Source of the DNA: Candidatus Eiseniibacteriota bacterium | GTDB lineage: Bacteria > Eisenbacteria > RBG-16-71-46 > CAZAMP01 | Reading direction: 5' to 3' | Length of the DNA stretch: 64,000 nt | Assembly (NCBI GenBank): GCA_965224245.1 | Contig: OZ245046.1 | Location: 3,776,001-3,840,000 of the forward strand | Shown: positions 1 through 64,000 of the stretch, piece by piece | How positions within the stretch are numbered: the first letter of the stretch is position 1 | Layout: each line of letters opens with the position of its first letter | Translations under genes and position numbers: made by a program | The notes under the pieces: model-generated | What the model saw: only the letters and a program-made list of their open reading frames with translations | Database searches by the model: none | Told to the model about the DNA's origin: nothing

Positions 1-1446
1 GACGGCGACATGGCGCTCGCGGATCTGGTCGCGTTCAACCCGGCGCTGGACTCGCTCGCGCTGGGAGGGCGCACGGCCGCACAGATCGTCGTCGAGGGCC
101 AGGGCCAGGATCCCGACGCGGCCGTCATCAGCGGCACCGCGCGCGCCGAGGACGTCTCGATGCGTGCGGCCCAGCTCCGGGTGCCCGTCACCGCGGTGAC
201 CGGCGACGTCGTGATCGACGGGCGGACGGTCACCACCGACGGCATCAGCGCCAGGCTCGGCAAGAGCGACGTGACCGTTCGCGGGCGTATCGACGACTTC
301 CTCGCGCTCGACCCGCGTCGCACCGATGCCGGACGCGCGACGGCCACGCTCGACGTCACGTCCGCGCTCCTCGACGTGGACGAGTTCATGCCGCCGCGCC
401 CCGAAGGCGACGGCGGAGCCACCGAACGCGTGCCTCCCGCCGAGCCCCTCCTGCCGGAGCTACCGAGGCTCGACGGCCGCGCGGACGTGACGATCCAGCG
501 ACTGCACTACGACCGTGCCGACGCGGAGAACGTCCGCGGCACGCTGAACCTCTCCGGCAACGAGCTGACCATCGACAACGCCACCGGCGACGTCTTCGGG
601 GGCAAGATCGCCCTCGGCGGCACGGTGGATCTCGCCGCGCGCGAGGCCCCGGCGTTCGACGTCCAGACGACGGTCACCGGGTGCAGCCTCCGTCAGGTCA
701 TGGCGTTCAATCGTGGGCTCGATCGCTTCAGCGGCATCGCCGAGCACATGGACGGCACGATGTCGTCGACCTCGCGGCTCCAGGGACGACTCGACTCGGG
801 GCTCCAGCTCGACAGTCCGGCGCTGAGCGGCCTCGGTGACGTCGAGGTCACGCAGGCCACGCTGCAGCGCTATCCGATCCAGGAGCAGCTCGCGCGATAC
901 CTGGGCGCCGATGCGATGCGCCAGCTCTCCGGGCTCGACCTCCTCCAGCCGTTCCGGATCGAAGACGGGCGCCTCACGTTCGACGGGCTCTCGATCACCG
1001 GGAAGTCGCTCTCGGCGAGCGGAAGCGGCTGGACCGACATCACCGGCAAGTACGCGCTGACGCTCGACCTCCTGCTGCCGCGCGCGATGGCCGCCGGAGT
1101 GGGGTCCAGGCTGTCCCCGGAGCTGTCCGGGCTCGTGCTCGCCGGCGACGATCCGACCATCATGCTCCCGGTGACCGTGTCGGGATCACGCGGCGGAAAC
1201 GCCGAGGTCACGATCGACACCGGGAAGCTCGGCGAAGATGCGAGACGGCGCGCCGCCGCGCGCCTGGCCGAGGAGAAGGCGCGTCTCGAGGCCGAGGCGA
1301 AGGCGCGCGCGGAGGCCGCCGCGGCCGAGCTGCTCGGGCGTGACACCGCCGACACCACGCGCGTCGAGACCCTCGTCGAGGACGAGGTCAAGGGACGGGT
1401 GAAGGACGCGCTGGACGGGCTGTTCGGAAAGAAGAAGAAGAAGTAG
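1..1446 (+). CDS. AsmA-family / AsmA-like C-terminal domain protein, 5'-truncated by the window edge
   Basis: Frame is open from base 1; repeated beta-taco-like segments (LDVTSALLDVDEFMP, GDVFGGKI, PFRIEDGRLTF, LPVTVSGS); C-terminal coiled coil ending LFGKKKKK. Confidence 0.75.
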   Translation, partial: DGDMALADLVAFNPALDSLALGGRTAAQIVVEGQGQDPDAAVISGTARAEDVSMRAAQLRVPVTAVTGDVVIDGRTVTTDGISARLGKSDVTVRGRIDDFLALDPRRTDAGRATATLDVTSALLDVDEFMPPRPEGDGGATERVPPAEPLLPELPRLDGRADVTIQRLHYDRADAENVRGTLNLSGNELTIDNATGDVFGGKIALGGTVDLAAREAPAFDVQTTVTGCSLRQVMAFNRGLDRFSGIAEHMDGTMSSTSRLQGRLDSGLQLDSPALSGLGDVEVTQATLQRYPIQEQLARYLGADAMRQLSGLDLLQPFRIEDGRLTFDGLSITGKSLSASGSGWTDITGKYALTLDLLLPRAMAAGVGSRLSPELSGLVLAGDDPTIMLPVTVSGSRGGNAEVTIDTGKLGEDARRRAAARLAEEKARLEAEAKARAEAAAAELLGRDTADTTRVETLVEDEVKGRVKDALDGLFGKKKKK

Positions 1447-1458
1447 TAGTAGTAGTAG
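1429..1458 (+). repeat. Microsatellite (AAG)5(TAG)5: five Lys codons followed by five tandem amber stops
   Basis: Sequence gga aag aag aag aag aag tag tag tag tag tag. Confidence 0.95.
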
Positions 1459-1502
1459 CGCCGGGCGACATCCGCCCTCACCGTGCCGCGTCCCGCAGCA
1501 CG

Positions 1503-2324
1503 TCACTCGTCGGGCGAGAGCTCCGCGAGCTGCCACGGCGCCGGCTCGTGGCAGGGCCAGAGTCGAGCCCGGAAGCTCGTCTCGGGCTCGGCGGCCCGGC
1601 GTGCGATCCGAACGCGTGCGATGTCTTCCAGCGACAGCTCCACCGCACCCCCCAGGTCCACGAACCCGCCGATCGCCGCGATGCTCAGCGGCCGCCCGCG
1701 ATCGGCATCCTGCGACATCGCTCGCGTCGGGTGATCCTCGGGACGCGCATGAAGCGCCTCGAGCACCGACCCGAGGCGCCGGGCTTCCGATCGTGCGACG
1801 TACACGACGGCGAAGGCATCGAGATCGTCTCCCGGCCGCACGTCCGAGACGGACCACGTGGCACGCGTGCCGGTCGCCGCGTCGGGGACGTCGGGACTCA
1901 CCGCGTCGGCCGCCGCGAGCGGGGCATTTGCGGCGATCGCGGCGATCGGGTCGATCGCGGCGACCACGGCGCGGAGCGCGTCGGACACACCATCACGTCC
2001 GATCACGCCGATCCGGATCTCCGGCCGGCCGCGCTCGACGGCGGCCGCCATCTGGGTCACGTAGCCCGCGACGACGAGTGCGGTCTCGTCGGTCCGGAGC
2101 TCATCCGGGCTTCGCCAGCCGCGGCGACGCCCGCTCTCGGCCACGTACCGGAATCCGGGGGGATCCACCGGGCCGCTCGACGGGGCACGAGCCACCGATC
2201 GCGGGGTCGCCACGCGCGCCTCGGCGTCCGGGGCCGGCGTACCGGCGGCGGCCGCCGCCGCGAGGGACGCGGCGACGAGGATCGTGAGACCGAGCGGTCC
2301 GAGCTGACGAGTCGACGGTGTCAT
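1503..2324 (-). CDS. YfiR/HmsC-like (DUF4154) periplasmic protein, divergent
   Basis: Signal peptide; IRIGVIGRD, VVYVARSE..L..L and GFVDLGGAVEL segments resemble YfiR; start could also be 2339. Confidence 0.55.
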   Translation of the reverse strand: MTPSTRQLGPLGLTILVAASLAAAAAAGTPAPDAEARVATPRSVARAPSSGPVDPPGFRYVAESGRRRGWRSPDELRTDETALVVAGYVTQMAAAVERGRPEIRIGVIGRDGVSDALRAVVAAIDPIAAIAANAPLAAADAVSPDVPDAATGTRATWSVSDVRPGDDLDAFAVVYVARSEARRLGSVLEALHARPEDHPTRAMSQDADRGRPLSIAAIGGFVDLGGAVELSLEDIARVRIARRAAEPETSFRARLWPCHEPAPWQLAELSPDE

Positions 2325-2425
2325 GCGCACTCTGGCCATGGTTGGCGAGGATCGACGAACGGATGCGGTGACGGAGCGTCACCACGGACATCCGGCCGGA
2401 GCGGCGAGCCGGCGGCCACCAGTGA

Positions 2426-2452
2426 GGATCGGACGCTCACCTCTGAACTTGA
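2426..2452 (-). promoter_or_regulatory. sigma28/FliA-like promoter upstream of the YfiR-like gene
   Basis: Minus strand TCAA-N15-TCCGATCC, with the -35 reading TCAAGTT; consensus TAAA-N15-GCCGATAA. Confidence 0.5.
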
Positions 2453-2554
2453 ACGCTTTCCGGGCGGATCCCGCGCTCGGGGCCACTCGCCTGCTCGACC
2501 GCCCGAGGTCGTCCGTCCGAGGCGGTTCCGAGCCACGCCGTGCGCCGGTCGGCA

Positions 2555-2579
2555 CGTGTAGTTGTTACAGGACCTGTGA
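2555..2579. promoter_or_regulatory. Putative enhancer (UAS) element, copy A
   Basis: CGTGTAG-N6-CAG-N4-TGTGA, containing palindrome TGTA-N5-TACA, ~120-140 bp upstream of the sigma54 site at 2699; same pattern at 5878. Confidence 0.45.
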
Positions 2580-2698
2580 AATCAACCGACCCGTCCGGGT
2601 GAGCCGATCGCTGCACGGCCCCCCGGGGCACGGGTGAAGACTCCGCAACGCATTCGATTGCCTGCAGTTAGACCGGACACCCAGATCCGTGGTGCGCG

Positions 2699-2714
2699 TG
2701 GCAGGCTCCTTGCG
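2699..2714 (+). promoter_or_regulatory. sigma54 (-24/-12) promoter
   Basis: TGGCAGGCTCCTTGCG = GG-N10-GC with TTGC, 60 bp before the DUF1328 start. Confidence 0.65.
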
Positions 2715-2774
2715 ACATCATCGGAGCCGAGCAACGACGGACGAGTGTGTACCCCACACGGATGGGAGGATCCC

Positions 2775-2948
2775 GTGCTTGGACTTTCGATCACCTTCTT
2801 CCTGATCGCGCTCGTGGCGGCGGTGTTCGGGTTCGGCGGCATCGCCGCCGGCGCCGCGGGCATCGCGAAGCTCCTGTTCTTCATCTTCCTCGTGCTGTTC
2901 GTGGTGTCGATGATCGCGCGTGCGCTGCGGGGACGATCGGTCATGTAG
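2775..2948 (+). CDS. DUF1328 (UPF0391/YtjA-like) small membrane protein
   Basis: GTG start after [40 protein letters not shown] is the family signature. Confidence 0.9.
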
Positions 2949-3169
2949 CGTCCCACATCGGCGCCGATGCGTACCGCCGCGTCGGCGCCGATCGCATCCC
3001 GGCCCGCGGTGAACCCACCCCGCTCGACCGTGCGTCCCACCCTGCATCCGGAGGCGGAACGGAGCTCCCGCTCCGTAACCGCCCCCGGCACCTCGCCGGT
3101 CCCGCGCGACGGCGGGCTCGTTTCGTCCTCGACCGGAGGCTCGACCCTGCTCGTCCAGGTCGCGTCGCG

Positions 3170-3664
3170 TCAGTGGAACGTCCACCCCACGGTCAGCTCG
3201 AGGTCGGGCTGATCGATGAGTCCCAGCCGACTCTCGACGAAGAACGAGCTACCGCTCCGAAGCCCCTTCTCGATCCCTCCCACGGCGGACAACCCCACGT
3301 CGGTGTGCGAGTCGTCGCCGCGATCGCGGCCGCCGTCGTGGTTCACCACCACGATCCCCAGGCCGCCCCCCAGATACGGGCTCCAGGCCTCCCAGTTCTC
3401 GGCGAACCGGTACGTGCCCTCGAGCGCGTTGATCGAGATGACGGTCACGTCGTCCCCGACGCCGAGCTCCACGCTGGGCTGGTAGCGAACCCGATCGAAC
3501 AGACGCCCCGCATTGATGTGCACGCCACCGGTCACCTGATCGGGATCGATGCGCAGCCCGACGCGCGGGCCCCATCCGGAATGGCCCGTGGCGGGCTCGT
3601 CGGCGCCGGCGGGTACGGCGGCCATCGCCAGGACGAGTGCGGTAGCCGTCAGTCGTTGCGTCAT
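3170..3664 (-). CDS. Small outer-membrane beta-barrel protein
   Basis: GGAGG RBS; signal peptide; alternating strands, PYLGGGLG motif, C-terminal VGWTF. Confidence 0.8.
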   Translation of the reverse strand: MTQRLTATALVLAMAAVPAGADEPATGHSGWGPRVGLRIDPDQVTGGVHINAGRLFDRVRYQPSVELGVGDDVTVISINALEGTYRFAENWEAWSPYLGGGLGIVVVNHDGGRDRGDDSHTDVGLSAVGGIEKGLRSGSSFFVESRLGLIDQPDLELTVGWTFH

Positions 3665-4077
3665 GATTGCCTCCATGGCTTGGGGGTGAACCGCACGTCG
3701 TGTGGGCCTCACGCCGGCGACCGGTCCGTCGGGTCCTCGCCGGTCCTGGCGGCGCGACGCGCCGAGTACGCCGCGCGTCGAACGTGGCGTACGGGCGCCG
3801 GAAACCGCATCCCGTCGAGTGACCGTTCGTGTAGACACCCGCGTGACGGCACCGGTCACACCCTCGTGGACCGACTGCGTGGGCACGGGCGAGCGAGCCG
3901 ACTCGGTGCGGGCGTGCGATCGTGTGAAGCCCGGGCGGCGCAGAACATGCAGAACATCTTGCGTGACGAGGCCGGAACGGATCCGGTGACGCCGCGCGAC
4001 CGCCGGTCTGCCGGTGGCCGCGCGGGCTGGACCGGCTCCCAACCCCGCGAACGGACGCGGCGGGAGCCGAACCCGAG

Positions 4078-4638
4078 CTAGCTTCGAACCGACAGTCGCG
4101 CCGGCTCGACGATGTGAACCGCGAGCCTTCGCCCGCGGGGAAGCTCGACCGCTCCGCTCTCCGCGGCGGGGACGATGACCACGTCGGCGGTCTCTTCCGT
4201 CGTACCCGCCTCCGCGGCGCCGGCATCGACGCCGCTCGCCGTGCGTGTCGTCGCGTCACCCGGCGGCGACACGTCCGGCGAAGCGGCCACGAAGGCGATC
4301 GGGCGCGTCTCGATCTTGCTGGACCGGTCGGCATCCGTGTCGATCTCGCGGAACAGGAGCGTGATCTTCTGCGTCCCGATCGGATCGACGTGCACCACCT
4401 GCGCGTCCAGCCGCGTCCCCGCGGGCAGGAGCAGGTCCGAGGCGTCGTCGTACAGCGGGGCCATCAGCGTCGCGTGCACGATGTCTCCGGGGCGATGTTC
4501 CTCGGACGTCACGTCCTCGCTGAGCATCACGATCATCGTCGTTCCGGCCGGAACGACCTTCTCCGTCGTCGACGATTCGCACGCGGCGGTGGCACAGAGC
4601 GCCACCACGAGGCTCGCACGTCTGATGAGGGTCACCAT
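4078..4638 (-). CDS. Hypothetical lipoprotein (VPAGT..LPAGT motifs, TrbI/VirB10-like beta fold possible)
   Basis: Lipobox-like TAAC; RBS GAGG; motifs VPAGTTMIVMLSE and LLPAGTRL. Confidence 0.55.
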   Translation of the reverse strand: MVTLIRRASLVVALCATAACESSTTEKVVPAGTTMIVMLSEDVTSEEHRPGDIVHATLMAPLYDDASDLLLPAGTRLDAQVVHVDPIGTQKITLLFREIDTDADRSSKIETRPIAFVAASPDVSPPGDATTRTASGVDAGAAEAGTTEETADVVIVPAAESGAVELPRGRRLAVHIVEPARLSVRS

Positions 4639-4659
4639 CGTCGTCACCTCCTCACGCGG

Positions 4660-5628
4660 TCATTCCGGGTCATCGGTTTCGTCGGTGGTCTCATCGACGG
4701 CGGCCACGCGATCGTCACCGGTGGGCTCGCTCAGGCTCTCGAGGTTGGCTCGGGCTCGCTCGCTGCCTGCGGCGGCCGCCTCCTCGAACACGGCTCTCGC
4801 CTCGTCGACCCGGCCGCTCCGCTCCAGCGCGACGCCGAGGTTGTTCAGCACGTAGGCCGGCAGCATCTGCCCGGTCCGAGCGGCGGTGGCTCGTGCCTCC
4901 TCGAGGCTCGACGCGGCCCGCTCGTACTCGCCGCGCATCAGCAGCACGTACCCGTGATTGTTCCGGGCGTACAGGTTGGCGCCATCGAGCTCGCAGGCCC
5001 GGCGAAACGCGGTCTCGGCCTCGTCGAGGCGCTCGGCGGACAGGAGAGCGCGGCCCCTGACGTTCCAGGCGATGCTCGACGAGTCGTCGAACGCCGTGGC
5101 CTGGGCGCTCAGATCCAGCGCGCGGTCCACGTCGGGCGGCTCGACGTCCAGGAGGGCGCGGCTCAGATTCACCCGGACATCCCGCTGCATCGCGACGTCC
5201 TCGGCGAACGCCCCGAGGAGCGGCTCCAGGAGTCGCTGTGCCTCGCGTGCACCGTCGGGTCGGTGGAGCGCCTCCATGGCGTCGGCGTAATCCCGGCGGG
5301 CGTCCTCGGCGCTCGGGGTGTCGCTGACGTTCGCGGACGTGGGTGCGTCTTCGGCCGGCTCGGAGCCGGCCGATGGGTCGGTCGTCACGGCATCGTCCGA
5401 CGGCGCACCGGCCGACGATGCGTCAGCCGGCGGCGCATCCTCCGATGGCGTGGCGGGTGTCGTCGCGGGCTCCTCCGCCGCCGGCGGCGTGACCTCCGGC
5501 GCCTCGTCGTCCATTCGAACGCCGGCGGTGGACTCGCGTCGCTTGGCCTCGGAGGGCGTGCCGATCGAGCAGACCCCGATGGCAATCAGCGCTGCCAGCG
5601 GCAGCAGCACGGCTCTCGTGTTCGTCAT
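4660..5628 (-). CDS. Secreted TPR protein with acidic Pro/Ala-rich linker
   Basis: Signal peptide; TPR motifs AWNVRGRAL, ARNNHGYVL, VLNNLGVAL. Confidence 0.8.
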   Translation of the reverse strand: MTNTRAVLLPLAALIAIGVCSIGTPSEAKRRESTAGVRMDDEAPEVTPPAAEEPATTPATPSEDAPPADASSAGAPSDDAVTTDPSAGSEPAEDAPTSANVSDTPSAEDARRDYADAMEALHRPDGAREAQRLLEPLLGAFAEDVAMQRDVRVNLSRALLDVEPPDVDRALDLSAQATAFDDSSSIAWNVRGRALLSAERLDEAETAFRRACELDGANLYARNNHGYVLLMRGEYERAASSLEEARATAARTGQMLPAYVLNNLGVALERSGRVDEARAVFEEAAAAGSERARANLESLSEPTGDDRVAAVDETTDETDDPE

Positions 5629-5750
5629 CGCTCACCTCTGCTATCGTGGGCAGCCCCTCGCTCGCCGATTCGATTCGGTCTGCGCGGCACGAGCCGCCGT
5701 CGGGCCTCGATTCGGGATGCCGTTCCCGACTCCTCGTCGATCCCGTGAAG

Positions 5751-5766
5751 CGCAAATGACGTGCCG
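5751..5766 (-). promoter_or_regulatory. sigma54 promoter for the TPR/lipoprotein genes
   Basis: Minus strand CGGCACGTCATTTGCG (GG-N10-GC with GGCACG and TTGC). Confidence 0.65.
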
Positions 5767-5877
5767 ACCGCCTGAACGGGGACCTGGGCCACGCCAAGGC
5801 CGTGTCGCGACGGCGGATGGGTCGGGCTGCACCGTGGGAGACCGTTCGGCTCGAACCGGCCGGCGGCCGACCGGGAT

Positions 5878-5911
5878 CGTGTAGGAACTCCAGAGCGTGT
5901 GAGGATTTCAC
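5878..5911. promoter_or_regulatory. Putative enhancer (UAS) element, copy B, between divergent sigma54 promoters
   Basis: CGTGTAG-N6-CAG-N4-TGTGA, followed into palindrome GTGA-N5-TCAC. Confidence 0.45.
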
Positions 5912-5976
5912 GGATGAACCGAGACGTTCTCGGGGCCTGGATCCGCCATCCGGGCGATACGAGTCGCCGTCGAGCC

Positions 5977-5992
5977 TGGCATGCATCTCGCA
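5977..5992 (+). promoter_or_regulatory. sigma54 promoter for the OmpA lipoprotein
   Basis: TGGCATGCATCTCGCA (GG-N10-GC). Confidence 0.55.
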
Positions 5993-6062
5993 TGAACCTC
6001 GGGGTGTCGAAGTCGCTCATGCGTGACCCGCGCACACCGCGACACAACCGAGGAGTATTCCG

Positions 6063-6692
6063 ATGCGCAACAAAGACATGCGGTCAATCCTGCTCGTGGC
6101 CCCCCTCGTGCTCCTGGGCTGCGCGACCAAGGGCTACGTGCGTGAGCAGGTGGCCGCGATGGAGCACGACATGAATCGGGTCGAGCAGAGCCTGTCCCAG
6201 CAGGTCCAGGACGCGAACGGTCGGGTCGCGGGGCTCGAGGCCTCCACGGGTCGGATGAACGCCAGCATCGACGAGGCCCGCCGCCTCGCGCTGGGGGATG
6301 TCGACCTGACCGAGGTCGATCGGTGCCGGGTCTACTTCGCGTTCGACAGCGACCAGATCCGGGCCGACCAGAAGGCGGCGCTGGACCGGGTCGCCACGTC
6401 GCTCGAGGCGAATCCGCGACTCGTCGTGAACGTGTTCGGATTCACCGATCCGACCGGCTCGGCCGCGTACAACGCGGAGCTGGGACGTCGGCGCGCCGAA
6501 GCCGTGATGCGCTACCTCGTGGACCACACGGGTGACGCACTCCGCCGGTACCAGATGCTGAGCTTCGGCGAGGATGCCCCGGCGCGCGAGCGCGAGTCGC
6601 TCGGCACCGAGAACGAACGACGGCGGCAGGCGCTCGTCGTGCTGCTGGAGGCCGAGCTGGCCGGGGAGCGCTCGGATCTGACGCAGCAGTAG
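6063..6692 (+). CDS. OmpA-family peptidoglycan-binding lipoprotein with coiled-coil linker
   Basis: GAGGAG RBS; lipobox LLGC-ATKGYV; VYFAFDS, GFTDPTGSAAYNAELGRRRAEAV. Confidence 0.9.
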   Translation: MRNKDMRSILLVAPLVLLGCATKGYVREQVAAMEHDMNRVEQSLSQQVQDANGRVAGLEASTGRMNASIDEARRLALGDVDLTEVDRCRVYFAFDSDQIRADQKAALDRVATSLEANPRLVVNVFGFTDPTGSAAYNAELGRRRAEAVMRYLVDHTGDALRRYQMLSFGEDAPARERESLGTENERRRQALVVLLEAELAGERSDLTQQ

Positions 6693-6731
6693 GACGGGGT
6701 GGCGGTGGCGCGCCGGGGGCGCCACCGCACG

Positions 6732-7181
6732 CTACTCGTCGATCAGCTCCTCGGCGAGCAAGCGCGCCTTGCGGGACAGGCTCGCGGCGGCCGCCGGATC
6801 GTCGTCCGCGAGCGCATCACGGGCCGACGCCACCAAACGCTCCAGCACCTGGCGCCTGTCGGCCTTCTCCTCGGGGAGCGTCATGCCGGCCAGCGCACGC
6901 GTCACCTCGGCCACGCGCGCGAGGTCGTTTCGCGCCTGCTCGAAGAGGCGGACCTGCTCGTCGTCGGACAGCGCCACCGATACCGACTCCAGTGACTCCC
7001 GGACCTCCGCCGGCGCGGCCTCACTCGTCGCCGCGGTGGAGTCGGGCGCGGCCACCGGCCGGGAGGCGTCCGTGGCCGGCGTTCCGGAGCCCGGCGCCGT
7101 CTGCCGTCGAACGGCCGAGCACGCCGTTCCCATCGCCAGAACGGCCACCAGTCCGGTCAGCATCACGCGTCGTGCGCGCAT
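6732..7181 (-). CDS. Hypothetical helical lipoprotein downstream of the kinase
   Basis: Lipobox-like GTAC; overlaps the kinase stop; helical C-terminus. Confidence 0.6.
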   Translation of the reverse strand: MRARRVMLTGLVAVLAMGTACSAVRRQTAPGSGTPATDASRPVAAPDSTAATSEAAPAEVRESLESVSVALSDDEQVRLFEQARNDLARVAEVTRALAGMTLPEEKADRRQVLERLVASARDALADDDPAAAASLSRKARLLAEELIDE

Positions 7182-8617
7182 GGAAGCTCCATGATGAGCG
7201 TCGTCCCGGTCGGGCCCGTTTCCAGCCGGACCTGGCCGCGGTGCAGCTCGGCCGTCTGGGCGATCAGCGCGAGCCCGATGCCGCTGCCCTTCGGTCGCGT
7301 GGTGAAGTACGGATCGAACGCCTGTCGACGGGTCTCGGCCGTCATCCCCGGACCATTGTCCGACACCCACATCCGAACCGACGTCGCGTCCCGCGCCGCC
7401 GCCAGCACGATGCGGCCGTCCGTGCGTCCCTCGAGCGCCTCCAGGGCATTCTGGATCGCATTGCCGAGTGCCTGTTTCACGACCAGCGCGTCCATCTCCA
7501 CCACACCCGGGGCGTCGGCTTCCACGACCAGCTCGACGGATTGCAGATGCGCCCGAGCCTCGACGTCGTGGCCGACGTCACGCAGCAGCGCGTGAACGTT
7601 CGTCGTCTCGACGTTCAGCGCGCCGACCGACGCCATGCGCAGAAAGCCCGTGACGGACCCCTCGACGCTCTGGATGGCCCGTCGCGCCCGGTCGAGCGTA
7701 GCATCCCGCTCTTCCCCTGTCTGTGACGCCGCGACCGCGAGCTCGAGGCTGGCGCGCTGCAGGTGGTTCCGGAGCTCGTGGGCGACACCGGACGCCATTC
7801 GACCCAGGCGATCCAGCACGGTGGACACCTGCGGCGACCCCGGTACGGCCCCGCGCTCGGCATCCGCGGACTCCCGGAACCGGTCTCCGAGGACGTTGAG
7901 GGCCTGGGCCAGGCGAGTGAACTCGTCGTGGCCGCGCTCGGAGAGGCGAACGTCGAGCTGTCCCTCGGTGAGGGCCCGGACGCCGGCCTCGAGCTCCCGC
8001 ACGCGACCGGTCAGGACGCGCGACACCAGAATGCCCGACACCAGCGCGAGCACGACCGCGGTCACCGCCGTGACCAGCCCTCGGGACATCGCATCCTCCA
8101 CCGACGTCCACAGGAATGTGCCCGACATCACGACCTGGACCGTCGCGAACGGCTGGCCGTCGTGGAGCAGGCTCGTCTCGCGCTGGTAGTCGGGCGCGCG
8201 GCGATGGAGCTCCCACAGCGTGGCCACCGCCGCGCGCATGCTGCGAACGTCGGGAAGGGGCGCATGCGCCTCCGAGCGGGTGCCGATGCTCGCGGAGTCG
8301 GTGTGCGCCACGTACCACCCGTTGGGATCGGTCACCGCGACGCTGATGATCGACGGCGCGAGGACGATGGCATCGTCGAAGGTCGCGGCGAGACCGGCGG
8401 AGCGCCGGGCGCCGCTCAGATCGGTGCCCGACGCCGCGGACGTGAGTCGAGCGAGCTCACGCCGGACGGCGCCGGTGACGAGATCGGCCTCCGTCGACGC
8501 CTGCCGGGCACCGAGCTGCACCGCGCTCGTCAGACCCAGAAACCCCGTGACCGCGATCAGCACCGCCGCGAGCAGGACAAACGCGGTGAGCTGCCGCGCC
8601 CGCCAGCCGAGCGTCAT
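7163..8617 (-). CDS. HAMP-domain sensor histidine kinase
   Basis: Two TM helices, HAMP, H-box VAHELRN, N-box NAIQNA, DNGPG, FDPYFTT, GSGIGL. Confidence 0.92.
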   Translation of the reverse strand: MTLGWRARQLTAFVLLAAVLIAVTGFLGLTSAVQLGARQASTEADLVTGAVRRELARLTSAASGTDLSGARRSAGLAATFDDAIVLAPSIISVAVTDPNGWYVAHTDSASIGTRSEAHAPLPDVRSMRAAVATLWELHRRAPDYQRETSLLHDGQPFATVQVVMSGTFLWTSVEDAMSRGLVTAVTAVVLALVSGILVSRVLTGRVRELEAGVRALTEGQLDVRLSERGHDEFTRLAQALNVLGDRFRESADAERGAVPGSPQVSTVLDRLGRMASGVAHELRNHLQRASLELAVAASQTGEERDATLDRARRAIQSVEGSVTGFLRMASVGALNVETTNVHALLRDVGHDVEARAHLQSVELVVEADAPGVVEMDALVVKQALGNAIQNALEALEGRTDGRIVLAAARDATSVRMWVSDNGPGMTAETRRQAFDPYFTTRPKGSGIGLALIAQTAELHRGQVRLETGPTGTTLIMELPCAHDA

Positions 8618-10050
8618 CGCGCCCCGTCCTCGTCCGGTGCGCCCGAGGTCCCACCGCGGGCCGCCCCTCGCCGCTCGAGCACACCGTAGTCGTGGAGACG
8701 CGTGTAGAGGGTCTTCACGCTGATCCCCACGACCTCCGCGGTCCGCGTCTTGTTGCCGTCGTTGGCCTCCAGCGTGGCGAGGATGATCGCCCGCTCGGCG
8801 TCGGCGAGCGTCGTCCCCACCGGGACCACGACCTCGTGCACGCTCCCGTCATCCCGAGAGGGCTCCGGACGGTGCACGGATCGATGGGACGGCAAGTGCT
8901 CGGGCAGGATCTCGCCGACACCGCACAGGATGACGGCGTGCTGGACGGCGTTGCGAAGCTCGCGGGCATTCCCGGGCCAGTCCTCCGCCTTCAGGTGCTC
9001 GAGCGCCTGCGGAGAGATTCCCGTGACCCGCGCGCCGTCCGACTCGCGGAACAGCTCCAGGAAGTGCATGGCCAGGAGCGCGATGTCGTCCCTTCTCTCT
9101 CTGAGCGGCGGCACCCGGAGCGTGAACACGTTCAGCCGGAACAGGAGATCCTCGCGGAAGGCGCCGTCGCGAATGCGGGCCGCGATGTCGGCGTTGGTGG
9201 CGGCGATGACGCGCACGTCGACCTCGATCTCTCCCGAGCCCCCCACGCGCCGCACCTTGCCGTCCTCGAGCACGCGAAGGAGCTTGGTCTGGAGGTCCGC
9301 GGGCATCTCCCCGATCTCGTCCAGGAACAGCGTGCCTCCGTCGGCCTGCTCGAAGCATCCCGCGCGGGCGGCGGTCGCGCCGGTGAACGCGCCCCGCTCA
9401 TGGCCGAAGAGCTCGCTCTCCAGGAGCGTCTCGGGAATGGCACCGCAGTTGATCGGGACGAAGGGCTTCTGCGCGCGGGGGCTCTCCCGGTGGAGCGCGC
9501 GGGCCACGAGCTCCTTCCCGGTTCCGCTCTCGCCCTGGATCAACACCGATGCACGGGTGGGAGCGACCTGCTCGACCAGTCGGAACAGCTCGAGCATCGC
9601 CGGCGACTGGCCGACCATCGCGTCCAGCCGTCCCTCGCGGCTCATCAGTCGCCTGAGCTCGCGCACCTCGCGCCGCAGCTGGGCGCGCTCCAGACCGCGC
9701 TCGATGACCACGAACAGACGTTGAGGCTCGATCGGCTTCACGAGGTAGTCGAACGCACCGCGTCGGGTCGCCTCCACGGCGCTCGTGATCGACCCGTGGC
9801 CGGTCAGGACGAGCGTCGTGGCGTCCACGCCTCGACTGTCGAAGTCACCCAGAAGCTCGAGACCCGACCGATCGGGGAGATCCAGATCGACGACGACGAG
9901 ATCGGGCGGCGTGGCCAGAGCCCGCTCGATCGCGCGGGCCGCGTCGGGTGCCTGGTCGACCGCGTAGCCGTGACCGGACAGGAGGCCGGCCAGGCCCCGC
10001 CGGAGACCGTCGTCGTCGTCGACGAGGAGGATGCGTGGATGGTCGCTCAC
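8614..10050 (-). CDS. sigma54-dependent response regulator (NtrC/AtoC/ZraR family)
   Basis: Receiver ILLVDDD..DLDLP; Walker A GESGTGKE; GAFTGA; FLDEIGEM; WPGNARELRN; Fis HTH; start estimated. Confidence 0.93.
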   Translation of the reverse strand: MSDHPRILLVDDDDGLRRGLAGLLSGHGYAVDQAPDAARAIERALATPPDLVVVDLDLPDRSGLELLGDFDSRGVDATTLVLTGHGSITSAVEATRRGAFDYLVKPIEPQRLFVVIERGLERAQLRREVRELRRLMSREGRLDAMVGQSPAMLELFRLVEQVAPTRASVLIQGESGTGKELVARALHRESPRAQKPFVPINCGAIPETLLESELFGHERGAFTGATAARAGCFEQADGGTLFLDEIGEMPADLQTKLLRVLEDGKVRRVGGSGEIEVDVRVIAATNADIAARIRDGAFREDLLFRLNVFTLRVPPLRERRDDIALLAMHFLELFRESDGARVTGISPQALEHLKAEDWPGNARELRNAVQHAVILCGVGEILPEHLPSHRSVHRPEPSRDDGSVHEVVVPVGTTLADAERAIILATLEANDGNKTRTAEVVGISVKTLYTRLHDYGVLERRGAARGGTSGAPDEDGAR

Positions 10051-10200
10051 CGGGCTGATCGCCTCTCGTGCGCGGGCGGCGTGGCGTGGCAGGACGACGT
10101 CCGGAAGACAGTAGCACGCTGACCGGACGGCGCGAACTGTTCGGATTCGGCGAGCGCGGCGAAGGGGGGTGGCGGGCGCCTCGGACGCCCGCCGCACCCG

Positions 10201-13146
10201 TCAGCGAAGAAGCACCACCCGGCGGGACTGCGATACCCCGCCGGCATCCAGCCGGTAGAAGTACGTACCCGGCGCAACCGGTCGGGCGAGGTCGTCGTTT
10301 CCGTCCCAGCGCACCGTGTAACGCCCGGCGTCCCGCACGGCATCGTCCAGCGACCGCACCCGGCGGCCGCCGGTGTCGTAGATCGTCACGCGAACGCGCG
10401 CGCGGTGCGCGATCGCGTACGAGATGAACGTGCCGCTCGTCGCGGGGTTCGGGGTACTCGGGTAGAGCGCGTGTGCGAGGGGAACGGACGTGGCGGGAGG
10501 CGTCTCGGGCTCGGTGGGCGTGCCGTCGAATCGGGTCACGTTCAGGACCTGATCGGACGCGACGTCCGTGAGATCGGTGCCGGTGCCGTCGGGCCAGCGC
10601 ACCGAGACCCGATCGACGAGTGACGCCTGATCCAGCCCGAAGCGAACCGCGGACGGGTCGTGCCCTCCCAGCCCCGAGCCGGACCCGACGACGCGCGACT
10701 GTACCGAGCCCTCCACCTGGACCTCGACGCGGGCGCCCACGCCACCGCTCGGATCGTCAGGGGCGATCAGCGTGACGCCCAGCCACCGGCGGAGCGGCGC
10801 CTGGCTCTTGAACAGACGGTTGGACCCGCCGTCGTCCGCGACGAACACGTCCGGGCGACCGTCGGCGTCGACGTCGGCCACGGCCAGGCTCAGGGCCGTG
10901 GTCATGCCCTCGAAGTTGAGTCCGGTGACGTCGATGAAGCCGTCGAGCGCGTCGTTGCGGATCAGCCGCACGCCGGTCACGTCGTCGGTCAGGACGAGAT
11001 CGAGCCGCCCGTCGGAGTCGTAGTCGAGCCATGCGGCATCGAGCGAGCCACGTGGCTCGCCGAGGGGGCTGTCGGGTGCGACGTCGATGAGCTCTCCGTC
11101 GTCGTTTCGGTACAGCGCGTCGGCCACGTCGAGACGCGTCACGAACAGGTCGGGATCCCCGTCCCCGTCGTAGTCTCCGAACGTGGCTCCGATCGACCGG
11201 CCGTTGCCGGTCTCGGGCGTGAGCTGGACCGCGGTGAACACGCCGCCCTCGTTGACGAAGAGCCGCTCGCCGTCGTCGAAGTTGGCCACCGCCAGATCCA
11301 GATCGCCGTCCAGATCGACGTCGGCGAACGCGGCGCCCGAGGACCGCCCGTCGTCGTCGAGGCCCAGCTCGGCCGAGATCTCGACCCAGACGCCACCACC
11401 GTCGTTCCGGTACAGCCGGTTCGCCTGACCGAAGTTCGTCAGGTAGATGTCGACGTCGCGATCGGCGTCGATGTCCACCGCGTACGCGGCGCGACCGGCT
11501 CCGCTGTGATCCAGAGGCGCGACGGTCGCGTCGGTGAACGCACCGGTTCCGTCGTTGATGAACAGACGGTTGGCGCTCCCGCTCTCGACCACGTACAGGT
11601 CGAGATGCTCGTCGCCGTCCACGTCGGCGAACAGCGCCGATCGCGATGGCCCCTCGTCCGCCACCGGGGTCTCGGCCCCGATCTCCACGAACGTGGCGTC
11701 GTCGTTCCGATACAGGAGGTTGGCCGCCCCCTCTCTGGGCACGTACAGATCGGGGTCGCCGTCACCGTCGATGTCGCCCCAGGACGGCACGCGCGAGGGC
11801 CCGTCGGCTTCCAGCGCGACCTGCTCGTCACGGGCGAAGAACGGGACCTGGGCCACCAGCGGGTCGAGGACGAACAGTCCTTCGTTCATGTCCGACACCA
11901 CGACGACGCCGCTCGGGTAGTCGGTGAAGACGCCCCAGGCGCCGGCGAACGAGTAGCCCTGCCCGACGGGATGCGTGTCGAAGAAGCCGACCTCGGCCAT
12001 GCGATCGACGTCCGAGACGTCGATGACCCGGAGCCCACTCTGGTAGTTCGCCTCGAACAGGAAGTCACCCCGGACCATGCAGTTGTGATCGCGTGCGGTG
12101 ACGTCGTTGGTCCAGTAGCGAACGTAGACCGGGTTCTCGAGGTCCTCGACGTTGAACACGAACGTGCGCGCGCCCGGCATGCCGGCGTACGGCTCGTCGA
12201 GCTCGTCGTTCACGAACACGTGGCGGCGATCCTCGCTGAGCCAGGTCTGATGGCAGTACGTGAGTCCCGGGTAGGTCGCGCCCAGCGTCAGGATCTCGAT
12301 CGCGGCCTTGTCGGTGACGTCGAGGATCCAGAGGCCTCCCTCCTCCCCGGCCAGGAACGCGATCTCGCGTCCGTCGTACTCGCCGCCGTGGTACGTCACG
12401 ACCTGACAGTCGTGGATGGCGCGGCCGACCCAGTTGCCGGCGTAGACGGGGACCTCGGGATCGGATAGATCCAGGATCCCGAGGTCGCGATACCCGTTGT
12501 CCTGGGCGCCCGATATGTAGAGAAACCCACTCTCCTCGTTGACCGCGATGTTGTGTGCGGTCGTGAACCGGAGCCCGCTGTCGCCGGTGTACGTATCCAC
12601 GTAGCGCACGATGCCGTCGTCGATCTCGGCCAGGTCGACGATCTGGAGGCCCCACGCGGTCTGGTCGGTGACGACGTACGCGTAGTGCTGGTACGTCCGG
12701 ATGTCGCTCCAGGCGGTGTTCGGATGCTCCAGCACGTCCACCACGACCGGATTGCGCGGATCGGTGATGTCGACGAACGCCGTCCGGTTGTTGAGCCCCA
12801 TCAGCGCGTACTCGCGTCCCGAGGGCGACGTGTATCCCCAGACGTCGTTTCCAGCGGAAGCAGGGAGCTCTCCGAACGAGCCCAGGTCCACGTTGGAGAG
12901 GAGCGCGACGCCGCTGGCCGGGTAGCCCCGAGCGATGCGATCGCCCACGCCGGTGACGCCCGGGACGCTCCCGGCGGTGGCCGGGGCGCCGACACCGCAA
13001 GGCGGGCGGCCGAGCGCGTCCGCCGATGCGTCGTCGAGCGCCTCGAGGGGCAAGAGCGCCCCCGCCGTCGTGGTCGTGAGCGCCAGTAGCATCATCACCG
13101 TACCGATCCGGAACTCGAGATCCGGGGAGTCACATCTCACCGTCAT
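10201..13146 (-). CDS. Secreted choice-of-anchor B / LVIVD protein with FG-GAP repeats, ASPIC/UnbV domain and C-terminal FlgD-Ig (T9SS-CTD-like) domain
   Basis: NDVWGY..REYALMG, AHNIAVNE, HQTWLSED, GAWGV; many D.DGDGD.DL repeats; GARVEV..RFGL..VRWPDG; PNP..IYDTGGRRVR..WDG..GTYFYRL. Confidence 0.85.
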   Translation of the reverse strand: MTVRCDSPDLEFRIGTVMMLLALTTTTAGALLPLEALDDASADALGRPPCGVGAPATAGSVPGVTGVGDRIARGYPASGVALLSNVDLGSFGELPASAGNDVWGYTSPSGREYALMGLNNRTAFVDITDPRNPVVVDVLEHPNTAWSDIRTYQHYAYVVTDQTAWGLQIVDLAEIDDGIVRYVDTYTGDSGLRFTTAHNIAVNEESGFLYISGAQDNGYRDLGILDLSDPEVPVYAGNWVGRAIHDCQVVTYHGGEYDGREIAFLAGEEGGLWILDVTDKAAIEILTLGATYPGLTYCHQTWLSEDRRHVFVNDELDEPYAGMPGARTFVFNVEDLENPVYVRYWTNDVTARDHNCMVRGDFLFEANYQSGLRVIDVSDVDRMAEVGFFDTHPVGQGYSFAGAWGVFTDYPSGVVVVSDMNEGLFVLDPLVAQVPFFARDEQVALEADGPSRVPSWGDIDGDGDPDLYVPREGAANLLYRNDDATFVEIGAETPVADEGPSRSALFADVDGDEHLDLYVVESGSANRLFINDGTGAFTDATVAPLDHSGAGRAAYAVDIDADRDVDIYLTNFGQANRLYRNDGGGVWVEISAELGLDDDGRSSGAAFADVDLDGDLDLAVANFDDGERLFVNEGGVFTAVQLTPETGNGRSIGATFGDYDGDGDPDLFVTRLDVADALYRNDDGELIDVAPDSPLGEPRGSLDAAWLDYDSDGRLDLVLTDDVTGVRLIRNDALDGFIDVTGLNFEGMTTALSLAVADVDADGRPDVFVADDGGSNRLFKSQAPLRRWLGVTLIAPDDPSGGVGARVEVQVEGSVQSRVVGSGSGLGGHDPSAVRFGLDQASLVDRVSVRWPDGTGTDLTDVASDQVLNVTRFDGTPTEPETPPATSVPLAHALYPSTPNPATSGTFISYAIAHRARVRVTIYDTGGRRVRSLDDAVRDAGRYTVRWDGNDDLARPVAPGTYFYRLDAGGVSQSRRVVLLR

Positions 13147-13335
13147 TCGTTCGCTCCTCACCGACCGCACCGGGAGTGTCTCTCGCCGCGTGCGGTCACA
13201 CACCCCACCTCATCCCCCGAGCCCGGGATCGCCGGGCTCGATCGTCTTCCGCCAGTCGCCGCATTCTAGCGTATCGCGAGACCGGCCGGCGATTCGCCGA
13301 ACGGATACAGGATTCAGCGATGCTGGCGGTCGACG

Positions 13336-14850
13336 TCAGTCGCGGAGCAGACGGTCGACCGGCGCGAAGTCGTCGGTCAGGGTGATCGCGTGGGGCCACG
13401 GCACCTCGCCGTCGTACACGCGGGCGGCCTCGTCGACGTACTGTGGTCTCGGGACGCGTCCAGCGTCGACGAGCGCCTGCGCGCGCGCGGTGAGCGCGTC
13501 GCGGTCCAGGTGGCGGGGCTCGGTGAGCCCGACCACGACCGTATTGCCCGACCAGTCACACAGGAAGAACGTGAACTCCCGGAATCCGGCCGCCGACATC
13601 GTCTTGACCAGCGCGAAGAGGAAGGCGCTGTCCGGCTCGTCGGCGGGCTCGATGACGTTGTACATCAGGACACCGCCGGGCGAGAGCCGCTCGCGCGCGA
13701 TCTCGAAGAACTCGCGCGTCGTCAGCTGAAACGGAATCGTGTTGCCGTAGCGGCCCGAGTTGTACGCATCGACCACGATGACGTCGAACGTGGACTCGGT
13801 GCTCCGGAGGTACGTACGTCCGTCCGCCACTTCCACGTCCAGCCGCGGCGAGACCGGAAGTCCGAAGAACCGCTCGGCCACGTCCACGACTGCGGGATCC
13901 ACATCCACCGCGTGCACCGTCACGTGGGGGTAGTCGGCCAGGAACTGCTTGGGGCCGGTCGCACCGCCGAGCCCGATGAAGAGGACGTCGTCGATCTCGT
14001 CGCGAAAGAGCCACGCCGAATGGAAGTGCTCGGTGTACTCGTATCCCCCGCTGGCCGGGTTGTCGATCAGCATGCGACTCTGGCGAGTGTCGTCGAACAT
14101 CAGGTGGCGGTATCGTCCGCGATCCACGACGCGAATGTGGTGATAGGCGCTGTCGTGCTCGTACCGGACCTCGCCGAGCGCCGCCGCCGGCCCCACGAGC
14201 GCCGCCGTCGCGGCGACCCCGAACAGGGCCATGAGGGCGACGCCGCGCCTCCGGTGGACGATCGCGGTCACGAGCCCCAGCGCGACCAGCGCGATGGCGA
14301 TCCCCCGGAGCGTGGTGCTGATCGCGACGTGCCCCAGGAGGTAGAACCCGGTGGTCAGCGTCCCCGCGATGCTCCCGAGCGTGGACAGCGCGGACATCCC
14401 GCCGGCCACGTGCCCGGCGCGCGCGACGTCGTGCGTGGACAGGCGGATCGCGATCGGCGTGACCGCGGCCAGGAGCGCCACCGGAAGCGCGAACAGCGCG
14501 ATCGTGGCCACGATCGCGTGAGTGGAGAGCGGCAGCCTCGACGTCGCGACCGCCTCGCTGAGCCCGAGCGAGACCACGGGCACGACGGCGATCAGGAGAC
14601 CGGCCACCAGCGGCGGCCCGGCCAGACTGGAGAGCGCCGGACGTCGATCGCCGAGGCGTCCTCCCAGCGCGTACCCGACGCTCATCGCGCCCAGGAACAC
14701 GGCGATGACCGCCGACGTCTCGCGGAGCGCGGTGCCGAACGTCCGGCCGATGATCCGGAAGGCGAGGACCTCGGTCGACATCAACGTGGCGCCGGCGACG
14801 AACACGACCAGCATCACGAGCGCACGCTGGACCACCGCCGGCCCGCTCAC
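13336..14850 (-). CDS. Fused MFS-like membrane / spermidine-synthase-like SAM-dependent protein
   Basis: GTG overlaps the upstream stop; N-terminal TMs; IGLGGA, VDVDPAVV, DGRTYL, FDVIVVDAY, LTDDFAPVD. Confidence 0.85.
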   Translation of the reverse strand: MSGPAVVQRALVMLVVFVAGATLMSTEVLAFRIIGRTFGTALRETSAVIAVFLGAMSVGYALGGRLGDRRPALSSLAGPPLVAGLLIAVVPVVSLGLSEAVATSRLPLSTHAIVATIALFALPVALLAAVTPIAIRLSTHDVARAGHVAGGMSALSTLGSIAGTLTTGFYLLGHVAISTTLRGIAIALVALGLVTAIVHRRRGVALMALFGVAATAALVGPAAALGEVRYEHDSAYHHIRVVDRGRYRHLMFDDTRQSRMLIDNPASGGYEYTEHFHSAWLFRDEIDDVLFIGLGGATGPKQFLADYPHVTVHAVDVDPAVVDVAERFFGLPVSPRLDVEVADGRTYLRSTESTFDVIVVDAYNSGRYGNTIPFQLTTREFFEIARERLSPGGVLMYNVIEPADEPDSAFLFALVKTMSAAGFREFTFFLCDWSGNTVVVGLTEPRHLDRDALTARAQALVDAGRVPRPQYVDEAARVYDGEVPWPHAITLTDDFAPVDRLLRD

Positions 14851-16901
14851 GTGAGCCGCACGCGGCCGATGACGGTCTCGGCGATCAGCAGGACGAACGC
14901 CGACATCAGGAGCTCCCGCCAGATCTCGCGCCCGTGGCGCGCCTCCAGCACGGCCTCGCGGATCGGCGTGTCGACGCCGAGGATCCGTACCCCATCGCCC
15001 CAGCGATCGGCGATCTCGCTCACGTCCCGATAGCGGAGATGCCCCTCGGCGCCGTCCAGGTGCACGGCCACCGATCGCAGCGGCTCGCCGTTCATCGTGA
15101 AGCGATAGACGCCCGGCACGTCGGTCGGGTCGGTCCGGACCACGACGCGACCCGATGCAACCTCGGTGCCCAGCGGCAGCTCGCGCCCCGACGGCGTCAG
15201 GCACTGGATGTCGCCGTCGAGGACGTCGGGATCGAACTGCAGCTCGATGGGCTCTCCGGCCCTGAACTGACGGGCGTCGACCGATCCCGAGGCCAGGGAC
15301 AGGATGCTCTGGTGGAGGAATGGGAGGAACGAGCCGCCGGTCGGGAAGTTGCCCCAGCGCAGGTCGGCCGACGAGGTGAACAGCAGGAACCGATCGGCCT
15401 CCACGACGGCCGGCAGCTCGCCGAACCGTGCCAGCACCCGATCGCCGTTCGAGACGCGTGTGCGCACGACCTTCGTGAAGCGGGCCCGCGTCAGCGCCTC
15501 GCCGTAGTCCACCGCGAACCCCTCGAAGAGGGGATGCCCCGGGACCTCGGGCTCCAGCGAGAAGAAGCTCCCGGGCACCGACTCGGGGTCCTCGAGCGTC
15601 ACGTGGCAGAAGCCGTCGAGGACGTTGGTGTTGTAGTAGCGAAGGTCGACGCGGTCTCCGAGAATCACGAAGACACCGGCACCGTCTCGGTGTGCGAGGC
15701 GCAGGCGCTCGAGCACGCCTTCGCTCAGGCGCTCGACGTTGTTGAGGACGAACACGTCGTAGTCCAGGTCGGCCTGCACCGAGAAGTCGCGAAGCGGGAT
15801 CTCCTGGACCGTGAACGTGCGCTCGCCGACCTGCCCCGGCGGATCCAGGGCCAGCCGCACGTAGGGCTCGCGCGCCACGTCGTCGGGCGTGCCGCCGTGC
15901 ACGAGGAGGACGCGAATCGTCTGGCGTTCGCTCGGGGTCACCCATGCCGCGTCATCGGCCGAGAGCGCGTCCTCGGAGATTTGAATCTGAAGCGCTTCTC
16001 CCGACGCCACCGATCGGTTGAGTGCGAGATCGGCGGTGGCCAGATCGGCGGCGGGAACGCGCACCGAGCCCTCCCCCACGAGGTCGTCGCCCGCGAACAC
16101 GCGTACCGGATAGTTCGAGAGCTCCCCGTCGGTGAAGTTGGCCAGGCTGACCCGTACCGCTCCCGAGGTCCCGCTCTGCACGCTCGCCTTCAGAAACGAG
16201 GCGCTGGTGACGGCCACGTTGGGCAAAGACGCCTCGTTCGCGACGGGCACGAGGTAGACCCGGACGTTCTCGGGCAGCTCGGGCAACGCATCCGGATCCC
16301 AGTCGTCCACCTGGAAATCGGATATCACGTAGATCTCGCGATTCAACGTGGACGACCCGGCCGCCCGGCGAGCCGCATCCTCGATGAACACGTCGACCGG
16401 GAGCGGGCGGTACGTGATCGGAGCCCGCTCGGCCCGGGCCATGACGCGCCCGAAGTCCTCGACCGGCGCATCGAACGCCGCGCGCGGGGGATCGGTCGGC
16501 CACACGAGCTGCGTCCGATCGCCTCGTCGGTGGAGCTCGCCGATCTCGGCCAGGCGGTGGCGCGCCACCTCCGCGTGCGACGCCGACTCGGTCGCGGCCT
16601 GCATGCTGAAGGACGTGTCCAGCGCGATCACGCCGGTCGTCGTCCCCGCACCGCTTCCGCCCGATCGCAGCGCCGGCCGCATCATCGCCCCCACCACCAG
16701 CGCGATGATCAGACAGCGCAACGCGAGCAGCAGCCACTGCCGGATCTGGATCCGGCGCCGCTGCCGCCGCGTGACCTCCTGCAGAAACTCCAGGCTCGAG
16801 AACGACTCGCGCCCGGAGCGGCGCCGATTCAGGAGGTGAATCAGGATCGGCAGCGAGACGGCTGCCATCGCGAAGCCGAAGATCGCGTTCAGAAACGTCA
16901 T
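14847..16901 (-). CDS. BatA N-terminal / vWA domain membrane protein
   Basis: PILIHLLNRR..FSSLEFL..LLLALRCL; MIDAS-like DTSFSM, ISDFQ; C-terminal TM E.WR..L..AE. Confidence 0.88.
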   Translation of the reverse strand: MTFLNAIFGFAMAAVSLPILIHLLNRRRSGRESFSSLEFLQEVTRRQRRRIQIRQWLLLALRCLIIALVVGAMMRPALRSGGSGAGTTTGVIALDTSFSMQAATESASHAEVARHRLAEIGELHRRGDRTQLVWPTDPPRAAFDAPVEDFGRVMARAERAPITYRPLPVDVFIEDAARRAAGSSTLNREIYVISDFQVDDWDPDALPELPENVRVYLVPVANEASLPNVAVTSASFLKASVQSGTSGAVRVSLANFTDGELSNYPVRVFAGDDLVGEGSVRVPAADLATADLALNRSVASGEALQIQISEDALSADDAAWVTPSERQTIRVLLVHGGTPDDVAREPYVRLALDPPGQVGERTFTVQEIPLRDFSVQADLDYDVFVLNNVERLSEGVLERLRLAHRDGAGVFVILGDRVDLRYYNTNVLDGFCHVTLEDPESVPGSFFSLEPEVPGHPLFEGFAVDYGEALTRARFTKVVRTRVSNGDRVLARFGELPAVVEADRFLLFTSSADLRWGNFPTGGSFLPFLHQSILSLASGSVDARQFRAGEPIELQFDPDVLDGDIQCLTPSGRELPLGTEVASGRVVVRTDPTDVPGVYRFTMNGEPLRSVAVHLDGAEGHLRYRDVSEIADRWGDGVRILGVDTPIREAVLEARHGREIWRELLMSAFVLLIAETVIGRVRLT

Positions 16902-17797
16902 CAGTTGAGCCGGCTCCGCTTCTCGAGGTATCGAAAGAGCGCCAGATCGAACGGCGTCGACGTGCTGACGGCCACGTACTCGGCGCCCATCTCACCGCAC
17001 GCGCGGCGATAGCGCGTGGTCCAGGCGCGAAACCGCTCGAGGTAGTCGTCGCGGATCTCCCAGGCGTGCGTGGCCAGCCGCTGCCCGGTCTCCAGGTCCT
17101 CGAACTCGGTCTCGCCGCGGAACGGGAACGTCTCCTCGGCCTCGTCGAGCACGTGGAAGACGACCAGCTCGTGCCGCCCGTGGCGAAATCGCTCCAGCGA
17201 CGCGAGCACCTCGTCGGGCGAGTCCATCAGGTCGGAGAAGACCATCACCAGACCACGCCGGTGAATCCGCTCGGCCACCCGGCGCAGCGCCGGCGCGATC
17301 GACGTCCCGCGACCGGCCTCCGCTCGCTCGAGCTCGGCCAGGATCCGCCGCACGTGGACACCGGTCGAGCGCGCGGGCAGGAGTGTCTGGACGGTCTCGT
17401 CGAACATCATCAGTCCGACGGCGTCGTTCTGGGATTGCATCATGAACGCCAGCCCGCCGGCCAGCAGCGTCGCGTAGCGGAGCTTCGTGACCGCGCCCGC
17501 CGAGCGGTATCCCATGGAGGCGCTCGTGTCCACGATGAGCTGCGCGCGGAGGTTCGTCTCCTCCTCGAACTGCTTGATGTAGTAGCGATCGGTCTTCGCG
17601 TACAGCTTCCAGTCGACGAAGCGCGACGGCTCGCCGGTGTTGTAAGGGCGATGCTGGGCGAACTCCACGCTGAAGCCGTGATAGGGGCTCTTGTGGAGAC
17701 CGGTCAGGAACCCCTCGACCATGAGACGGGCGATCAGGTCCATTCCCGACAGCCGCGAGAGGAACGCCGGGTCGAGATAACTCGACGCCTCGGCCAC
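16901..17797 (-). CDS. DUF58 vWA-like protein
   Basis: GLHKSPYHGFSVEFAQHRPY..DWKLYAKTDR..FEEETNL..DTSASM. Confidence 0.93.
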   Translation of the reverse strand: MAEASSYLDPAFLSRLSGMDLIARLMVEGFLTGLHKSPYHGFSVEFAQHRPYNTGEPSRFVDWKLYAKTDRYYIKQFEEETNLRAQLIVDTSASMGYRSAGAVTKLRYATLLAGGLAFMMQSQNDAVGLMMFDETVQTLLPARSTGVHVRRILAELERAEAGRGTSIAPALRRVAERIHRRGLVMVFSDLMDSPDEVLASLERFRHGRHELVVFHVLDEAEETFPFRGETEFEDLETGQRLATHAWEIRDDYLERFRAWTTRYRRACGEMGAEYVAVSTSTPFDLALFRYLEKRSRLN

Positions 17798-17798
17798 G

Positions 17799-18812
17799 TC
17801 AGCGCCCCCTGGCCGGCTCGGGCGCCACCTGCTCGACGAGCTGCGAGATCAGATCGTCGGGCGTGACCCGCTCCGCGTCCGCGTTGAAGTTCAGCACCAT
17901 CCGATGGCGCAGGACCGCCGGCGCGACCGCCTGGACATCCTCGTGATTGGGCTGGACGCTGCCCCGGAGCGCCGCGCGCGTCTTCGCGGCGAGCACGAGG
18001 TTCTGGCTGGCCCGCGGTCCGGCTCCCCACGACAGGTAGTTCCGGACCAGCTCGGGCGCGTCCGGTCCCGGACGCGTCGCTCCCACGAGCCGCACCGCGT
18101 ACTCGATCACGTAGTCCGACGCGGGCACCTTGCGCACGAGCGCCTGAAACTCCCGGATGTCCTGGGCGGCCAAGACCTTCTCGAGGGGCTCGGACGCCGG
18201 CCCGGTGGTGCGCCGGACGATCTCGACCTCGTCCCCGGGGCCGGGATAGTCGATCCGGATGTTCAGCATGAAGCGGTCGAGCTGAGCCTCGGGGAGGGGA
18301 TACGTTCCCTCCATCTCGATGGGGTTCTGCGTGGCCAGCACGAAGAACGGCAGGTCCAGATCGAACGTCTGGTTGCCGGCGGTGACCTGACGCTCCTGCA
18401 TCGCCTGCAATAGCGCGGCCTGCGTCTTCGGCGGCGTCCGGTTGATCTCGTCGGCGAGGATCACGTTCGCGAACACGGGCCCCTTGATGAACTTGAAGAC
18501 CCGGTGGCCCGTGCCGACCTCGTCCTCGAGAATCTCGGTGCCCGTGATGTCGGTCGGCATCAGATCCGGGGTGAACTGGATGCGGGAGAACTCGAGGTCC
18601 AGGACCTCGGCGACGCTGGAGATGAGCAGCGTCTTGGCCAGGCCGGGCACCCCCACCAGCAGGCAGTGTCCCCCGGCGAACAGGGCGACGAGCAGCTCGT
18701 CGACCACGGCTTCCTGACCGACGATCACCTTGCGGATCTCGGCTGAGATCCGCGCCCGGCCCTCGGCGAGGCGCGCGATGGCGCCGGCCGCTTCCTCGTT
18801 CGTGTAGCTCAT
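17799..18812 (-). CDS. moxR: MoxR-family AAA+ ATPase
   Basis: GVPGLAKT, RIQFTPDLMPTD, DEINRTPPKTQAALL, ATQNPIE.EGTYPLPEAQLDRF. Confidence 0.95.
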   Translation of the reverse strand: MSYTNEEAAGAIARLAEGRARISAEIRKVIVGQEAVVDELLVALFAGGHCLLVGVPGLAKTLLISSVAEVLDLEFSRIQFTPDLMPTDITGTEILEDEVGTGHRVFKFIKGPVFANVILADEINRTPPKTQAALLQAMQERQVTAGNQTFDLDLPFFVLATQNPIEMEGTYPLPEAQLDRFMLNIRIDYPGPGDEVEIVRRTTGPASEPLEKVLAAQDIREFQALVRKVPASDYVIEYAVRLVGATRPGPDAPELVRNYLSWGAGPRASQNLVLAAKTRAALRGSVQPNHEDVQAVAPAVLRHRMVLNFNADAERVTPDDLISQLVEQVAPEPARGR

Positions 18813-18930
18813 GTAACCTCCTGCCTCCCGTACCCGCAGCCGTCGCCGGGGTTCCCCGCGAAAACGCCAAACCCTAGCAGCTCTATTCGGTTACGGAAAG
18901 GCGCCGCTCGAGGGAGCCCGGATCGCCCGG

Positions 18931-18959
18931 TTGTCGACTTTTCGGAACTCCGGTATCCT
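18931..18959 (+). promoter_or_regulatory. sigma70-like promoter
   Basis: TTGTCG-N17-TATCCT. Confidence 0.45.
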
Positions 18960-19047
18960 CTTCCGCATTCCAAACGTGCCGGGTTGCGCGACTTTCGGCC
19001 GGCCTGCCTCCACGAGACGCTGCGCGCACAGAATTCAGGAGTTGCTC

Positions 19048-20148
19048 GTGACCGGATTCAGACTCCGGGTCGCCCTGGTGGGACTTCTCGTCCTCGGCTG
19101 GCCCACCCTCGACGCGGTATCGCAGGTCATTCCGACCCCGTCGCTGGATCAGATCCGTCGGGGAAAGATCCGCAACTATCCGCCTCCAACCGACGACGAC
19201 CTGTCGCTGATCCGGGAAGGACACCGGGTCTTTGCGATGGCCCACCGGTTTCGTTGGCCGCGCATCGAGGAGAAGAACTTCATCCCCACGCTTCTCGTGA
19301 AGGAGGACAGCGAGTATCTGATCGCGCATCTGGCGCCCCCCGACAGCTACTTCCTGACCCAGATCGACGACTTCCACATCGACGTCTTCGGCCAGGACAC
19401 CCGGCACGACTGCACGATCGCGACGGCACGGCCCCTCTACGGGGCGGTGACCGTGATCAAGGGCGAGCCGGCGTGCAACGACGAGACGACGACCGACTGG
19501 CTCTTCGAATACGTGCGCGGCGCGTTCCGGTGGTACCTGATCGAGCACAACGAACTCCTGAAGGTCTCGCGCCTGAACCTGCCGTTCCCCGATCCCAACG
19601 AGGCGTGGAAGGCCGCGTTTCCGTTTCCCTACGACGATCCCGAGGTCATCGCGGCATTTCGCGAGCTGGCCAAGACGGTCAGCGACGTCTTCTGGACCCG
19701 CATCGACGAGCCGCGTGCCGAGCTGCTTGCGGCGTACGCGGGCCAGCGCGCGAACCTGGCTCGCCTCCTCGACGAGCGCACCACGAACCACGGGCTCGAC
19801 GACTTCCTCCGCTACGTCGAGTGGTCCGACGGCCTGGCCCACTTCGCGGCGTACGAGATCATGCACTCGATCGGCCGGCAGCAGGTGCACCAACCGGCCG
19901 ACATCCGGCGCTTCGAGGACTTCAGCACGTACGCGCAATACACGGGCCGGACGATGCGCGTGCGCTACCAGCGGTTCCGCACGCCGACGTCCGATCCGCT
20001 CAGCTACGAGGACCTGGTGATCCTGGGCGCGCTCACCGCCGGCGTCGTGTCGGACCTGTGGCCGGATCAGTCGTGGCGGGCCGAGGTGCTCGAGCGCGAC
20101 ACGTGGCTCGAGGATCTGATGGCCCGCGTCCAGGTTCCCGCGCCGTAG
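19048..20148 (+). CDS. Secreted hypothetical protein, possible degenerate gluzincin-fold homologue
   Basis: AGGAG RBS then GTG; signal peptide; strong GC3 bias; FPFPYDD and EWSDGLA motifs but no HExxH. Confidence 0.7.
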   Translation: MTGFRLRVALVGLLVLGWPTLDAVSQVIPTPSLDQIRRGKIRNYPPPTDDDLSLIREGHRVFAMAHRFRWPRIEEKNFIPTLLVKEDSEYLIAHLAPPDSYFLTQIDDFHIDVFGQDTRHDCTIATARPLYGAVTVIKGEPACNDETTTDWLFEYVRGAFRWYLIEHNELLKVSRLNLPFPDPNEAWKAAFPFPYDDPEVIAAFRELAKTVSDVFWTRIDEPRAELLAAYAGQRANLARLLDERTTNHGLDDFLRYVEWSDGLAHFAAYEIMHSIGRQQVHQPADIRRFEDFSTYAQYTGRTMRVRYQRFRTPTSDPLSYEDLVILGALTAGVVSDLWPDQSWRAEVLERDTWLEDLMARVQVPAP

Positions 20149-20172
20149 GGCGGTCGCGGTCCGGAACCGGCT

Positions 20173-21069
20173 TCAGCTCGGCGCCTGCCCCCCGTTCGCG
20201 GGGGTGACGTCGTCGGGAGCGTCCTCCTCGCGTGACGAGAGCCTCAGCAGGTCGATCGCCGCCTCGCGGGGTAGATCGAGCACGCCGGCGAACTCGTCCA
20301 CGCTGAGCCGTCCCTCGTGGATCCCCTCCAGCGCCAGCCCGACCAGCCGCTCGGGGACGAGCGTCTCGCCGCTTCCACCCCAGATGTCGCGCGCGTCGCG
20401 GACGCCCGCATCCACGCCGAGCCACGTGAGGCGGCGCGCGACGAACGACGGGGGCAGATCGGCGTAGTCGGCGATGACGTCCGCGCCGGCGCCCTCGTCC
20501 AGGAGCGGATCGAGCATCGCGGACGGCAACAGGAGATCCTCGGCGAAGAACCCGGCCCGGACCGCCGCCTCGTCCACCAGCGCGTCGTCGGACGACATGA
20601 CCCTCGGCAGGTACGGATCGTTGTCCACGAGGTAGTGTCCGTACAGCTCGGCCAGGACGACCGACCGGCCTCGCGGGTTCAGGTGACTGTTCACCAGGAA
20701 CGCGGGGGCGGTCTCCCCGGCGAACACGAACACACCGCGAGTGTGGCGGCTGAGCGGCATCGCGTAGACGCGCGCGCCGTGCTCCTCGAGTGCGTGGGCG
20801 ATGTCCCGCACCGGCGATTCACGGTGGAGCAGCGCTCGTGCCGCGTCGGCCAGGGCCTCCGCCTCCTCGCGGAGCTGCCGCTCGTCGCCACCGATGGTCG
20901 GAACCTGATGCACGGGCAGGTCGTACGAGAGATCCCCCAGGACGTGCTCCTCGAGATCGGCGTACACCTCGCACGCGTCGAGGAAGCGCGAGACGACGGC
21001 CCGGTCCTCCTCGGCGAGCCACGCGTGCTCGAGCACGTCGCGGCGGATGGGATCGGGGATCTTCGGCAC
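20173..21069 (-). CDS. ImmA/IrrE (DUF955)-like protein with degenerate zinc motif and no N-terminal HTH
   Basis: P.RDIAHALEEHG..VNS..RGRSVVLAELYGHYL..AGFFAEDLLLP. Confidence 0.7.
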   Translation of the reverse strand: MPKIPDPIRRDVLEHAWLAEEDRAVVSRFLDACEVYADLEEHVLGDLSYDLPVHQVPTIGGDERQLREEAEALADAARALLHRESPVRDIAHALEEHGARVYAMPLSRHTRGVFVFAGETAPAFLVNSHLNPRGRSVVLAELYGHYLVDNDPYLPRVMSSDDALVDEAAVRAGFFAEDLLLPSAMLDPLLDEGAGADVIADYADLPPSFVARRLTWLGVDAGVRDARDIWGGSGETLVPERLVGLALEGIHEGRLSVDEFAGVLDLPREAAIDLLRLSSREEDAPDDVTPANGGQAPS

Positions 21070-21072
21070 CGC

Positions 21073-21882
21073 TCAGGAACTCCCTCTCGCGCCGGCGGCG
21101 GCGACCAGCGCGCGGACACGGTCCGGATCGACGGGCTGGGTCACGACACCGTTCCGCTTGAGGCTCGTCCCCACGATCACGCCGTCGGCCAGTGCGAGAA
21201 CCTCGCCGACCGACTCCGCGGTCACGCCGCTGCCTACCAGCACGCGGGTACCCGGGCAGGCCGAGCAGACGCGCGAGAGCTCGTCGAGGTCGGCCGCGCA
21301 ACCGGTGCCCGGACCGGTCAGGATGACCGCGTCGGCGCCGCCGCGCTCGACACACTCGGCGACCTCCTCGACCAGCGGACGCACGGCCACGGGGGCCGCA
21401 TGCTTGACCGCGACGTCGGCGAGCACGGCCACTCCGGGGGCCCAACGCGCGCGCTCGCGCACCGTGGCCGCGGCGCGCCCCTGGATGAGCCCCTGGTCGG
21501 TCCAGGCGGCGCCCACGTGGACGTTCACGCGGACGAACCGTCCCCCCGCGGCCACGGCCACCGCGAGCGCCGCGTGTGCGTCGTTCCGGAGGACGTTCAC
21601 GCCCACGGGCAAGTCGGTCTCGCCGGCGACGGTGGTCACGGCTCGCGTCATGGCCGCAATCGTCTCGGGCGGCACGCGGTCCGCGTGGAAGGGCGCGTCG
21701 CCGAAGTTCTCCACGACCAGACCATCGACGCCGGCGCCGGCCAGCGCGGCCGCGTCCGCCCGTGCGGCATCCAGCAGTGGCCCGAGACTCCCCGCGTAGC
21801 GCGGAGAGCCCGGCAGGGACCACAGGTGCACGACGCCGATCACGATCGGGCGGCGCGGGAAGATGTCGTCGAACCTGCTCAT
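21073..21882 (-). CDS. btpA: BtpA/SgcQ family TIM-barrel protein
   Basis: IGVVHL..LPGSP, ENFGDAPF, GVNVLRND, ADVAVKHA, LVGSGV, GTSLKRNG. Confidence 0.92.
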   Translation of the reverse strand: MSRFDDIFPRRPIVIGVVHLWSLPGSPRYAGSLGPLLDAARADAAALAGAGVDGLVVENFGDAPFHADRVPPETIAAMTRAVTTVAGETDLPVGVNVLRNDAHAALAVAVAAGGRFVRVNVHVGAAWTDQGLIQGRAAATVRERARWAPGVAVLADVAVKHAAPVAVRPLVEEVAECVERGGADAVILTGPGTGCAADLDELSRVCSACPGTRVLVGSGVTAESVGEVLALADGVIVGTSLKRNGVVTQPVDPDRVRALVAAAGARGSS

Positions 21883-21889
21883 GGGTGCG

Positions 21890-21918
21890 AGCCTACCCCC
21901 GACGTCCGGGCAAGTCCA
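21890..21918 (-). promoter_or_regulatory. Possible sigma70 promoter giving a leaderless btpA mRNA
   Basis: Minus strand TGGACT-N17-TAGGCT ending 7 nt before the ATG; no SD motif. Confidence 0.4.
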
Positions 21919-21932
21919 AACTCCACTCGTGG

Positions 21933-21961
21933 TTGACCCCGCCCAACGCCCCGCCTAAGGT
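21933..21961 (+). promoter_or_regulatory. sigma70 promoter of the BMC-T / MBL operon
   Basis: TTGACC-N17-TAAGGT. Confidence 0.6.
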
Positions 21962-22044
21962 GCCCGTCGTCTCGGTTCCGGCCTCCCGGTCACGAACCAC
22001 AACCGCGCCGGGCCAGCGGTCGGCGCGATCAATCGGGGGACGTC

Positions 22045-22662
22045 GTGGTCACGCTCCGGACGTACATCTTTCTCGACGCGCTGCAGCCCCAGCTCGCGTC
22101 GCACATCGGCACCACCTCACGCGGCTTCCTGCCGGTCGCCGGCATGGCGTCGCTGTTCATCGAGATCGCACCGGCCCTGAACGTGGTGCGCCTGATGGAC
22201 GTGGCGCTGAAGGCCACCCGGGTGCAGCCGGCGGTGCAGTTCGTGGAGCGCGCGTACGGCGTCATGGAGGTGCATCACCAGGACCAGGGCGAGGTGCGCT
22301 CGGCCGGCGCGGCCGTGCTCGACCGGATCGGCGCCGCCGAGACCGATCGGATGAAGCCCCGCGTGGTCGCCCGGGAGATCATCCGGAACGTCGAGCCCTA
22401 CCAGGCCCAGCTGATCAACCGCGTACGCTACGGCTCGATGCTGGTGCCGGGCGAGTCGCTCTTCATCTTCGAGACCGAGCCGGCCGCCTACGTCGTGTTC
22501 GCCGCGAACGAGGCCGAGAAGGCCGCCCGGGTGTCGCTGATCGACGTGAACCCGGTGGGGGCGTTCGGGCGGCTGTACATGAGCGGAACCGAGGCCGACA
22601 TCGACGCCGCCGCCGATGCGGCCTCGCGCGCGGTCGAGCGGCTCGAAGGGCGCGAGCGATGA
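22045..22662 (+). CDS. Bacterial microcompartment shell protein, tandem permuted BMC-T(dp) class (CcmP/CsoS1D/Haliangium BMC-T-like)
   Basis: [64 protein letters not shown]. Confidence 0.93.
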
Positions 22663-23309
22663 CGCGGACCGGCGACAGGTCCTCGCTCTTCCTCGAGCGC
22701 ATCGAGAACGGTCCGTTCTTCGTGAACACGTACCTCCTCGGCTGTCGCCGGAGCGGCGAGGCCGTCCTGATCGATCCCGGGCACGAGCAGGACCGCATCT
22801 CCCGGCGCATGACCGAGAGCAGGCTGCGCTACACCGCGATCGTGAACACGCACGGACACATCGACCACGTGGCCTCGGCCAGGCACTTCCAGGATGCGAT
22901 GGAGCTCCCCTTCTGCATGCACGCCGACGACCGGGTGTTCCTGGACGCCCTGGCCGACACGTGTGCGATGTATGGGCTGCCGCCGCTCGAGCCGCCGCGG
23001 CTGGATACCGAGCTGCGGGCCGGCGACACGTACACCGTGGGCGAGGTCTCGTTCACGCTCCGGCACGCGCCCGGGCACTCACCGGGCAGCCTGATCTTCG
23101 ATCTCGGCGAGACGATGATCGTGGGAGACGTGGTGTTTCAGGGATCGATCGGCCGGACGGATCTGCCGATGGGCGACACCGACACGCTTCTCGAGAGCAT
23201 CCGGCGCGAGGTGCTCACGAAGCCGGACGCCGTCACGCTGTGGCCCGGGCACGGTCCCGAGACGACCGTCGGGACCGAGCGCGCCCACAATCCCTTCCTC
23301 CTCGACTGA
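22659..23309 (+). CDS. MBL-fold metallohydrolase (glyoxalase II / YcbL-GloC-like)
   Basis: [45 protein letters not shown] overlap with the BMC gene. Confidence 0.92.
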
Positions 23310-24573
23310 TCGCCCCCGGTCCGTCGATCACCTCGGTCCAGAGACGTTCGAGGGCCTCGAGGTGCGCGTCCGGGGTGTGCCGCGTCAGGACGCGATCGCG
23401 CGCGCGATGGCCGAGCCGCCGGGCCAGGAGCTCGTCGTCCGCCAGGCGCGCCAGCGCCTCGGCCAGGTCCGCGGGGACTCTCGCCCGACACAGGAGCCCC
23501 GTCTCCTCGTGCTCGACCAGCTCCGGCAGGCTGCCGAGGTCGTGTGCGACGACGGGCCGGCCGACCAGCATCGCCTCCAGCGCGACCAGCGGCAAGTTCT
23601 CGTAGCAGATCGACGGGACCACCACCGCCCGCGCGCGGCGCATGCGCGCGAGGATCTCGGGCCGATCGCGCCGCCCCAGGAAGCGGACGCGGTCCAGGTC
23701 CCGCGCGCGGTCGACGAGGGCACGTGCCTCGGGCGCGTCGGTCTGGCCGACGATCTCCAGCACGCCCGGTGAGCCGGCCCGCACGAACGCGTCGATCAGC
23801 CGATCCACCCCCTTCTCCGGCGACAGACGACCGGCGTACACGAACGTCGGCTCCCGTCCGGTGTCGGCGATCGAGGGAGCGGCGTCGATCGCGCGGGGAT
23901 CGATGAAGCTCGGGACGTGCACGATCCGCGACGGATCGAGCCCGCCCTCGATCATCTTGTAGCGGAGAAACGCCGACGGCGCGACGAACCGCGCGATCGA
24001 GTCGTGTAGCCGCAGCCGATCGTGCACGGCCATGCCGGCCACCCGCGCCAGCGACACCGCGGCGGACGCGTGCAGGCAACGCTTGCGAACCGCGTGCAGG
24101 CGACTCCCCCCGAGACAGCGCTCGCATGCGCGCTCGCCGTCGAAGAAGAGATAGCACGGCGCGATCAGATGGAAGTCCGAGAGACGCATGACCACCGGCA
24201 CCCCCGCGTCTCGACACGCGTGGAAGATGCTCGGCGAGAGGACGTTCGCGGCGACGATCACGTACACGACGTCCGGCCGGACGTCACGCAGCAGCGCGGT
24301 CAGGCGGCGCCGGGCCTCCATCGAGTACACCGACCGGGCGAGCAGACGCGCCCTGGCCACCGGTCCCCGCACGTCGCGGAGGTACACCGCGTCCGCGTCG
24401 CCCGGTGGCGGAACGAAGTAGGGCTCGTACTCCGACGGCTCGTTCTGGGCGTAGCGAACCGCGAACGGGATCACGTCGTGCCCGTGCTCCTCCAGGAGCG
24501 CCTTCACGTCGAACAGATAGCGCTCGGGGCCGCCGGTCACGTGGTAGCGGTTGTTGACGAGGACTACCCGCAT
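23233..24573 (-). CDS. Glycosyltransferase family 4
   Basis: GGPERY, GRLSPEKG, PSICYENLPLVALEAM. Confidence 0.9.
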   Translation of the reverse strand: MRVVLVNNRYHVTGGPERYLFDVKALLEEHGHDVIPFAVRYAQNEPSEYEPYFVPPPGDADAVYLRDVRGPVARARLLARSVYSMEARRRLTALLRDVRPDVVYVIVAANVLSPSIFHACRDAGVPVVMRLSDFHLIAPCYLFFDGERACERCLGGSRLHAVRKRCLHASAAVSLARVAGMAVHDRLRLHDSIARFVAPSAFLRYKMIEGGLDPSRIVHVPSFIDPRAIDAAPSIADTGREPTFVYAGRLSPEKGVDRLIDAFVRAGSPGVLEIVGQTDAPEARALVDRARDLDRVRFLGRRDRPEILARMRRARAVVVPSICYENLPLVALEAMLVGRPVVAHDLGSLPELVEHEETGLLCRARVPADLAEALARLADDELLARRLGHRARDRVLTRHTPDAHLEALERLWTEVIDGPGAISRGGRDCGRARSRRSSRDRARATA

Positions 24574-25826
24574 GTTCCCGTTCGCTCGATCCGGTCACGC
24601 CGGCGAGCGGCCGGGTGACGAGCGGTGAGCCATGCATCGACGAGCGATTCCGTCTCGGCAACCATGCGCCGGAGCGCGAACCGGGACGCGGCCACACGGG
24701 CCGCGTTCTCGCCCAGGCGACGCGCCAGCTCGGGCGTCGCGAGCACCCGCTCCATCGCGTCGGCCAGCTCGCGCGGACGGCGGCACGGGACGACCAGGCC
24801 GGTCATGCCGTGCGTGATCAGCTCGGCGCTGCCGCCCGCGTCGGTCGTGACCACCGGCACCGCCAGCGACATGGCCTCCATCAGGAAGTTCGAGCATCCC
24901 TCCCGCTCGCACGAGGGGAGAACGGCCAGATCGCTGGCGCACAGGAGGTCGGCCACGTCGGATCGATGACCCAGAAACCGCACCTGCGTCCCCAGCCCCA
25001 GCCGATCCGCCGCCATCCGGAGCGACGCCTCCAGGGGACCGGTGCCGGCCAGGAGCACCATCGGCCGTACGTCCAGGTCGGCCAGGCGGACCAGTGCCGC
25101 GAGGAGACCCGCATGATCCTTCTTCGGTGTCAGGCTCGCGGCGACCAGCACGACCGGAACGCCCGGCGCGGCGCCCAGCTCGGCCCGGACGACGCCGCGC
25201 GGCCGCCCCGGCGGGGGCCAGTTCGAGGGCAACGCGTTGTAGACGACGTGTGCGTCGGGACGCCGGACACCCCGGCGCCGGAGAAGCTCCAGACCGGCCT
25301 CGGAGTTCGCGACGACGCCGTCGCATCGATCGAGAAGCCGCGACTCGGCCGCGACGAGGAGCCGATGGAGCAGCGAACGCGCCCGGTACGCCGATCCCCG
25401 CTCCGACCCCACCACCACCGGAACGCGGGCCAGCCGGGCCGCCGTGAGGCCGAAGCAGACCCCCGGGGTCAGCCAGCCGTGTACCACGTCGGCTCCTCTC
25501 AGACACGAGACCAGGCGCGGCACGAACGCGACGTCGAAGCGACCGCGGCGACCCACACACGTCACGTGGATGCCCGCGTCGCGAAGCTCGTCCGCGAGAG
25601 CGCCCTCCGCCGAGTCCAGCGTGACGATCGCGGGTGCGAAGCGATCCCGGTCCAGTGCAATCGCGAGCCGGGTCAGCTGACGCTCCGCTCCCCCGCCGCC
25701 GAGCGCGTTCGTGACGAAGACGACGCGCGCGGGACGCCCGAGCGGCGGATCCGGCTCCGGGGTGCGGGTTGCCCGCCACGGCGTCGGGCGGAGCTGCCGC
25801 GCCATCGGACGGAGGTTCGAGATCAC
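24564..25826 (-). CDS. Glycosyltransferase family 4
   Basis: GGAERQL, KKDH, EGCSNFLMEAM..DAGG; GTG overlaps the upstream stop. Confidence 0.88.
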   Translation of the reverse strand: MISNLRPMARQLRPTPWRATRTPEPDPPLGRPARVVFVTNALGGGGAERQLTRLAIALDRDRFAPAIVTLDSAEGALADELRDAGIHVTCVGRRGRFDVAFVPRLVSCLRGADVVHGWLTPGVCFGLTAARLARVPVVVGSERGSAYRARSLLHRLLVAAESRLLDRCDGVVANSEAGLELLRRRGVRRPDAHVVYNALPSNWPPPGRPRGVVRAELGAAPGVPVVLVAASLTPKKDHAGLLAALVRLADLDVRPMVLLAGTGPLEASLRMAADRLGLGTQVRFLGHRSDVADLLCASDLAVLPSCEREGCSNFLMEAMSLAVPVVTTDAGGSAELITHGMTGLVVPCRRPRELADAMERVLATPELARRLGENAARVAASRFALRRMVAETESLVDAWLTARHPAARRRDRIERTGTCG

Positions 25827-26887
25827 GATGCTCTCGCCGCGGTGGCCGTCCCCGGGGCGTCCGCGGCCGCCGGACGCGACCCGGGCCGGTAGGCCCGCAC
25901 CACGGACACCGCCGCGGCGGCGAGCATGCCCAGCACGAACGCTCCCAGGGCGCTGCGCGTGCGCATCGGCCCCGCCTTGAACACCGGTGGCACCGCCGGG
26001 TCGAGCACGACGAGCTCGGGCTGGTGATAGGCTTCGTCGATCTTGGCCAGCTCGTACTGCCTGGTGAGCGTGAGGAAGATCTCCTCCTGGATGCGTGCGT
26101 CGCGCAGGAGACGCCCCTCGCGCAGGAGCAGCTCGGGAGACTTGTTGATGCGGACGTTCTGCGCCCGGAACGCTTTCAGCGCCTCCTCGGCCGCGCGGAG
26201 GCGGGTGCGCGTGGAGTCCATCCGGGTCTCGATGAATGCGCGCGTGGAGGCGGCCTCCTCGGTGCTCTGCATGCGCCGAACACGCTCGGCCTCGGCCACG
26301 ATCGCGTTGGCGATGCCCGCGGCGGTCTCGGGACTTCGATGGCGGACCGTCACCGTCCAGATACCGGTGCGGGAATCCGAGTCGGTCCGGATGCTCTCGT
26401 GTAGCCACGCGAGCGCCGAGGCCCGCCCTTGCGCCGGCGTCTTCGCGTCGGCGCGAAACAGAGAATCCAGGGGCGCGTGCATCCCGAGTCTCGGCTGGAA
26501 GAACGGTCGCGCGAGCACGTGCTCGAGCACGCGCCGGCTCGTCACGACGGTCGCGTAGGCCGATGCGCCGTCCCGGCCCGGTAGCGAGATGCCGACCGCC
26601 TGTGCGAGGTCGGTGGCCTTGCCGAGGTCCATCGCCCTCGCCCCCCCGGCCTCGTTCGGCATCAGCGTGACGGACGCGTCGTAGACGTTGGGAATCATCA
26701 GGGACACCCCGGCCGCGACGCCGGCGGCCAGGAGCCCCGTCGCCACGATCAGCCGCAGGTGGCGCCGCAGGATCCGGGTCACCTCCGGCACGTCGATGCC
26801 GAGCGACCACGCGTCGTCGATCCCGCCCTGCCCGTCGGTGCCCGGGATCGCGATCGGGACCGGCGGTCTCCGCTCTCCATGGGACAT
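25823..26887 (-). CDS. Wzz/GumC-type polysaccharide chain-length determinant
   Basis: TM..PNVYDAS; coiled coil; L.RQYELAKIDE..VVLDPAVPP..P; C-terminal TM. Confidence 0.88.
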   Translation of the reverse strand: MSHGERRPPVPIAIPGTDGQGGIDDAWSLGIDVPEVTRILRRHLRLIVATGLLAAGVAAGVSLMIPNVYDASVTLMPNEAGGARAMDLGKATDLAQAVGISLPGRDGASAYATVVTSRRVLEHVLARPFFQPRLGMHAPLDSLFRADAKTPAQGRASALAWLHESIRTDSDSRTGIWTVTVRHRSPETAAGIANAIVAEAERVRRMQSTEEAASTRAFIETRMDSTRTRLRAAEEALKAFRAQNVRINKSPELLLREGRLLRDARIQEEIFLTLTRQYELAKIDEAYHQPELVVLDPAVPPVFKAGPMRTRSALGAFVLGMLAAAAVSVVRAYRPGSRPAAADAPGTATAARAS

Positions 26888-29800
26888 CTACTTCGTGACC
26901 TCGTTGATGAGAAAGATCGTCGTTGCCGCGCCGGAGAGGACGCTGATGACGTCGGCGACGTCTCTCCAGCGACTGCCGTGCGGCGACTCGATCTTGCGGG
27001 GAACCACGATCGTCGTGCCCGGATCCACAGTTGGCCCGTGACGGAGAAAGCCGCCGGTTCCGTGGTCGACGCTTCCGTTGGCACGCTGAACGAGAATGCG
27101 GTCGCCGTCCGCGAACTCGGTGAGCCCGCCGGCGTGCCGGAGGTAGTACTTCACGCCCTCGCCGGCCCGGAAGATCACGCTCGTGGGAAAGCCGACCTCC
27201 CCCACGACCTTGACCGTCTGCGGCGCCTCGGGGATCCGGAGCGCGTCACCGTCCACCAGCGTCAGATCCTCGGGGCCGCCGGGCTCGGCCAGGGCCCGGG
27301 CCAGATCGATTCCGATGCGACCGGCCTCGTTCTGCTCGCGCGTGAAGATGGCCGCCCGCACGTACGCACCCTCGAGCAGACCGCCGGCTCGCTCGATCAG
27401 CTCGGAGAGCGTCTCCCCGGGGCGCGAGAGGCTGTACACGCCGGGGAATCGGACCTCGCCGGTGATGCTGACGTTCTGCTGGCGCTCCCAGCCCGCGCGC
27501 TCGCGCACGTAAACGACGTCGTTTCGGACCAGCATGAACCCTGGTGCCTCGCCGCGACCGTCGTCCCAGCCGAGGACGTCGACCCGGTACACGTCGGACC
27601 GCCGGCGCTCGGCCGACGCGGTGGTGTCCATGCGCGCGACCTCCACGAACCGATCGTACGCGGTCTCACGAAGCCCCCCCGCCATCCGGACCAGATCCGC
27701 GAGCGACGTGCCGCGCGGCAGCGCGTACCGGCCGGGGGCGCGAACCGGCCCCACGATGCGCACCGAGTCGCGCTCGACGAAGTCCCACTGGGAGCGAACC
27801 GTGACGTGATCCCGATCCGCGAGCGCCATGTGCATGTCGGTGTCGTCCCCGAGATCGACCCTCATGATCGCCTCGCGTCGATCGGGATCGCGCCGGACGA
27901 GCTGTACGTCGTGCGTCCGGGCATCCGGGCGCAGCCCGCCCGCCTGGCCGATCGCGGTCCCGAGCGTCATCCCCGATCGCCACGCGACGCGCCCGGGGCG
28001 TCGCACCCCGCGTCCGGTCACCTCGACGTAGCGACCGGTCTCCTCGAGCACCGCGTCGATCGTGATCTGATCACCGTCCCGGAGGGGGAACGGCACCACG
28101 CCGAGGAGCTCGTTCCGCCCGACCGTCTTCAGCTCCCAGCCATAGTCGCGCTCGCCGGTGGCGACGTCGCCCCGAGCCACCCGGCGCACGTTCGCCCGCT
28201 CGAGATAGGCCTCGGCGGTGAGCCCGCCGGCCGCGGCCAGCACGTCGGCGAGCCCCTCGCCCGCCCGCACCTCGTACACCGCCTCTCGAAAGACCTCGCC
28301 GGCCACCCGCACGCGCGCGCCGGCGGTCGGAACGTGTATCGCATCTCCCGACGCGAGCCCCACGTCGTGCGACAGATCACCGGCGAGGAGCACGCGGTAG
28401 AGATCGACCGTGGCCACCGCGCGGCCGTCACGCACGACCTCGATCGCGCGCAGCGTGCCGCTCTCGCGCGGACCTCCGGCGCGGAACAGCACGTCGAGCA
28501 CCGACGCGGTGGCGGTCACGCGATACGCGCCGGGGCGGCCGACCTCTCCGAGCACGAACACCTGGATCGTGCGGACCCTGGCCACCGACAGGTCGAACCA
28601 CGTCGTCGGATCGGCGCCGTCGCGTCCACGAAGCCCCGAGTACACGTCGGCGAGACGGATCTCGAGCTCGTGCTCGAGCACGTCGAGGGCGCGCCCCGCC
28701 ACCGCCACCAGCCCGACGTCCTTGATGAACACGCGCCCTTCGCGATCGACGGGGAGGGTCTCGACGAGCTCGGTGTCGCCCCATACGGTCAGGACCAGCT
28801 CGTCCCCGGGCCCCACGAGGTAGTCGGGTGGAACCCGTCCCCAGTCGAGCGGCGCGAAGCCGTCGGGGGAATCGGTGAAGAGGTCGTAGCCGAACGGGGT
28901 CAGCGCCGTGCTGTCGCGGCGCGCTCCGATCGCGTCGGGATCACGCACCGGCGGCGGGGTCGGGGCCAGCTCGGCGTCGCCGAGCCCCACACCGGACGCG
29001 GACGAGCGGGCACGATCCCGGAGGGAATCCAGCGTCGCACGACGCGCGCTGGACAGCGCGTCCTGGATCGCCCGCGCCTCGACCTCGTCGATGCGGCCGA
29101 CCGAGCCGACCGCGTGGCGGCGCAGCTGCTCGACCTCCGAGTGGCTGAGATCCTGAGCGTGCGACGACCCGAGCGTGGTCAGGAGCGCGGCCGACACGAC
29201 GGCGACGAGTGCCGCCGCGCGCGAGCCCCGGGCCGGCCACGATCGAGACCGGAGCCGACGCACGGCGCCACGCACGGCCGACGGCGTCGCCGCCTCCATC
29301 GCGTCGAGATCGCGATCGGAGAGACGGCCGAGGAGCCGCACCACCGACACGCCGCCGGCGAGCGCCGATGCCAGCAGCACCGGGATCGGGCTCTCGACGA
29401 GCAGCGAGAGCGCCAGCGCCGGGATCAGCGCCGCGCCCACGCGAGCCGCCACCGACGCCGCGAATCGCCAGTCCACGTCGCCGTCACAGATCCGACGGGC
29501 CAGGAGCCGCCCCAGCCCCGTCATCATCAGACCGGCCGCCACGCGGGCACCCGCGATACCCACGAGACCGAACAGGTTCCCGAGCACGAAGACCATCCCC
29601 AGGTTCGTGAGACTGCCCCAGAGCTCCAGGCGAACGGTCTGGCCGGGTGGGGCGGCGACGTAGACGACGCCACCGAGGAGCGCGTGGAGGGCATACAGCG
29701 TCGCGGCCAGGCAGAGCACCGCGAGCACCGGCGCGGCGGCCGGATACCGGCCACCGCCGATCACGTCGACGAGCGAGCCCGACGCGACCGCGATCGACGC

Positions 29801-30733
29801 CGCCAGCGGAACCGTGCCCAGGAGCACGAACCGGGAGCTGCGGCGAAGCGCTGCGCCGATCCGATCGCGCCCGAGCGCCTTCACCGCCGACAGCTTCGGC
29901 AGGAGCGGCGAGACGAGCGCATCGATCACGACCGTCACGTAGTTGAAGAACCGGCACGCCAGGTAGTACGCGGCGAGCGATGCGGGTCCGAGGAGAATGC
30001 CGACCACGAGCTTGTCGGCGTGCATGCTGCCCAGCCGCAGGAATCCGTTCAGGTAGAACGGCAGCGCCAGCCGACCGATCGACTCGACGTCGGGCCGCCG
30101 CGCGGGACCGATCAAGAGCCGCCGGTGCCAGAACGCGAGACCCAGCGTCAGGAAGAGCTCGCCGATCGCGTACGCGAGCACCATCTCCTCGAACCGACCG
30201 GTCCACAGCAGCGTGGCGAGCGCGAGCGCGCGAAGCGGTAGATCGTGCACGATGCGCATCACGCTGACGCTCGCGATCCGATCGAGAGCCGAGACGACGA
30301 GGAGTGACTGCTCGTAGAGACGACCGCTCACCACCGCGAGTGCGAGCGCACGCACGAGCGGCGCATGATCGGGTGAGCGGAGAAAGAGCGCGGCCACGGG
30401 CTCGGGCCGGACGACGAGCACGGCCACCAGCGGTACGAGCGCGAGCGACGGGAGCACGAGCGTTCGTCGAGCGACCCAGCGTGCGCTGGGGGCGTCGCCC
30501 CGCGCCATCGCCGGGGGACCCAGCTGGTACAGCACGCCCACCAGCCCGAACGCCGACACGGTGCCGGTCAGGGCCAGAAACGGCTCCAGGAGCGCCCACG
30601 CGGCCAGCTCGAGCGGGCTGACCCGGCGCGTCAGCACGGCCAGCCAGGTGACGCCGGCGACGGCCATGATTCCCTGAGCCGAGAGAAGCCCCGCGCTGTC
30701 GCGGATCGCGCGAGTGGCTCGGTTGGCATCCAC
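26888..30733 (-). CDS. In-frame fusion of an N-terminal Wzx/MOP oligosaccharide flippase and a C-terminal SLBB-repeat polysaccharide export protein (Wza/KpsD-like)
   Basis: ~480 aa multi-TM part with DKLVVG..G...LAAYYLA; then PFGYDLF..DYLVGPGDEL..WG..VDREG, repeated V.GEV..PG.Y SLBB units and PGTTIVVP. Confidence 0.85.
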   Translation of the reverse strand: MDANRATRAIRDSAGLLSAQGIMAVAGVTWLAVLTRRVSPLELAAWALLEPFLALTGTVSAFGLVGVLYQLGPPAMARGDAPSARWVARRTLVLPSLALVPLVAVLVVRPEPVAALFLRSPDHAPLVRALALAVVSGRLYEQSLLVVSALDRIASVSVMRIVHDLPLRALALATLLWTGRFEEMVLAYAIGELFLTLGLAFWHRRLLIGPARRPDVESIGRLALPFYLNGFLRLGSMHADKLVVGILLGPASLAAYYLACRFFNYVTVVIDALVSPLLPKLSAVKALGRDRIGAALRRSSRFVLLGTVPLAASIAVASGSLVDVIGGGRYPAAAPVLAVLCLAATLYALHALLGGVVYVAAPPGQTVRLELWGSLTNLGMVFVLGNLFGLVGIAGARVAAGLMMTGLGRLLARRICDGDVDWRFAASVAARVGAALIPALALSLLVESPIPVLLASALAGGVSVVRLLGRLSDRDLDAMEAATPSAVRGAVRRLRSRSWPARGSRAAALVAVVSAALLTTLGSSHAQDLSHSEVEQLRRHAVGSVGRIDEVEARAIQDALSSARRATLDSLRDRARSSASGVGLGDAELAPTPPPVRDPDAIGARRDSTALTPFGYDLFTDSPDGFAPLDWGRVPPDYLVGPGDELVLTVWGDTELVETLPVDREGRVFIKDVGLVAVAGRALDVLEHELEIRLADVYSGLRGRDGADPTTWFDLSVARVRTIQVFVLGEVGRPGAYRVTATASVLDVLFRAGGPRESGTLRAIEVVRDGRAVATVDLYRVLLAGDLSHDVGLASGDAIHVPTAGARVRVAGEVFREAVYEVRAGEGLADVLAAAGGLTAEAYLERANVRRVARGDVATGERDYGWELKTVGRNELLGVVPFPLRDGDQITIDAVLEETGRYVEVTGRGVRRPGRVAWRSGMTLGTAIGQAGGLRPDARTHDVQLVRRDPDRREAIMRVDLGDDTDMHMALADRDHVTVRSQWDFVERDSVRIVGPVRAPGRYALPRGTSLADLVRMAGGLRETAYDRFVEVARMDTTASAERRRSDVYRVDVLGWDDGRGEAPGFMLVRNDVVYVRERAGWERQQNVSITGEVRFPGVYSLSRPGETLSELIERAGGLLEGAYVRAAIFTREQNEAGRIGIDLARALAEPGGPEDLTLVDGDALRIPEAPQTVKVVGEVGFPTSVIFRAGEGVKYYLRHAGGLTEFADGDRILVQRANGSVDHGTGGFLRHGPTVDPGTTIVVPRKIESPHGSRWRDVADVISVLSGAATTIFLINEVTK

Positions 30734-30743
30734 CGCCGTGCCC

Positions 30744-31892
30744 CTAGCGAGCGAGACCGGCGGCGGGGGCCTCGACCAGCGGCCGCACGATCGTGAGGAG
30801 CTCGTGCATCTGGATCGCGGTTCCCACCGTGATCCGGAGGCAGCCCGACAGCCCCGCCAGGTGAGCCAGGTTCCGCACGAAGACGTTCTTTCCCCGGAGC
30901 GCCTCGCTCAACGACGCCGGATCGTCGGGGCGGATGATCATGAAGTTGGCCGGGGTCGGATGGCACTGGATGCCGATCTCGGTGAGCCCCTTCTCGAGCT
31001 CACTCATGCCCCAGCGCACGTCGGCGCAGTACTCGCGGACGTCCTGATACGCGTCGAGGGCGGCCACCGCGGCCACCTGACCCAGCGCGTTGACGCTCTT
31101 GCCGACGCGAATGCGAGCGAGCACGTCGACGATCGTCGGGTGGGCGACCACGTAGCCGATCCGGAATCCCGCGAGACCGAAGGCCTTGGAGAACGTGCGG
31201 GTCACGAGGAGATTCGGATGCGCGCGCACGAGATCGATCACCGAGCGTTCGGAGTACTCGTGGTACGCCTCGTCCACGACCACGAGCGAGGAGCGATGCC
31301 GCGAGGCGAGGCGGCGAATCACCGTGTCGTCGTACTCGGTGCCGGTCGGGTTGTTCGGGCTCCCCAGGTAGATCAGCCGCGACCCGGGGACGATCGCGTC
31401 CAGCTCGGCCAGGTCCGGATCCAGGGGCGACGTGTAGGTGAAGGCCTCGACGTGCGCGCCGGCGGCCTCGGCGTAGACGCGGAAGTTGTCGTACGTCGGG
31501 GACACGGTGGTCACCCGTGCGCCCGGCTCCAGGTAGGCCCGGGTCACGTACTCCAGCGCGCTGTCGGATCCGGCGAACGTCAGAATGGACTCCGTCGGCA
31601 GACCCGTGTACCCCGACAGCGCGGTCGTCAGCGTCGTCGCGGCCACGTCCGGATACCAGTTGAGCGGTCGCCCCTCGAGAAACCGGCGCACCTCGTGGAT
31701 GACGAGGGCCGGCGGGGACACCGTCGACTCGTTCCAGTCGAGCTTCATCGCGCGCGCCGGATCGACCAGCGAAAGCGCCTCCTGGCTCACGACGGGATAG
31801 GGCCGGATTGCCTCGACCCACGGCGTCGCGGGAATGCGTCCGTCGAGCGGGTCACGAATGGACTTCGCGGTCACCATGATCTCCCAGGCCAT
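30744..31892 (-). CDS. PLP-dependent aminotransferase, histidinol-phosphate aminotransferase (HisC/CobD) family
   Basis: KLDWNES, YPD, GSD, PNNPTG, DEAYHEY, RTFSKAFGLAGFRIGY, LRITVG. Confidence 0.9.
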   Translation of the reverse strand: MAWEIMVTAKSIRDPLDGRIPATPWVEAIRPYPVVSQEALSLVDPARAMKLDWNESTVSPPALVIHEVRRFLEGRPLNWYPDVAATTLTTALSGYTGLPTESILTFAGSDSALEYVTRAYLEPGARVTTVSPTYDNFRVYAEAAGAHVEAFTYTSPLDPDLAELDAIVPGSRLIYLGSPNNPTGTEYDDTVIRRLASRHRSSLVVVDEAYHEYSERSVIDLVRAHPNLLVTRTFSKAFGLAGFRIGYVVAHPTIVDVLARIRVGKSVNALGQVAAVAALDAYQDVREYCADVRWGMSELEKGLTEIGIQCHPTPANFMIIRPDDPASLSEALRGKNVFVRNLAHLAGLSGCLRITVGTAIQMHELLTIVRPLVEAPAAGLAR

Positions 31893-33342
31893 TGACGGCG
31901 CGCCGGAACGGCCGCCGCGTCACGGACTCCCCGGCCGAGAACGCCCGGACGCACTGACGCAGCTTGCCGCCGGGCCCGGGGGGTATCTCGTCCACGACGG
32001 TCCACGTCAGCGAGCAGTCCGACAGATAGCGACCGACCTCGAACCGGAGCGCCTCGAGCACGGACGGGGCGATCGCCGCGCCGTCGCGCTCGAGCGTGAT
32101 CTCGAAGCGCGTCCAGTCGGTCTGGACGATCTGGAAGCGGCGCACGCCGGCCGCGCCGCGGAAGATCTTGTGGAAGACGTGCGACGACAGCGTCTCGCCG
32201 CCGGGAAACACGAACACGTCGTTCACGCGTCCGATGATCTCGCGCACGAGCGGCAGCCCGCGACCGCAGGCACAGCCCATGCCCGGATCCTCGGGTCGTC
32301 CGAGATCGCCCACGCGATACCGAACGAGAGGCAGCGCCCGGGACGTGAAGCTCGTGACGACGAGCTCGCCCACCTCGCCGGGTCGGACGGGTCTCCCGTC
32401 GGCGGCCAGGAACTCCACGAGCGCCGCGTCGGACTGCAGGTGGAGGCGGTGTGCCGGATCGGCGCCGCACTCGTGCGCGATCACGCCGACCTCGGTACCG
32501 CCGTAGCGGTTGAACACCCGGGCCCGAAACGCCCGCGCGATCAGCCGGCGCAAGGCCGGGCTCAGCGTCTCCCCGCCGCAGATGACCGACTCGGCCGTGG
32601 CGTCCTCGATCCCGTTGGCCACGACGTGGCGCGCCAGCAGCGAGAGCGCGCTGACGTATCCCTCGATCACCCGCGGCCGGTGTGAGCGGATGCGGTCACA
32701 CATCTCGGCCAGCCGGGCCTCGTCGAGCCGCGAGCGCTCGGGGCGGGTGGCGTCGTAGACCGAGAGCTCGACCAGACGGTGGAGGCGCCTGCGCACGCGC
32801 TCGCGCGGACCGGCGGCGCCGTCGGTGCGCCAGAGCTTCACGTTCGGATCGCCGTCGTAGTATCCGGCGGCCTCGCGCGTGCGAAACGTGAGTGCACGAC
32901 GCTCGCGCGCCGACTTCGCGTCCAGCGGGAACCGGAACGGCTCGCCGGTGGACCCGGTGGACGCCATCGGGTACACCGGTCGTTCGTAGCGATCCGAGAG
33001 CGCGGTTCCGGCCTCGAGCGCCTCGCGCAGCATCGACTTGTCGACGATCGGAAGCCGGCGGACGTCCTCGGGCCGCCGAAGGTCGCGCGGCGAGACCCCG
33101 TGCGCGGTCCAGAGCTCCCGGTAGAAGCGATTGTGCTCCCAGGCGAACGTGGTGATGCGAAGGAGGCGTTGCCACTGGAGCTCTCGAATCCGATTCGCCG
33201 GCCACCATTCCCGGGGCCGGATGGCCCGGTACTCCGACCACGTCCGCCGGTTGAACACCTGGACGGCCGCCCGCCAGAGGCGCGCGCCCGCTCCGGGCCG
33301 GACGGCGGTGCGGGGTTCGACGATCGATGGGGCCGTGGCCAT
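31852..33342 (-). CDS. Phenylacetate-CoA-ligase / CapK-like adenylating enzyme
   Basis: LPIVDK, STGSTGEP, RYGGTE, PLVRYRVGD, IIGRVND, GKLR. Confidence 0.87.
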   Translation of the reverse strand: MATAPSIVEPRTAVRPGAGARLWRAAVQVFNRRTWSEYRAIRPREWWPANRIRELQWQRLLRITTFAWEHNRFYRELWTAHGVSPRDLRRPEDVRRLPIVDKSMLREALEAGTALSDRYERPVYPMASTGSTGEPFRFPLDAKSARERRALTFRTREAAGYYDGDPNVKLWRTDGAAGPRERVRRRLHRLVELSVYDATRPERSRLDEARLAEMCDRIRSHRPRVIEGYVSALSLLARHVVANGIEDATAESVICGGETLSPALRRLIARAFRARVFNRYGGTEVGVIAHECGADPAHRLHLQSDAALVEFLAADGRPVRPGEVGELVVTSFTSRALPLVRYRVGDLGRPEDPGMGCACGRGLPLVREIIGRVNDVFVFPGGETLSSHVFHKIFRGAAGVRRFQIVQTDWTRFEITLERDGAAIAPSVLEALRFEVGRYLSDCSLTWTVVDEIPPGPGGKLRQCVRAFSAGESVTRRPFRRAVNGLGDHGDREVHS

Positions 33343-33430
33343 GGGGACCTCTCTCTCACGCGAGCGCGAGCCAGCGCGGCCCCATCCATGGGGCCCTCGA
33401 CGAGCCATCCCGGCCCGGCGCCTTCGGAAG

Positions 33431-33460
33431 TGAAGGTCGGCTGATGTCCGCCGATCTTTA
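33431..33460. promoter_or_regulatory. Overlapping back-to-back sigma28-like promoters
   Basis: Plus: TGAA-N15-GCCGATCT (33431-33457); minus: TAAA-N15-GCCGACCT (33460-33434). Confidence 0.6.
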
Positions 33461-33495
33461 CGGGGAACTCGTTCCCGCGGGAGAAAGACGACAGG

Positions 33496-34359
33496 GTGCA
33501 CCCGATCCGCTTCGCGCTCCGAGACGACGACACGTCGGCGTTCACGACGCCCGAGAGCCTCGAATCGGCCTATGGCCATCTGTGGGACCGGCATCCGGTG
33601 TCGCTGGCCGTGATCCCGTTCGCCGTGGAGACGCGCCACCTCGGCGATCCCGCCCGCTTCGAGCAGGGTGACGAGGCGGTTCCGCTCGGGCACAATCGCC
33701 GGCTCGTCCGCTTTCTCCGCGACGCGATCGCGGCGGGCCACGTGTCGATCCTGCTGCACGGACATCGGCACCGGTACCGGAGGGGGACTCGCGCCGGCGA
33801 GTGGATCCCCGAGTTCGTGGCCGCGGACGATCCCCATCGGCTGATCGGTGAGGGACGCCGGTACCTCGAGTCCCTCCTCGACGTCCGGATCCGCACCTTC
33901 GTCCCCCCCTCCAACGCGATGTCGCCGGCGGCCTACGCGGCGGTCCGGCGGCACGGGCTGAACCTCACCCAGCTCCCTGCGCTCCGCGTCGCGCTGGCGT
34001 CGGCCTCGCCGTCGGCGTGGCCCACCCTCGCCCGCCGGATCGGGGCCCGCCTCGCCGGGAGCGACATGCCCGACGTGCTCCAGCTGGCGACGCACCGGGA
34101 ACTCGCCGCCATCCCGATCACGCCACGCACCCCGTTCGAGAGCGTCCGTGACGCGCTCGATCGACGGCGGAGGACGGTGTGTCTGGCCACCCATCACTGG
34201 GAGCTGGACCGCGCGGTGGATCCATCCGTCGCGCATCCCGGCGGTCCGGGCGTCACGGTGGGCGACGTGCTCGCCGGCGCCCTCGCCTGGCTCGACGCGC
34301 GGGGCGCGATCGGCGTGACGGTCGACGATCTCTTCGAGCCCGACTACGCGGCCGCCTGA
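33496..34359 (+). CDS. DUF2334 / polysaccharide deacetylase (NodB-like) protein
   Basis: FALRDDD, LAVIP, LHGHRH, EF, FVPPSN, THHWE. Confidence 0.8.
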   Translation: MHPIRFALRDDDTSAFTTPESLESAYGHLWDRHPVSLAVIPFAVETRHLGDPARFEQGDEAVPLGHNRRLVRFLRDAIAAGHVSILLHGHRHRYRRGTRAGEWIPEFVAADDPHRLIGEGRRYLESLLDVRIRTFVPPSNAMSPAAYAAVRRHGLNLTQLPALRVALASASPSAWPTLARRIGARLAGSDMPDVLQLATHRELAAIPITPRTPFESVRDALDRRRRTVCLATHHWELDRAVDPSVAHPGGPGVTVGDVLAGALAWLDARGAIGVTVDDLFEPDYAAA

Positions 34360-35468
34360 GCCCCGAGCACGGCCTCGAGACGATCCACCGCTTCGGACCA
34401 GTCGTGAGAGGTGATGACGGCGGCGCGCGCGCGCCCCCCCATCGCGCGCCGGCGTTCGGGGCTCGCCACGAGGGAGGCGACGTGTGCCGCGAAAGCGGCC
34501 TCGTCGCCGGCCGGCGCGAGCAGGCCCGTGTCCCCGTGGCGGACCTGGTCCGCGAGCCCGCCGACGTCGAAGGCGACGACGGGCAGTCCCGAGGACATGG
34601 CCTCCAGCACGGCGTTGGGATAGTTGTCGAAGCTCGATGGGAGCACGAACACGTCGGCGGCGCGAAGGCGCCCCGCAACGTCGTCCGGGGAGAGGTGTCC
34701 GAAGAGCCGTACGCGCCCGGAGAGTCCCCGGCGGCGCACGTCCCGGGCGAGTCCCTCCCGAAGGGGACCGTCGCCGGCGACGTCCAGCCGGACGTCGTGA
34801 CCGCCGGCCAGGAGGCTCTCCAGCATCGGCAGCAGCCGGTGCACCGACTTGACGGGAACCAGTCGGCCCACGAAGACGAGGCGCGTCCGGCCCGACCGCG
34901 ACTCGCGTGCGGGATCGGGACGGAACCGCTCGGCGTCGACCCCCTTGCGCACCTCGACGACGTCGACCCCCAGGTGCTCGCGGATCGCGCGCACGTCGAA
35001 CCCGTCCGCGACGATCGCGTCCACCCCGCGGGCGGCCTCTTTCACGTCTCCGGGAGGCAATCCGCCCGAGCTCGCGACGACCACCCGGATACCCAGCCCG
35101 CGCTTGATGCGCCAGGCCAGGGGAAACAGGCCGAAGGTGAGCACGGCGTCGACGCCCGACCGGGCCCGCCCGGCACACGCATCGACCGCGCGGAACGCAG
35201 CGCGCTCGAAGAGTCGCTCGTCGAGGCGGACCAGGACACCTCGCCCCCGCGCCACGCGATACGACCAGTCGCGGAGATACGGTGCCTTCACCCCGACGCC
35301 CTCGATGCCGTCGGGAAAGGCGTACCGCGGCGGGCCCAGGAGGGGATGCGCGCAGACGAGCGTGATCGCGTGCCCGCGTGAGAGGAGCCCGTCCGCGAAC
35401 GCCAGCGTCCGGGTCTCGCCGCCGCCCCGCATCATCGCGAGGCTCTTGTTCACCACGATGATGTTCAT
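34344..35468 (-). CDS. Glycosyltransferase family 4
   Basis: GGGET, GRLVPVK, PSSFDNYPNAVLEAMSSGLPVV. Confidence 0.9.
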   Translation of the reverse strand: MNIIVVNKSLAMMRGGGETRTLAFADGLLSRGHAITLVCAHPLLGPPRYAFPDGIEGVGVKAPYLRDWSYRVARGRGVLVRLDERLFERAAFRAVDACAGRARSGVDAVLTFGLFPLAWRIKRGLGIRVVVASSGGLPPGDVKEAARGVDAIVADGFDVRAIREHLGVDVVEVRKGVDAERFRPDPARESRSGRTRLVFVGRLVPVKSVHRLLPMLESLLAGGHDVRLDVAGDGPLREGLARDVRRRGLSGRVRLFGHLSPDDVAGRLRAADVFVLPSSFDNYPNAVLEAMSSGLPVVAFDVGGLADQVRHGDTGLLAPAGDEAAFAAHVASLVASPERRRAMGGRARAAVITSHDWSEAVDRLEAVLGAQAAA

Positions 35469-35477
35469 GGGGGCGCC

Positions 35478-36827
35478 TCAGGCAGCCTGACTCGTCACGA
35501 GCGATCGGACGGCGCGGTGCTTGTCGCCGATCTCGGCGGCCGCGCGCCGCGTCTCCCGCCACGAGAAGCGGATCCCGGGGAAGCGTTCGGTCACCAGCGC
35601 CCGCACGCGGGCCAGCTCGCCCGGATCCATCCGGCCGTCCGGAATGACGAAGGTGACCTCGATCCGATCCGGATCGGTCTGGACGACCGTGAACCGATCC
35701 ACCGAGCGCAGATCGCGGAAGTAGATGTGCCAGACGTGCGAGAAGACGCGGCGCCCGTCGGGCAGGACGAACACGTCGTTGACGCGCCCGTGCACCGCGC
35801 GCAGCCGGGGAAACGGCCCGTGTGCGATCGGGTCCAGCTCCGCGAGGTCGCCGATCTCGTAGCGGATCAGCGGCATCGCGCGGTTCAGGAGGTCGGTCAC
35901 GAGCAGCCGTCCGGGCTCGCCCTCGCGCGAGGGCAGGATCTCGAGATGGTAGTAGTCGCTGAACGCGGTCAAGGACGTCTCGCCGGCGGCGTTGACGGCG
36001 ATCATGGGCGCCTCGGACGCGCCGTAGAGGTTGTGCACCGGACACCCGAACGCCTCGGTCAGGAGCGCCCGCTCGGCATCGCCGAGGTACTCGGCCGAGC
36101 ACACGACGCGCTGGGGCCGGATGCGATCGTCTCCGGCGCGAACGACGTGACGGGCCAGCGCCACCAGCGCGCTCACGTATCCGCGGACGATGTGTGGGTC
36201 GAAGCGGGCCACCTCGGTGGCCACGGCGGCCAGCGCCGCGTTCCCCATCGCGCTCTCGACCGGCCTGGTGACCTCGGTCACCGGAATCCACTGAAGGAGT
36301 CCCCGTGCGATGCGGCGCCGGTCGGCCGCGCCGTGCGACTCGTAACGTCGCCAGAGACGGGTCGTCCGTTTCCAGCCGGCGTGCCCGATCCACCGCTCGC
36401 CACGCGCCAGGAGTGCCCGGCGCCGCCACAGGCACCTTCGATCCTCGGCGAACCGGAGCGGGGTCCCGGTCGATCCGGTCGTCGTGCCGATCACGAGCTC
36501 GCGCGGCGCGAACGCGCGGGACAGCGCTCTCCCGTCGGCCAGGGCCTCCCGGAGCTCGTCCTTGGCCAGCGGTGGCAGGTAGGCGAGATCGGTGAGATCG
36601 CGGATGTCGTCGGGTCGCATCGCGGCCGCGAGCATGCGCTCGCGGTGGAGCGGCACCGTCTCGAACGCGTGCGCACAGAGCGCGCGAAGCCGCGCGATCT
36701 GGTACTCGCGCATGCGCTCGAGATCCCAGCGCTCGCGCGCGCGGGCGGCGAGGCGGTCGACGTTCGCGCGCGGGTTCCTCCAGGACAGCACCGGCGAGCC
36801 GATGCGAATGAGCGGAGTCACGTTCAT
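35478..36827 (-). CDS. Second phenylacetate-CoA-ligase / CapK-like adenylating enzyme
   Basis: TTGSTGTP, YGASE, MPLIRYEIGD, GRVND; paralogue of 31852-33342. Confidence 0.87.
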   Translation of the reverse strand: MNVTPLIRIGSPVLSWRNPRANVDRLAARARERWDLERMREYQIARLRALCAHAFETVPLHRERMLAAAMRPDDIRDLTDLAYLPPLAKDELREALADGRALSRAFAPRELVIGTTTGSTGTPLRFAEDRRCLWRRRALLARGERWIGHAGWKRTTRLWRRYESHGAADRRRIARGLLQWIPVTEVTRPVESAMGNAALAAVATEVARFDPHIVRGYVSALVALARHVVRAGDDRIRPQRVVCSAEYLGDAERALLTEAFGCPVHNLYGASEAPMIAVNAAGETSLTAFSDYYHLEILPSREGEPGRLLVTDLLNRAMPLIRYEIGDLAELDPIAHGPFPRLRAVHGRVNDVFVLPDGRRVFSHVWHIYFRDLRSVDRFTVVQTDPDRIEVTFVIPDGRMDPGELARVRALVTERFPGIRFSWRETRRAAAEIGDKHRAVRSLVTSQAA

Positions 36828-37720
36828 GCCGCCACCCCGCGCGGCTGCGCGCCGGTCGAGGGGCCGCCGGTCGCGGCGGTCACCGGCTCGACGACCCCGG
36901 TGGCGGGGTCCCGTCGCCAGCGCCGCTCGCCGTTCGCCGGCGAGCGTTCGAGCTCGATTCGGGCATCGAGCCACTCGCGCACCTCTCGCTTGATCGCGCG
37001 CCATGGAGCCCTGGCCGGAGCCGGGATCGACGCCGTCAGACGGCGGCGAATCGACGTCATCGCCCCGGCCGGGCGTCCGAGATCACCGCGGGAGACGTCG
37101 GCCGCGGCCAGACGCACGACGACACCGCCCCGCCGGAGGCCGTCCGGACTCGGCTCGTCGACCTCGACCACCGATCGTCCGACCTCGTGGGGCGCGTGCG
37201 CGTCGCTGCCGGCGATCAGCGGAACGCGGGGCAGGTCCGGGAGACGGACCCGGAGACGGTCGAGCTCGGCGGGATCGCTCTTGGCGTTCGAGAGCTCGAT
37301 CAGGTCGATTGCGCTCAGCGCCGCCTCGACCTCGCGCGGGCCGTGGCGGTGCTCGTCCTCGGCGTTGGCCAGGAGACCGGTGTCCCGCCGGTACGGATGC
37401 GGGAGCGCGACCAGCCCCCCCAGGTCGTGGATCTCGTCGATGACATCGAGCAGCGACCGCGAACGAGGCGGCCGCGAGATCCACAGTCCGATGACGTGAG
37501 TCCGGCGATCGGTCGTGACCTCGATCCCGGGGACGATCTCCAGCGCCGCGCGTACCCGATCCACCTCGCGACGCACGGGGTCCACACCGGCCATCGTGTC
37601 GTGGTCGGTGATCGCCAGCGCCGCCAGGCCCCGGCCTACCGCCCAGGAGACGATGCGCCCCACGCGGGCGCTCGAGTCCGGCGAGAATCGCGTGTGGCAG
37701 TGGCCGTCGATGCGAAACAT
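36824..37720 (-). CDS. PHP-domain phosphoesterase (TrpH-like)
   Basis: DGHCHT..SPD, AITDHD, GIEV..H, PHPYR, GSDAH. Confidence 0.88.
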   Translation of the reverse strand: MFRIDGHCHTRFSPDSSARVGRIVSWAVGRGLAALAITDHDTMAGVDPVRREVDRVRAALEIVPGIEVTTDRRTHVIGLWISRPPRSRSLLDVIDEIHDLGGLVALPHPYRRDTGLLANAEDEHRHGPREVEAALSAIDLIELSNAKSDPAELDRLRVRLPDLPRVPLIAGSDAHAPHEVGRSVVEVDEPSPDGLRRGGVVVRLAAADVSRGDLGRPAGAMTSIRRRLTASIPAPARAPWRAIKREVREWLDARIELERSPANGERRWRRDPATGVVEPVTAATGGPSTGAQPRGVAA

Positions 37721-37794
37721 CCGGAACTCCTCGGTCGCGCTCGCGTTCCCCCGTCGAACGGCACGTCGGCTCGTGGGCGCGCGGCGTCCATTCT

Positions 37795-37881
37795 CAATCG
37801 GCTGCTCGCGCCCCTTCTGAAGTGGGCGGGCGCCGGCGCGGGACGACAAAAGCATCAAGGACGCCCATGGCGCTCCGACAA
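37795..37881. promoter_or_regulatory. Divergent sigma28-like promoter pair
   Basis: Plus: TCAA-N15-TCCGACAA (37855-37881); minus, weaker: TTCA-N15-GCCGATTG (37821-37795). Confidence 0.45.
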
Positions 37882-38117
37882 TTGGGCCGAGGACGAACGC
37901 CGTCCCGGGGCCTCCGGGGCGCGGTTGTCGGGTCGCGAGGTCTCGGCTAGACTCGCACCTCGCCCGTCGTCATACCGGCAGGAGCATCATCGGCGGAGCG
38001 ACGCGCGGCGGTCGACGAGGCGTCGCGACCACTCACTCGAACCCCGACGCGGCGGATACGTGCAGGTCCATCGACCCGCACGACGTCGTTGGGTCGGGAG
38101 CAAACGAGAACGCATCC

Positions 38118-39251
38118 ATGGATCTGTCGGTCATCCTGACCTATCGGTGCGATTCCAGGTGTTCGATGTGCTACATCTGGAAGAATCCCACGCACCCCGA
38201 TGCCGAGGTCTCGCTGGAGACGCTCTCGAAGCTGCCGAGCGGCTTCGACTACCTGAACGTGACCGGCGGCGAGCCCACGCTCCGCAAGGATCTGATGGAC
38301 GTCGTCGACCTCCTGTATCCCAAGACGATGACGCTGGAGATCAGCTCCAACGGGCTGCACGCCGATCGTCTGGTTCCGATCGTCGAGAAGTACCCGAACG
38401 TCAAGGTCCGCATCAGCGTGGAAGGCTTCGAGGGCACCAACGATCGGATCCGGGGCGAGAAGGGCGGCTTCGAGAAGAAGATCGACACGATGAACCGGCT
38501 CATCGACGCCGGCGGCACCGACCTCGGGTTCGCGACCACGTTCCAGGACGAGAACGTCGACGAGATCGTGGACATGTACCGGCTCACGAAGAAGCTGAAC
38601 ATCGAGTTCGCGACCTCGGCGCTCCACAACGGCTTTCAGTTTCACAAGAACGACAACTACCAGTACGACCGCATGGCGGTGGCCAGACGCGTGGAGGACC
38701 TGATCACCGAGATGTTGAAGTCGAGCTCGGTGAAGTCGTGGTTCCGCGGCTACCTGAACATGGGGCTGATCGAGAAGATCCTCGGCCACGACCGGCTCAT
38801 GCCGTGCACCGCCGGGACCGACTTCATCTTCGTGGACCCGTGGAGCGACGTGTACGCGTGCAACGTCCGGCCGGATCTCCTGATGGGCAACCTCCGGGAG
38901 CAGGAGTGGACGGACATCCTGCACGGCCGCACCGCCTCCGAGCAGCGCGAGAAGGTGGCGGCGTGCGAGCAGAACTGCTGGATGGTGGCCTCGGCGAAGA
39001 CCGCGATGCGACATCCGAAGTACGCGAGGATCCCGAAGTGGGGACCGCTGGCCTGGGTGCTTCGAAACAAGATCCGGGCGACGCTGGGGATTCCGATCCC
39101 GTTTCACCGTTACATCGACTACGCCCACGTGAAGACGGACGACCCCGTGGTGAAGCGCATCAGCTTTCTCGACCGAAACGAGAAGCGGCAGGTCCAGCCG
39201 AAGGAGAGCCGTCGCTACGGGCAGTTCGGCGCCGGCTTCTTCAATCGATGA
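38118..39251 (+). CDS. Radical SAM / SPASM-twitch protein of the type found in capsule loci
   Basis: TYRCDSRCSMC, TGGEP, ISVEG..ND.IRG, PCTAG..DP...VYAC..GN, C...CWM. Confidence 0.92.
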   Translation: MDLSVILTYRCDSRCSMCYIWKNPTHPDAEVSLETLSKLPSGFDYLNVTGGEPTLRKDLMDVVDLLYPKTMTLEISSNGLHADRLVPIVEKYPNVKVRISVEGFEGTNDRIRGEKGGFEKKIDTMNRLIDAGGTDLGFATTFQDENVDEIVDMYRLTKKLNIEFATSALHNGFQFHKNDNYQYDRMAVARRVEDLITEMLKSSSVKSWFRGYLNMGLIEKILGHDRLMPCTAGTDFIFVDPWSDVYACNVRPDLLMGNLREQEWTDILHGRTASEQREKVAACEQNCWMVASAKTAMRHPKYARIPKWGPLAWVLRNKIRATLGIPIPFHRYIDYAHVKTDDPVVKRISFLDRNEKRQVQPKESRRYGQFGAGFFNR

Positions 39252-40387
39252 GAGTGGCCGTTCTCGGCATCAAGACGAAGCCGGCCTCGGCCGGCGCCGA
39301 TCGCGTGGTGGAGAAGCTCCTCGAGGCCACCGGCGAGCCCGGTGCGCCGCCCGACGCGCATCACTACACGATCTACCTGATGGCGCGTCGCGGACCGCGA
39401 CTCCCGGACACGCCCACGCGGCGCCACGTGTACCTGCCGGCGCTGCCGGGGAAGCACCTCGCGGCGTCCAGCTACTTTCTCCTCTGCGCGCTGCACGCGA
39501 CGCTGATCGGCCGATACGACGTCCTGCACGTGCACAACTCGGACTTCGGCCTCTTCTGCCCGCTGCTGCGGCTGTGCCCCGGTCGGCGGATCGTGGGCAC
39601 GTTTCACGGGGATCCGTACCGGCGGGCCAAGTGGGGGCCGCTCGCTCGTCACATCCTCCACTGGAGCGAGCGGCTGTTCGTGGAGTGCGGCGACGTGCTG
39701 ACCTCGGTGTCCCGGCTCAAGGCCAGAGGCTCGGGAATCTGGCGGGAGAAGCCCGTCCGTTACATCCCGAACGGCGTCGACGACGACTGCGGCTTCGACC
39801 TCTCGGATGCATTCGACCACGCGGCTCACGGCACGCGCCCTCGGGGCTACCTCCTGTTCGCGTGCGGCCGGCTCGACCCGACCAAGGGGCTCCATCACCT
39901 GCTGGATGCGCACGCGCGCCTCGCCGGCGCGCCGCCGCTGGTCGTCGTGGGGGACTTCACCCACGACCGGGCCTACTCGGCCATGATCCGCACGCGGTGC
40001 GACACCGACGATCGCATCGTCCTCGTGGAGAGGCTCTTGCCGCGTGAGCAGCTGATCTCGATCGTGCGCGACTGCCTGGCGTTCGTGTTCCCGTCCGAGG
40101 TCGAGGCGATGTCGATGATGCTCCTGGAGGCGGTCTCCTGCCGCCGACCCGTCGTCTGCTCGGACATCCCCGAGAACCTCGCCGTCGTGGGCGAGGACTA
40201 CGCGTTCGCGTATCCGGTGACCGACCCCGGGGCGCTGGCCGAGCGCCTCGGGGCCGTGCTGGCCATGCCGGCCGTCGAGCAAGACACCGTCACGTCCGAG
40301 CTGTTCGATCGATGCATGGCGGAGTTCAGCTGGCCGCGGCTCCGCCGGGCTTACGGCGACGCGTACGAGACGGCGCTGGCCGCCTGA
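39248..40387 (+). CDS. Glycosyltransferase family 4
   Basis: ATGA overlap; HG..Y.RAKWG, IPNG, GRLDPTKG, PSEVEAMSMMLLEA..SDIPEN. Confidence 0.9.
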   Translation: MRVAVLGIKTKPASAGADRVVEKLLEATGEPGAPPDAHHYTIYLMARRGPRLPDTPTRRHVYLPALPGKHLAASSYFLLCALHATLIGRYDVLHVHNSDFGLFCPLLRLCPGRRIVGTFHGDPYRRAKWGPLARHILHWSERLFVECGDVLTSVSRLKARGSGIWREKPVRYIPNGVDDDCGFDLSDAFDHAAHGTRPRGYLLFACGRLDPTKGLHHLLDAHARLAGAPPLVVVGDFTHDRAYSAMIRTRCDTDDRIVLVERLLPREQLISIVRDCLAFVFPSEVEAMSMMLLEAVSCRRPVVCSDIPENLAVVGEDYAFAYPVTDPGALAERLGAVLAMPAVEQDTVTSELFDRCMAEFSWPRLRRAYGDAYETALAA

Positions 40388-40401
40388 CGCCGCGCGAAGG
40401 A

Positions 40402-41289
40402 TCACTCGATCACGCGCTCCAGGACGTCGGAGATCCCGACACGCCCGGCTGCCGAGAGGCCGCCGGGCGGACCCAGCACGCCGACGCCGAGGCCCGACGC
40501 ACCGTCGACCGCGATCAGGATCGCCGCGCGCTCGCAGCCGCGCCGGCGGAGGTACTCCCGGACGCGCTCGAGGTAGAACGCGGTGGCCGACAGCTCGGAT
40601 GCGCGCGCCCCCCCGCCGAACCTCGCGTGCGCGAGATGGGGCGGCGTCGGCTCGGTGTGTCGCGCCCACACGAGGCGCCGCTCGTCGGCGGGCCGCTCCA
40701 GAATCCGGACCGTCTCCAGACCGACCCACGAGGCGTCCCCTTCGGTGAGGTACGACGTGACGTCGGGGACGTCGTCGTGCACGCCGTCCACGAACGCCGG
40801 AACGGCGCCCGCGGGATCCACGGGCGTCGAGGAGATCAGATCGCACCGCCAGCGTGGCCTGAGCGCTCCGGCATCGCCGTCTGCCGACCGGTCGCGCACC
40901 GTCTCGACCAGCGTCGCGAGGAGATCGGCGGCGGTGCACGGGCCTCCGTCGTCCCGCACGACCTCGACCGTGAGCGGTGCGGCGTTCCACTCGGGGGACG
41001 CTTCCAGCTCCTCGAGCGTCGTCCCCTGGACCTCCCAGACGACGATCGGGCACGGCCGCCCGGGCGTGACCGTGTCGAGGATTCGCTCGATCTCGAAGCG
41101 GTTGCGGCGAAACTCGTGCTCGCGCAACGTCAGGTAGCGCTCGCGGGCGAGCCGGTCGCCCAGCCCCAGCCGCACGCCCGCGATCACGAGAACGAACAGC
41201 GCGGCGGCGATCCACGACGCGCGCCGGCCCCGGCGATCCGCCGCGAGCGTCGCGTCGACCGCGACGTCCTCGCCCGGCGTGTCGACCAC
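40402..41289 (-). CDS. Membrane-anchored hypothetical protein (possible degenerate alkaline-phosphatase/sulfatase fold)
   Basis: N-terminal TM; co-oriented 10 bp after the DUF6754 module; fold guess from IVVWEVQG and AAILIAVDG. Confidence 0.55.
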   Translation of the reverse strand: MVDTPGEDVAVDATLAADRRGRRASWIAAALFVLVIAGVRLGLGDRLARERYLTLREHEFRRNRFEIERILDTVTPGRPCPIVVWEVQGTTLEELEASPEWNAAPLTVEVVRDDGGPCTAADLLATLVETVRDRSADGDAGALRPRWRCDLISSTPVDPAGAVPAFVDGVHDDVPDVTSYLTEGDASWVGLETVRILERPADERRLVWARHTEPTPPHLAHARFGGGARASELSATAFYLERVREYLRRRGCERAAILIAVDGASGLGVGVLGPPGGLSAAGRVGISDVLERVIE

Positions 41290-41299
41290 GGCGAGTGCC

Positions 41300-42004
41300 T
41301 CAGAACGGCCCGGAGAGGGGGTTCCGGATCACGTTGATGAGATCGCCCATGCGTCCCGTCAAGAGCGAGATGCGGGCCATCACGGTGTAGCCGAACGAGG
41401 CGCCGAACGTGATCATCAGCACCCAGATCCCGATCCGGCTGGCGCCGCCGAGAGCCCCCTTGTGCGGGGCCGAGAAGAAGAAGTAGACGAGTCCCGTCAC
41501 CGTCCCCACGCAGACCACGATCGCGGTGAGGACGGGCATCAACGACATCGAGGTCGTCTGCACGAGCTCGACGGTGTTGTCGATCTGGGCCAGGAAGTCA
41601 GACTGGAGGAACCGGGTGAGGTTGGTCCCCGCGGCCCAGCCCACGATGAACGCCATCGCCCACCGCGACAGCCAGGCCAGCGGGTGGACGAGGCGCATCA
41701 GCATCAGAACGCCGAGGAGCGCGGCCAGCCAGTAGACCGGCTCCGACTCCGCCCCCGCCTCCAGGCCGACTCCCATGTCGGCGAACGTGCGCGCGGTCCA
41801 CTCCGGCGCCAGCTTCCCGAACAGGTTCGGGACCAGCGTGTTCCAGAATCCGAGCACCATCCAGTACGCGGCCGAGACCCCCACGAACAGGTGCTCGGCG
41901 AACTTGTAGAACGGATTGTCCCTGTACAGGAAGCTGAAGATCATCAGCGTCATCGCCGCCGCGGTCCAGGCCACGATGCGGTCGGCCCAGATTGCATCAG
42001 CCAT
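41300..42004 (-). CDS. Conserved hypothetical membrane protein (DUF6754-associated module, gene 4)
   Basis: SFLYRDNPFYKFAEHLFVGVSAAY..YFFFS..G..LMITFGASFGYTVMARISLL.GR. Confidence 0.85.
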   Translation of the reverse strand: MADAIWADRIVAWTAAAMTLMIFSFLYRDNPFYKFAEHLFVGVSAAYWMVLGFWNTLVPNLFGKLAPEWTARTFADMGVGLEAGAESEPVYWLAALLGVLMLMRLVHPLAWLSRWAMAFIVGWAAGTNLTRFLQSDFLAQIDNTVELVQTTSMSLMPVLTAIVVCVGTVTGLVYFFFSAPHKGALGGASRIGIWVLMITFGASFGYTVMARISLLTGRMGDLINVIRNPLSGPF

Positions 42005-42878
42005 GTCGCCGCTCCCGTCGCTTCGCCGCGATCATCGAGATGTTGCCGATCAGCACGAACAGCAGGATGACGATGTGCGCGATCGTCTGAGGACCCATCT
42101 TGGCCGTGGCCGCACTGACCTGGTCCCGGTCGAAGTCGGCCAGACGCCCGTACTCGCCGAGGAGCGCGGTCTCGTACTCCGCAGCTCCCTGGAGTCCTCC
42201 CATCAGACCGACGAGCTGGCTCGGGTAGTACGGGTAGAGCAGCGGCGCCTCGACGGCGGTCACGCCCCCGCCCACCGGCACGTTCGCCTGGTCGCCGCCG
42301 AACTGGACCCACTCCTTGAGCCCCGGCTTGCCCGATCCGATGCCCAGGATGAAGTCGAGATCACCGAGCCTGGTCAGGTCGCGCGTGATCGCGAACTCCG
42401 AGAGCGGGCGTCCCTCCCGGATGTCGGCGGTGAAGAACCCGAAGTCCGTCACCAGGGAGTTGATCACGCCCTGGTTCCCGACCTTATACCCGAGGTTGAT
42501 CCAGTCGACGCCGTACCGCTTGTCGGGATGCGTGGCCAGCTCGCCCAGGAAGACGCTCTCGATCGTGTCGTCGATCTGCGGAGGGCCCGTTGCCCACAGC
42601 GTCATCATGATCACGCGGATGCCCTTCTCCATGCAGTGCCGGACCAGCGCATCGGCCATCGGCTGGTTCTCGGGCACGGTGCCGGGACCGAAATCGAAGG
42701 AGATCAGGACGCGATCTCCTGCCTCGAGGTCCGACACCGCGTCGTACAGCCTCTGCACGATCGGCGTGGTCGGCATCTCGGCGCGCATCCCCAGCCACAC
42801 CGGGATGAACACCGACAGTCCGATGAAGAGAAAGATCCAGCGGCGATCGAGCTTTCCGAGGCGATCCAGCCACTGCAT
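41997..42878 (-). CDS. Conserved hypothetical membrane protein with periplasmic alpha/beta domain (module gene 3)
   Basis: DRRWIFL, DFGP...E..PM, YGVDWINLGY, PYYP.QLVGLMGGLQGAAEYE, Q.IAH..IGN. Confidence 0.85.
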   Translation of the reverse strand: MQWLDRLGKLDRRWIFLFIGLSVFIPVWLGMRAEMPTTPIVQRLYDAVSDLEAGDRVLISFDFGPGTVPENQPMADALVRHCMEKGIRVIMMTLWATGPPQIDDTIESVFLGELATHPDKRYGVDWINLGYKVGNQGVINSLVTDFGFFTADIREGRPLSEFAITRDLTRLGDLDFILGIGSGKPGLKEWVQFGGDQANVPVGGGVTAVEAPLLYPYYPSQLVGLMGGLQGAAEYETALLGEYGRLADFDRDQVSAATAKMGPQTIAHIVILLFVLIGNISMIAAKRRERRHG

Positions 42879-42879
42879 G

Positions 42880-43560
42880 TCAGTCCTGCCCCAGGTACGA
42901 GCGCTCGAGCCCGAGTATGAGCTTGAGCGACGTCGAGATGATGCCGAGCGCGATCCCCATCTGGATGGCACGCTGGCCGGCCGTGTTGAACGCGGACATG
43001 ATGAACGCGGACAGGTTCGGGATCTCGAGCATGCTGAGCGAATCGGGCAGCCACGAGGTCAGGTAGTAGCCGACCGGCGTGCGTCCGATCAGGATCACGA
43101 ACGCGGCCCCCAGGAGCAGCGACGACTCCACGGTGCGAGCCCGGAACGCGCGAAACGCCGCCGAGGCCACGAAGAACGCGAGCAACGAGAACATCGTCGC
43201 GCCCAGCGGGTAGAACGTCGCCTCGTAGAGCCGATCGAAGAGACCGCCCGAGGCGTCGAACGCCTGACCCGGCTCCACTCCGATCCGGAACAGGCCGACG
43301 ATCAGCATCAACGAGAAGCCGAACAGCGTGACGATGCTGTAGAGCGCGTCGGGGTGCCGGCGCTGCACCTTCATCAGGTGCGCGCGCAGCAGGTTGCCGC
43401 CACCCAGGACGAACGCGAACGTGGCGATGATGTTGAAGAAGTCGCTGAGCTTGCTGTCGAGCTCGTTGAAGGGCTGTCGAGGAACGAAGTGCGCGATGAT
43501 CATGATGACGCCGGTCGCAAAGGCGATCATCAGGGGAACGTTGAGCTTCAACGCGCGCAT
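42880..43560 (-). CDS. Conserved hypothetical multi-TM protein (module gene 2)
   Basis: PL.ATMFSLLAFFVASAAFRAFRAR, IGRTP.G, AGQRAI..GIALG..LGLERSY. Confidence 0.85.
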   Translation of the reverse strand: MRALKLNVPLMIAFATGVIMIIAHFVPRQPFNELDSKLSDFFNIIATFAFVLGGGNLLRAHLMKVQRRHPDALYSIVTLFGFSLMLIVGLFRIGVEPGQAFDASGGLFDRLYEATFYPLGATMFSLLAFFVASAAFRAFRARTVESSLLLGAAFVILIGRTPVGYYLTSWLPDSLSMLEIPNLSAFIMSAFNTAGQRAIQMGIALGIISTSLKLILGLERSYLGQD

Positions 43561-43569
43561 GGCATCGCC

Positions 43570-44766
43570 CTAGTTGACCTTGAACAGCCAGTGAACGCCG
43601 GCGCTCACCGGCTCGATCCGGAACAGGACCGCCAGCACGCCCACCACGATCGCCGTCATGGCGACCAGCTTCCCGATGTCCTGGCCACGAAGACTTCCGA
43701 TCGTCTGCTGGTCTCCGGACAGGTAGGCGCTGGCGGCGAAGAGCTCCTCGCCGATCAGCGTGTAGTCGCAGGCGGCCACGAAGAACGGCAGCTGCGTCGG
43801 CATCGCCGTACCCGCGACCTGGATGGCGCCGATGGAGTTGCCGGTCTCGGCGAGCACGAGCGACTCGGCGAAGAAGGCACCGAGGTAGAAGCACGCGGCC
43901 GGCTTCTGGCGGACCATGATCCCGTCCACGGCCGCCACGTAGCCGAACTGCTCGTCGGTGACGTAGTGCACCATGTCCTCGTTGTAGAGGTCGGGGCGGC
44001 CCGCGGCGAGATAGGCCTCGCGCACCGACTCCCGTCCGGTGGACATGACCAGCGAGCGTGCGACCGGAACGTCGAGCGTGGTCTCGTACTGGGCGACCTT
44101 CGATGCGATCTGCGACAGGATGTTGAGCCCCGCGAGCGTCTGCACGTCGTCGAGATCGTTGATGCCGGGAATGAACAGCACCGCACGACCCATCTCGGTG
44201 GCCCGGCCGACCGCCTCGTCGATCGCCTCCAGCCCCGCGATCTTGCGAATGTAGAGCTGGCGTCCCCGCGCCGCCCAGGCCGTGAAGAAGCCGATCGCGC
44301 CCACCAGGATGGTCAGGATGATGAGCTGGTTGGTGCGTGTCGTGTTGAACCAGTTGGGTCTCGCGGTGATCGCGGTGCTCGGCGTCGAGCGAGCGCTGAT
44401 CGGTCCCGAGAAGAGCTCGACCACGTAGCGAACCGGGCCCTCGCCCGCGGCGGCGTCGTCGTATTCGCTCGCCGGTCCGATGAGCGTGGTCGCCAGCTCG
44501 GTGCCCGCGCCGGTCATGCGAAACACCTGCACACTGTCGACCGAGGCCGGATCAGGCAGCGTCCAGCTCACCCGGAGCGCGCCGCCGGCGTCTCCGGGAC
44601 GATCGACGGCGGTGACGTCGCTGGCGGCGCCGATCGACGTGGACGGGGTCTCGACGAAACGGGGAGGAGGAGCGTCCTGGGCACGAGCCGTCAGGACGGC
44701 CACACACGCGCCCGCGCACGCGACCAGGGTGACGCGCCGGACGGTATCGGAGAAGAGGGCTGTCAC
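43570..44766 (-). CDS. DUF6754-domain membrane protein with N-terminal FN3-like domain (module gene 1)
   Basis: Signal peptide; DRPGDAGG..VSW; IRKIAGLEAIDEAVGRATEMGR..QFGY..F.AESL..QLPFFVAACDYTLIGEELFAASAYLS; start estimated. Confidence 0.82.
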   Translation of the reverse strand: MTALFSDTVRRVTLVACAGACVAVLTARAQDAPPPRFVETPSTSIGAASDVTAVDRPGDAGGALRVSWTLPDPASVDSVQVFRMTGAGTELATTLIGPASEYDDAAAGEGPVRYVVELFSGPISARSTPSTAITARPNWFNTTRTNQLIILTILVGAIGFFTAWAARGRQLYIRKIAGLEAIDEAVGRATEMGRAVLFIPGINDLDDVQTLAGLNILSQIASKVAQYETTLDVPVARSLVMSTGRESVREAYLAAGRPDLYNEDMVHYVTDEQFGYVAAVDGIMVRQKPAACFYLGAFFAESLVLAETGNSIGAIQVAGTAMPTQLPFFVAACDYTLIGEELFAASAYLSGDQQTIGSLRGQDIGKLVAMTAIVVGVLAVLFRIEPVSAGVHWLFKVN

Positions 44767-44821
44767 GTCGGCGAACGGTACGAACGACGCCGGTCCGGCG
44801 CAAGCGTTATCTGGTCGCGGG

Positions 44822-46903
44822 CTAGGGGCGAGCGTTCCCGGCTTCCCGTGACCGGATGAACGCACGAGCCCCCTCCGCGTCGGGATCGTCGGGCGCCAGC
44901 TCGACGAACGCGCGAAGATGCGAGAGCGCCTCGGACATGCGCGCCGCGTCACGCGCCAGGAGGTTGCCGAGGTTGAGTCGGGTGAGCGCGTCCCGGGGAT
45001 CCACCTCCACCGCATGGTCGAGCAGCGCCTCGGCCTCGGCCGCCTCTCCGCGGTTCATCAGGAGGACCGCCAGCGCGTTGAGCGACTGCACCGCGTCGGG
45101 CGCGATCGCCAGCGAGTGCCGAAGCGCCTCCTCCGCGCGCGTCACGTCGCCGCGACGCGTGTACACCAGCGCCCTCAGCTGAAACAGCGCGCTGGAGCGG
45201 GGCGCGAAGTCGAACGCGTCTTGGATCACGGCCAGGGCGTCGTCGTCGCGTCCGTCGGCCACGGCGCGCTGCGCGGCGGCCCGACCGAGCTCCCCGTAGA
45301 GCCGGCGCACGATGGGAACCAGCGTGAACGGTCTCCGGTCGCGGCGCAGGAGCTGGTGCCCGGGGAGTCGGAACCGATAGGCGTCCCACCGCACCGGCGC
45401 CGGCTCGTCGGCGCCCCCGGTATCGGGAACCAGGCGGAACGTCAGCCCCTCGCGCCGGTACGTCAGTCCGTGACCGGCGGTCACCGGCGGGTCGTACTGG
45501 ATCGTGCAGAACGCGCGCCCCCGGAGCTCGGCCGGAGGATCGGCGGCCAGCCGCAGGATGTGGCGCCAGCGCTCGGTTCGCCAGTCTCCGGTGAGCTCGC
45601 GGAAGCCCAGGGTCTGGCGACGCACCTTTCCGGTCATGTCGACGATCGCCACGTCGTCGCGCTCGCCGAGGACGTCTCGATGGAAGACGAACGGCCCCAC
45701 CAGCGTCTCGGTGAGAAGGAACAGGGCGCCGCCCTCGGGTACGTCCCGCAGCACGTTGTGAACGAAGTCGTCCACGATGTGATCGCGCCGGCGCGAGCAC
45801 TCGGGCCGGTTCGCGACGGCCGCGGTCACCACGCACGCGAGGCCGAGCACGGTCGCGATCGCCCGCCGGCGCTCACCGAACACGGGATCGGCGAGCGCCG
45901 ACGCGCCCAGCGCTACCGCGAGCCACGTCGGCATCAAGAGGTAGTTCTCGACGTCGTGAATGGCGTACACGCTCGCGAACCCGAGAATCAACGGGATCGG
46001 CAGCGCGAGGAGCAGGAGTCGCTCCCGATCGCGTCGCCACGACAGCACGAGCCCGGCCATCGCGAGCAGCATCACCAGGAGCGTCAGCGGTCCGACGTCG
46101 GTGCGGGCGATCGACCCGATCAGCTCCCAGGTCGAGCGGACTCCGGCGCCGCCCTCGCTCAGGAGCTCGCTCCGGCTGGCGATGCCGAGCGCGTGATAGA
46201 AGAAGTCCCCCACCCCGCCGATCTGCGCGTAGTCCACCGCGGGCCGCGCGGCGCTCCGGATGGGCAGCAGCGCGAACGCGGTGAACGGAAGCACGAACGC
46301 TCCGATCGACCCCATCACGAGGCGCGGGTGCACCGTCCGCGCGAGCAAGCGGCGGGACACGAGAGCCACCACCCCGGGCAACAGCCACACCATCAACGGC
46401 TGATGCGAGACGGCCAGCCCTCCCACGTACGCCCCGATCACGAGCAAGCGCGGCGCGCCCGTGCGGCGCCAGCGGTCGACGAGGGACAGCGCCGCGAGTC
46501 CCAGGAAGAGCCCCATGGTGTAGACCTCGGCCACGAGTGCCTGCGACCACGTGCCGATCGAGAGGCCCGCCGCGATCGACCAGAGCCCCGCCGCGACCGC
46601 GCTCGAACCGAGCCCGGACAGGAGCAGTGCGAAGGACCCGCCGGCCAGCGCACCCGCGAGCGCCGAGACGAACGTGACCCGGGCCGCCGCCCCCCCCACG
46701 GGCACGAGCGACGCGACCCGGCCGATCAGCGTGTAGGTCGGGTAGCCCGGCTGGTGCGGGATGCCGACGGTGTGGGCCGCGGTGATCAGCTCGGGCGTGT
46801 CACCGCCCACGAGGCCGGGCGCGAGCGTGATCGCGTACGCGGCGAGCAGCACGGCGCTCGCGAGGAGCGCCGCACCGATCGCAGGTGAGGGGCGGGTCGT
46901 CAC
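44822..46903 (-). CDS. DUF2723 / TMEM260-like GT-C glycosyltransferase (putative protein O-mannosyltransferase) with C-terminal TPRs
   Basis: GDTPEL..GIPHQPGYP.Y, WSQALVAEVY, SHQ, YLLMP; TPRs LNALAVLL, RLNLGNLL. Confidence 0.85.
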   Translation of the reverse strand: MTTRPSPAIGAALLASAVLLAAYAITLAPGLVGGDTPELITAAHTVGIPHQPGYPTYTLIGRVASLVPVGGAAARVTFVSALAGALAGGSFALLLSGLGSSAVAAGLWSIAAGLSIGTWSQALVAEVYTMGLFLGLAALSLVDRWRRTGAPRLLVIGAYVGGLAVSHQPLMVWLLPGVVALVSRRLLARTVHPRLVMGSIGAFVLPFTAFALLPIRSAARPAVDYAQIGGVGDFFYHALGIASRSELLSEGGAGVRSTWELIGSIARTDVGPLTLLVMLLAMAGLVLSWRRDRERLLLLALPIPLILGFASVYAIHDVENYLLMPTWLAVALGASALADPVFGERRRAIATVLGLACVVTAAVANRPECSRRRDHIVDDFVHNVLRDVPEGGALFLLTETLVGPFVFHRDVLGERDDVAIVDMTGKVRRQTLGFRELTGDWRTERWRHILRLAADPPAELRGRAFCTIQYDPPVTAGHGLTYRREGLTFRLVPDTGGADEPAPVRWDAYRFRLPGHQLLRRDRRPFTLVPIVRRLYGELGRAAAQRAVADGRDDDALAVIQDAFDFAPRSSALFQLRALVYTRRGDVTRAEEALRHSLAIAPDAVQSLNALAVLLMNRGEAAEAEALLDHAVEVDPRDALTRLNLGNLLARDAARMSEALSHLRAFVELAPDDPDAEGARAFIRSREAGNARP

Positions 46904-47463
46904 GGATGCGAGGGCTCGGGCGGATCGGCCGGCACCGGGATGCCGAGCTTCGTCTCGGCCGTCTTGTGCGCCTTCAAGATCGTCTTGAACGCCGCGAACA
47001 GCACGCGGGTCCGCTCACGGACGCGCGTGTCGAGCTCGGCCTGCTCGTCGGCCGACCGCTCGTCCTCCGCGATCGCGTCGTCCAGCCACACCCCGAGCTC
47101 GGCGGCATCGCGCCGGGCCTGTCGGGCGGTCAGCGACATGCGCGCGACGTCGACCGAGATCAGCACCGCCTCCTCGTCGCTGATCACGTGGGTCAGCTCG
47201 TCGGCCCGGCGCTCGATCTCGTGGGCCAGCGTCTCCATCTCGAGCGCGTTGTCGCGGGCGAGCACGAGATTCCAGCCGGGCTCGGACAGCTCGTGATGAA
47301 GCATCGTGGCGTGCTTGGATCCCGCATACGCGCGGATGCCCATGTGGTAGTGGTGATGCGCGTGATTGGCGGTCGCCCACGCGCCGTTCGCGAGCAGAAC
47401 GCCCGCGACTCCCGCGATGAGGAGCGCGCGCCGGGGTCCTCGAGAGCTCGTCATGTACCGCAT
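46900..47463 (-). CDS. Secreted His-rich helical hypothetical protein
   Basis: GAGGAGG RBS; signal peptide AWA; HAHHHYHM; stop overlaps the DUF2723 start. Confidence 0.7.
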   Translation of the reverse strand: MRYMTSSRGPRRALLIAGVAGVLLANGAWATANHAHHHYHMGIRAYAGSKHATMLHHELSEPGWNLVLARDNALEMETLAHEIERRADELTHVISDEEAVLISVDVARMSLTARQARRDAAELGVWLDDAIAEDERSADEQAELDTRVRERTRVLFAAFKTILKAHKTAETKLGIPVPADPPEPSHP

Positions 47464-47500
47464 CGTGGCCTCCTCGACTTGACGTCGTCGCACGCGATCG

Positions 47501-48286
47501 TCAATGGATCACCCGTCCGGCGCAGTCCTGTCCGTCGTCGAACGCGGCACGCGCTGGAGCCGGCACCGCCGCGCACGCGGGACAGTCGGGCCGGCGCTCG
47601 ATCGGGATGCGCGTGATCGCGAACCGATCGGTGTCGACGTGCACGAGCGTGCCCCACGGAACCGTCCCCCGGCCAGCCAGAATGCGAATGACCGAGAGCG
47701 CGGCCAGGTGGCCGACGATGGCCGAGACCGCGGCCAGCACCGGGAAGTCGGCCCGCCAGGGCGGCGGCTCGGGGGTCAGGCAGCGAAGACACGCGCTCCG
47801 GCCCGGACGCACACACACGAGATGGGCCTCGTCGGCATACATGGCCGCGTCGACGAACGGCTTCCCGGCAGCCAGGGCGGCGTCGTTCAGCGTCAGGCGC
47901 TCCTCGTACGTCGGCGCCGCGCCGATCGCGACGTCGTGCGTGGCCATCAGCTCTCTCGCTTCGGCCGGCGTGATGCGCCCATCCACGCCGCGCACGTCGA
48001 TGTCGCGCCCGTAGCGGCGCAACGCAGCCTCGGCCTGGGGAGCCCTCGGCCGTCCCACCCCGTCGGGGTCCATCAGGATCATTCGGTGCAGATCCTCGTC
48101 GAGGAGATCGCCCTCGTGATAGAACGTGATCCGTCCGACTCCGGCCACCGCGAGGCTCTGCGTCAGAGGGCCGCCCAGCCCTCCCACGCGCGCGATCAGA
48201 ACCGAGCTCGCCTGCAGGCGGGCCTGCTCGGCCTCACCGAGCCAGTCGAGGAGCTTCTGACGCCGGTATCGATCCGGTTGCGTCAT
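47501..48286 (-). CDS. HesA/MoeB/ThiF family E1-like adenylyltransferase (HesA-like subtype)
   Basis: RYRRQ, RVGGLGG, AGVG, DLHRM, CLRC...CPAC zinc pairs. Confidence 0.88.
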   Translation of the reverse strand: MTQPDRYRRQKLLDWLGEAEQARLQASSVLIARVGGLGGPLTQSLAVAGVGRITFYHEGDLLDEDLHRMILMDPDGVGRPRAPQAEAALRRYGRDIDVRGVDGRITPAEARELMATHDVAIGAAPTYEERLTLNDAALAAGKPFVDAAMYADEAHLVCVRPGRSACLRCLTPEPPPWRADFPVLAAVSAIVGHLAALSVIRILAGRGTVPWGTLVHVDTDRFAITRIPIERRPDCPACAAVPAPARAAFDDGQDCAGRVIH

Positions 48287-48288
48287 GA

Positions 48289-48564
48289 TCACCCTCCCGC
48301 CACCGGCAGCATCAGCCGGATGGTCGTGGTCCCGTTCACCGGGACGTCGCGATCGTGACACACGACGCCGTCCACGACGACCAGCACGCTCGGGTGCAGT
48401 CGCCCCTCGCGCATGATGTGGCCGGATCGATCGCGCGGAAGCCGCGCGATCAAGGCCGCCAGCGCCTCGTTCACGGTGATGCCGCCATCGACGTCGACGT
48501 CGACGTCGATGGCGGCCGCGCCGAGCATGTCGGCCAGCCAGGGCGTCATTTCGAATCGAACCAT
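48289..48564 (-). CDS. MoaD/ThiS family sulfur-carrier protein
   Basis: 91 aa; VLVVVDG; ends PVAGG. Confidence 0.88.
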   Translation of the reverse strand: MVRFEMTPWLADMLGAAAIDVDVDVDGGITVNEALAALIARLPRDRSGHIMREGRLHPSVLVVVDGVVCHDRDVPVNGTTTIRLMLPVAGG

Positions 48565-48595
48565 GTCGGCTCACCTCCCCATTGCGGATCGCGGA

Positions 48596-49258
48596 TCATG
48601 TTGCGGTCACGATACGGCCCTCGACGATTCGGGTCACCGCGTCTGCGCGCTCGGCGGCCTCCTGGGCATCGTGCGTGATCTGCACGATGGCCGCTCCGCG
48701 CTCGTCGCGCCAGCGGGAAACCACGTCACCCACGAGGCGGCGCGTGTCGGCGTCCAGCGCGGACGTGCACTCGTCCAGAAGCAGCACGTCCACGTCGGTC
48801 ACGAGGGCCCGCGCCAGCGCGACGCGTTGCGCCTCCCCTCCCGAGATGCTCGTGATGGACCGCGACTCGAGGTGCGCAATCCCCAGCGCGTCCATCGCGC
48901 GGTCCAGCCGGGCGTCCAGGTCGGGACCGGCACCGCGGGCGCGGGCGCCGAACGCCACGTTGCGGCGGACCGAGAGGTGCGGAAACAGAAGATCGTCCTG
49001 CGGCACGTAGCCGAGGCGTCGCCCCTCGGGGGGAACGTCGGCCAGACTCCGGCCGTCGCGGCGAATGTCGCCCTCGGTGGGGCTCAGGAACCCCGCGGCC
49101 ATCTCGAGCAGCAGCGTCTTGCCCGCTCCGGTCGGGCCGACCAGGGCCCGCCACTCCCCCGCGCGCACGTCGATGGATACGTTCACGACCTTGAACGCGC
49201 CGAGATCCAGCGACACCGACTCCCAGCTCAGGCGTGGCGTGCCGTTCGGCGCGATCAT
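48596..49258 (-). CDS. modC: Molybdate/tungstate ABC transporter ATPase
   Basis: GPTGAGKT, YVPQD..LFPHL, SGGEAQRVALARAL, LLDE, ITHD. Confidence 0.85.
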   Translation of the reverse strand: MIAPNGTPRLSWESVSLDLGAFKVVNVSIDVRAGEWRALVGPTGAGKTLLLEMAAGFLSPTEGDIRRDGRSLADVPPEGRRLGYVPQDDLLFPHLSVRRNVAFGARARGAGPDLDARLDRAMDALGIAHLESRSITSISGGEAQRVALARALVTDVDVLLLDECTSALDADTRRLVGDVVSRWRDERGAAIVQITHDAQEAAERADAVTRIVEGRIVTAT

Positions 49259-50055
49259 CCGAGCACCAGCTTCCCGCCGAGCCGCCGGATGCCCGAGAGG
49301 GCGATCGCGCCCAGGAGGACCAGGAGCACGCTCAGCGCCACACCGTTCTCGATCTCGCCGTTCGAGAACGACAGGAAGATGGCGATCGGCAGCACGTCGG
49401 TCTTTCCGCGGACGGCGCCCGCGAAGATCAGGATCGGGCCGAACTCGGCGATCGCGCGGGCCCACACGAGGATCGTGCCCGCGATGATCCCGTTCCGGGC
49501 CAGGGGCAGTGACACGCGCCAGAACGTCGCGGCCTCGCTCGCACCCAGCGAGCGCGACATCGTCTCCAGCCGGACGGGAACGTCCGCGAAGGTCGCGCGC
49601 AGGACCCGGACGGCCAGCGGCGCGGCGATGGTGAACTGCGCAAGCACGATCCCCGCTCGCGTGAACCGCAGATCGAGCCCCGCGGCGTCCAGCCGGCCCG
49701 TCCCCAGGACGCGTTCGAGAATGGCATAGGCCAGGAGCAGGCTGAAGCCGGCGACCAGCGGCGGGAGCACGATGGGCAGATCCAGGAGGACGTCGATGGC
49801 GCCCCGGAGCGGCACCCGATGCCGTGTCAGCGCGTAGGCCGCCGGGAGCGCGAGCAGCATGGCCAGTGACGTCGACAGCGAGCTCGTCCACACCGAGAGC
49901 CAGATCGAGCGTCGCGCGGCCTCGCTGGTCAAGAGATTCATCAGCCGCTCGGGCCCGGCGTAGAGGAAGTTCGCCAGCAGGAACGTCGCGACGAACGCCA
50001 CCAGCAGAACGAGCGCGCCGGCGAGAGTGAGCCGAAACCACGAGAGACGCTTCAC
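49255..50055 (-). CDS. modB: Molybdate/tungstate ABC transporter permease
   Basis: DLPIVLPPLVAG, F..V..PLA, WARAIAEFG, LPIAIFL. Confidence 0.88.
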   Translation of the reverse strand: MKRLSWFRLTLAGALVLLVAFVATFLLANFLYAGPERLMNLLTSEAARRSIWLSVWTSSLSTSLAMLLALPAAYALTRHRVPLRGAIDVLLDLPIVLPPLVAGFSLLLAYAILERVLGTGRLDAAGLDLRFTRAGIVLAQFTIAAPLAVRVLRATFADVPVRLETMSRSLGASEAATFWRVSLPLARNGIIAGTILVWARAIAEFGPILIFAGAVRGKTDVLPIAIFLSFSNGEIENGVALSVLLVLLGAIALSGIRRLGGKLVLG

Positions 50056-50879
50056 GGTGTCTCGGAGGCGAGCTGATCGGACTCCGCGCTCACCGGCTCG
50101 TACCCGTGGCGCCGGAAGATCGCCGCGCCGGCCTCGCTGGTCAGGAACTCCAGAAAGCGCCCGGCGGCCAGGGGCTCACGCGAGCATCCGAGGACGCCAC
50201 CGGTGATGATCGTCCGGAACGGGCGCCCGCTCGCGGGGGCAACCGCGTCGAGCGTTGGAAAGAGCTCGACCGTCACGTCCCAGACGATCGCGGCGTCCAG
50301 CGCGCCCAGCGCCAGCTGGCTCCCGAGCTCGTTGACGTTGATCGCGCGGGTCCGGACGTTCGCGTCGAGCCGCGCGCGGGTGGCCTCGTCCAGCTCGGAC
50401 TCGAGCCATCGCTCGCTCGCGACGCCGACCGCCACCGACGTCGGATCCCCGAGTCCCACCCGCACCCCGGGCTCGGCCAGATCGACGAGGTCGTGGATGT
50501 CGAGGGGATTGCCCGACGGCACGGCGATCACGGGCTGGAGATATGCGATGGAGACCGCGGCGTCGGCCAGTCCACGCTCGATCGCCTGATCGAGGTAGTG
50601 AACCTCGCCGGGAATGAAGACGTCGCCCTTGCCGGTCATCTCGGCCTGGGCGAGAAGGCAGCCGCTGCCGGCGAAGGTCACGTCCACGCGCACGCCCTCC
50701 TCGGCGGTGAACGCGGCCGCGGCCTCCTCGATGGGGAGCCGGAACCCGGCCCCGGCGAACACCATCATCTCGCACGCATCGTCACAGGCGTGGACGATCG
50801 GCGTGAGCGGCAGGGAGAGCGCCATGGTGACGACGGTGAACGGAAGCGCGCGACGGTCCTGCACGAGATGGGCGAGCAT
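50052..50879 (-). CDS. modA: Molybdate/tungstate ABC transporter substrate-binding protein
   Basis: FAGAG, FAGSG.L..Q, GNP..I..L.DL, GDP..VAVG, DAAIVW, FRRHGY. Confidence 0.88.
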   Translation of the reverse strand: MLAHLVQDRRALPFTVVTMALSLPLTPIVHACDDACEMMVFAGAGFRLPIEEAAAAFTAEEGVRVDVTFAGSGCLLAQAEMTGKGDVFIPGEVHYLDQAIERGLADAAVSIAYLQPVIAVPSGNPLDIHDLVDLAEPGVRVGLGDPTSVAVGVASERWLESELDEATRARLDANVRTRAINVNELGSQLALGALDAAIVWDVTVELFPTLDAVAPASGRPFRTIITGGVLGCSREPLAAGRFLEFLTSEAGAAIFRRHGYEPVSAESDQLASETP

Positions 50880-50978
50880 GTGATCGGGCTCCTTGCATGC
50901 GTGCGGGCATGGAGCGCGGGCGTACCGTCACGGTGACCGCCGCCGGTCGAGACGACCGTCCGCGATCGATACCCCAGG

Positions 50979-51007
50979 ATTATAGCGATACGATCTCATT
51001 CTGTCAG
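50979..51007 (-). promoter_or_regulatory. sigma70 promoter of the mod operon
   Basis: Minus strand CTGACA-N17-TATAAT. Confidence 0.65.
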
Positions 51008-51097
51008 CGAATCATCGGCCCAGGACGCGCATCCGCCAGGTCAACACGCGCCCGGAGCGCTTCCCCGTCACGACGGTTGGTGTATGCTCCCCGCCGC

Positions 51098-53416
51098 ATG
51101 ACGACACACGATACACCAAACCCGGGCCGATCGGTCACCGCCGGGATCTTTCTCATCTCGGCGGCCGCGCTGTTGCTTCAGGTCACGCTGACCCGGATCT
51201 TCTCCGTCGCGATCTGGTATCACTTCGCGTTCCTGGTGGTGTCGGTCGCGCTGTTCGGATTCGGAGCCAGCGGGACGTTCCTGGCCCTCCGGCAGCGTCA
51301 CGCGCTGAGCCCCGAGCACCTGCCGTGGACCGCGGGGGGCTTCGGCCTCAGTGCGCTGGTCGCGTACGTCGGAACGAACGCCATCCCGTTCGAGCCGTTC
51401 CGCATCGCCGCCGAGCCCGTGCAGCTCGCGTACTTCCTCGCCGTCGACATCCTGCTGACACTGCCGTTCTTCTTCGCGGGGCTCACGGTGGCGCTGATCC
51501 TCCGCCTGTGGCCGGTCCACGCCGGCCGTCTCTACGCCTGGGATCTGGTAGGCGCCGCGCTCGGCTCGCTCCTCGTGTTCGCCACACTGCCCCTGGCCGG
51601 CGCGCGAGGCGCGGTCGCGGTCGCGGCCATGCTGGGCTTCGCGTCGGCGGGCACGTTCGCGCGCGGGGCCCGCGCACGCACCACGGCGGCGGCGCTGGCC
51701 GGCGCGTCGGCGATCCTGGTGGCCGCGCCGTCGGTCCTTCCGGACGTTCGGATCGATGCGAGCAAGCCCCTCGTCGTGGAGATCGCCAACCAGGGACGGG
51801 TGGTGTTCTCGAAGTGGAACGCCCTCTCGCGCATCGACGTCGTCGAGCGGCCCGGAGTGGATCCGATGATCCTGATCGACTCGGCGGCCAAGACGTCCAT
51901 CGCGAGACCCGCCGGGGCGTCCGGGCCGTATCAGCGGGACATCAGCACGCTGGCGTACCGCGTGGCCCAGGCACCGAAGGTGGCCATCATCGGGTCCGGC
52001 GGCGGCATGGACGTCCAGAACGCACTCGCGCTGGGCGCCCGGCACGTCACCTGCGTGGAGATCAACCCGATCATCATCGACCTCGTCACGACCCGCTATC
52101 GCGAGCACGTGGGCGCGATCTTCGAGGATCCGCGCGTGAGCCTGGTGCGCGACGAGGGCCGGAGCTTCATCGAGCGCACGCGCGACGCCTTCGACGTCGT
52201 GCAGCTGACGCTGATCGACACCTGGGCGGCGGGTGCGTCCGGCGCGTACAGCCTGACCGAGAACTACCTCTACACGACCGACGCCTTTCGCGCCTATCTC
52301 GATCGGCTGACGCCCGACGGGATGCTGGCCATCACGCGCTGGTACTACGAGGCGCCCCGCCTGGCGACCCTCGGCCGCGCGGCGCTGGAATCGATGGGTG
52401 TGGCCGAGCCTCAGCGATGCGCGCTGGTCATCGAGCGAGGGATCTCGACCGCGTTCCTGCTCAAGCGCCGGCCGTTCACGCCGGCCGAGGTCGCGTCCGC
52501 GCGCGCGTTCGCCGCGGAGATCGGCGCGGACGTCCTCTACGACCCGACGCGCCCCGGCATGGAGTCGTTCTACGACGTGTTCTTCGCCCAGCCCGATCCC
52601 GCGGAGCTGCTCGCGGCGATGCCCGAGCGGCTGGATCCGGTCGGCGATGACGACCCGTTCTTCTTCCTGATGGCGCGCTGGTCGAACATCGACCTCGGCG
52701 CGCTGTCGCGGGTGCCGAGGTCGAGCACGTTCCTCGAGCCGCTGGTCGTCCCGGTCGGACAGATCGCGCTGGCCGCCGCGCTCGTAGTGGGCGCCGTCCT
52801 GTCGGTGACGCTCCTGGCCATCGCGCTCGCGTCCCGGACGGTGCCCCACAGCGGGCGGTGGCGGTGGCTGACGTACTTCCTGGGGCTCGGGCTCGCGTTC
52901 ATCATCGTCGAGGTGGTGCTGATGCAGCGGTTCGCGCTCTTCCTGGGCCATCCGACCTACTCGGTCACGGTCGTGCTGTTCGCGATCCTCCTCTTCTCGG
53001 GGCTCGGCAGCGCGTGGTCGGGACGGCGCTCGGGCGCGCTCGCACACGTGGCCCGGCCGGTCGCGATCGCGCTTCCGATCGCGATCGTGTTCCTGACCTT
53101 CGTCGTGCCGCCGCTGACGAGCGCGCTCATCGGCATGTCCCTGCCCATCCGGCTGGCCATCGCGACACTCGTGATCGCGCCGGTTGCATTCTGCATGGGC
53201 ATGCCGTTCCCCATCGGCATCCGGGCTGCGGCCGCCGAGGACTCCGGCCTCGTCGCGTGGGCCTGGGCCGCCAACGGCTGCGCCAGCGTGATCGGATCGG
53301 TGGCCGCGGTGCTCGGCGCGATCACGTGGAGCTTCTCGGTGATGCTGCTCGTCGCCGGAGCGATCTACGTCCTCGCACTGATCCTCCTGACCCGCACGCC
53401 CCGCGCTCTCACCTGA
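51098..53416 (+). CDS. Large multi-TM spermidine-synthase-like SAM-dependent protein
   Basis: TRIFS...WYHFAF..VS.AL.G.GASG; YAWDL.GA; IG.GGG.D; VEINP; DEGRSF; ENYLYT; DDDPFF; MG.PFP; AWAANG..SV. Confidence 0.88.
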   Translation: MTTHDTPNPGRSVTAGIFLISAAALLLQVTLTRIFSVAIWYHFAFLVVSVALFGFGASGTFLALRQRHALSPEHLPWTAGGFGLSALVAYVGTNAIPFEPFRIAAEPVQLAYFLAVDILLTLPFFFAGLTVALILRLWPVHAGRLYAWDLVGAALGSLLVFATLPLAGARGAVAVAAMLGFASAGTFARGARARTTAAALAGASAILVAAPSVLPDVRIDASKPLVVEIANQGRVVFSKWNALSRIDVVERPGVDPMILIDSAAKTSIARPAGASGPYQRDISTLAYRVAQAPKVAIIGSGGGMDVQNALALGARHVTCVEINPIIIDLVTTRYREHVGAIFEDPRVSLVRDEGRSFIERTRDAFDVVQLTLIDTWAAGASGAYSLTENYLYTTDAFRAYLDRLTPDGMLAITRWYYEAPRLATLGRAALESMGVAEPQRCALVIERGISTAFLLKRRPFTPAEVASARAFAAEIGADVLYDPTRPGMESFYDVFFAQPDPAELLAAMPERLDPVGDDDPFFFLMARWSNIDLGALSRVPRSSTFLEPLVVPVGQIALAAALVVGAVLSVTLLAIALASRTVPHSGRWRWLTYFLGLGLAFIIVEVVLMQRFALFLGHPTYSVTVVLFAILLFSGLGSAWSGRRSGALAHVARPVAIALPIAIVFLTFVVPPLTSALIGMSLPIRLAIATLVIAPVAFCMGMPFPIGIRAAAAEDSGLVAWAWAANGCASVIGSVAAVLGAITWSFSVMLLVAGAIYVLALILLTRTPRALT

Positions 53417-53520
53417 TCCGAGCGGCGCTCTCGCCACCCCAACGAAGCATTGACGCCCCCATCCGGAGCGGCTAAACATGGCTCGCCTGAGTACACACTC
53501 ACCCATCGAGGAGACCACTG

Positions 53521-54132
53521 ATGAAGATGACGCGGATGACTCTGGCGGCCTTCGCCGTCGGACTGGCGATCTCGGCCCCCGTCGCGCACGCACAGGACGG
53601 CGAAGGCATGGGCTTCGGCTTCCACGGAATCGGGGGCCAGCTCGGGTTCATCTCTCCCGAGGATCCGATCGACAGCAGCTTCATGTTCGGTGTGCAGGCC
53701 AACCTCGGGACGTTCTCCCGGCAGGTGCCCCAGCTCCTGTTCGTGCCGTCGATCACGTACTGGTCGAAGTCGTACGACACGGGCACGCGGTCGGACGCCT
53801 CGATCTCCGAGCTGGGGTTCTCGGGCGACGCGCGCTGGATGTTCACGAAGGAAGGCGCGGCCCCGGACGCCGTACAGTTCTTCGGGTCGGCCGGGATTGG
53901 CTTCTACCGAGGCAAGTCGGAGTTCACCACCGAGGACATCGACACCGGGTTCGGCATCATCGAGGGCGAGAGCTTCGAGGACACGAACACCGACATCGGC
54001 CTCAAGATCGGCGGCGGCGCCCAGAAGCGCTTCGGCGAGAAGCTCGACGGCTTCGCCGAGGTGACGTTCAAGATCGGGGACATCGACTCGTTCCGGATCT
54101 GCGTGGGCGGGACCTGGGACACCTCCAGCTGA
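53521..54132 (+). CDS. Outer-membrane beta-barrel protein
   Basis: GAGGAG RBS; signal peptide AHA-Q; alternating strands, near-terminal VGGTW. Confidence 0.75.
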   Translation: MKMTRMTLAAFAVGLAISAPVAHAQDGEGMGFGFHGIGGQLGFISPEDPIDSSFMFGVQANLGTFSRQVPQLLFVPSITYWSKSYDTGTRSDASISELGFSGDARWMFTKEGAAPDAVQFFGSAGIGFYRGKSEFTTEDIDTGFGIIEGESFEDTNTDIGLKIGGGAQKRFGEKLDGFAEVTFKIGDIDSFRICVGGTWDTSS

Positions 54133-54178
54133 CCGTCGCGCGCGGATCCGGCGACCGGGCCCGCGCGATCGATCGAGC

Positions 54179-54209
54179 CCGCGCTCGGGGTTCCCCCGTC
54201 CGAGCGCGG
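54179..54209. terminator. GC-rich stem-loop after the OM barrel gene
   Basis: CCGCGCTCGG ... CCGAGCGCGG inverted repeat; no U-tract. Confidence 0.4.
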
Positions 54210-54244
54210 CCGACGTCCCCCACCGGCCCTGGCGCCGCGTCGAA

Positions 54245-54273
54245 TTGACACCCCCCACGACGCCCCGTATCAT
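54245..54273 (+). promoter_or_regulatory. sigma70 promoter of ileS
   Basis: TTGACA-N17-TATCAT. Confidence 0.8.
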
Positions 54274-54342
54274 CCCTCAACTCGTTTTCCGGCGTTCGTT
54301 TACGAACGGCGCGCACGTCACGCACGACACGGGGATGAAGCC

Positions 54343-57300
54343 ATGTTCCGGACCGTCGACAGTGACGTCGCCTTCCCACGGCTCGAGGCGACGATTCTCG
54401 AATTCTGGCGCGAGCACCACACGTTCGAGAAGAGCATCGCCATTCGCGACGGCGCCGAGCACTTCGTGTTCTACGACGGCCCTCCGTTCGCGACCGGCCT
54501 GCCGCACTACGGCCACCTCACCGCCGGCGTCCTGAAGGACATCGTGCCCCGGTACTGGACGATGCGGGGGTACCGGGTCGAGCGTCGATTCGGCTGGGAC
54601 TGCCACGGCATCCCGGTGGAGAACGAGGTCGAGAAGGACCTGGGGCTCAACTCCAAGCGGGACATCGAGGCCTACGGCGTCGCGAACTTCAACGAGGTCT
54701 GCCGGTCGACCGTGCTCCGGTACACCAAGGAGTGGCGCGAGACCGTCGAGCGTCTGGGCCGCTGGGTGGACTTCGACCATGACTACAAGACGATGGAACC
54801 ATGGTACATGGAGTCGGTGTGGTGGGTCTTCCGTCAGCTCTGGGACAAGGGGCTGATCTACCTCGGCCACTCGGTGCAGCCCTACTGCCCGCGGTGCGCG
54901 ACCCCGCTCTCGAACTTCGAGGCCAACTCGGCGTACCAGGACGTGCAGGATCCGTCGATCACGATCCGGCTTCCCGTCCAGGACGAGCCCGATACGTTCT
55001 TCCTGGTCTGGACGACGACCCCGTGGACGCTGCCCTCGAACCTCGGCCTCGCCGTCGGGGCCGACATCGACTACGTGAAGATCCGCCGCGGCGACGAGCA
55101 CTTCTGGCTGGCCGAGGCCCGCCTCGGCGCGTACGACGAGGCGGGCGACGCGGCCGTGGTCGAGCGCGTGAAGGGCGCCGAGCTCGTCGGCCACCGCTAC
55201 ACGCCGCCGTTCGACTACTTCACGTCGCTCTCGACCGACACGTTCGTCGTGGTGGCCGCCGACTTCGTATCGACCGAGGACGGCAGCGGCATCGTGCACA
55301 TGGCTCCGGCCTTCGGCGAGGACGACCAGGCGGTCGGCAAGGCGCACGGCTGGCCGGTCGTGCTGCCGCTCGATGCCGAGTGCCGCTTCACCGACGAGGT
55401 GTCCGATTTCGCCGGTCAGTACGTCAAGGACGCCGACCGCGCGATCATGAAGGACCTCGATGCGCGCGGCTTCCTCCACGACCGGGCCACGGTCGATCAC
55501 GCGTATCCGCACTGCTGGCGCTGCGAGTCCCCGCTCATCTACCGCGGCATCCCGTCGTGGTTCTGCAAGATCGAGCCCATCAAGGCGCGCATGCTCGCGA
55601 ACAACGCCACGATCAACTGGGTCCCCGAGCACATCCGGGACGGCCGCTTCGGGAGCTGGCTGGAGAACGCACACGACTGGAACCTGTCCCGCAATCGCTA
55701 CTGGGGCGCGCCGCTGCCGATCTGGACCAGCGAGGACGGCGAGGAGACCGTGTGCGTGGGGAGCCGCGAGGAGCTGGAGCGACTGAGCGGCCAGACCGTC
55801 ACCGACCTCCACAAGCACTTCGTGGACGAGATCACGATCCCGTCGCAGACCGGCCGGGGTGAGCTTCGCCGGGTGCCGCAGGTGATGGACTGCTGGTTCG
55901 AGTCGGGCTCGATGCCGTATGCGCAGATCCACTACCCCTTCGAGAACGCCGACCGTCTCGACACGATGCTGCCCGGCGACTTCATCGCCGAGGGGCTCGA
56001 TCAGACGCGCGGGTGGTTCTACACGCTGTTGATCCTGTCCACCGCGCTCTTCGACCGGCCCCCGTTCCGGAACGTCATCGTGAACGGGATGCTCCTGGCC
56101 GAGGACGGCAAGAAGATGTCCAAGCGACTGAAGAACTACCCTGACCCGGTGCACATCCTGGACGAGTACGGCGCCGACGCGCTTCGCGCGTATCTGATCA
56201 ACTCGCCGGCGGTCAAGGCCGAGACCCTCCGGTTCAGCGAGAACGGCGTTCGCGAGGTGCTGCGCAAGGTGATGCTCCCGCTGTGGAACGCCTACTCGTT
56301 CTTCGTGACCTACGCGAACATCGACGGATGGACGCCCACCGCCGCGAGCACCTCGGTCCCGGTGACCCATCAGCTGGACCGGTGGGTCCTCTCGTCGCTG
56401 CAGACGCTGATCGCCGACGTGAACACGCACATGGACCGCTACCAGCTCCATCGCGTCGTGCCGCGCCTGGACGGGTTCATCGACGACCTGACGAACTGGT
56501 ACATCCGCCGATCCCGACAGCGCTTCTGGAGCGATGACGACCCGGCCGACAAGGCATCGGCGTACCGCACGCTCTACGACGTCCTGGTCACGTACGCGAA
56601 GGTGCTGGCCCCGGTGCTGCCGTTCGTGTGCGAGGAGATCTACCGGAACCTCACCGTCGAGGCCGGCGTCGACGGCCCCGAGTCGGTGCACCTGTGCGAC
56701 TACCCGCGGGCCGACGACGCGCGCCGTGACGAGACCCTCGAACGCGAGATGTCGCTGGCCCGCACGATCGTCGACCTCGGCCGTACGCTGCGCTCCCGGC
56801 ACAACCTCAAGATCCGCCAGCCGCTCTCGGACATCACGGTGGTGGCACGCACCGAGCAGGACCGCGACCTCATCCGGTTGATGGAGCCCATCATCCTCGA
56901 CGAGCTGAACGTGAAGGCGCTGGCCTTCACCGATCGCGAGGAGGAGCTGGTCGAGCTTCATCCCAAGGCGAACTTCCGCGTGCTCGGAAAGCGGCTGGGA
57001 CCGCGCATGAAGGAGGCCGCGGCCGCGATCGCCGAGCTCGATCTCGCGTCCCTGCGGGCGCTCGAGGAGGGTCGGACGATCGAGGTCTGTGGCGAGGCGA
57101 TCACGCTCGAGGACATCCTGATCGATCGCACCGAGCACGACGGGCACGTCACCGAGACCGGGAACGGGGTCACCGTGAGCCTGAACACGCAGCTCTCCGA
57201 GGCGCTCCTGGCCGAAGGCCTCGCGCGGGAGATGAAGAACCGCATCCAGTCGATGCGCAAGGCGGCCGGGTTCGACGTCACCGACCGGATCCGCACCCGG

Positions 57301-57474
57301 ATCTCGTCGTCGGACGCGGTGCAGGCCACGCTCCAGACCTACGCCGACTACCTCGAGCGCGAGACGCTCACCACCGAGCTCACGTTCGGCCGCGAGGACG
57401 AGAGCTGCGACGTCTGCAAGGACTGGGACGTCGGCGGTGAGCGGATCTGGGTCGGACTGTCTCGTGTGACGTAG
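54343..57474 (+). CDS. ileS: Isoleucine--tRNA ligase, type 2 (eukaryote/archaea-like)
   Basis: DGPPFATGLPHYGH, GWDCHG, WTTTPWTLPSN, SRNRYWG, EGLDQTRGWFY, KMSKR. Confidence 0.97.
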   Translation: MFRTVDSDVAFPRLEATILEFWREHHTFEKSIAIRDGAEHFVFYDGPPFATGLPHYGHLTAGVLKDIVPRYWTMRGYRVERRFGWDCHGIPVENEVEKDLGLNSKRDIEAYGVANFNEVCRSTVLRYTKEWRETVERLGRWVDFDHDYKTMEPWYMESVWWVFRQLWDKGLIYLGHSVQPYCPRCATPLSNFEANSAYQDVQDPSITIRLPVQDEPDTFFLVWTTTPWTLPSNLGLAVGADIDYVKIRRGDEHFWLAEARLGAYDEAGDAAVVERVKGAELVGHRYTPPFDYFTSLSTDTFVVVAADFVSTEDGSGIVHMAPAFGEDDQAVGKAHGWPVVLPLDAECRFTDEVSDFAGQYVKDADRAIMKDLDARGFLHDRATVDHAYPHCWRCESPLIYRGIPSWFCKIEPIKARMLANNATINWVPEHIRDGRFGSWLENAHDWNLSRNRYWGAPLPIWTSEDGEETVCVGSREELERLSGQTVTDLHKHFVDEITIPSQTGRGELRRVPQVMDCWFESGSMPYAQIHYPFENADRLDTMLPGDFIAEGLDQTRGWFYTLLILSTALFDRPPFRNVIVNGMLLAEDGKKMSKRLKNYPDPVHILDEYGADALRAYLINSPAVKAETLRFSENGVREVLRKVMLPLWNAYSFFVTYANIDGWTPTAASTSVPVTHQLDRWVLSSLQTLIADVNTHMDRYQLHRVVPRLDGFIDDLTNWYIRRSRQRFWSDDDPADKASAYRTLYDVLVTYAKVLAPVLPFVCEEIYRNLTVEAGVDGPESVHLCDYPRADDARRDETLEREMSLARTIVDLGRTLRSRHNLKIRQPLSDITVVARTEQDRDLIRLMEPIILDELNVKALAFTDREEELVELHPKANFRVLGKRLGPRMKEAAAAIAELDLASLRALEEGRTIEVCGEAITLEDILIDRTEHDGHVTETGNGVTVSLNTQLSEALLAEGLAREMKNRIQSMRKAAGFDVTDRIRTRISSSDAVQATLQTYADYLERETLTTELTFGREDESCDVCKDWDVGGERIWVGLSRVT

Positions 57475-57652
57475 GCCTGCGGAGACGCGGGTCTCGATTC
57501 GCTCCGGGTCGGGGCAGGTCATCCCGGCTCAGACAGGCCCTCACGACGGGCGGACCTGTCCGAGCCGACGGGCCCCTCGCGACACCGACGCACCGGCGTT
57601 ACCCATCGAGTAGGCCCGTCCAGCTCACGCGAGCGCAGACGAGGAGGGCGGC

Positions 57653-57684
57653 GGCCCTGCCGATCGCGAGCGACCGGCAGGGCC
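57653..57684. terminator. Strong hairpin in the convergent intergenic region
   Basis: GGCCCTGCCG-atcgcgagcgac-CGGCAGGGCC. Confidence 0.45.
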
Positions 57685-57965
57685 CGGGCGGGGAGAGTGG
57701 GGCACCTCACGGCGTGGGAGGCGTGACGTCGCGAACGTCCGGTCCGGCGAGACGCGACCGGGGAAGGACGGTCGGTCGAGTCGCGCGAATGAAGGCACAC
57801 CGGCTGCACGCGATCGCCACGTCGATTGGCACGGACACGCGACCGTGAGATGCCCCGGGGGGCGGGTTCCGCGGGGCGAATCCTCGGATCGGATCCGCCA
57901 CCGAATGTCGGTCGAGCCGACGGCAAGCTCACCACCGCCGGGGAGCGACGGCGAGCGACATCCTC

Positions 57966-58721
57966 CTACAGACCCGGCGACGACCCGTCGTCCGACGTGA
58001 CGCCGTCGCCGGGATCCATGAAGTAGTAGAGCACCTCGGTCCACGTCATCGGGACGTCACGTGCGCCGGAGTCGGCCTCGTGCAGATCCCACTGCGACAT
58101 GATCTGCCAGCCGGCATCCTGTGACGACAGCGACGGGCCGCGGCCGAGGACGAAGCGAGCCGGGTCACCGGGCACGATGAACGTGTCGGTTCCACCGAAC
58201 TCCGAACGAACGGTCACCTCCAGCGTCGCCGCCACGACCGGAACCGCCACCCAGTCCGGATGGTCGAGATCGCCGGCCGGCTCCGCGGGTGCGAGCTCCA
58301 TCGAGAGCGAGACCATCTGCACGTCCGGGTGATCCAGCATGTAGTCCAGCGACGAGATCACCTCGCTCCGCGAGAACTCGGGCGGCAGCCCGAGAGGCGG
58401 ATGCGTGTGAAACGCGAACGCGCCGCCCAGGATCGTACCCAGGGCGCTCGCGTCCCGGTCGTTGTAGGCGCTCTCGAACGCGCGCACCGCGTCGATCGGA
58501 TCGGCGTATGCGATCGGATCGCCTGCGTCGTTCGTTCCACCGGTGTCCGGCGGGTCCAGGTCCGCGTCGGAGGACACCGTCGGGACGTCGGTCTGTCCCC
58601 GCCCGCGCGCCGAGGCGTCCGAGTCCGGAGACGTGAGGCCGTTACCGTCATCCGAGCAGCTCGTGAGGACGAGCGCGGCCGCCATGGCCACCGCGGAGAC
58701 GTGAAGTGTTCGGGTCGTCAT
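57966..58721 (-). CDS. Hypothetical lipoprotein (NTF2/SnoaL-like fold possible)
   Basis: GGAGG RBS; lipobox LTSC; AFESAYNDRD..F.F..WQIMSQWD. Confidence 0.7.
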   Translation of the reverse strand: MTTRTLHVSAVAMAAALVLTSCSDDGNGLTSPDSDASARGRGQTDVPTVSSDADLDPPDTGGTNDAGDPIAYADPIDAVRAFESAYNDRDASALGTILGGAFAFHTHPPLGLPPEFSRSEVISSLDYMLDHPDVQMVSLSMELAPAEPAGDLDHPDWVAVPVVAATLEVTVRSEFGGTDTFIVPGDPARFVLGRGPSLSSQDAGWQIMSQWDLHEADSGARDVPMTWTEVLYYFMDPGDGVTSDDGSSPGL

Positions 58722-58772
58722 GTGACCTCCTCGGTCGGAGGGGCGAGGCTTCGTCCGAGCGGCCGGGGGTCA

Positions 58773-58788
58773 TGCAGGAGCCGTACCT
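58773..58788 (-). promoter_or_regulatory. Possible sigma54 promoter for the lipoprotein
   Basis: Minus strand AGGTACGGCTCCTGCA (GG-N10-GC). Confidence 0.35.
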
Positions 58789-58936
58789 GGCACGCGGGCG
58801 CAAAGAGGCCAGCGGTGCGGGAAGCCGCTGCCCGGCAGAGCGTTGGTCCATCGGGGCCGCCACGGGGCGCCGGGCGGCGACGTCGCTCCACCCCGTCGGC
58901 CGGCCGCGACCAGCCTCGCATGGGGCAGGCCGACGG

Positions 58937-61290
58937 TCAGCGGGGCCGGGCGCGCGCGGTGTCGAGCTGTCGGGCCGCGGTGGTCTCGTCGATGTAGATC
59001 AGGGCGTCGAAGCGGCTCGACACGACCATCGGCGCGAACTGGTCGCTCATGGCGACCGCGCCGATGGAGCGCATCAGGCGTCGCTGGTTGACGAAGGCCG
59101 CGGCCGGGGCACGCCGGAGGTCGAGGATCGCCCGCTGGAGGTCGGCCGCGGAGAAGAAGCTCTCGATGCTGCCCGGCGGTGGCTCGGCCAGCGGGTTCTC
59201 GCCGAGACCGCTCTTGGCCCATGCGAAGTACGATCCCGCGCGCGTCGCGAAGCCGACCGGGAAGTAGTCGGCCCCGAAACGATCGGCGAGGTGCGCACCC
59301 ATCCACCCCGGGTCGCGCGCCACGTGGCCGTTGTGCGCCCACAGGACGATCTTCTGACCGGGATTCTGCTCGAGGATCCAGGCCACGTTCTCGGCCATGC
59401 TCCGGTCGCGAACGCCGAAGTCCGTCGACGCGCGCTGGCGCAGGCACTGGGACACGACGTGGGCGTTGTGGAGGACCCAGTCGACGTCGGTGCCGGCCGT
59501 CGCGTCTCGGCGCAGGCGATCGGCGTCGGCCATCAGCTCGCTGTTAGGGCGGTCACCAGAGCGGCGACCTCGGACACACTCACCGCCTCGGGCTCGGGCG
59601 CAACGCGGGAGATCAGGAGGCTCCCACCGCCCCTGCCGGCGGCCTCGTCGCTGAGCTCGGCGTGATATCCGTCCGCCCGCAGCGAGAAGCCCCGCAGCTC
59701 GGGGCCGTCGAAGCCGAGCTCGAGGGAGTCGCTGTCCGCGACCGCCTCGCCGTCCAGCTCGATCCGGAGATCGTCGAACCAGGCCCGGCCCGATCCGGAC
59801 ACGAGACATCCGAAGTTGATGTCGATCGTCTCGTCCGGCACCTCGAGCTCGATCACGTACGGCGTCCAGGCCGTCGTCCCGCGGGGCGCCCGCGCCTGCA
59901 TGTTGTCGAACGCCAGCGGTCCGGACTCGCCGTCGCAACGCCACCACATTGCCGCCCACGCCGACTCCGCGAGCTCGGTGCGAATGAGTCCCGACAGACG
60001 CAGGTGCTTGCCGCGGGCGTCCTCCACCGGGAACGTCGCGGTGGCCGATGCGAACCCCGCTCCGGACCGCCCGGCGGCGTACGCGCGCTCGTAGAGCTCG
60101 GAGACTCGCTCGGCACGCCCCGGATCCGTCTCTCTCAGGAACGAGACCACGATGTCGCCGGCCACCGTGGGCGTCTGCATGTCGAAGCCGGTGAACTGCA
60201 GCGGCACGTCACGGGTCGCGTTGGCCTCGCGCATCCACTCGACCATCGCGAGGACCTCCTCGGTGTTCCAGGTCCAGAAGTACATGCCGCCGATCAGGGC
60301 CTTCGGGTCGCCCGGTTCGCCTCGCACGTAGTCGTTCAGCCGGTACGCCTCGGGGGTGCTGGCCTCGATCGAGAAGATCGTGAAGCCCTTTCGCTCGACC
60401 AGGAACTCGAGCAGCCGGTGCTTCATCTGGAACACCTCACGCGATCCATGCGTGGGCTCGCCCAGCCCGACGATGCGCGCGTCGCCGATCATGTCTCCGA
60501 ACGGCTCCAGCTCGTCGAGGTCGCGTTCCGCGGTCACGTGATCGAACGCGACCGCATGATCCGAGAGCCATCCGATCGCAACGGGATCGGGAGCATCCGT
60601 CCGGTGCGGGAGCAGGTCCTCGGGGCTCGCCAGAGACGTGGACGTGACGGCAACGTCGTCGCCGACCACGTCGATCACGAGATCATCGGCCCACACGGTG
60701 CCCGACGCATGGAGGAGCACACCGAACGCGATCCGGGTGGCCACGTCCGGGACGTCGTGCACCACCTCGTAGCGCGCCCAGTCGGTGGTGCCCGTGATCG
60801 CCCGATCCTGCATGTTGTCGAAGGCCAGGGTCGTGCCGTGACCGTCGATCCGCATCCAGAGGCCCGACCCGACCCCCACGACCGAGTCGGTCTTCAGGAA
60901 GCCGGAGAGCCGGATGCGCTGGCCGTGAAACGGTGCGGCGTCGATCGCCTGGGTCACGGTTCCGAACGCGTCCGCATCGGCGTCGGCTCCGGGTGCGCCC
61001 TCGACCCGGGCCGACGCGCGGCCCCCGTGAGCGACCGCATCGTCCACCCCGATGGCGTACAGGTCGCCACGGGTCCGGGGCCGGTGATCCGGGTGGTCCC
61101 ATCCGACCGGCTGGCCGTCGCTGGCCACGCCGTTCTCGAAGTCGAGGTTGCGGGGCGCTCTCCAGGCCTCGGCGCGAGCCGCGCCGACGACCACCATCGA
61201 CCCGACCCCCAGGGCCAGCAGCCCACCTGCGTACCGCCCGCATGCCAGTGCCCGCATATCCGGACCCCCAGGCGTTGGTGGCGCGGACAT
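58937..61290 (-). pseudogene. Erythromycin-esterase (EreA/B) family protein with two galactose-binding-like domains, frame-split near 59540 (pieces 61290-59533 and 59533-58937)
   Basis: GLGEPTHGSRE, IEA, WNTEE, FTGFDMQ in one frame; RDRSMAEN, LWAHNGHV, MGAHL, FDALIYI in another. Confidence 0.8.
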
Positions 61291-61303
61291 CGACGACGCC
61301 GGC

Positions 61304-61681
61304 TCAGTCGTCGTCGCGCCGCGCTCGTTCGCGTTTCAGGGCGCCGCGCCGGCGCTTGTCCTCCAGGCGCTTTCGCCGCGACGCGGCGGATGCGCGGGTC
61401 GGCCGCCTCGGCGTCGGCCGGACGAGCAGCGCGGCGACACGCTCGCGGAGCCTCGCGAGCGCTTCGGCACGGTTCCGGTGCTGCGAGCGCTCACGACGGC
61501 CGATGACCACGATGCCGCTCGGACGGTGCCTGAGCCGCACCGCGGACTCGGTGCGATTGCGATGCTGACCGCCGGGGCCCGAGGCCATGAAGGTGGTCAC
61601 ATCGCACTCCGTCAGGAGCTCCTCGTCGGAATCGGGTAGGTGGTAGCCGTCGGGAAGGCTCGCGCCGGCGTCGGGGGTCAT
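61304..61681 (-). CDS. Class-I release-factor-like peptidyl-tRNA hydrolase (ArfB-like ribosome rescue factor)
   Basis: [22 protein letters not shown]; basic tail RRPTR..KRRR. Confidence 0.85.
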
Positions 61682-62190
61682 CCCGCGTCCGGGGATGCGG
61701 CGTCCGGGTCGATCTCGACCAGGAGATCCCCGAAGTCGACATTGTCCCCCTCCGCGTGGTGGACGGCACTCACCACGCCGTCGACCGGCGACGACACGTC
61801 GTTCTGCATCTTCATCGACTCGAGTACGAGCAGCGTGTCGCCGGTGGTGACGCGATCTCCTCGGGCCACCGCGACCGAGACGACCTTGCCCGGCATCGGG
61901 GTCGTCACGCGACCGTCGCGGCCCCCGCCTCCCCCGTCCGCGGCCCGGGTCTCGTCCGGTGACTGGAACGAGACGTGGCGACCCGAGCGGGCGAGATCGA
62001 TGACGTCGCGCGTGCGATGGTAGTGCGCGACCATCCGGTGCCCGCCGACCTCGAACGTGAGCCGTCCACCGGCGACCGCGGCGTCGGTGATCACGTACCG
62101 GCGCTCTCCGATCGTGGCCACCAGCCCGGCGTCGGTTCGCTCCAGGACGACCGATATCGTCGTGCCGCCCGACTCGTACGTGAACTCCAT
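61678..62190 (-). CDS. Biotin carboxyl carrier subunit of acyl-CoA carboxylase
   Basis: [15 protein letters not shown] biotinylation motif. Confidence 0.9.
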
Positions 62191-63746
62191 CAGGCGCCTC
62201 CCACGCGCCAGGCTCCGAGCGTCCGCCACGGCGAGGGGTGGTCGGTCCGCGCCTCGGCCCCGCGCGGAGCGTGCGCGTCGAGATGCTCGATCAGGGCCGC
62301 GGAGATCAGGTCCATGTCCGCCTCGACCGGATCGTGCGTGTCCGACCCGATTCCCAGCTCGCCGGCGTGGTGCTCCAGGAACGACGTGTCGATCTCGCCG
62401 CGCCGGAACGCCGGATGTTCGAGCACGTCGATCAGGTACGCGATCGAGTTCCGGATGCCCAGGATGACCGTGGAGCGAAGCGCCTCCACGAGACGACGCC
62501 GCGCGGCCTCGCGGGTCTCGCCCCATGCGATGACCTTGGACAGGATCGGATCGTAGTGGGTGGACACCTCGCCGCCCTCGGTGACGCCCTCGTCGACGCG
62601 AACGCCCGGCCCGCCGGCGTCGATCAGGCGCGTGATGCGTCCCGCGGACGGCATGAACCCGCCCGCCGCGTCCTCGGCGTAGAGGCGGGCCTCGATCGCG
62701 TGTCCGCGCTGCGCCAGATCGGACTGCTCGAACGTGAGCCGCTCGCCGCGCGCGATCCGGATCTGCCAGGCCACGAGATCCAGCCCCACGACCATCTCCG
62801 TCACCGGGTGCTCGACCTGGATGCGCGTGTTCATCTCCAGGAAGTAGAACTCGCCTGCCGGATCGAACAGGAACTCCACGGTCCCGGCGCTCACGTAGTC
62901 GACGGCCGTGGCCACACGCACGGCGGCCTCGCCCATCCGCGCGCGCAGCTCGGGATCCACGGCCGGCGACGGCGACTCCTCGATGAGCTTCTGGTGACGC
63001 CGCTGAATCGAGCACTCGCGCTCGAACACGTGCACGACGTTGCCGTGAGTGTCGGCGAGCACCTGGACCTCGACGTGCCTCGGGTTCTCCACGAAGCGCT
63101 CGACGTAGACCGTGCCGTTGCCGAAGGCCGACGTGGCCTCACGACTCGCGGACGCGATCGCGCCGGCCAGCGCGCCGCGGTCTCGCACGATGCGCATGCC
63201 CTTGCCGCCGCCCCCACCGGCCGCCTTGACCATCAGCGGAAGCGGGATCGCCTCTGCGGCGGCCACCAGGGCCTCGACTGCGCCGGTGGCGTCCGCGCCG
63301 CTGGCGTCCGCGCCGCTGGCGTCCGCGCCGCTGGCGTCCGCGCCCTCGGTGCCAGGGGCCAGCGGGACGCCGGCGTCACGCATGCGCGCGCGCGAGGCGA
63401 CCTTGTCACCCATGATCCGGATGGCGTCGGCGGACGGTCCGATGAACGTGAGCCCGGCCTCGGCGCACGCCTCGGCGAAGGCCGCGTTCTCGGACAGGAA
63501 TCCGTAGCCGGGGTGGACCGCGTCAGCGCCGGTCCGCCGGGCCGCATCGATCAGCGCCTCGATCGACAGGTACGACTCTCGAGGCGGCGCGGGTCCGATC
63601 GAGACCGCCGAATCGGCCATCGCCACGTGCAGCGCGGCCCCGTCGACCTCGGAGTGCACGGCGACCGTGGCCACTCCCATCTCACGACACGCCCGCAGGA
63701 TCCGTACGGCGATCTCGCCGCGGTTGGCAACGAGTACCTTCTTCAT
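62190..63746 (-). CDS. Biotin carboxylase subunit of acyl-CoA (methylcrotonyl/propionyl-CoA type) carboxylase
   Basis: [52 protein letters not shown]. Confidence 0.95.
63287..63344. repeat. In-frame 15-bp tandem repeat, ~3.9 copies, encoding (GADAS)n
   Basis: TGGCGTCCGCGCCGC x3 plus a partial fourth copy. Confidence 0.95.
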
Positions 63747-63757
63747 CGTCGGCCGGC

Positions 63758-64000
63758 CTACATGCGAAAGACGCCGAACCGGTGCGGCCCGATCGGCGCG
63801 TTGCGGGACATCGCGATCCCGAGCGCGAGGGCGGCGCGGGTGTCGGTGATGTCGATGATCCCGTCGTCCCAGAGCCGTGACGTGGCGAACATCGCGCTCG
63901 ACTCCTCCTCGTAGCGCGCGAGGATGGGCGCGCGGATCGCGGCCCGCTCGTCGTCGCTCATGGCCTCGAGCGTCGTGCCCATCTGCCGCGCCTTCACCGA
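63758..64000 (-). CDS. Carboxyltransferase subunit (methylcrotonyl-CoA carboxylase beta-like), C-terminal fragment
   Basis: RLWDDGIID..DTR..L..FGVFRM C-terminus. Confidence 0.88.
   Translation of the reverse strand, partial: SVKARQMGTTLEAMSDDERAAIRAPILARYEEESSAMFATSRLWDDGIIDITDTRAALALGIAMSRNAPIGPHRFGVFRM

Follow-up and report, generated by a model that had tools for sequence, protein, structure and literature searches.

Flippases and outer-membrane exporters of polysaccharides are usually seen as the products of separate genes, each made for its own membrane. One open reading frame that yields both a polytopic membrane protein and an exported protein was reportedly described by Thony-Meyer, James and Hennecke in 1991: the Bradyrhizobium japonicum cytochrome b/c1 precursor FbcH, whose two parts are said to be separated at an internal signal sequence. 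It belongs to a respiratory complex, and both of its products reportedly reside in the inner membrane. To our knowledge, FbcH is the sole published precedent for internal cleavage by a bacterial signal peptidase I (SPase I). Among outer-membrane exporters (OPX), E. coli KpsD represents class 2B and serves an ABC-transporter pathway; in proteins of this class Poly_export is combined with a number of SLBB domains, a GfcC-like module and a helix at the C-terminus; they are non-lipoproteins with a signal of the SPI type, and carry Sec/SPI signals in 83% of cases, according to the accessible part of PMC9603273. E. coli Wza (2J58) belongs to class 1, ~78% of which have an N-terminal lipoprotein (SPII) signal with Cys. 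Here we describe a gene in which a Wzx flippase is fused to a KpsD-like exporter. Such a fusion is rare and gives a new form to a device already reported for FbcH.

The window is the whole 64,000-nucleotide stretch of DNA analysed, from a Candidatus Eiseniibacteriota bacterium (contig OZ245046.1). An uninterrupted frame of 1281 aa runs on its minus strand from a GTG at 30733 to 26888 (26888..30733); all parts of the fusion given below are on this strand. Its first part (aa 1-~504) is a complete Wzx/MOP flippase of 14 helices, and a complete KpsD-like OPX protein follows (aa 527-1281). A reading made from the sequence only had proposed a single ORF with flippase and exporter domains, and Pfam and fold matches bear out both identities. 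The GTG lies 10 nt past the upstream stop. Its use as the start is supported by an anti-SD energy of -5.6 kcal/mol and by the N-termini of stand-alone Wzx proteins and of a second fusion, P0003, which align from residue 4-5. GC3 is 0.75-0.95 over the entire length of the frame.

The flippase proper (aa 1-468; 29330..30733) has 14 predicted membrane helices with both ends cytoplasmic, and its loops hold 33 K+R inside versus 6 outside when the helix ends are placed manually. Polysacc_synt_3 (PF13440) matches aa 97-333 with 46 bits (cut-off 23), while PF01943 scores 26.6 bits, just below its cut-off of 28.2; the P0003 flippase exceeds the cut-off for both. The AlphaFold model (pTM 0.83) finds MurJ (6NC6; Foldseek E 1e-8, TM-score 0.63-0.68) and WzxE (9G9P; E 8e-8). 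Both a Polysacc_synt-type profile and the 12-14 helix fold of Wzx/PST (MOP) proteins are thus present. Compared with MurJ and WzxE, which share the MOP fold of this 14-helix model, the fusion has one more helix, the 15th, which is signal-like, and behind it a periplasmic protein of 755 aa. The flippase ends in a basic cytoplasmic tail (aa 469-504; 29222..29329) that aligns with the final ~35 residues of stand-alone Wzx proteins P0153 and P0005 and has 10 K+R in the loop.

The mature OPX part (aa 527-1281, 755 aa; 26891..29155) was modelled with a mean pLDDT of 87.9. From the N-terminus it consists of Gln at +1, short helices, a Pro-rich linker, Poly_export, six beta-grasp domains and a C-terminal helix. 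Poly_export (PF02563) occupies aa 634-698 (28640..28834; 52.5 bits, cut-off 28) and is followed by SLBB domains, mapped by Pfam to six stretches of the fused protein. This is the domain order of OPX proteins, and fold matches agree, the top structural match being Wza 2J58 (Z 13.8-14.2). The last two beta-grasp domains (aa 1085-1253; 26975..27481), located after the SLBBs, form a GfcC-like module according to both fold (3p42 by VIA-align: Z 11.2, rmsd 4.0, 161 aligned) and profile (E 6e-6), with no direct Pfam match of PF06251 to the fused protein. A 26-residue helix at aa 1255-1280 (26894..26971; model residues 729-754) is a candidate outer-membrane-spanning helix; 19 of the 31 residues in aa 1251-1281 are identical to P0003. 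The exporter thus resembles Wza in its Poly_export and SLBB fold, but has six beta-grasp domains where Wza has two, gives no Pfam match to Wza_C (PF18412), lacks a lipobox and is fused to Wzx. The N-terminal SPII signal of class 1 is missing also from its relatives (lipobox in 0/61 homologues), while a signal-like h-region and an A/Q site are present, placed internally. The exporter is of class 2B, KpsD-like, with a GfcC-like module and a signal predicted to be of the signal peptidase I type; of the initial label Wza/KpsD-like, the KpsD half holds and the Wza lipoprotein half does not. The mature length of 755 aa may be compared with the class median of 824 aa given in the accessible part of PMC9603273. 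In contrast to KpsD, the signal of this exporter is preceded by a whole flippase, and the exporter is encoded with a Wzx and a kinase-less co-polymerase.

Is the fusion genuine? An assembly error is very improbable, as is a recent stop-codon loss without consequence, confined to a single genome, and we consider this explanation largely refuted already. Logan contigs from three of four sequencing runs (X1-X3) cover 26000-32000 unbroken, with no other letters and no gaps. These runs represent one sample, possibly the source of the window DNA, and the evidence consists of contigs rather than raw reads, which leaves the artefact explanation some room. The fourth run (X4) comes from a different sample of the same study and gave short pieces, none of which crosses the junction among those listed. 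X2 and X3 each have a single contig, at depth 4-5, with small insertions at 29114/29118, and spanning contigs of the same two runs are without them. The read support asked for in the sequence-only reading thus has a contig-level counterpart within that one sample, where spanning contigs show no differences at the junction. The stronger check against an artefact is P0003, an independently assembled full-length fusion of 1271 aa with the same in-frame junction (54% identity; 690 of 1287 columns identical). This second lineage makes an assembly error, or the lost stop originally considered, unlikely, and it answers the search for further proteins carrying flippase and OPX together. The fused 1281-aa ORF is real. 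Origin by a frameshift within this genome was considered and rejected, both for the colinearity of the junction with that of P0003 and on codon scores: with aa 401-640 divided into 12 blocks of 20 codons, the ORF frame scores best in 10; aa 481-500 score weakly, with another frame higher, and aa 561-580 are nearly tied.

The window protein and P0003, both from uncultured assemblies, are the only two fused sequences found (2 matches among 7999 candidates scored). P0003 is sister to the window protein in both the Wzx tree (14 rows; support 99/96, path 1.23 changes/site) and the OPX tree (12 rows; support 96/93, path 0.91 changes/site), although both fused sequences are flagged for composition bias, which can draw them together. 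The next-closest homologues, P0005+P0006 and P0153+P0157, are pairs of separate proteins (502-504 + 773 aa, totals of 1275 and 1277 aa) with 45-47% identity in Wzx and 53-54% in OPX. That the members of each pair are co-located is inferred only from contigs of equal size (5818 and 21025 bases). Split pairs would be expected if a stop had been lost recently, and relatives with two genes had been named beforehand as an argument against the fusion. They do not refute it, however, since the sister lineage is fused. Because the fused P0003 is sister in both trees and the next-closest pairs are split, the fusion probably arose once and was kept over about one substitution per site, as far as these sequences tell.

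Wider searches returned no further fusion. Metagenome contigs scanned with an alignment (A1) and with P0006 gave no locus (0/297 and 0/54 pattern matches confirmed), genome contigs scanned with P0003 gave four distant loci without a fusion, and an ESM Atlas query with aa 400-720 gave no usable match. In the phylum (206 genomes, one of them, G083, unpublished and not used for any individual claim), Poly_export matches occur in 203 genomes and the Wzx subfamily of the window in two, its own and G006, which has a stand-alone frame of ~500 aa. In 11 long Poly_export frames (1095-1306 aa) taken from the matches listed, the OPX part is preceded by one hydrophobic segment at most, and this also holds for all 72 non-own OPX frames (loci L002-L075), some of them duplicates or truncated at locus edges. 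This absence from the phylum relatives inspected is what an artefact or a recent stop loss would also produce. Our literature search found no published Wzx-OPX fusion, although supplements of PMC9603273, which we cite from its accessible part, could list such proteins; it found no bacterial internal-signal polyproteins either.

The junction consists of a basic stretch (aa 488-505; 29272-29219), a hydrophobic helix (~aa 506-523) and SHA/QD, with Ala526 at 29158-29156 and Gln527 from 29155. The SPase I-like signal is therefore where the sequence-only reading had located it (~29150-29270). Its completeness stands in part: the h-/c-region is there (aa 505-526, ending in S-H-A; 29156..29221; predicted cut 29156/29155), whereas most of the basic 'n-region' belongs to the cytoplasmic tail of the flippase itself, which would act in its place. 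Residues 505-526 are positionally homologous to the N-terminal signals of the stand-alone P0006 and P0157; the helix itself is modelled with pLDDT <50, from few alignment rows. A small residue followed by Gln after a hydrophobic stretch occurs in 53 of the 61 Met-starting stand-alone OPX homologues (66 aligned). The two fusions share 11/36 residues of the tail and 9/22 of the h/c-region, and both keep the hydrophobic stretch and a small-x-Ala/Gln site (SHA/QD in the window protein, ALA/QG in P0003). From a conserved tail Asp to Gln+1 there are 52 and 45 aa in the fusions versus 55 and 57 summed across the split pairs; with distances this close, little beyond the n-region has been lost. The -3/-1 Ala-X-Ala rule for signal peptidase I is given in the accessible part of PMC9360617. 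A rule-based scan placed the P0003 cut at 523/525, away from ALA/Q at 519, so the exact position rests on the alignment. In the window's own genome, Gln is at +1 after 46 of 419 crude N-terminal SPI-like sites (11%) versus 2% overall, SPase I genes give four matches (two being adjacent pieces), and plant-type glutaminyl cyclase (PF05096, the plant type only) gives none. There is no Cys in the junction. A Tat-type internal signal, suggested by RR in both fusion tails, was rejected; RRxFLK, the Tat motif according to the accessible part of PMC9360617, is absent, and stand-alone Wzx tails share RR.

The same region could also start translation. If ATG 29299, GTG 29275 or GTG 29263 were used, the OPX protein would mainly be made separately with a signal of 36-48 aa, and the long product would remain the source of the flippase, being either trimmed at the same site or broken down. 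These codons are in frame and would yield plausible signal peptides, whose constant use would explain the conservation of the site. Anti-SD energies at the three are weak (+0.3, -1.9 and -1.5 kcal/mol) compared with 885 operon-internal starts from a crude purpose-made gene caller (median -6.0, 90th percentile -1.7), even though ~28% of those are weaker than -3.5 kcal/mol. Local mRNA folding (-19.5 to -21.9) is more stable than the 10th percentile of the same starts (-18.7). No upstream stop is available for translational coupling, while 433/885 starts are 4-nt overlaps, and the P0003 junction has no Met. At the candidates no Shine-Dalgarno site is present, although the genome uses such sites, and initiation there, which had been put forward for GTG 29275 and ATG 29299, is disfavoured. 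We regard separate synthesis of the exporter as unlikely.

We favour, with a probability of about 0.65, a precursor from which signal peptidase I would release two proteins made 1:1, a flippase of 15 helices and a free OPX protein. A cleavable polyprotein was among the initial proposals, and P0003, the conserved A/Q site and the weak internal starts now place it ahead of a tether or an internal start. No stop separates the halves, so any ribosome translating the flippase runs on into the exporter. In the proposed scheme, this precursor of a Wzx-type polysaccharide pathway would have its 14 flippase helices inserted by SRP/Sec with the C-terminus inside; the basic tail would give the next helix, the 15th (aa 505-523), the inside-to-out orientation of a signal peptide, and the OPX part of 755 aa would be threaded into the periplasm, where the predicted topology puts the cut site. 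After cleavage behind Ala526 the flippase would retain one extra helix, and the KpsD-like OPX would be free and non-lipidated, with Gln527 as its first residue. This OPX may dock on the co-polymerase encoded next to it and use its C-terminal helix to reach the outer membrane. FbcH is reportedly similar in being one precursor with an internal signal, and the sequence features of the window protein are consistent with such a processed polyprotein; its second product is predicted for the outer membrane, unlike those reported for FbcH. Neighbouring wzx and opx genes were probably brought in frame with the signal h/c-region retained, which would have fixed 1:1 synthesis. That ratio has no obvious benefit, because an octameric OPX (accessible part of PMC12819527) would normally be needed in excess of the flippase.

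Alternatively, the chain might stay uncut or be partly cut, with helix 15 as a permanent anchor tying the flippase covalently to the KpsD-like outer-membrane exporter in one trans-envelope chain, and up to eight flippases around the OPX/co-polymerase ring. The ~85 residues between helix 15 and Poly_export, made up of short helices and a Pro-rich linker of low confidence (model residues 54-82, pLDDT <50), would probably give slack enough, and stand-alone KpsD occurs in the fractions of both membranes, inner and outer, if its co-polymerase is present (accessible part of PMC9603273). The same linker, however, is present in free stand-alone OPX proteins and is therefore no adaptation to tethering. 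Moreover, although a single substitution would suffice to end cleavage, Ala-1, a small residue at -3 and the Gln+1 typical of the family are retained in both lineages over about one change per site. We find a lasting tether improbable; if true, it would be direct physical evidence of flipping and export in one machine and a natural tool to capture the full Wzx-PCP-OPX complex.

The importance of the fusion is limited by its rarity (two sequences). Its conservation suggests that the tail of a polytopic protein of the inner membrane can serve to launch a large exporter bound for the outer membrane, and it offers a clean test of internal cleavage by a bacterial signal peptidase I. As a 'Rosetta stone', it also connects Wzx with a KpsD-like OPX of class 2B, whose typical member works in an ABC pathway.

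The fusion gene lies in a gene cluster. As looked for in a Wzx/Wzy pathway, a co-polymerase adjoins the fusion gene: a kinase-less Wzz + GNVR-like protein of 354 aa (25823..26887, minus strand) begins right after the fusion stop. Wzy_C, the one polymerase family searched, has 10 matches in the genome and none inside the window. According to profile matches, two GT4 glycosyltransferases lie downstream (23233..25826, minus strand) and a class I/II (HisC-like) aminotransferase lies directly upstream (30744..31892, minus strand). The remaining cluster (31852..40387) encodes two PaaK/F390-synthetase-like ligases, a DUF2334 protein, two further GT4s, a PHP hydrolase and a radical SAM/SPASM protein.

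A single minus-strand reading frame of 1281 codons, running from a GTG at 30733 to the stop at 26890-26888, encodes the fusion. Within this ORF, Pfam profiles place a polysaccharide flippase domain (aa 97-333), Poly_export (aa 634-698) and six SLBB stretches. The sequence-only reading had described a basic stretch, a hydrophobic helix and an SHA/Q site at the junction (about 29150-29270), and all of them are indeed there. The continuity of the frame, which that reading had made dependent on read support, is borne out at the level of contigs: in three of four public runs, all from one sample that is possibly the source of the window DNA, contigs span 26000-32000 without a difference. The fourth run yielded nothing but short contigs that do not reach the junction. 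Near 29114-29118, two small insertions each occur in one low-depth contig and are missing from the spanning contigs. We consider it very unlikely that the frame is an artefact or the product of a fresh stop loss.

Each half is an ordinary member of its family. A structural model of aa 1-560, based on 16 sequences (pTM 0.83), matches MurJ and WzxE, identifying a Wzx/MOP flippase. It shows 14 long helices, the last of which stops at aa 468; after them come two short helices at 473-498 and, at low confidence, a helix at 505-524 (helix 15). When helix ends are assigned manually from the model, K+R residues number 33 in inside loops vs 6 in outside ones, so the flippase tail is predicted to be cytoplasmic and helix 15 to be directed outward. 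For aa 527-1281 the model (67 sequences, pLDDT 87.9) begins with short helices, continues through a disordered linker and Poly_export to six beta-grasp domains, and closes with a helix of 26 residues. Its best structural match is Wza, and the last two beta-grasp domains match GfcC (Z 11.2). Under the scheme of PMC9603273, which reports Sec/SPI signals in 83% of class 2B OPX proteins, this half is a class 2B, KpsD-like OPX.

A search with aa 1-500 against proteins of 704-2242 aa returned two matches among 7999 candidates, the window protein and P0003. The latter (1271 aa, 13,975-base contig) has an identical Pfam set and aligns with the window protein over its full length (54% identity), staying colinear across the junction. 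The best 150 of 10,912 phmmer hits to aa 1-800 among 1.84 billion 50%-cluster representatives, 10 of them checked against Pfam, contained no further Wzx-OPX fusion, and in the top 120 of 1076 hits to aa 440-900 flippase domains are confined to the same two proteins. Across 206 genomes of the phylum, this Wzx subfamily occurs only here and, as a stand-alone gene, in one relative (G006), and the phylum loci inspected hold no other flippase-OPX frame, so the fusion has a narrow distribution. Eleven loci in relatives (L062-L072) have short OPX genes closing open frames of 1095-1306 codons without upstream membrane helices; probably they are not fusions but frames that high GC keeps open across an adjacent gene.

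The nearest other homologues are split: Wzx proteins P0005 (502 aa) and P0153 (504 aa), and OPX proteins P0006 and P0157 (773 aa each). P0005 and P0006 both come from contigs of 5818 bases, and P0153 and P0157 from contigs of 21025 bases; the matching sizes suggest that the two genes are adjacent within each pair. Phylogenetic trees of both halves group the window protein with P0003 as sisters (support 99/96 for Wzx, 96/93 for OPX) and place the split proteins immediately outside them; the composition of both fused sequences is flagged as biased. Most simply, the two descend from one fusion event, retained over 0.9-1.2 changes per site.

In stand-alone Wzx homologues the basic tail ends about 32 residues past a conserved Asp (D475 in the window protein), and the window protein tracks these tails to about aa 504. 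Signals of stand-alone OPX proteins end in small-x-small/Gln (a simple rule finds this in 53 of 61), and none of the 61 has a lipobox. The two closest read APA/QG and VDA/QS, and at the aligned place the fusions have SHA/QD (window protein) and ALA/QG (P0003). The span from D475 to Gln+1 is 52 and 45 residues in the fusions vs 55 and 57 in the split pairs, so the fusion retained the flippase tail and the signal h/c-region, losing little beyond the signal's own N-terminus. All rule-based cleavage sites in the window protein cluster at aa 522-532, and 10 stand-alone Wzx controls have none; in P0003 the rule placed sites at 523/525, not 519. Among 41 proteins of the genome with at least six helices and a long soluble tail, three have an Ala/Gln site after the last helix, the window fusion having the most basic flank.

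We favour, with a probability of about 0.65, a cleaved precursor. The flippase would be inserted co-translationally, helix 15 would then serve as an internal signal, and the OPX part would be exported, with SPase I, which the genome encodes, cutting after Ala526. The sequence analysis shows the unbroken frame, its domains, their conservation, the signal's homology in position and the weakness of the internal starts; we infer localisation and partner docking along with topology and cleavage. A chain left uncut, tethering exporter to flippase, seems quite unlikely. A nested internal start, also raised by the sequence-only reading, is unlikely as well. Shine-Dalgarno pairing is in use in this genome, 64% of 885 operon-internal starts (from a crude gene caller) reaching -5 kcal/mol or better; for 600 control ATG/GTG codons inside genes and in frame, the share is 21%. 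The junction candidates (ATG 29299, GTG 29275 and GTG 29263) give +0.3, -1.9 and -1.5 kcal/mol, compared with -5.6 for the 30733 start, and lie in stable mRNA structure (-19.5 to -21.9 vs a median of -12.3). Since roughly one in four genuine starts is also weak and the start set is crude, we regard an internal start as disfavoured rather than anything stronger. With or without it, the flippase can be made only within the long chain.

A cleaved precursor would work like FbcH of Bradyrhizobium, reportedly one precursor split at an internal signal. No published Wzx-OPX fusion was found in the open literature, judged largely from search listings. The fusion is real, conserved and rare, a previously known kind of device in a new form. 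In P0107 (1238 aa, Logan, 18,414-base contig) an O-antigen-ligase/Wzy_C domain runs on in the same frame into a multi-SLBB OPX; internal Met residues and a signal-like segment lie ahead of the OPX part. Its OPX falls outside the window protein's clade, so it arose either as a separate fusion or through loss of a stop; its existence suggests that fusion with upstream membrane genes occurs readily where OPX genes carry cleavable signals. Outside the window, at 3166904-3170038 of contig C1 (minus strand), an MMPL/RND permease continues without a break in frame into a LolA-like protein; the signal-like segment joining them retains a Met of its own and a VLA/Q site. This is possibly a second internal-signal fusion in this genome, or a lost stop.

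Directly after the fusion's stop begins a co-polymerase that lacks a kinase domain, and behind it come two GT4 genes. On the upstream side the cluster encodes an aminotransferase, two PaaK/F390-like ligases, a DUF2334 protein, another two GT4s, a PHP hydrolase and a radical SAM protein. Besides GT4s, the cluster (23233-40387) holds five enzyme types. It contains no recognisable Wzy polymerase, and none of the genome's 10 Wzy_C matches falls within the window; the polymerase gene therefore lies elsewhere or has escaped recognition. Genome-wide, there are 11 flippase-like and six Poly_export matches. At 22045-22662 (plus strand) a tandem BMC-domain shell protein (PF00936) has a metallo-hydrolase-like ORF as its neighbour; no further microcompartment gene was recognised in the vicinity. 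A four-gene membrane protein cluster at 41300-44766 (minus strand), three of whose proteins match no Pfam family, is headed by a DUF6754 protein.
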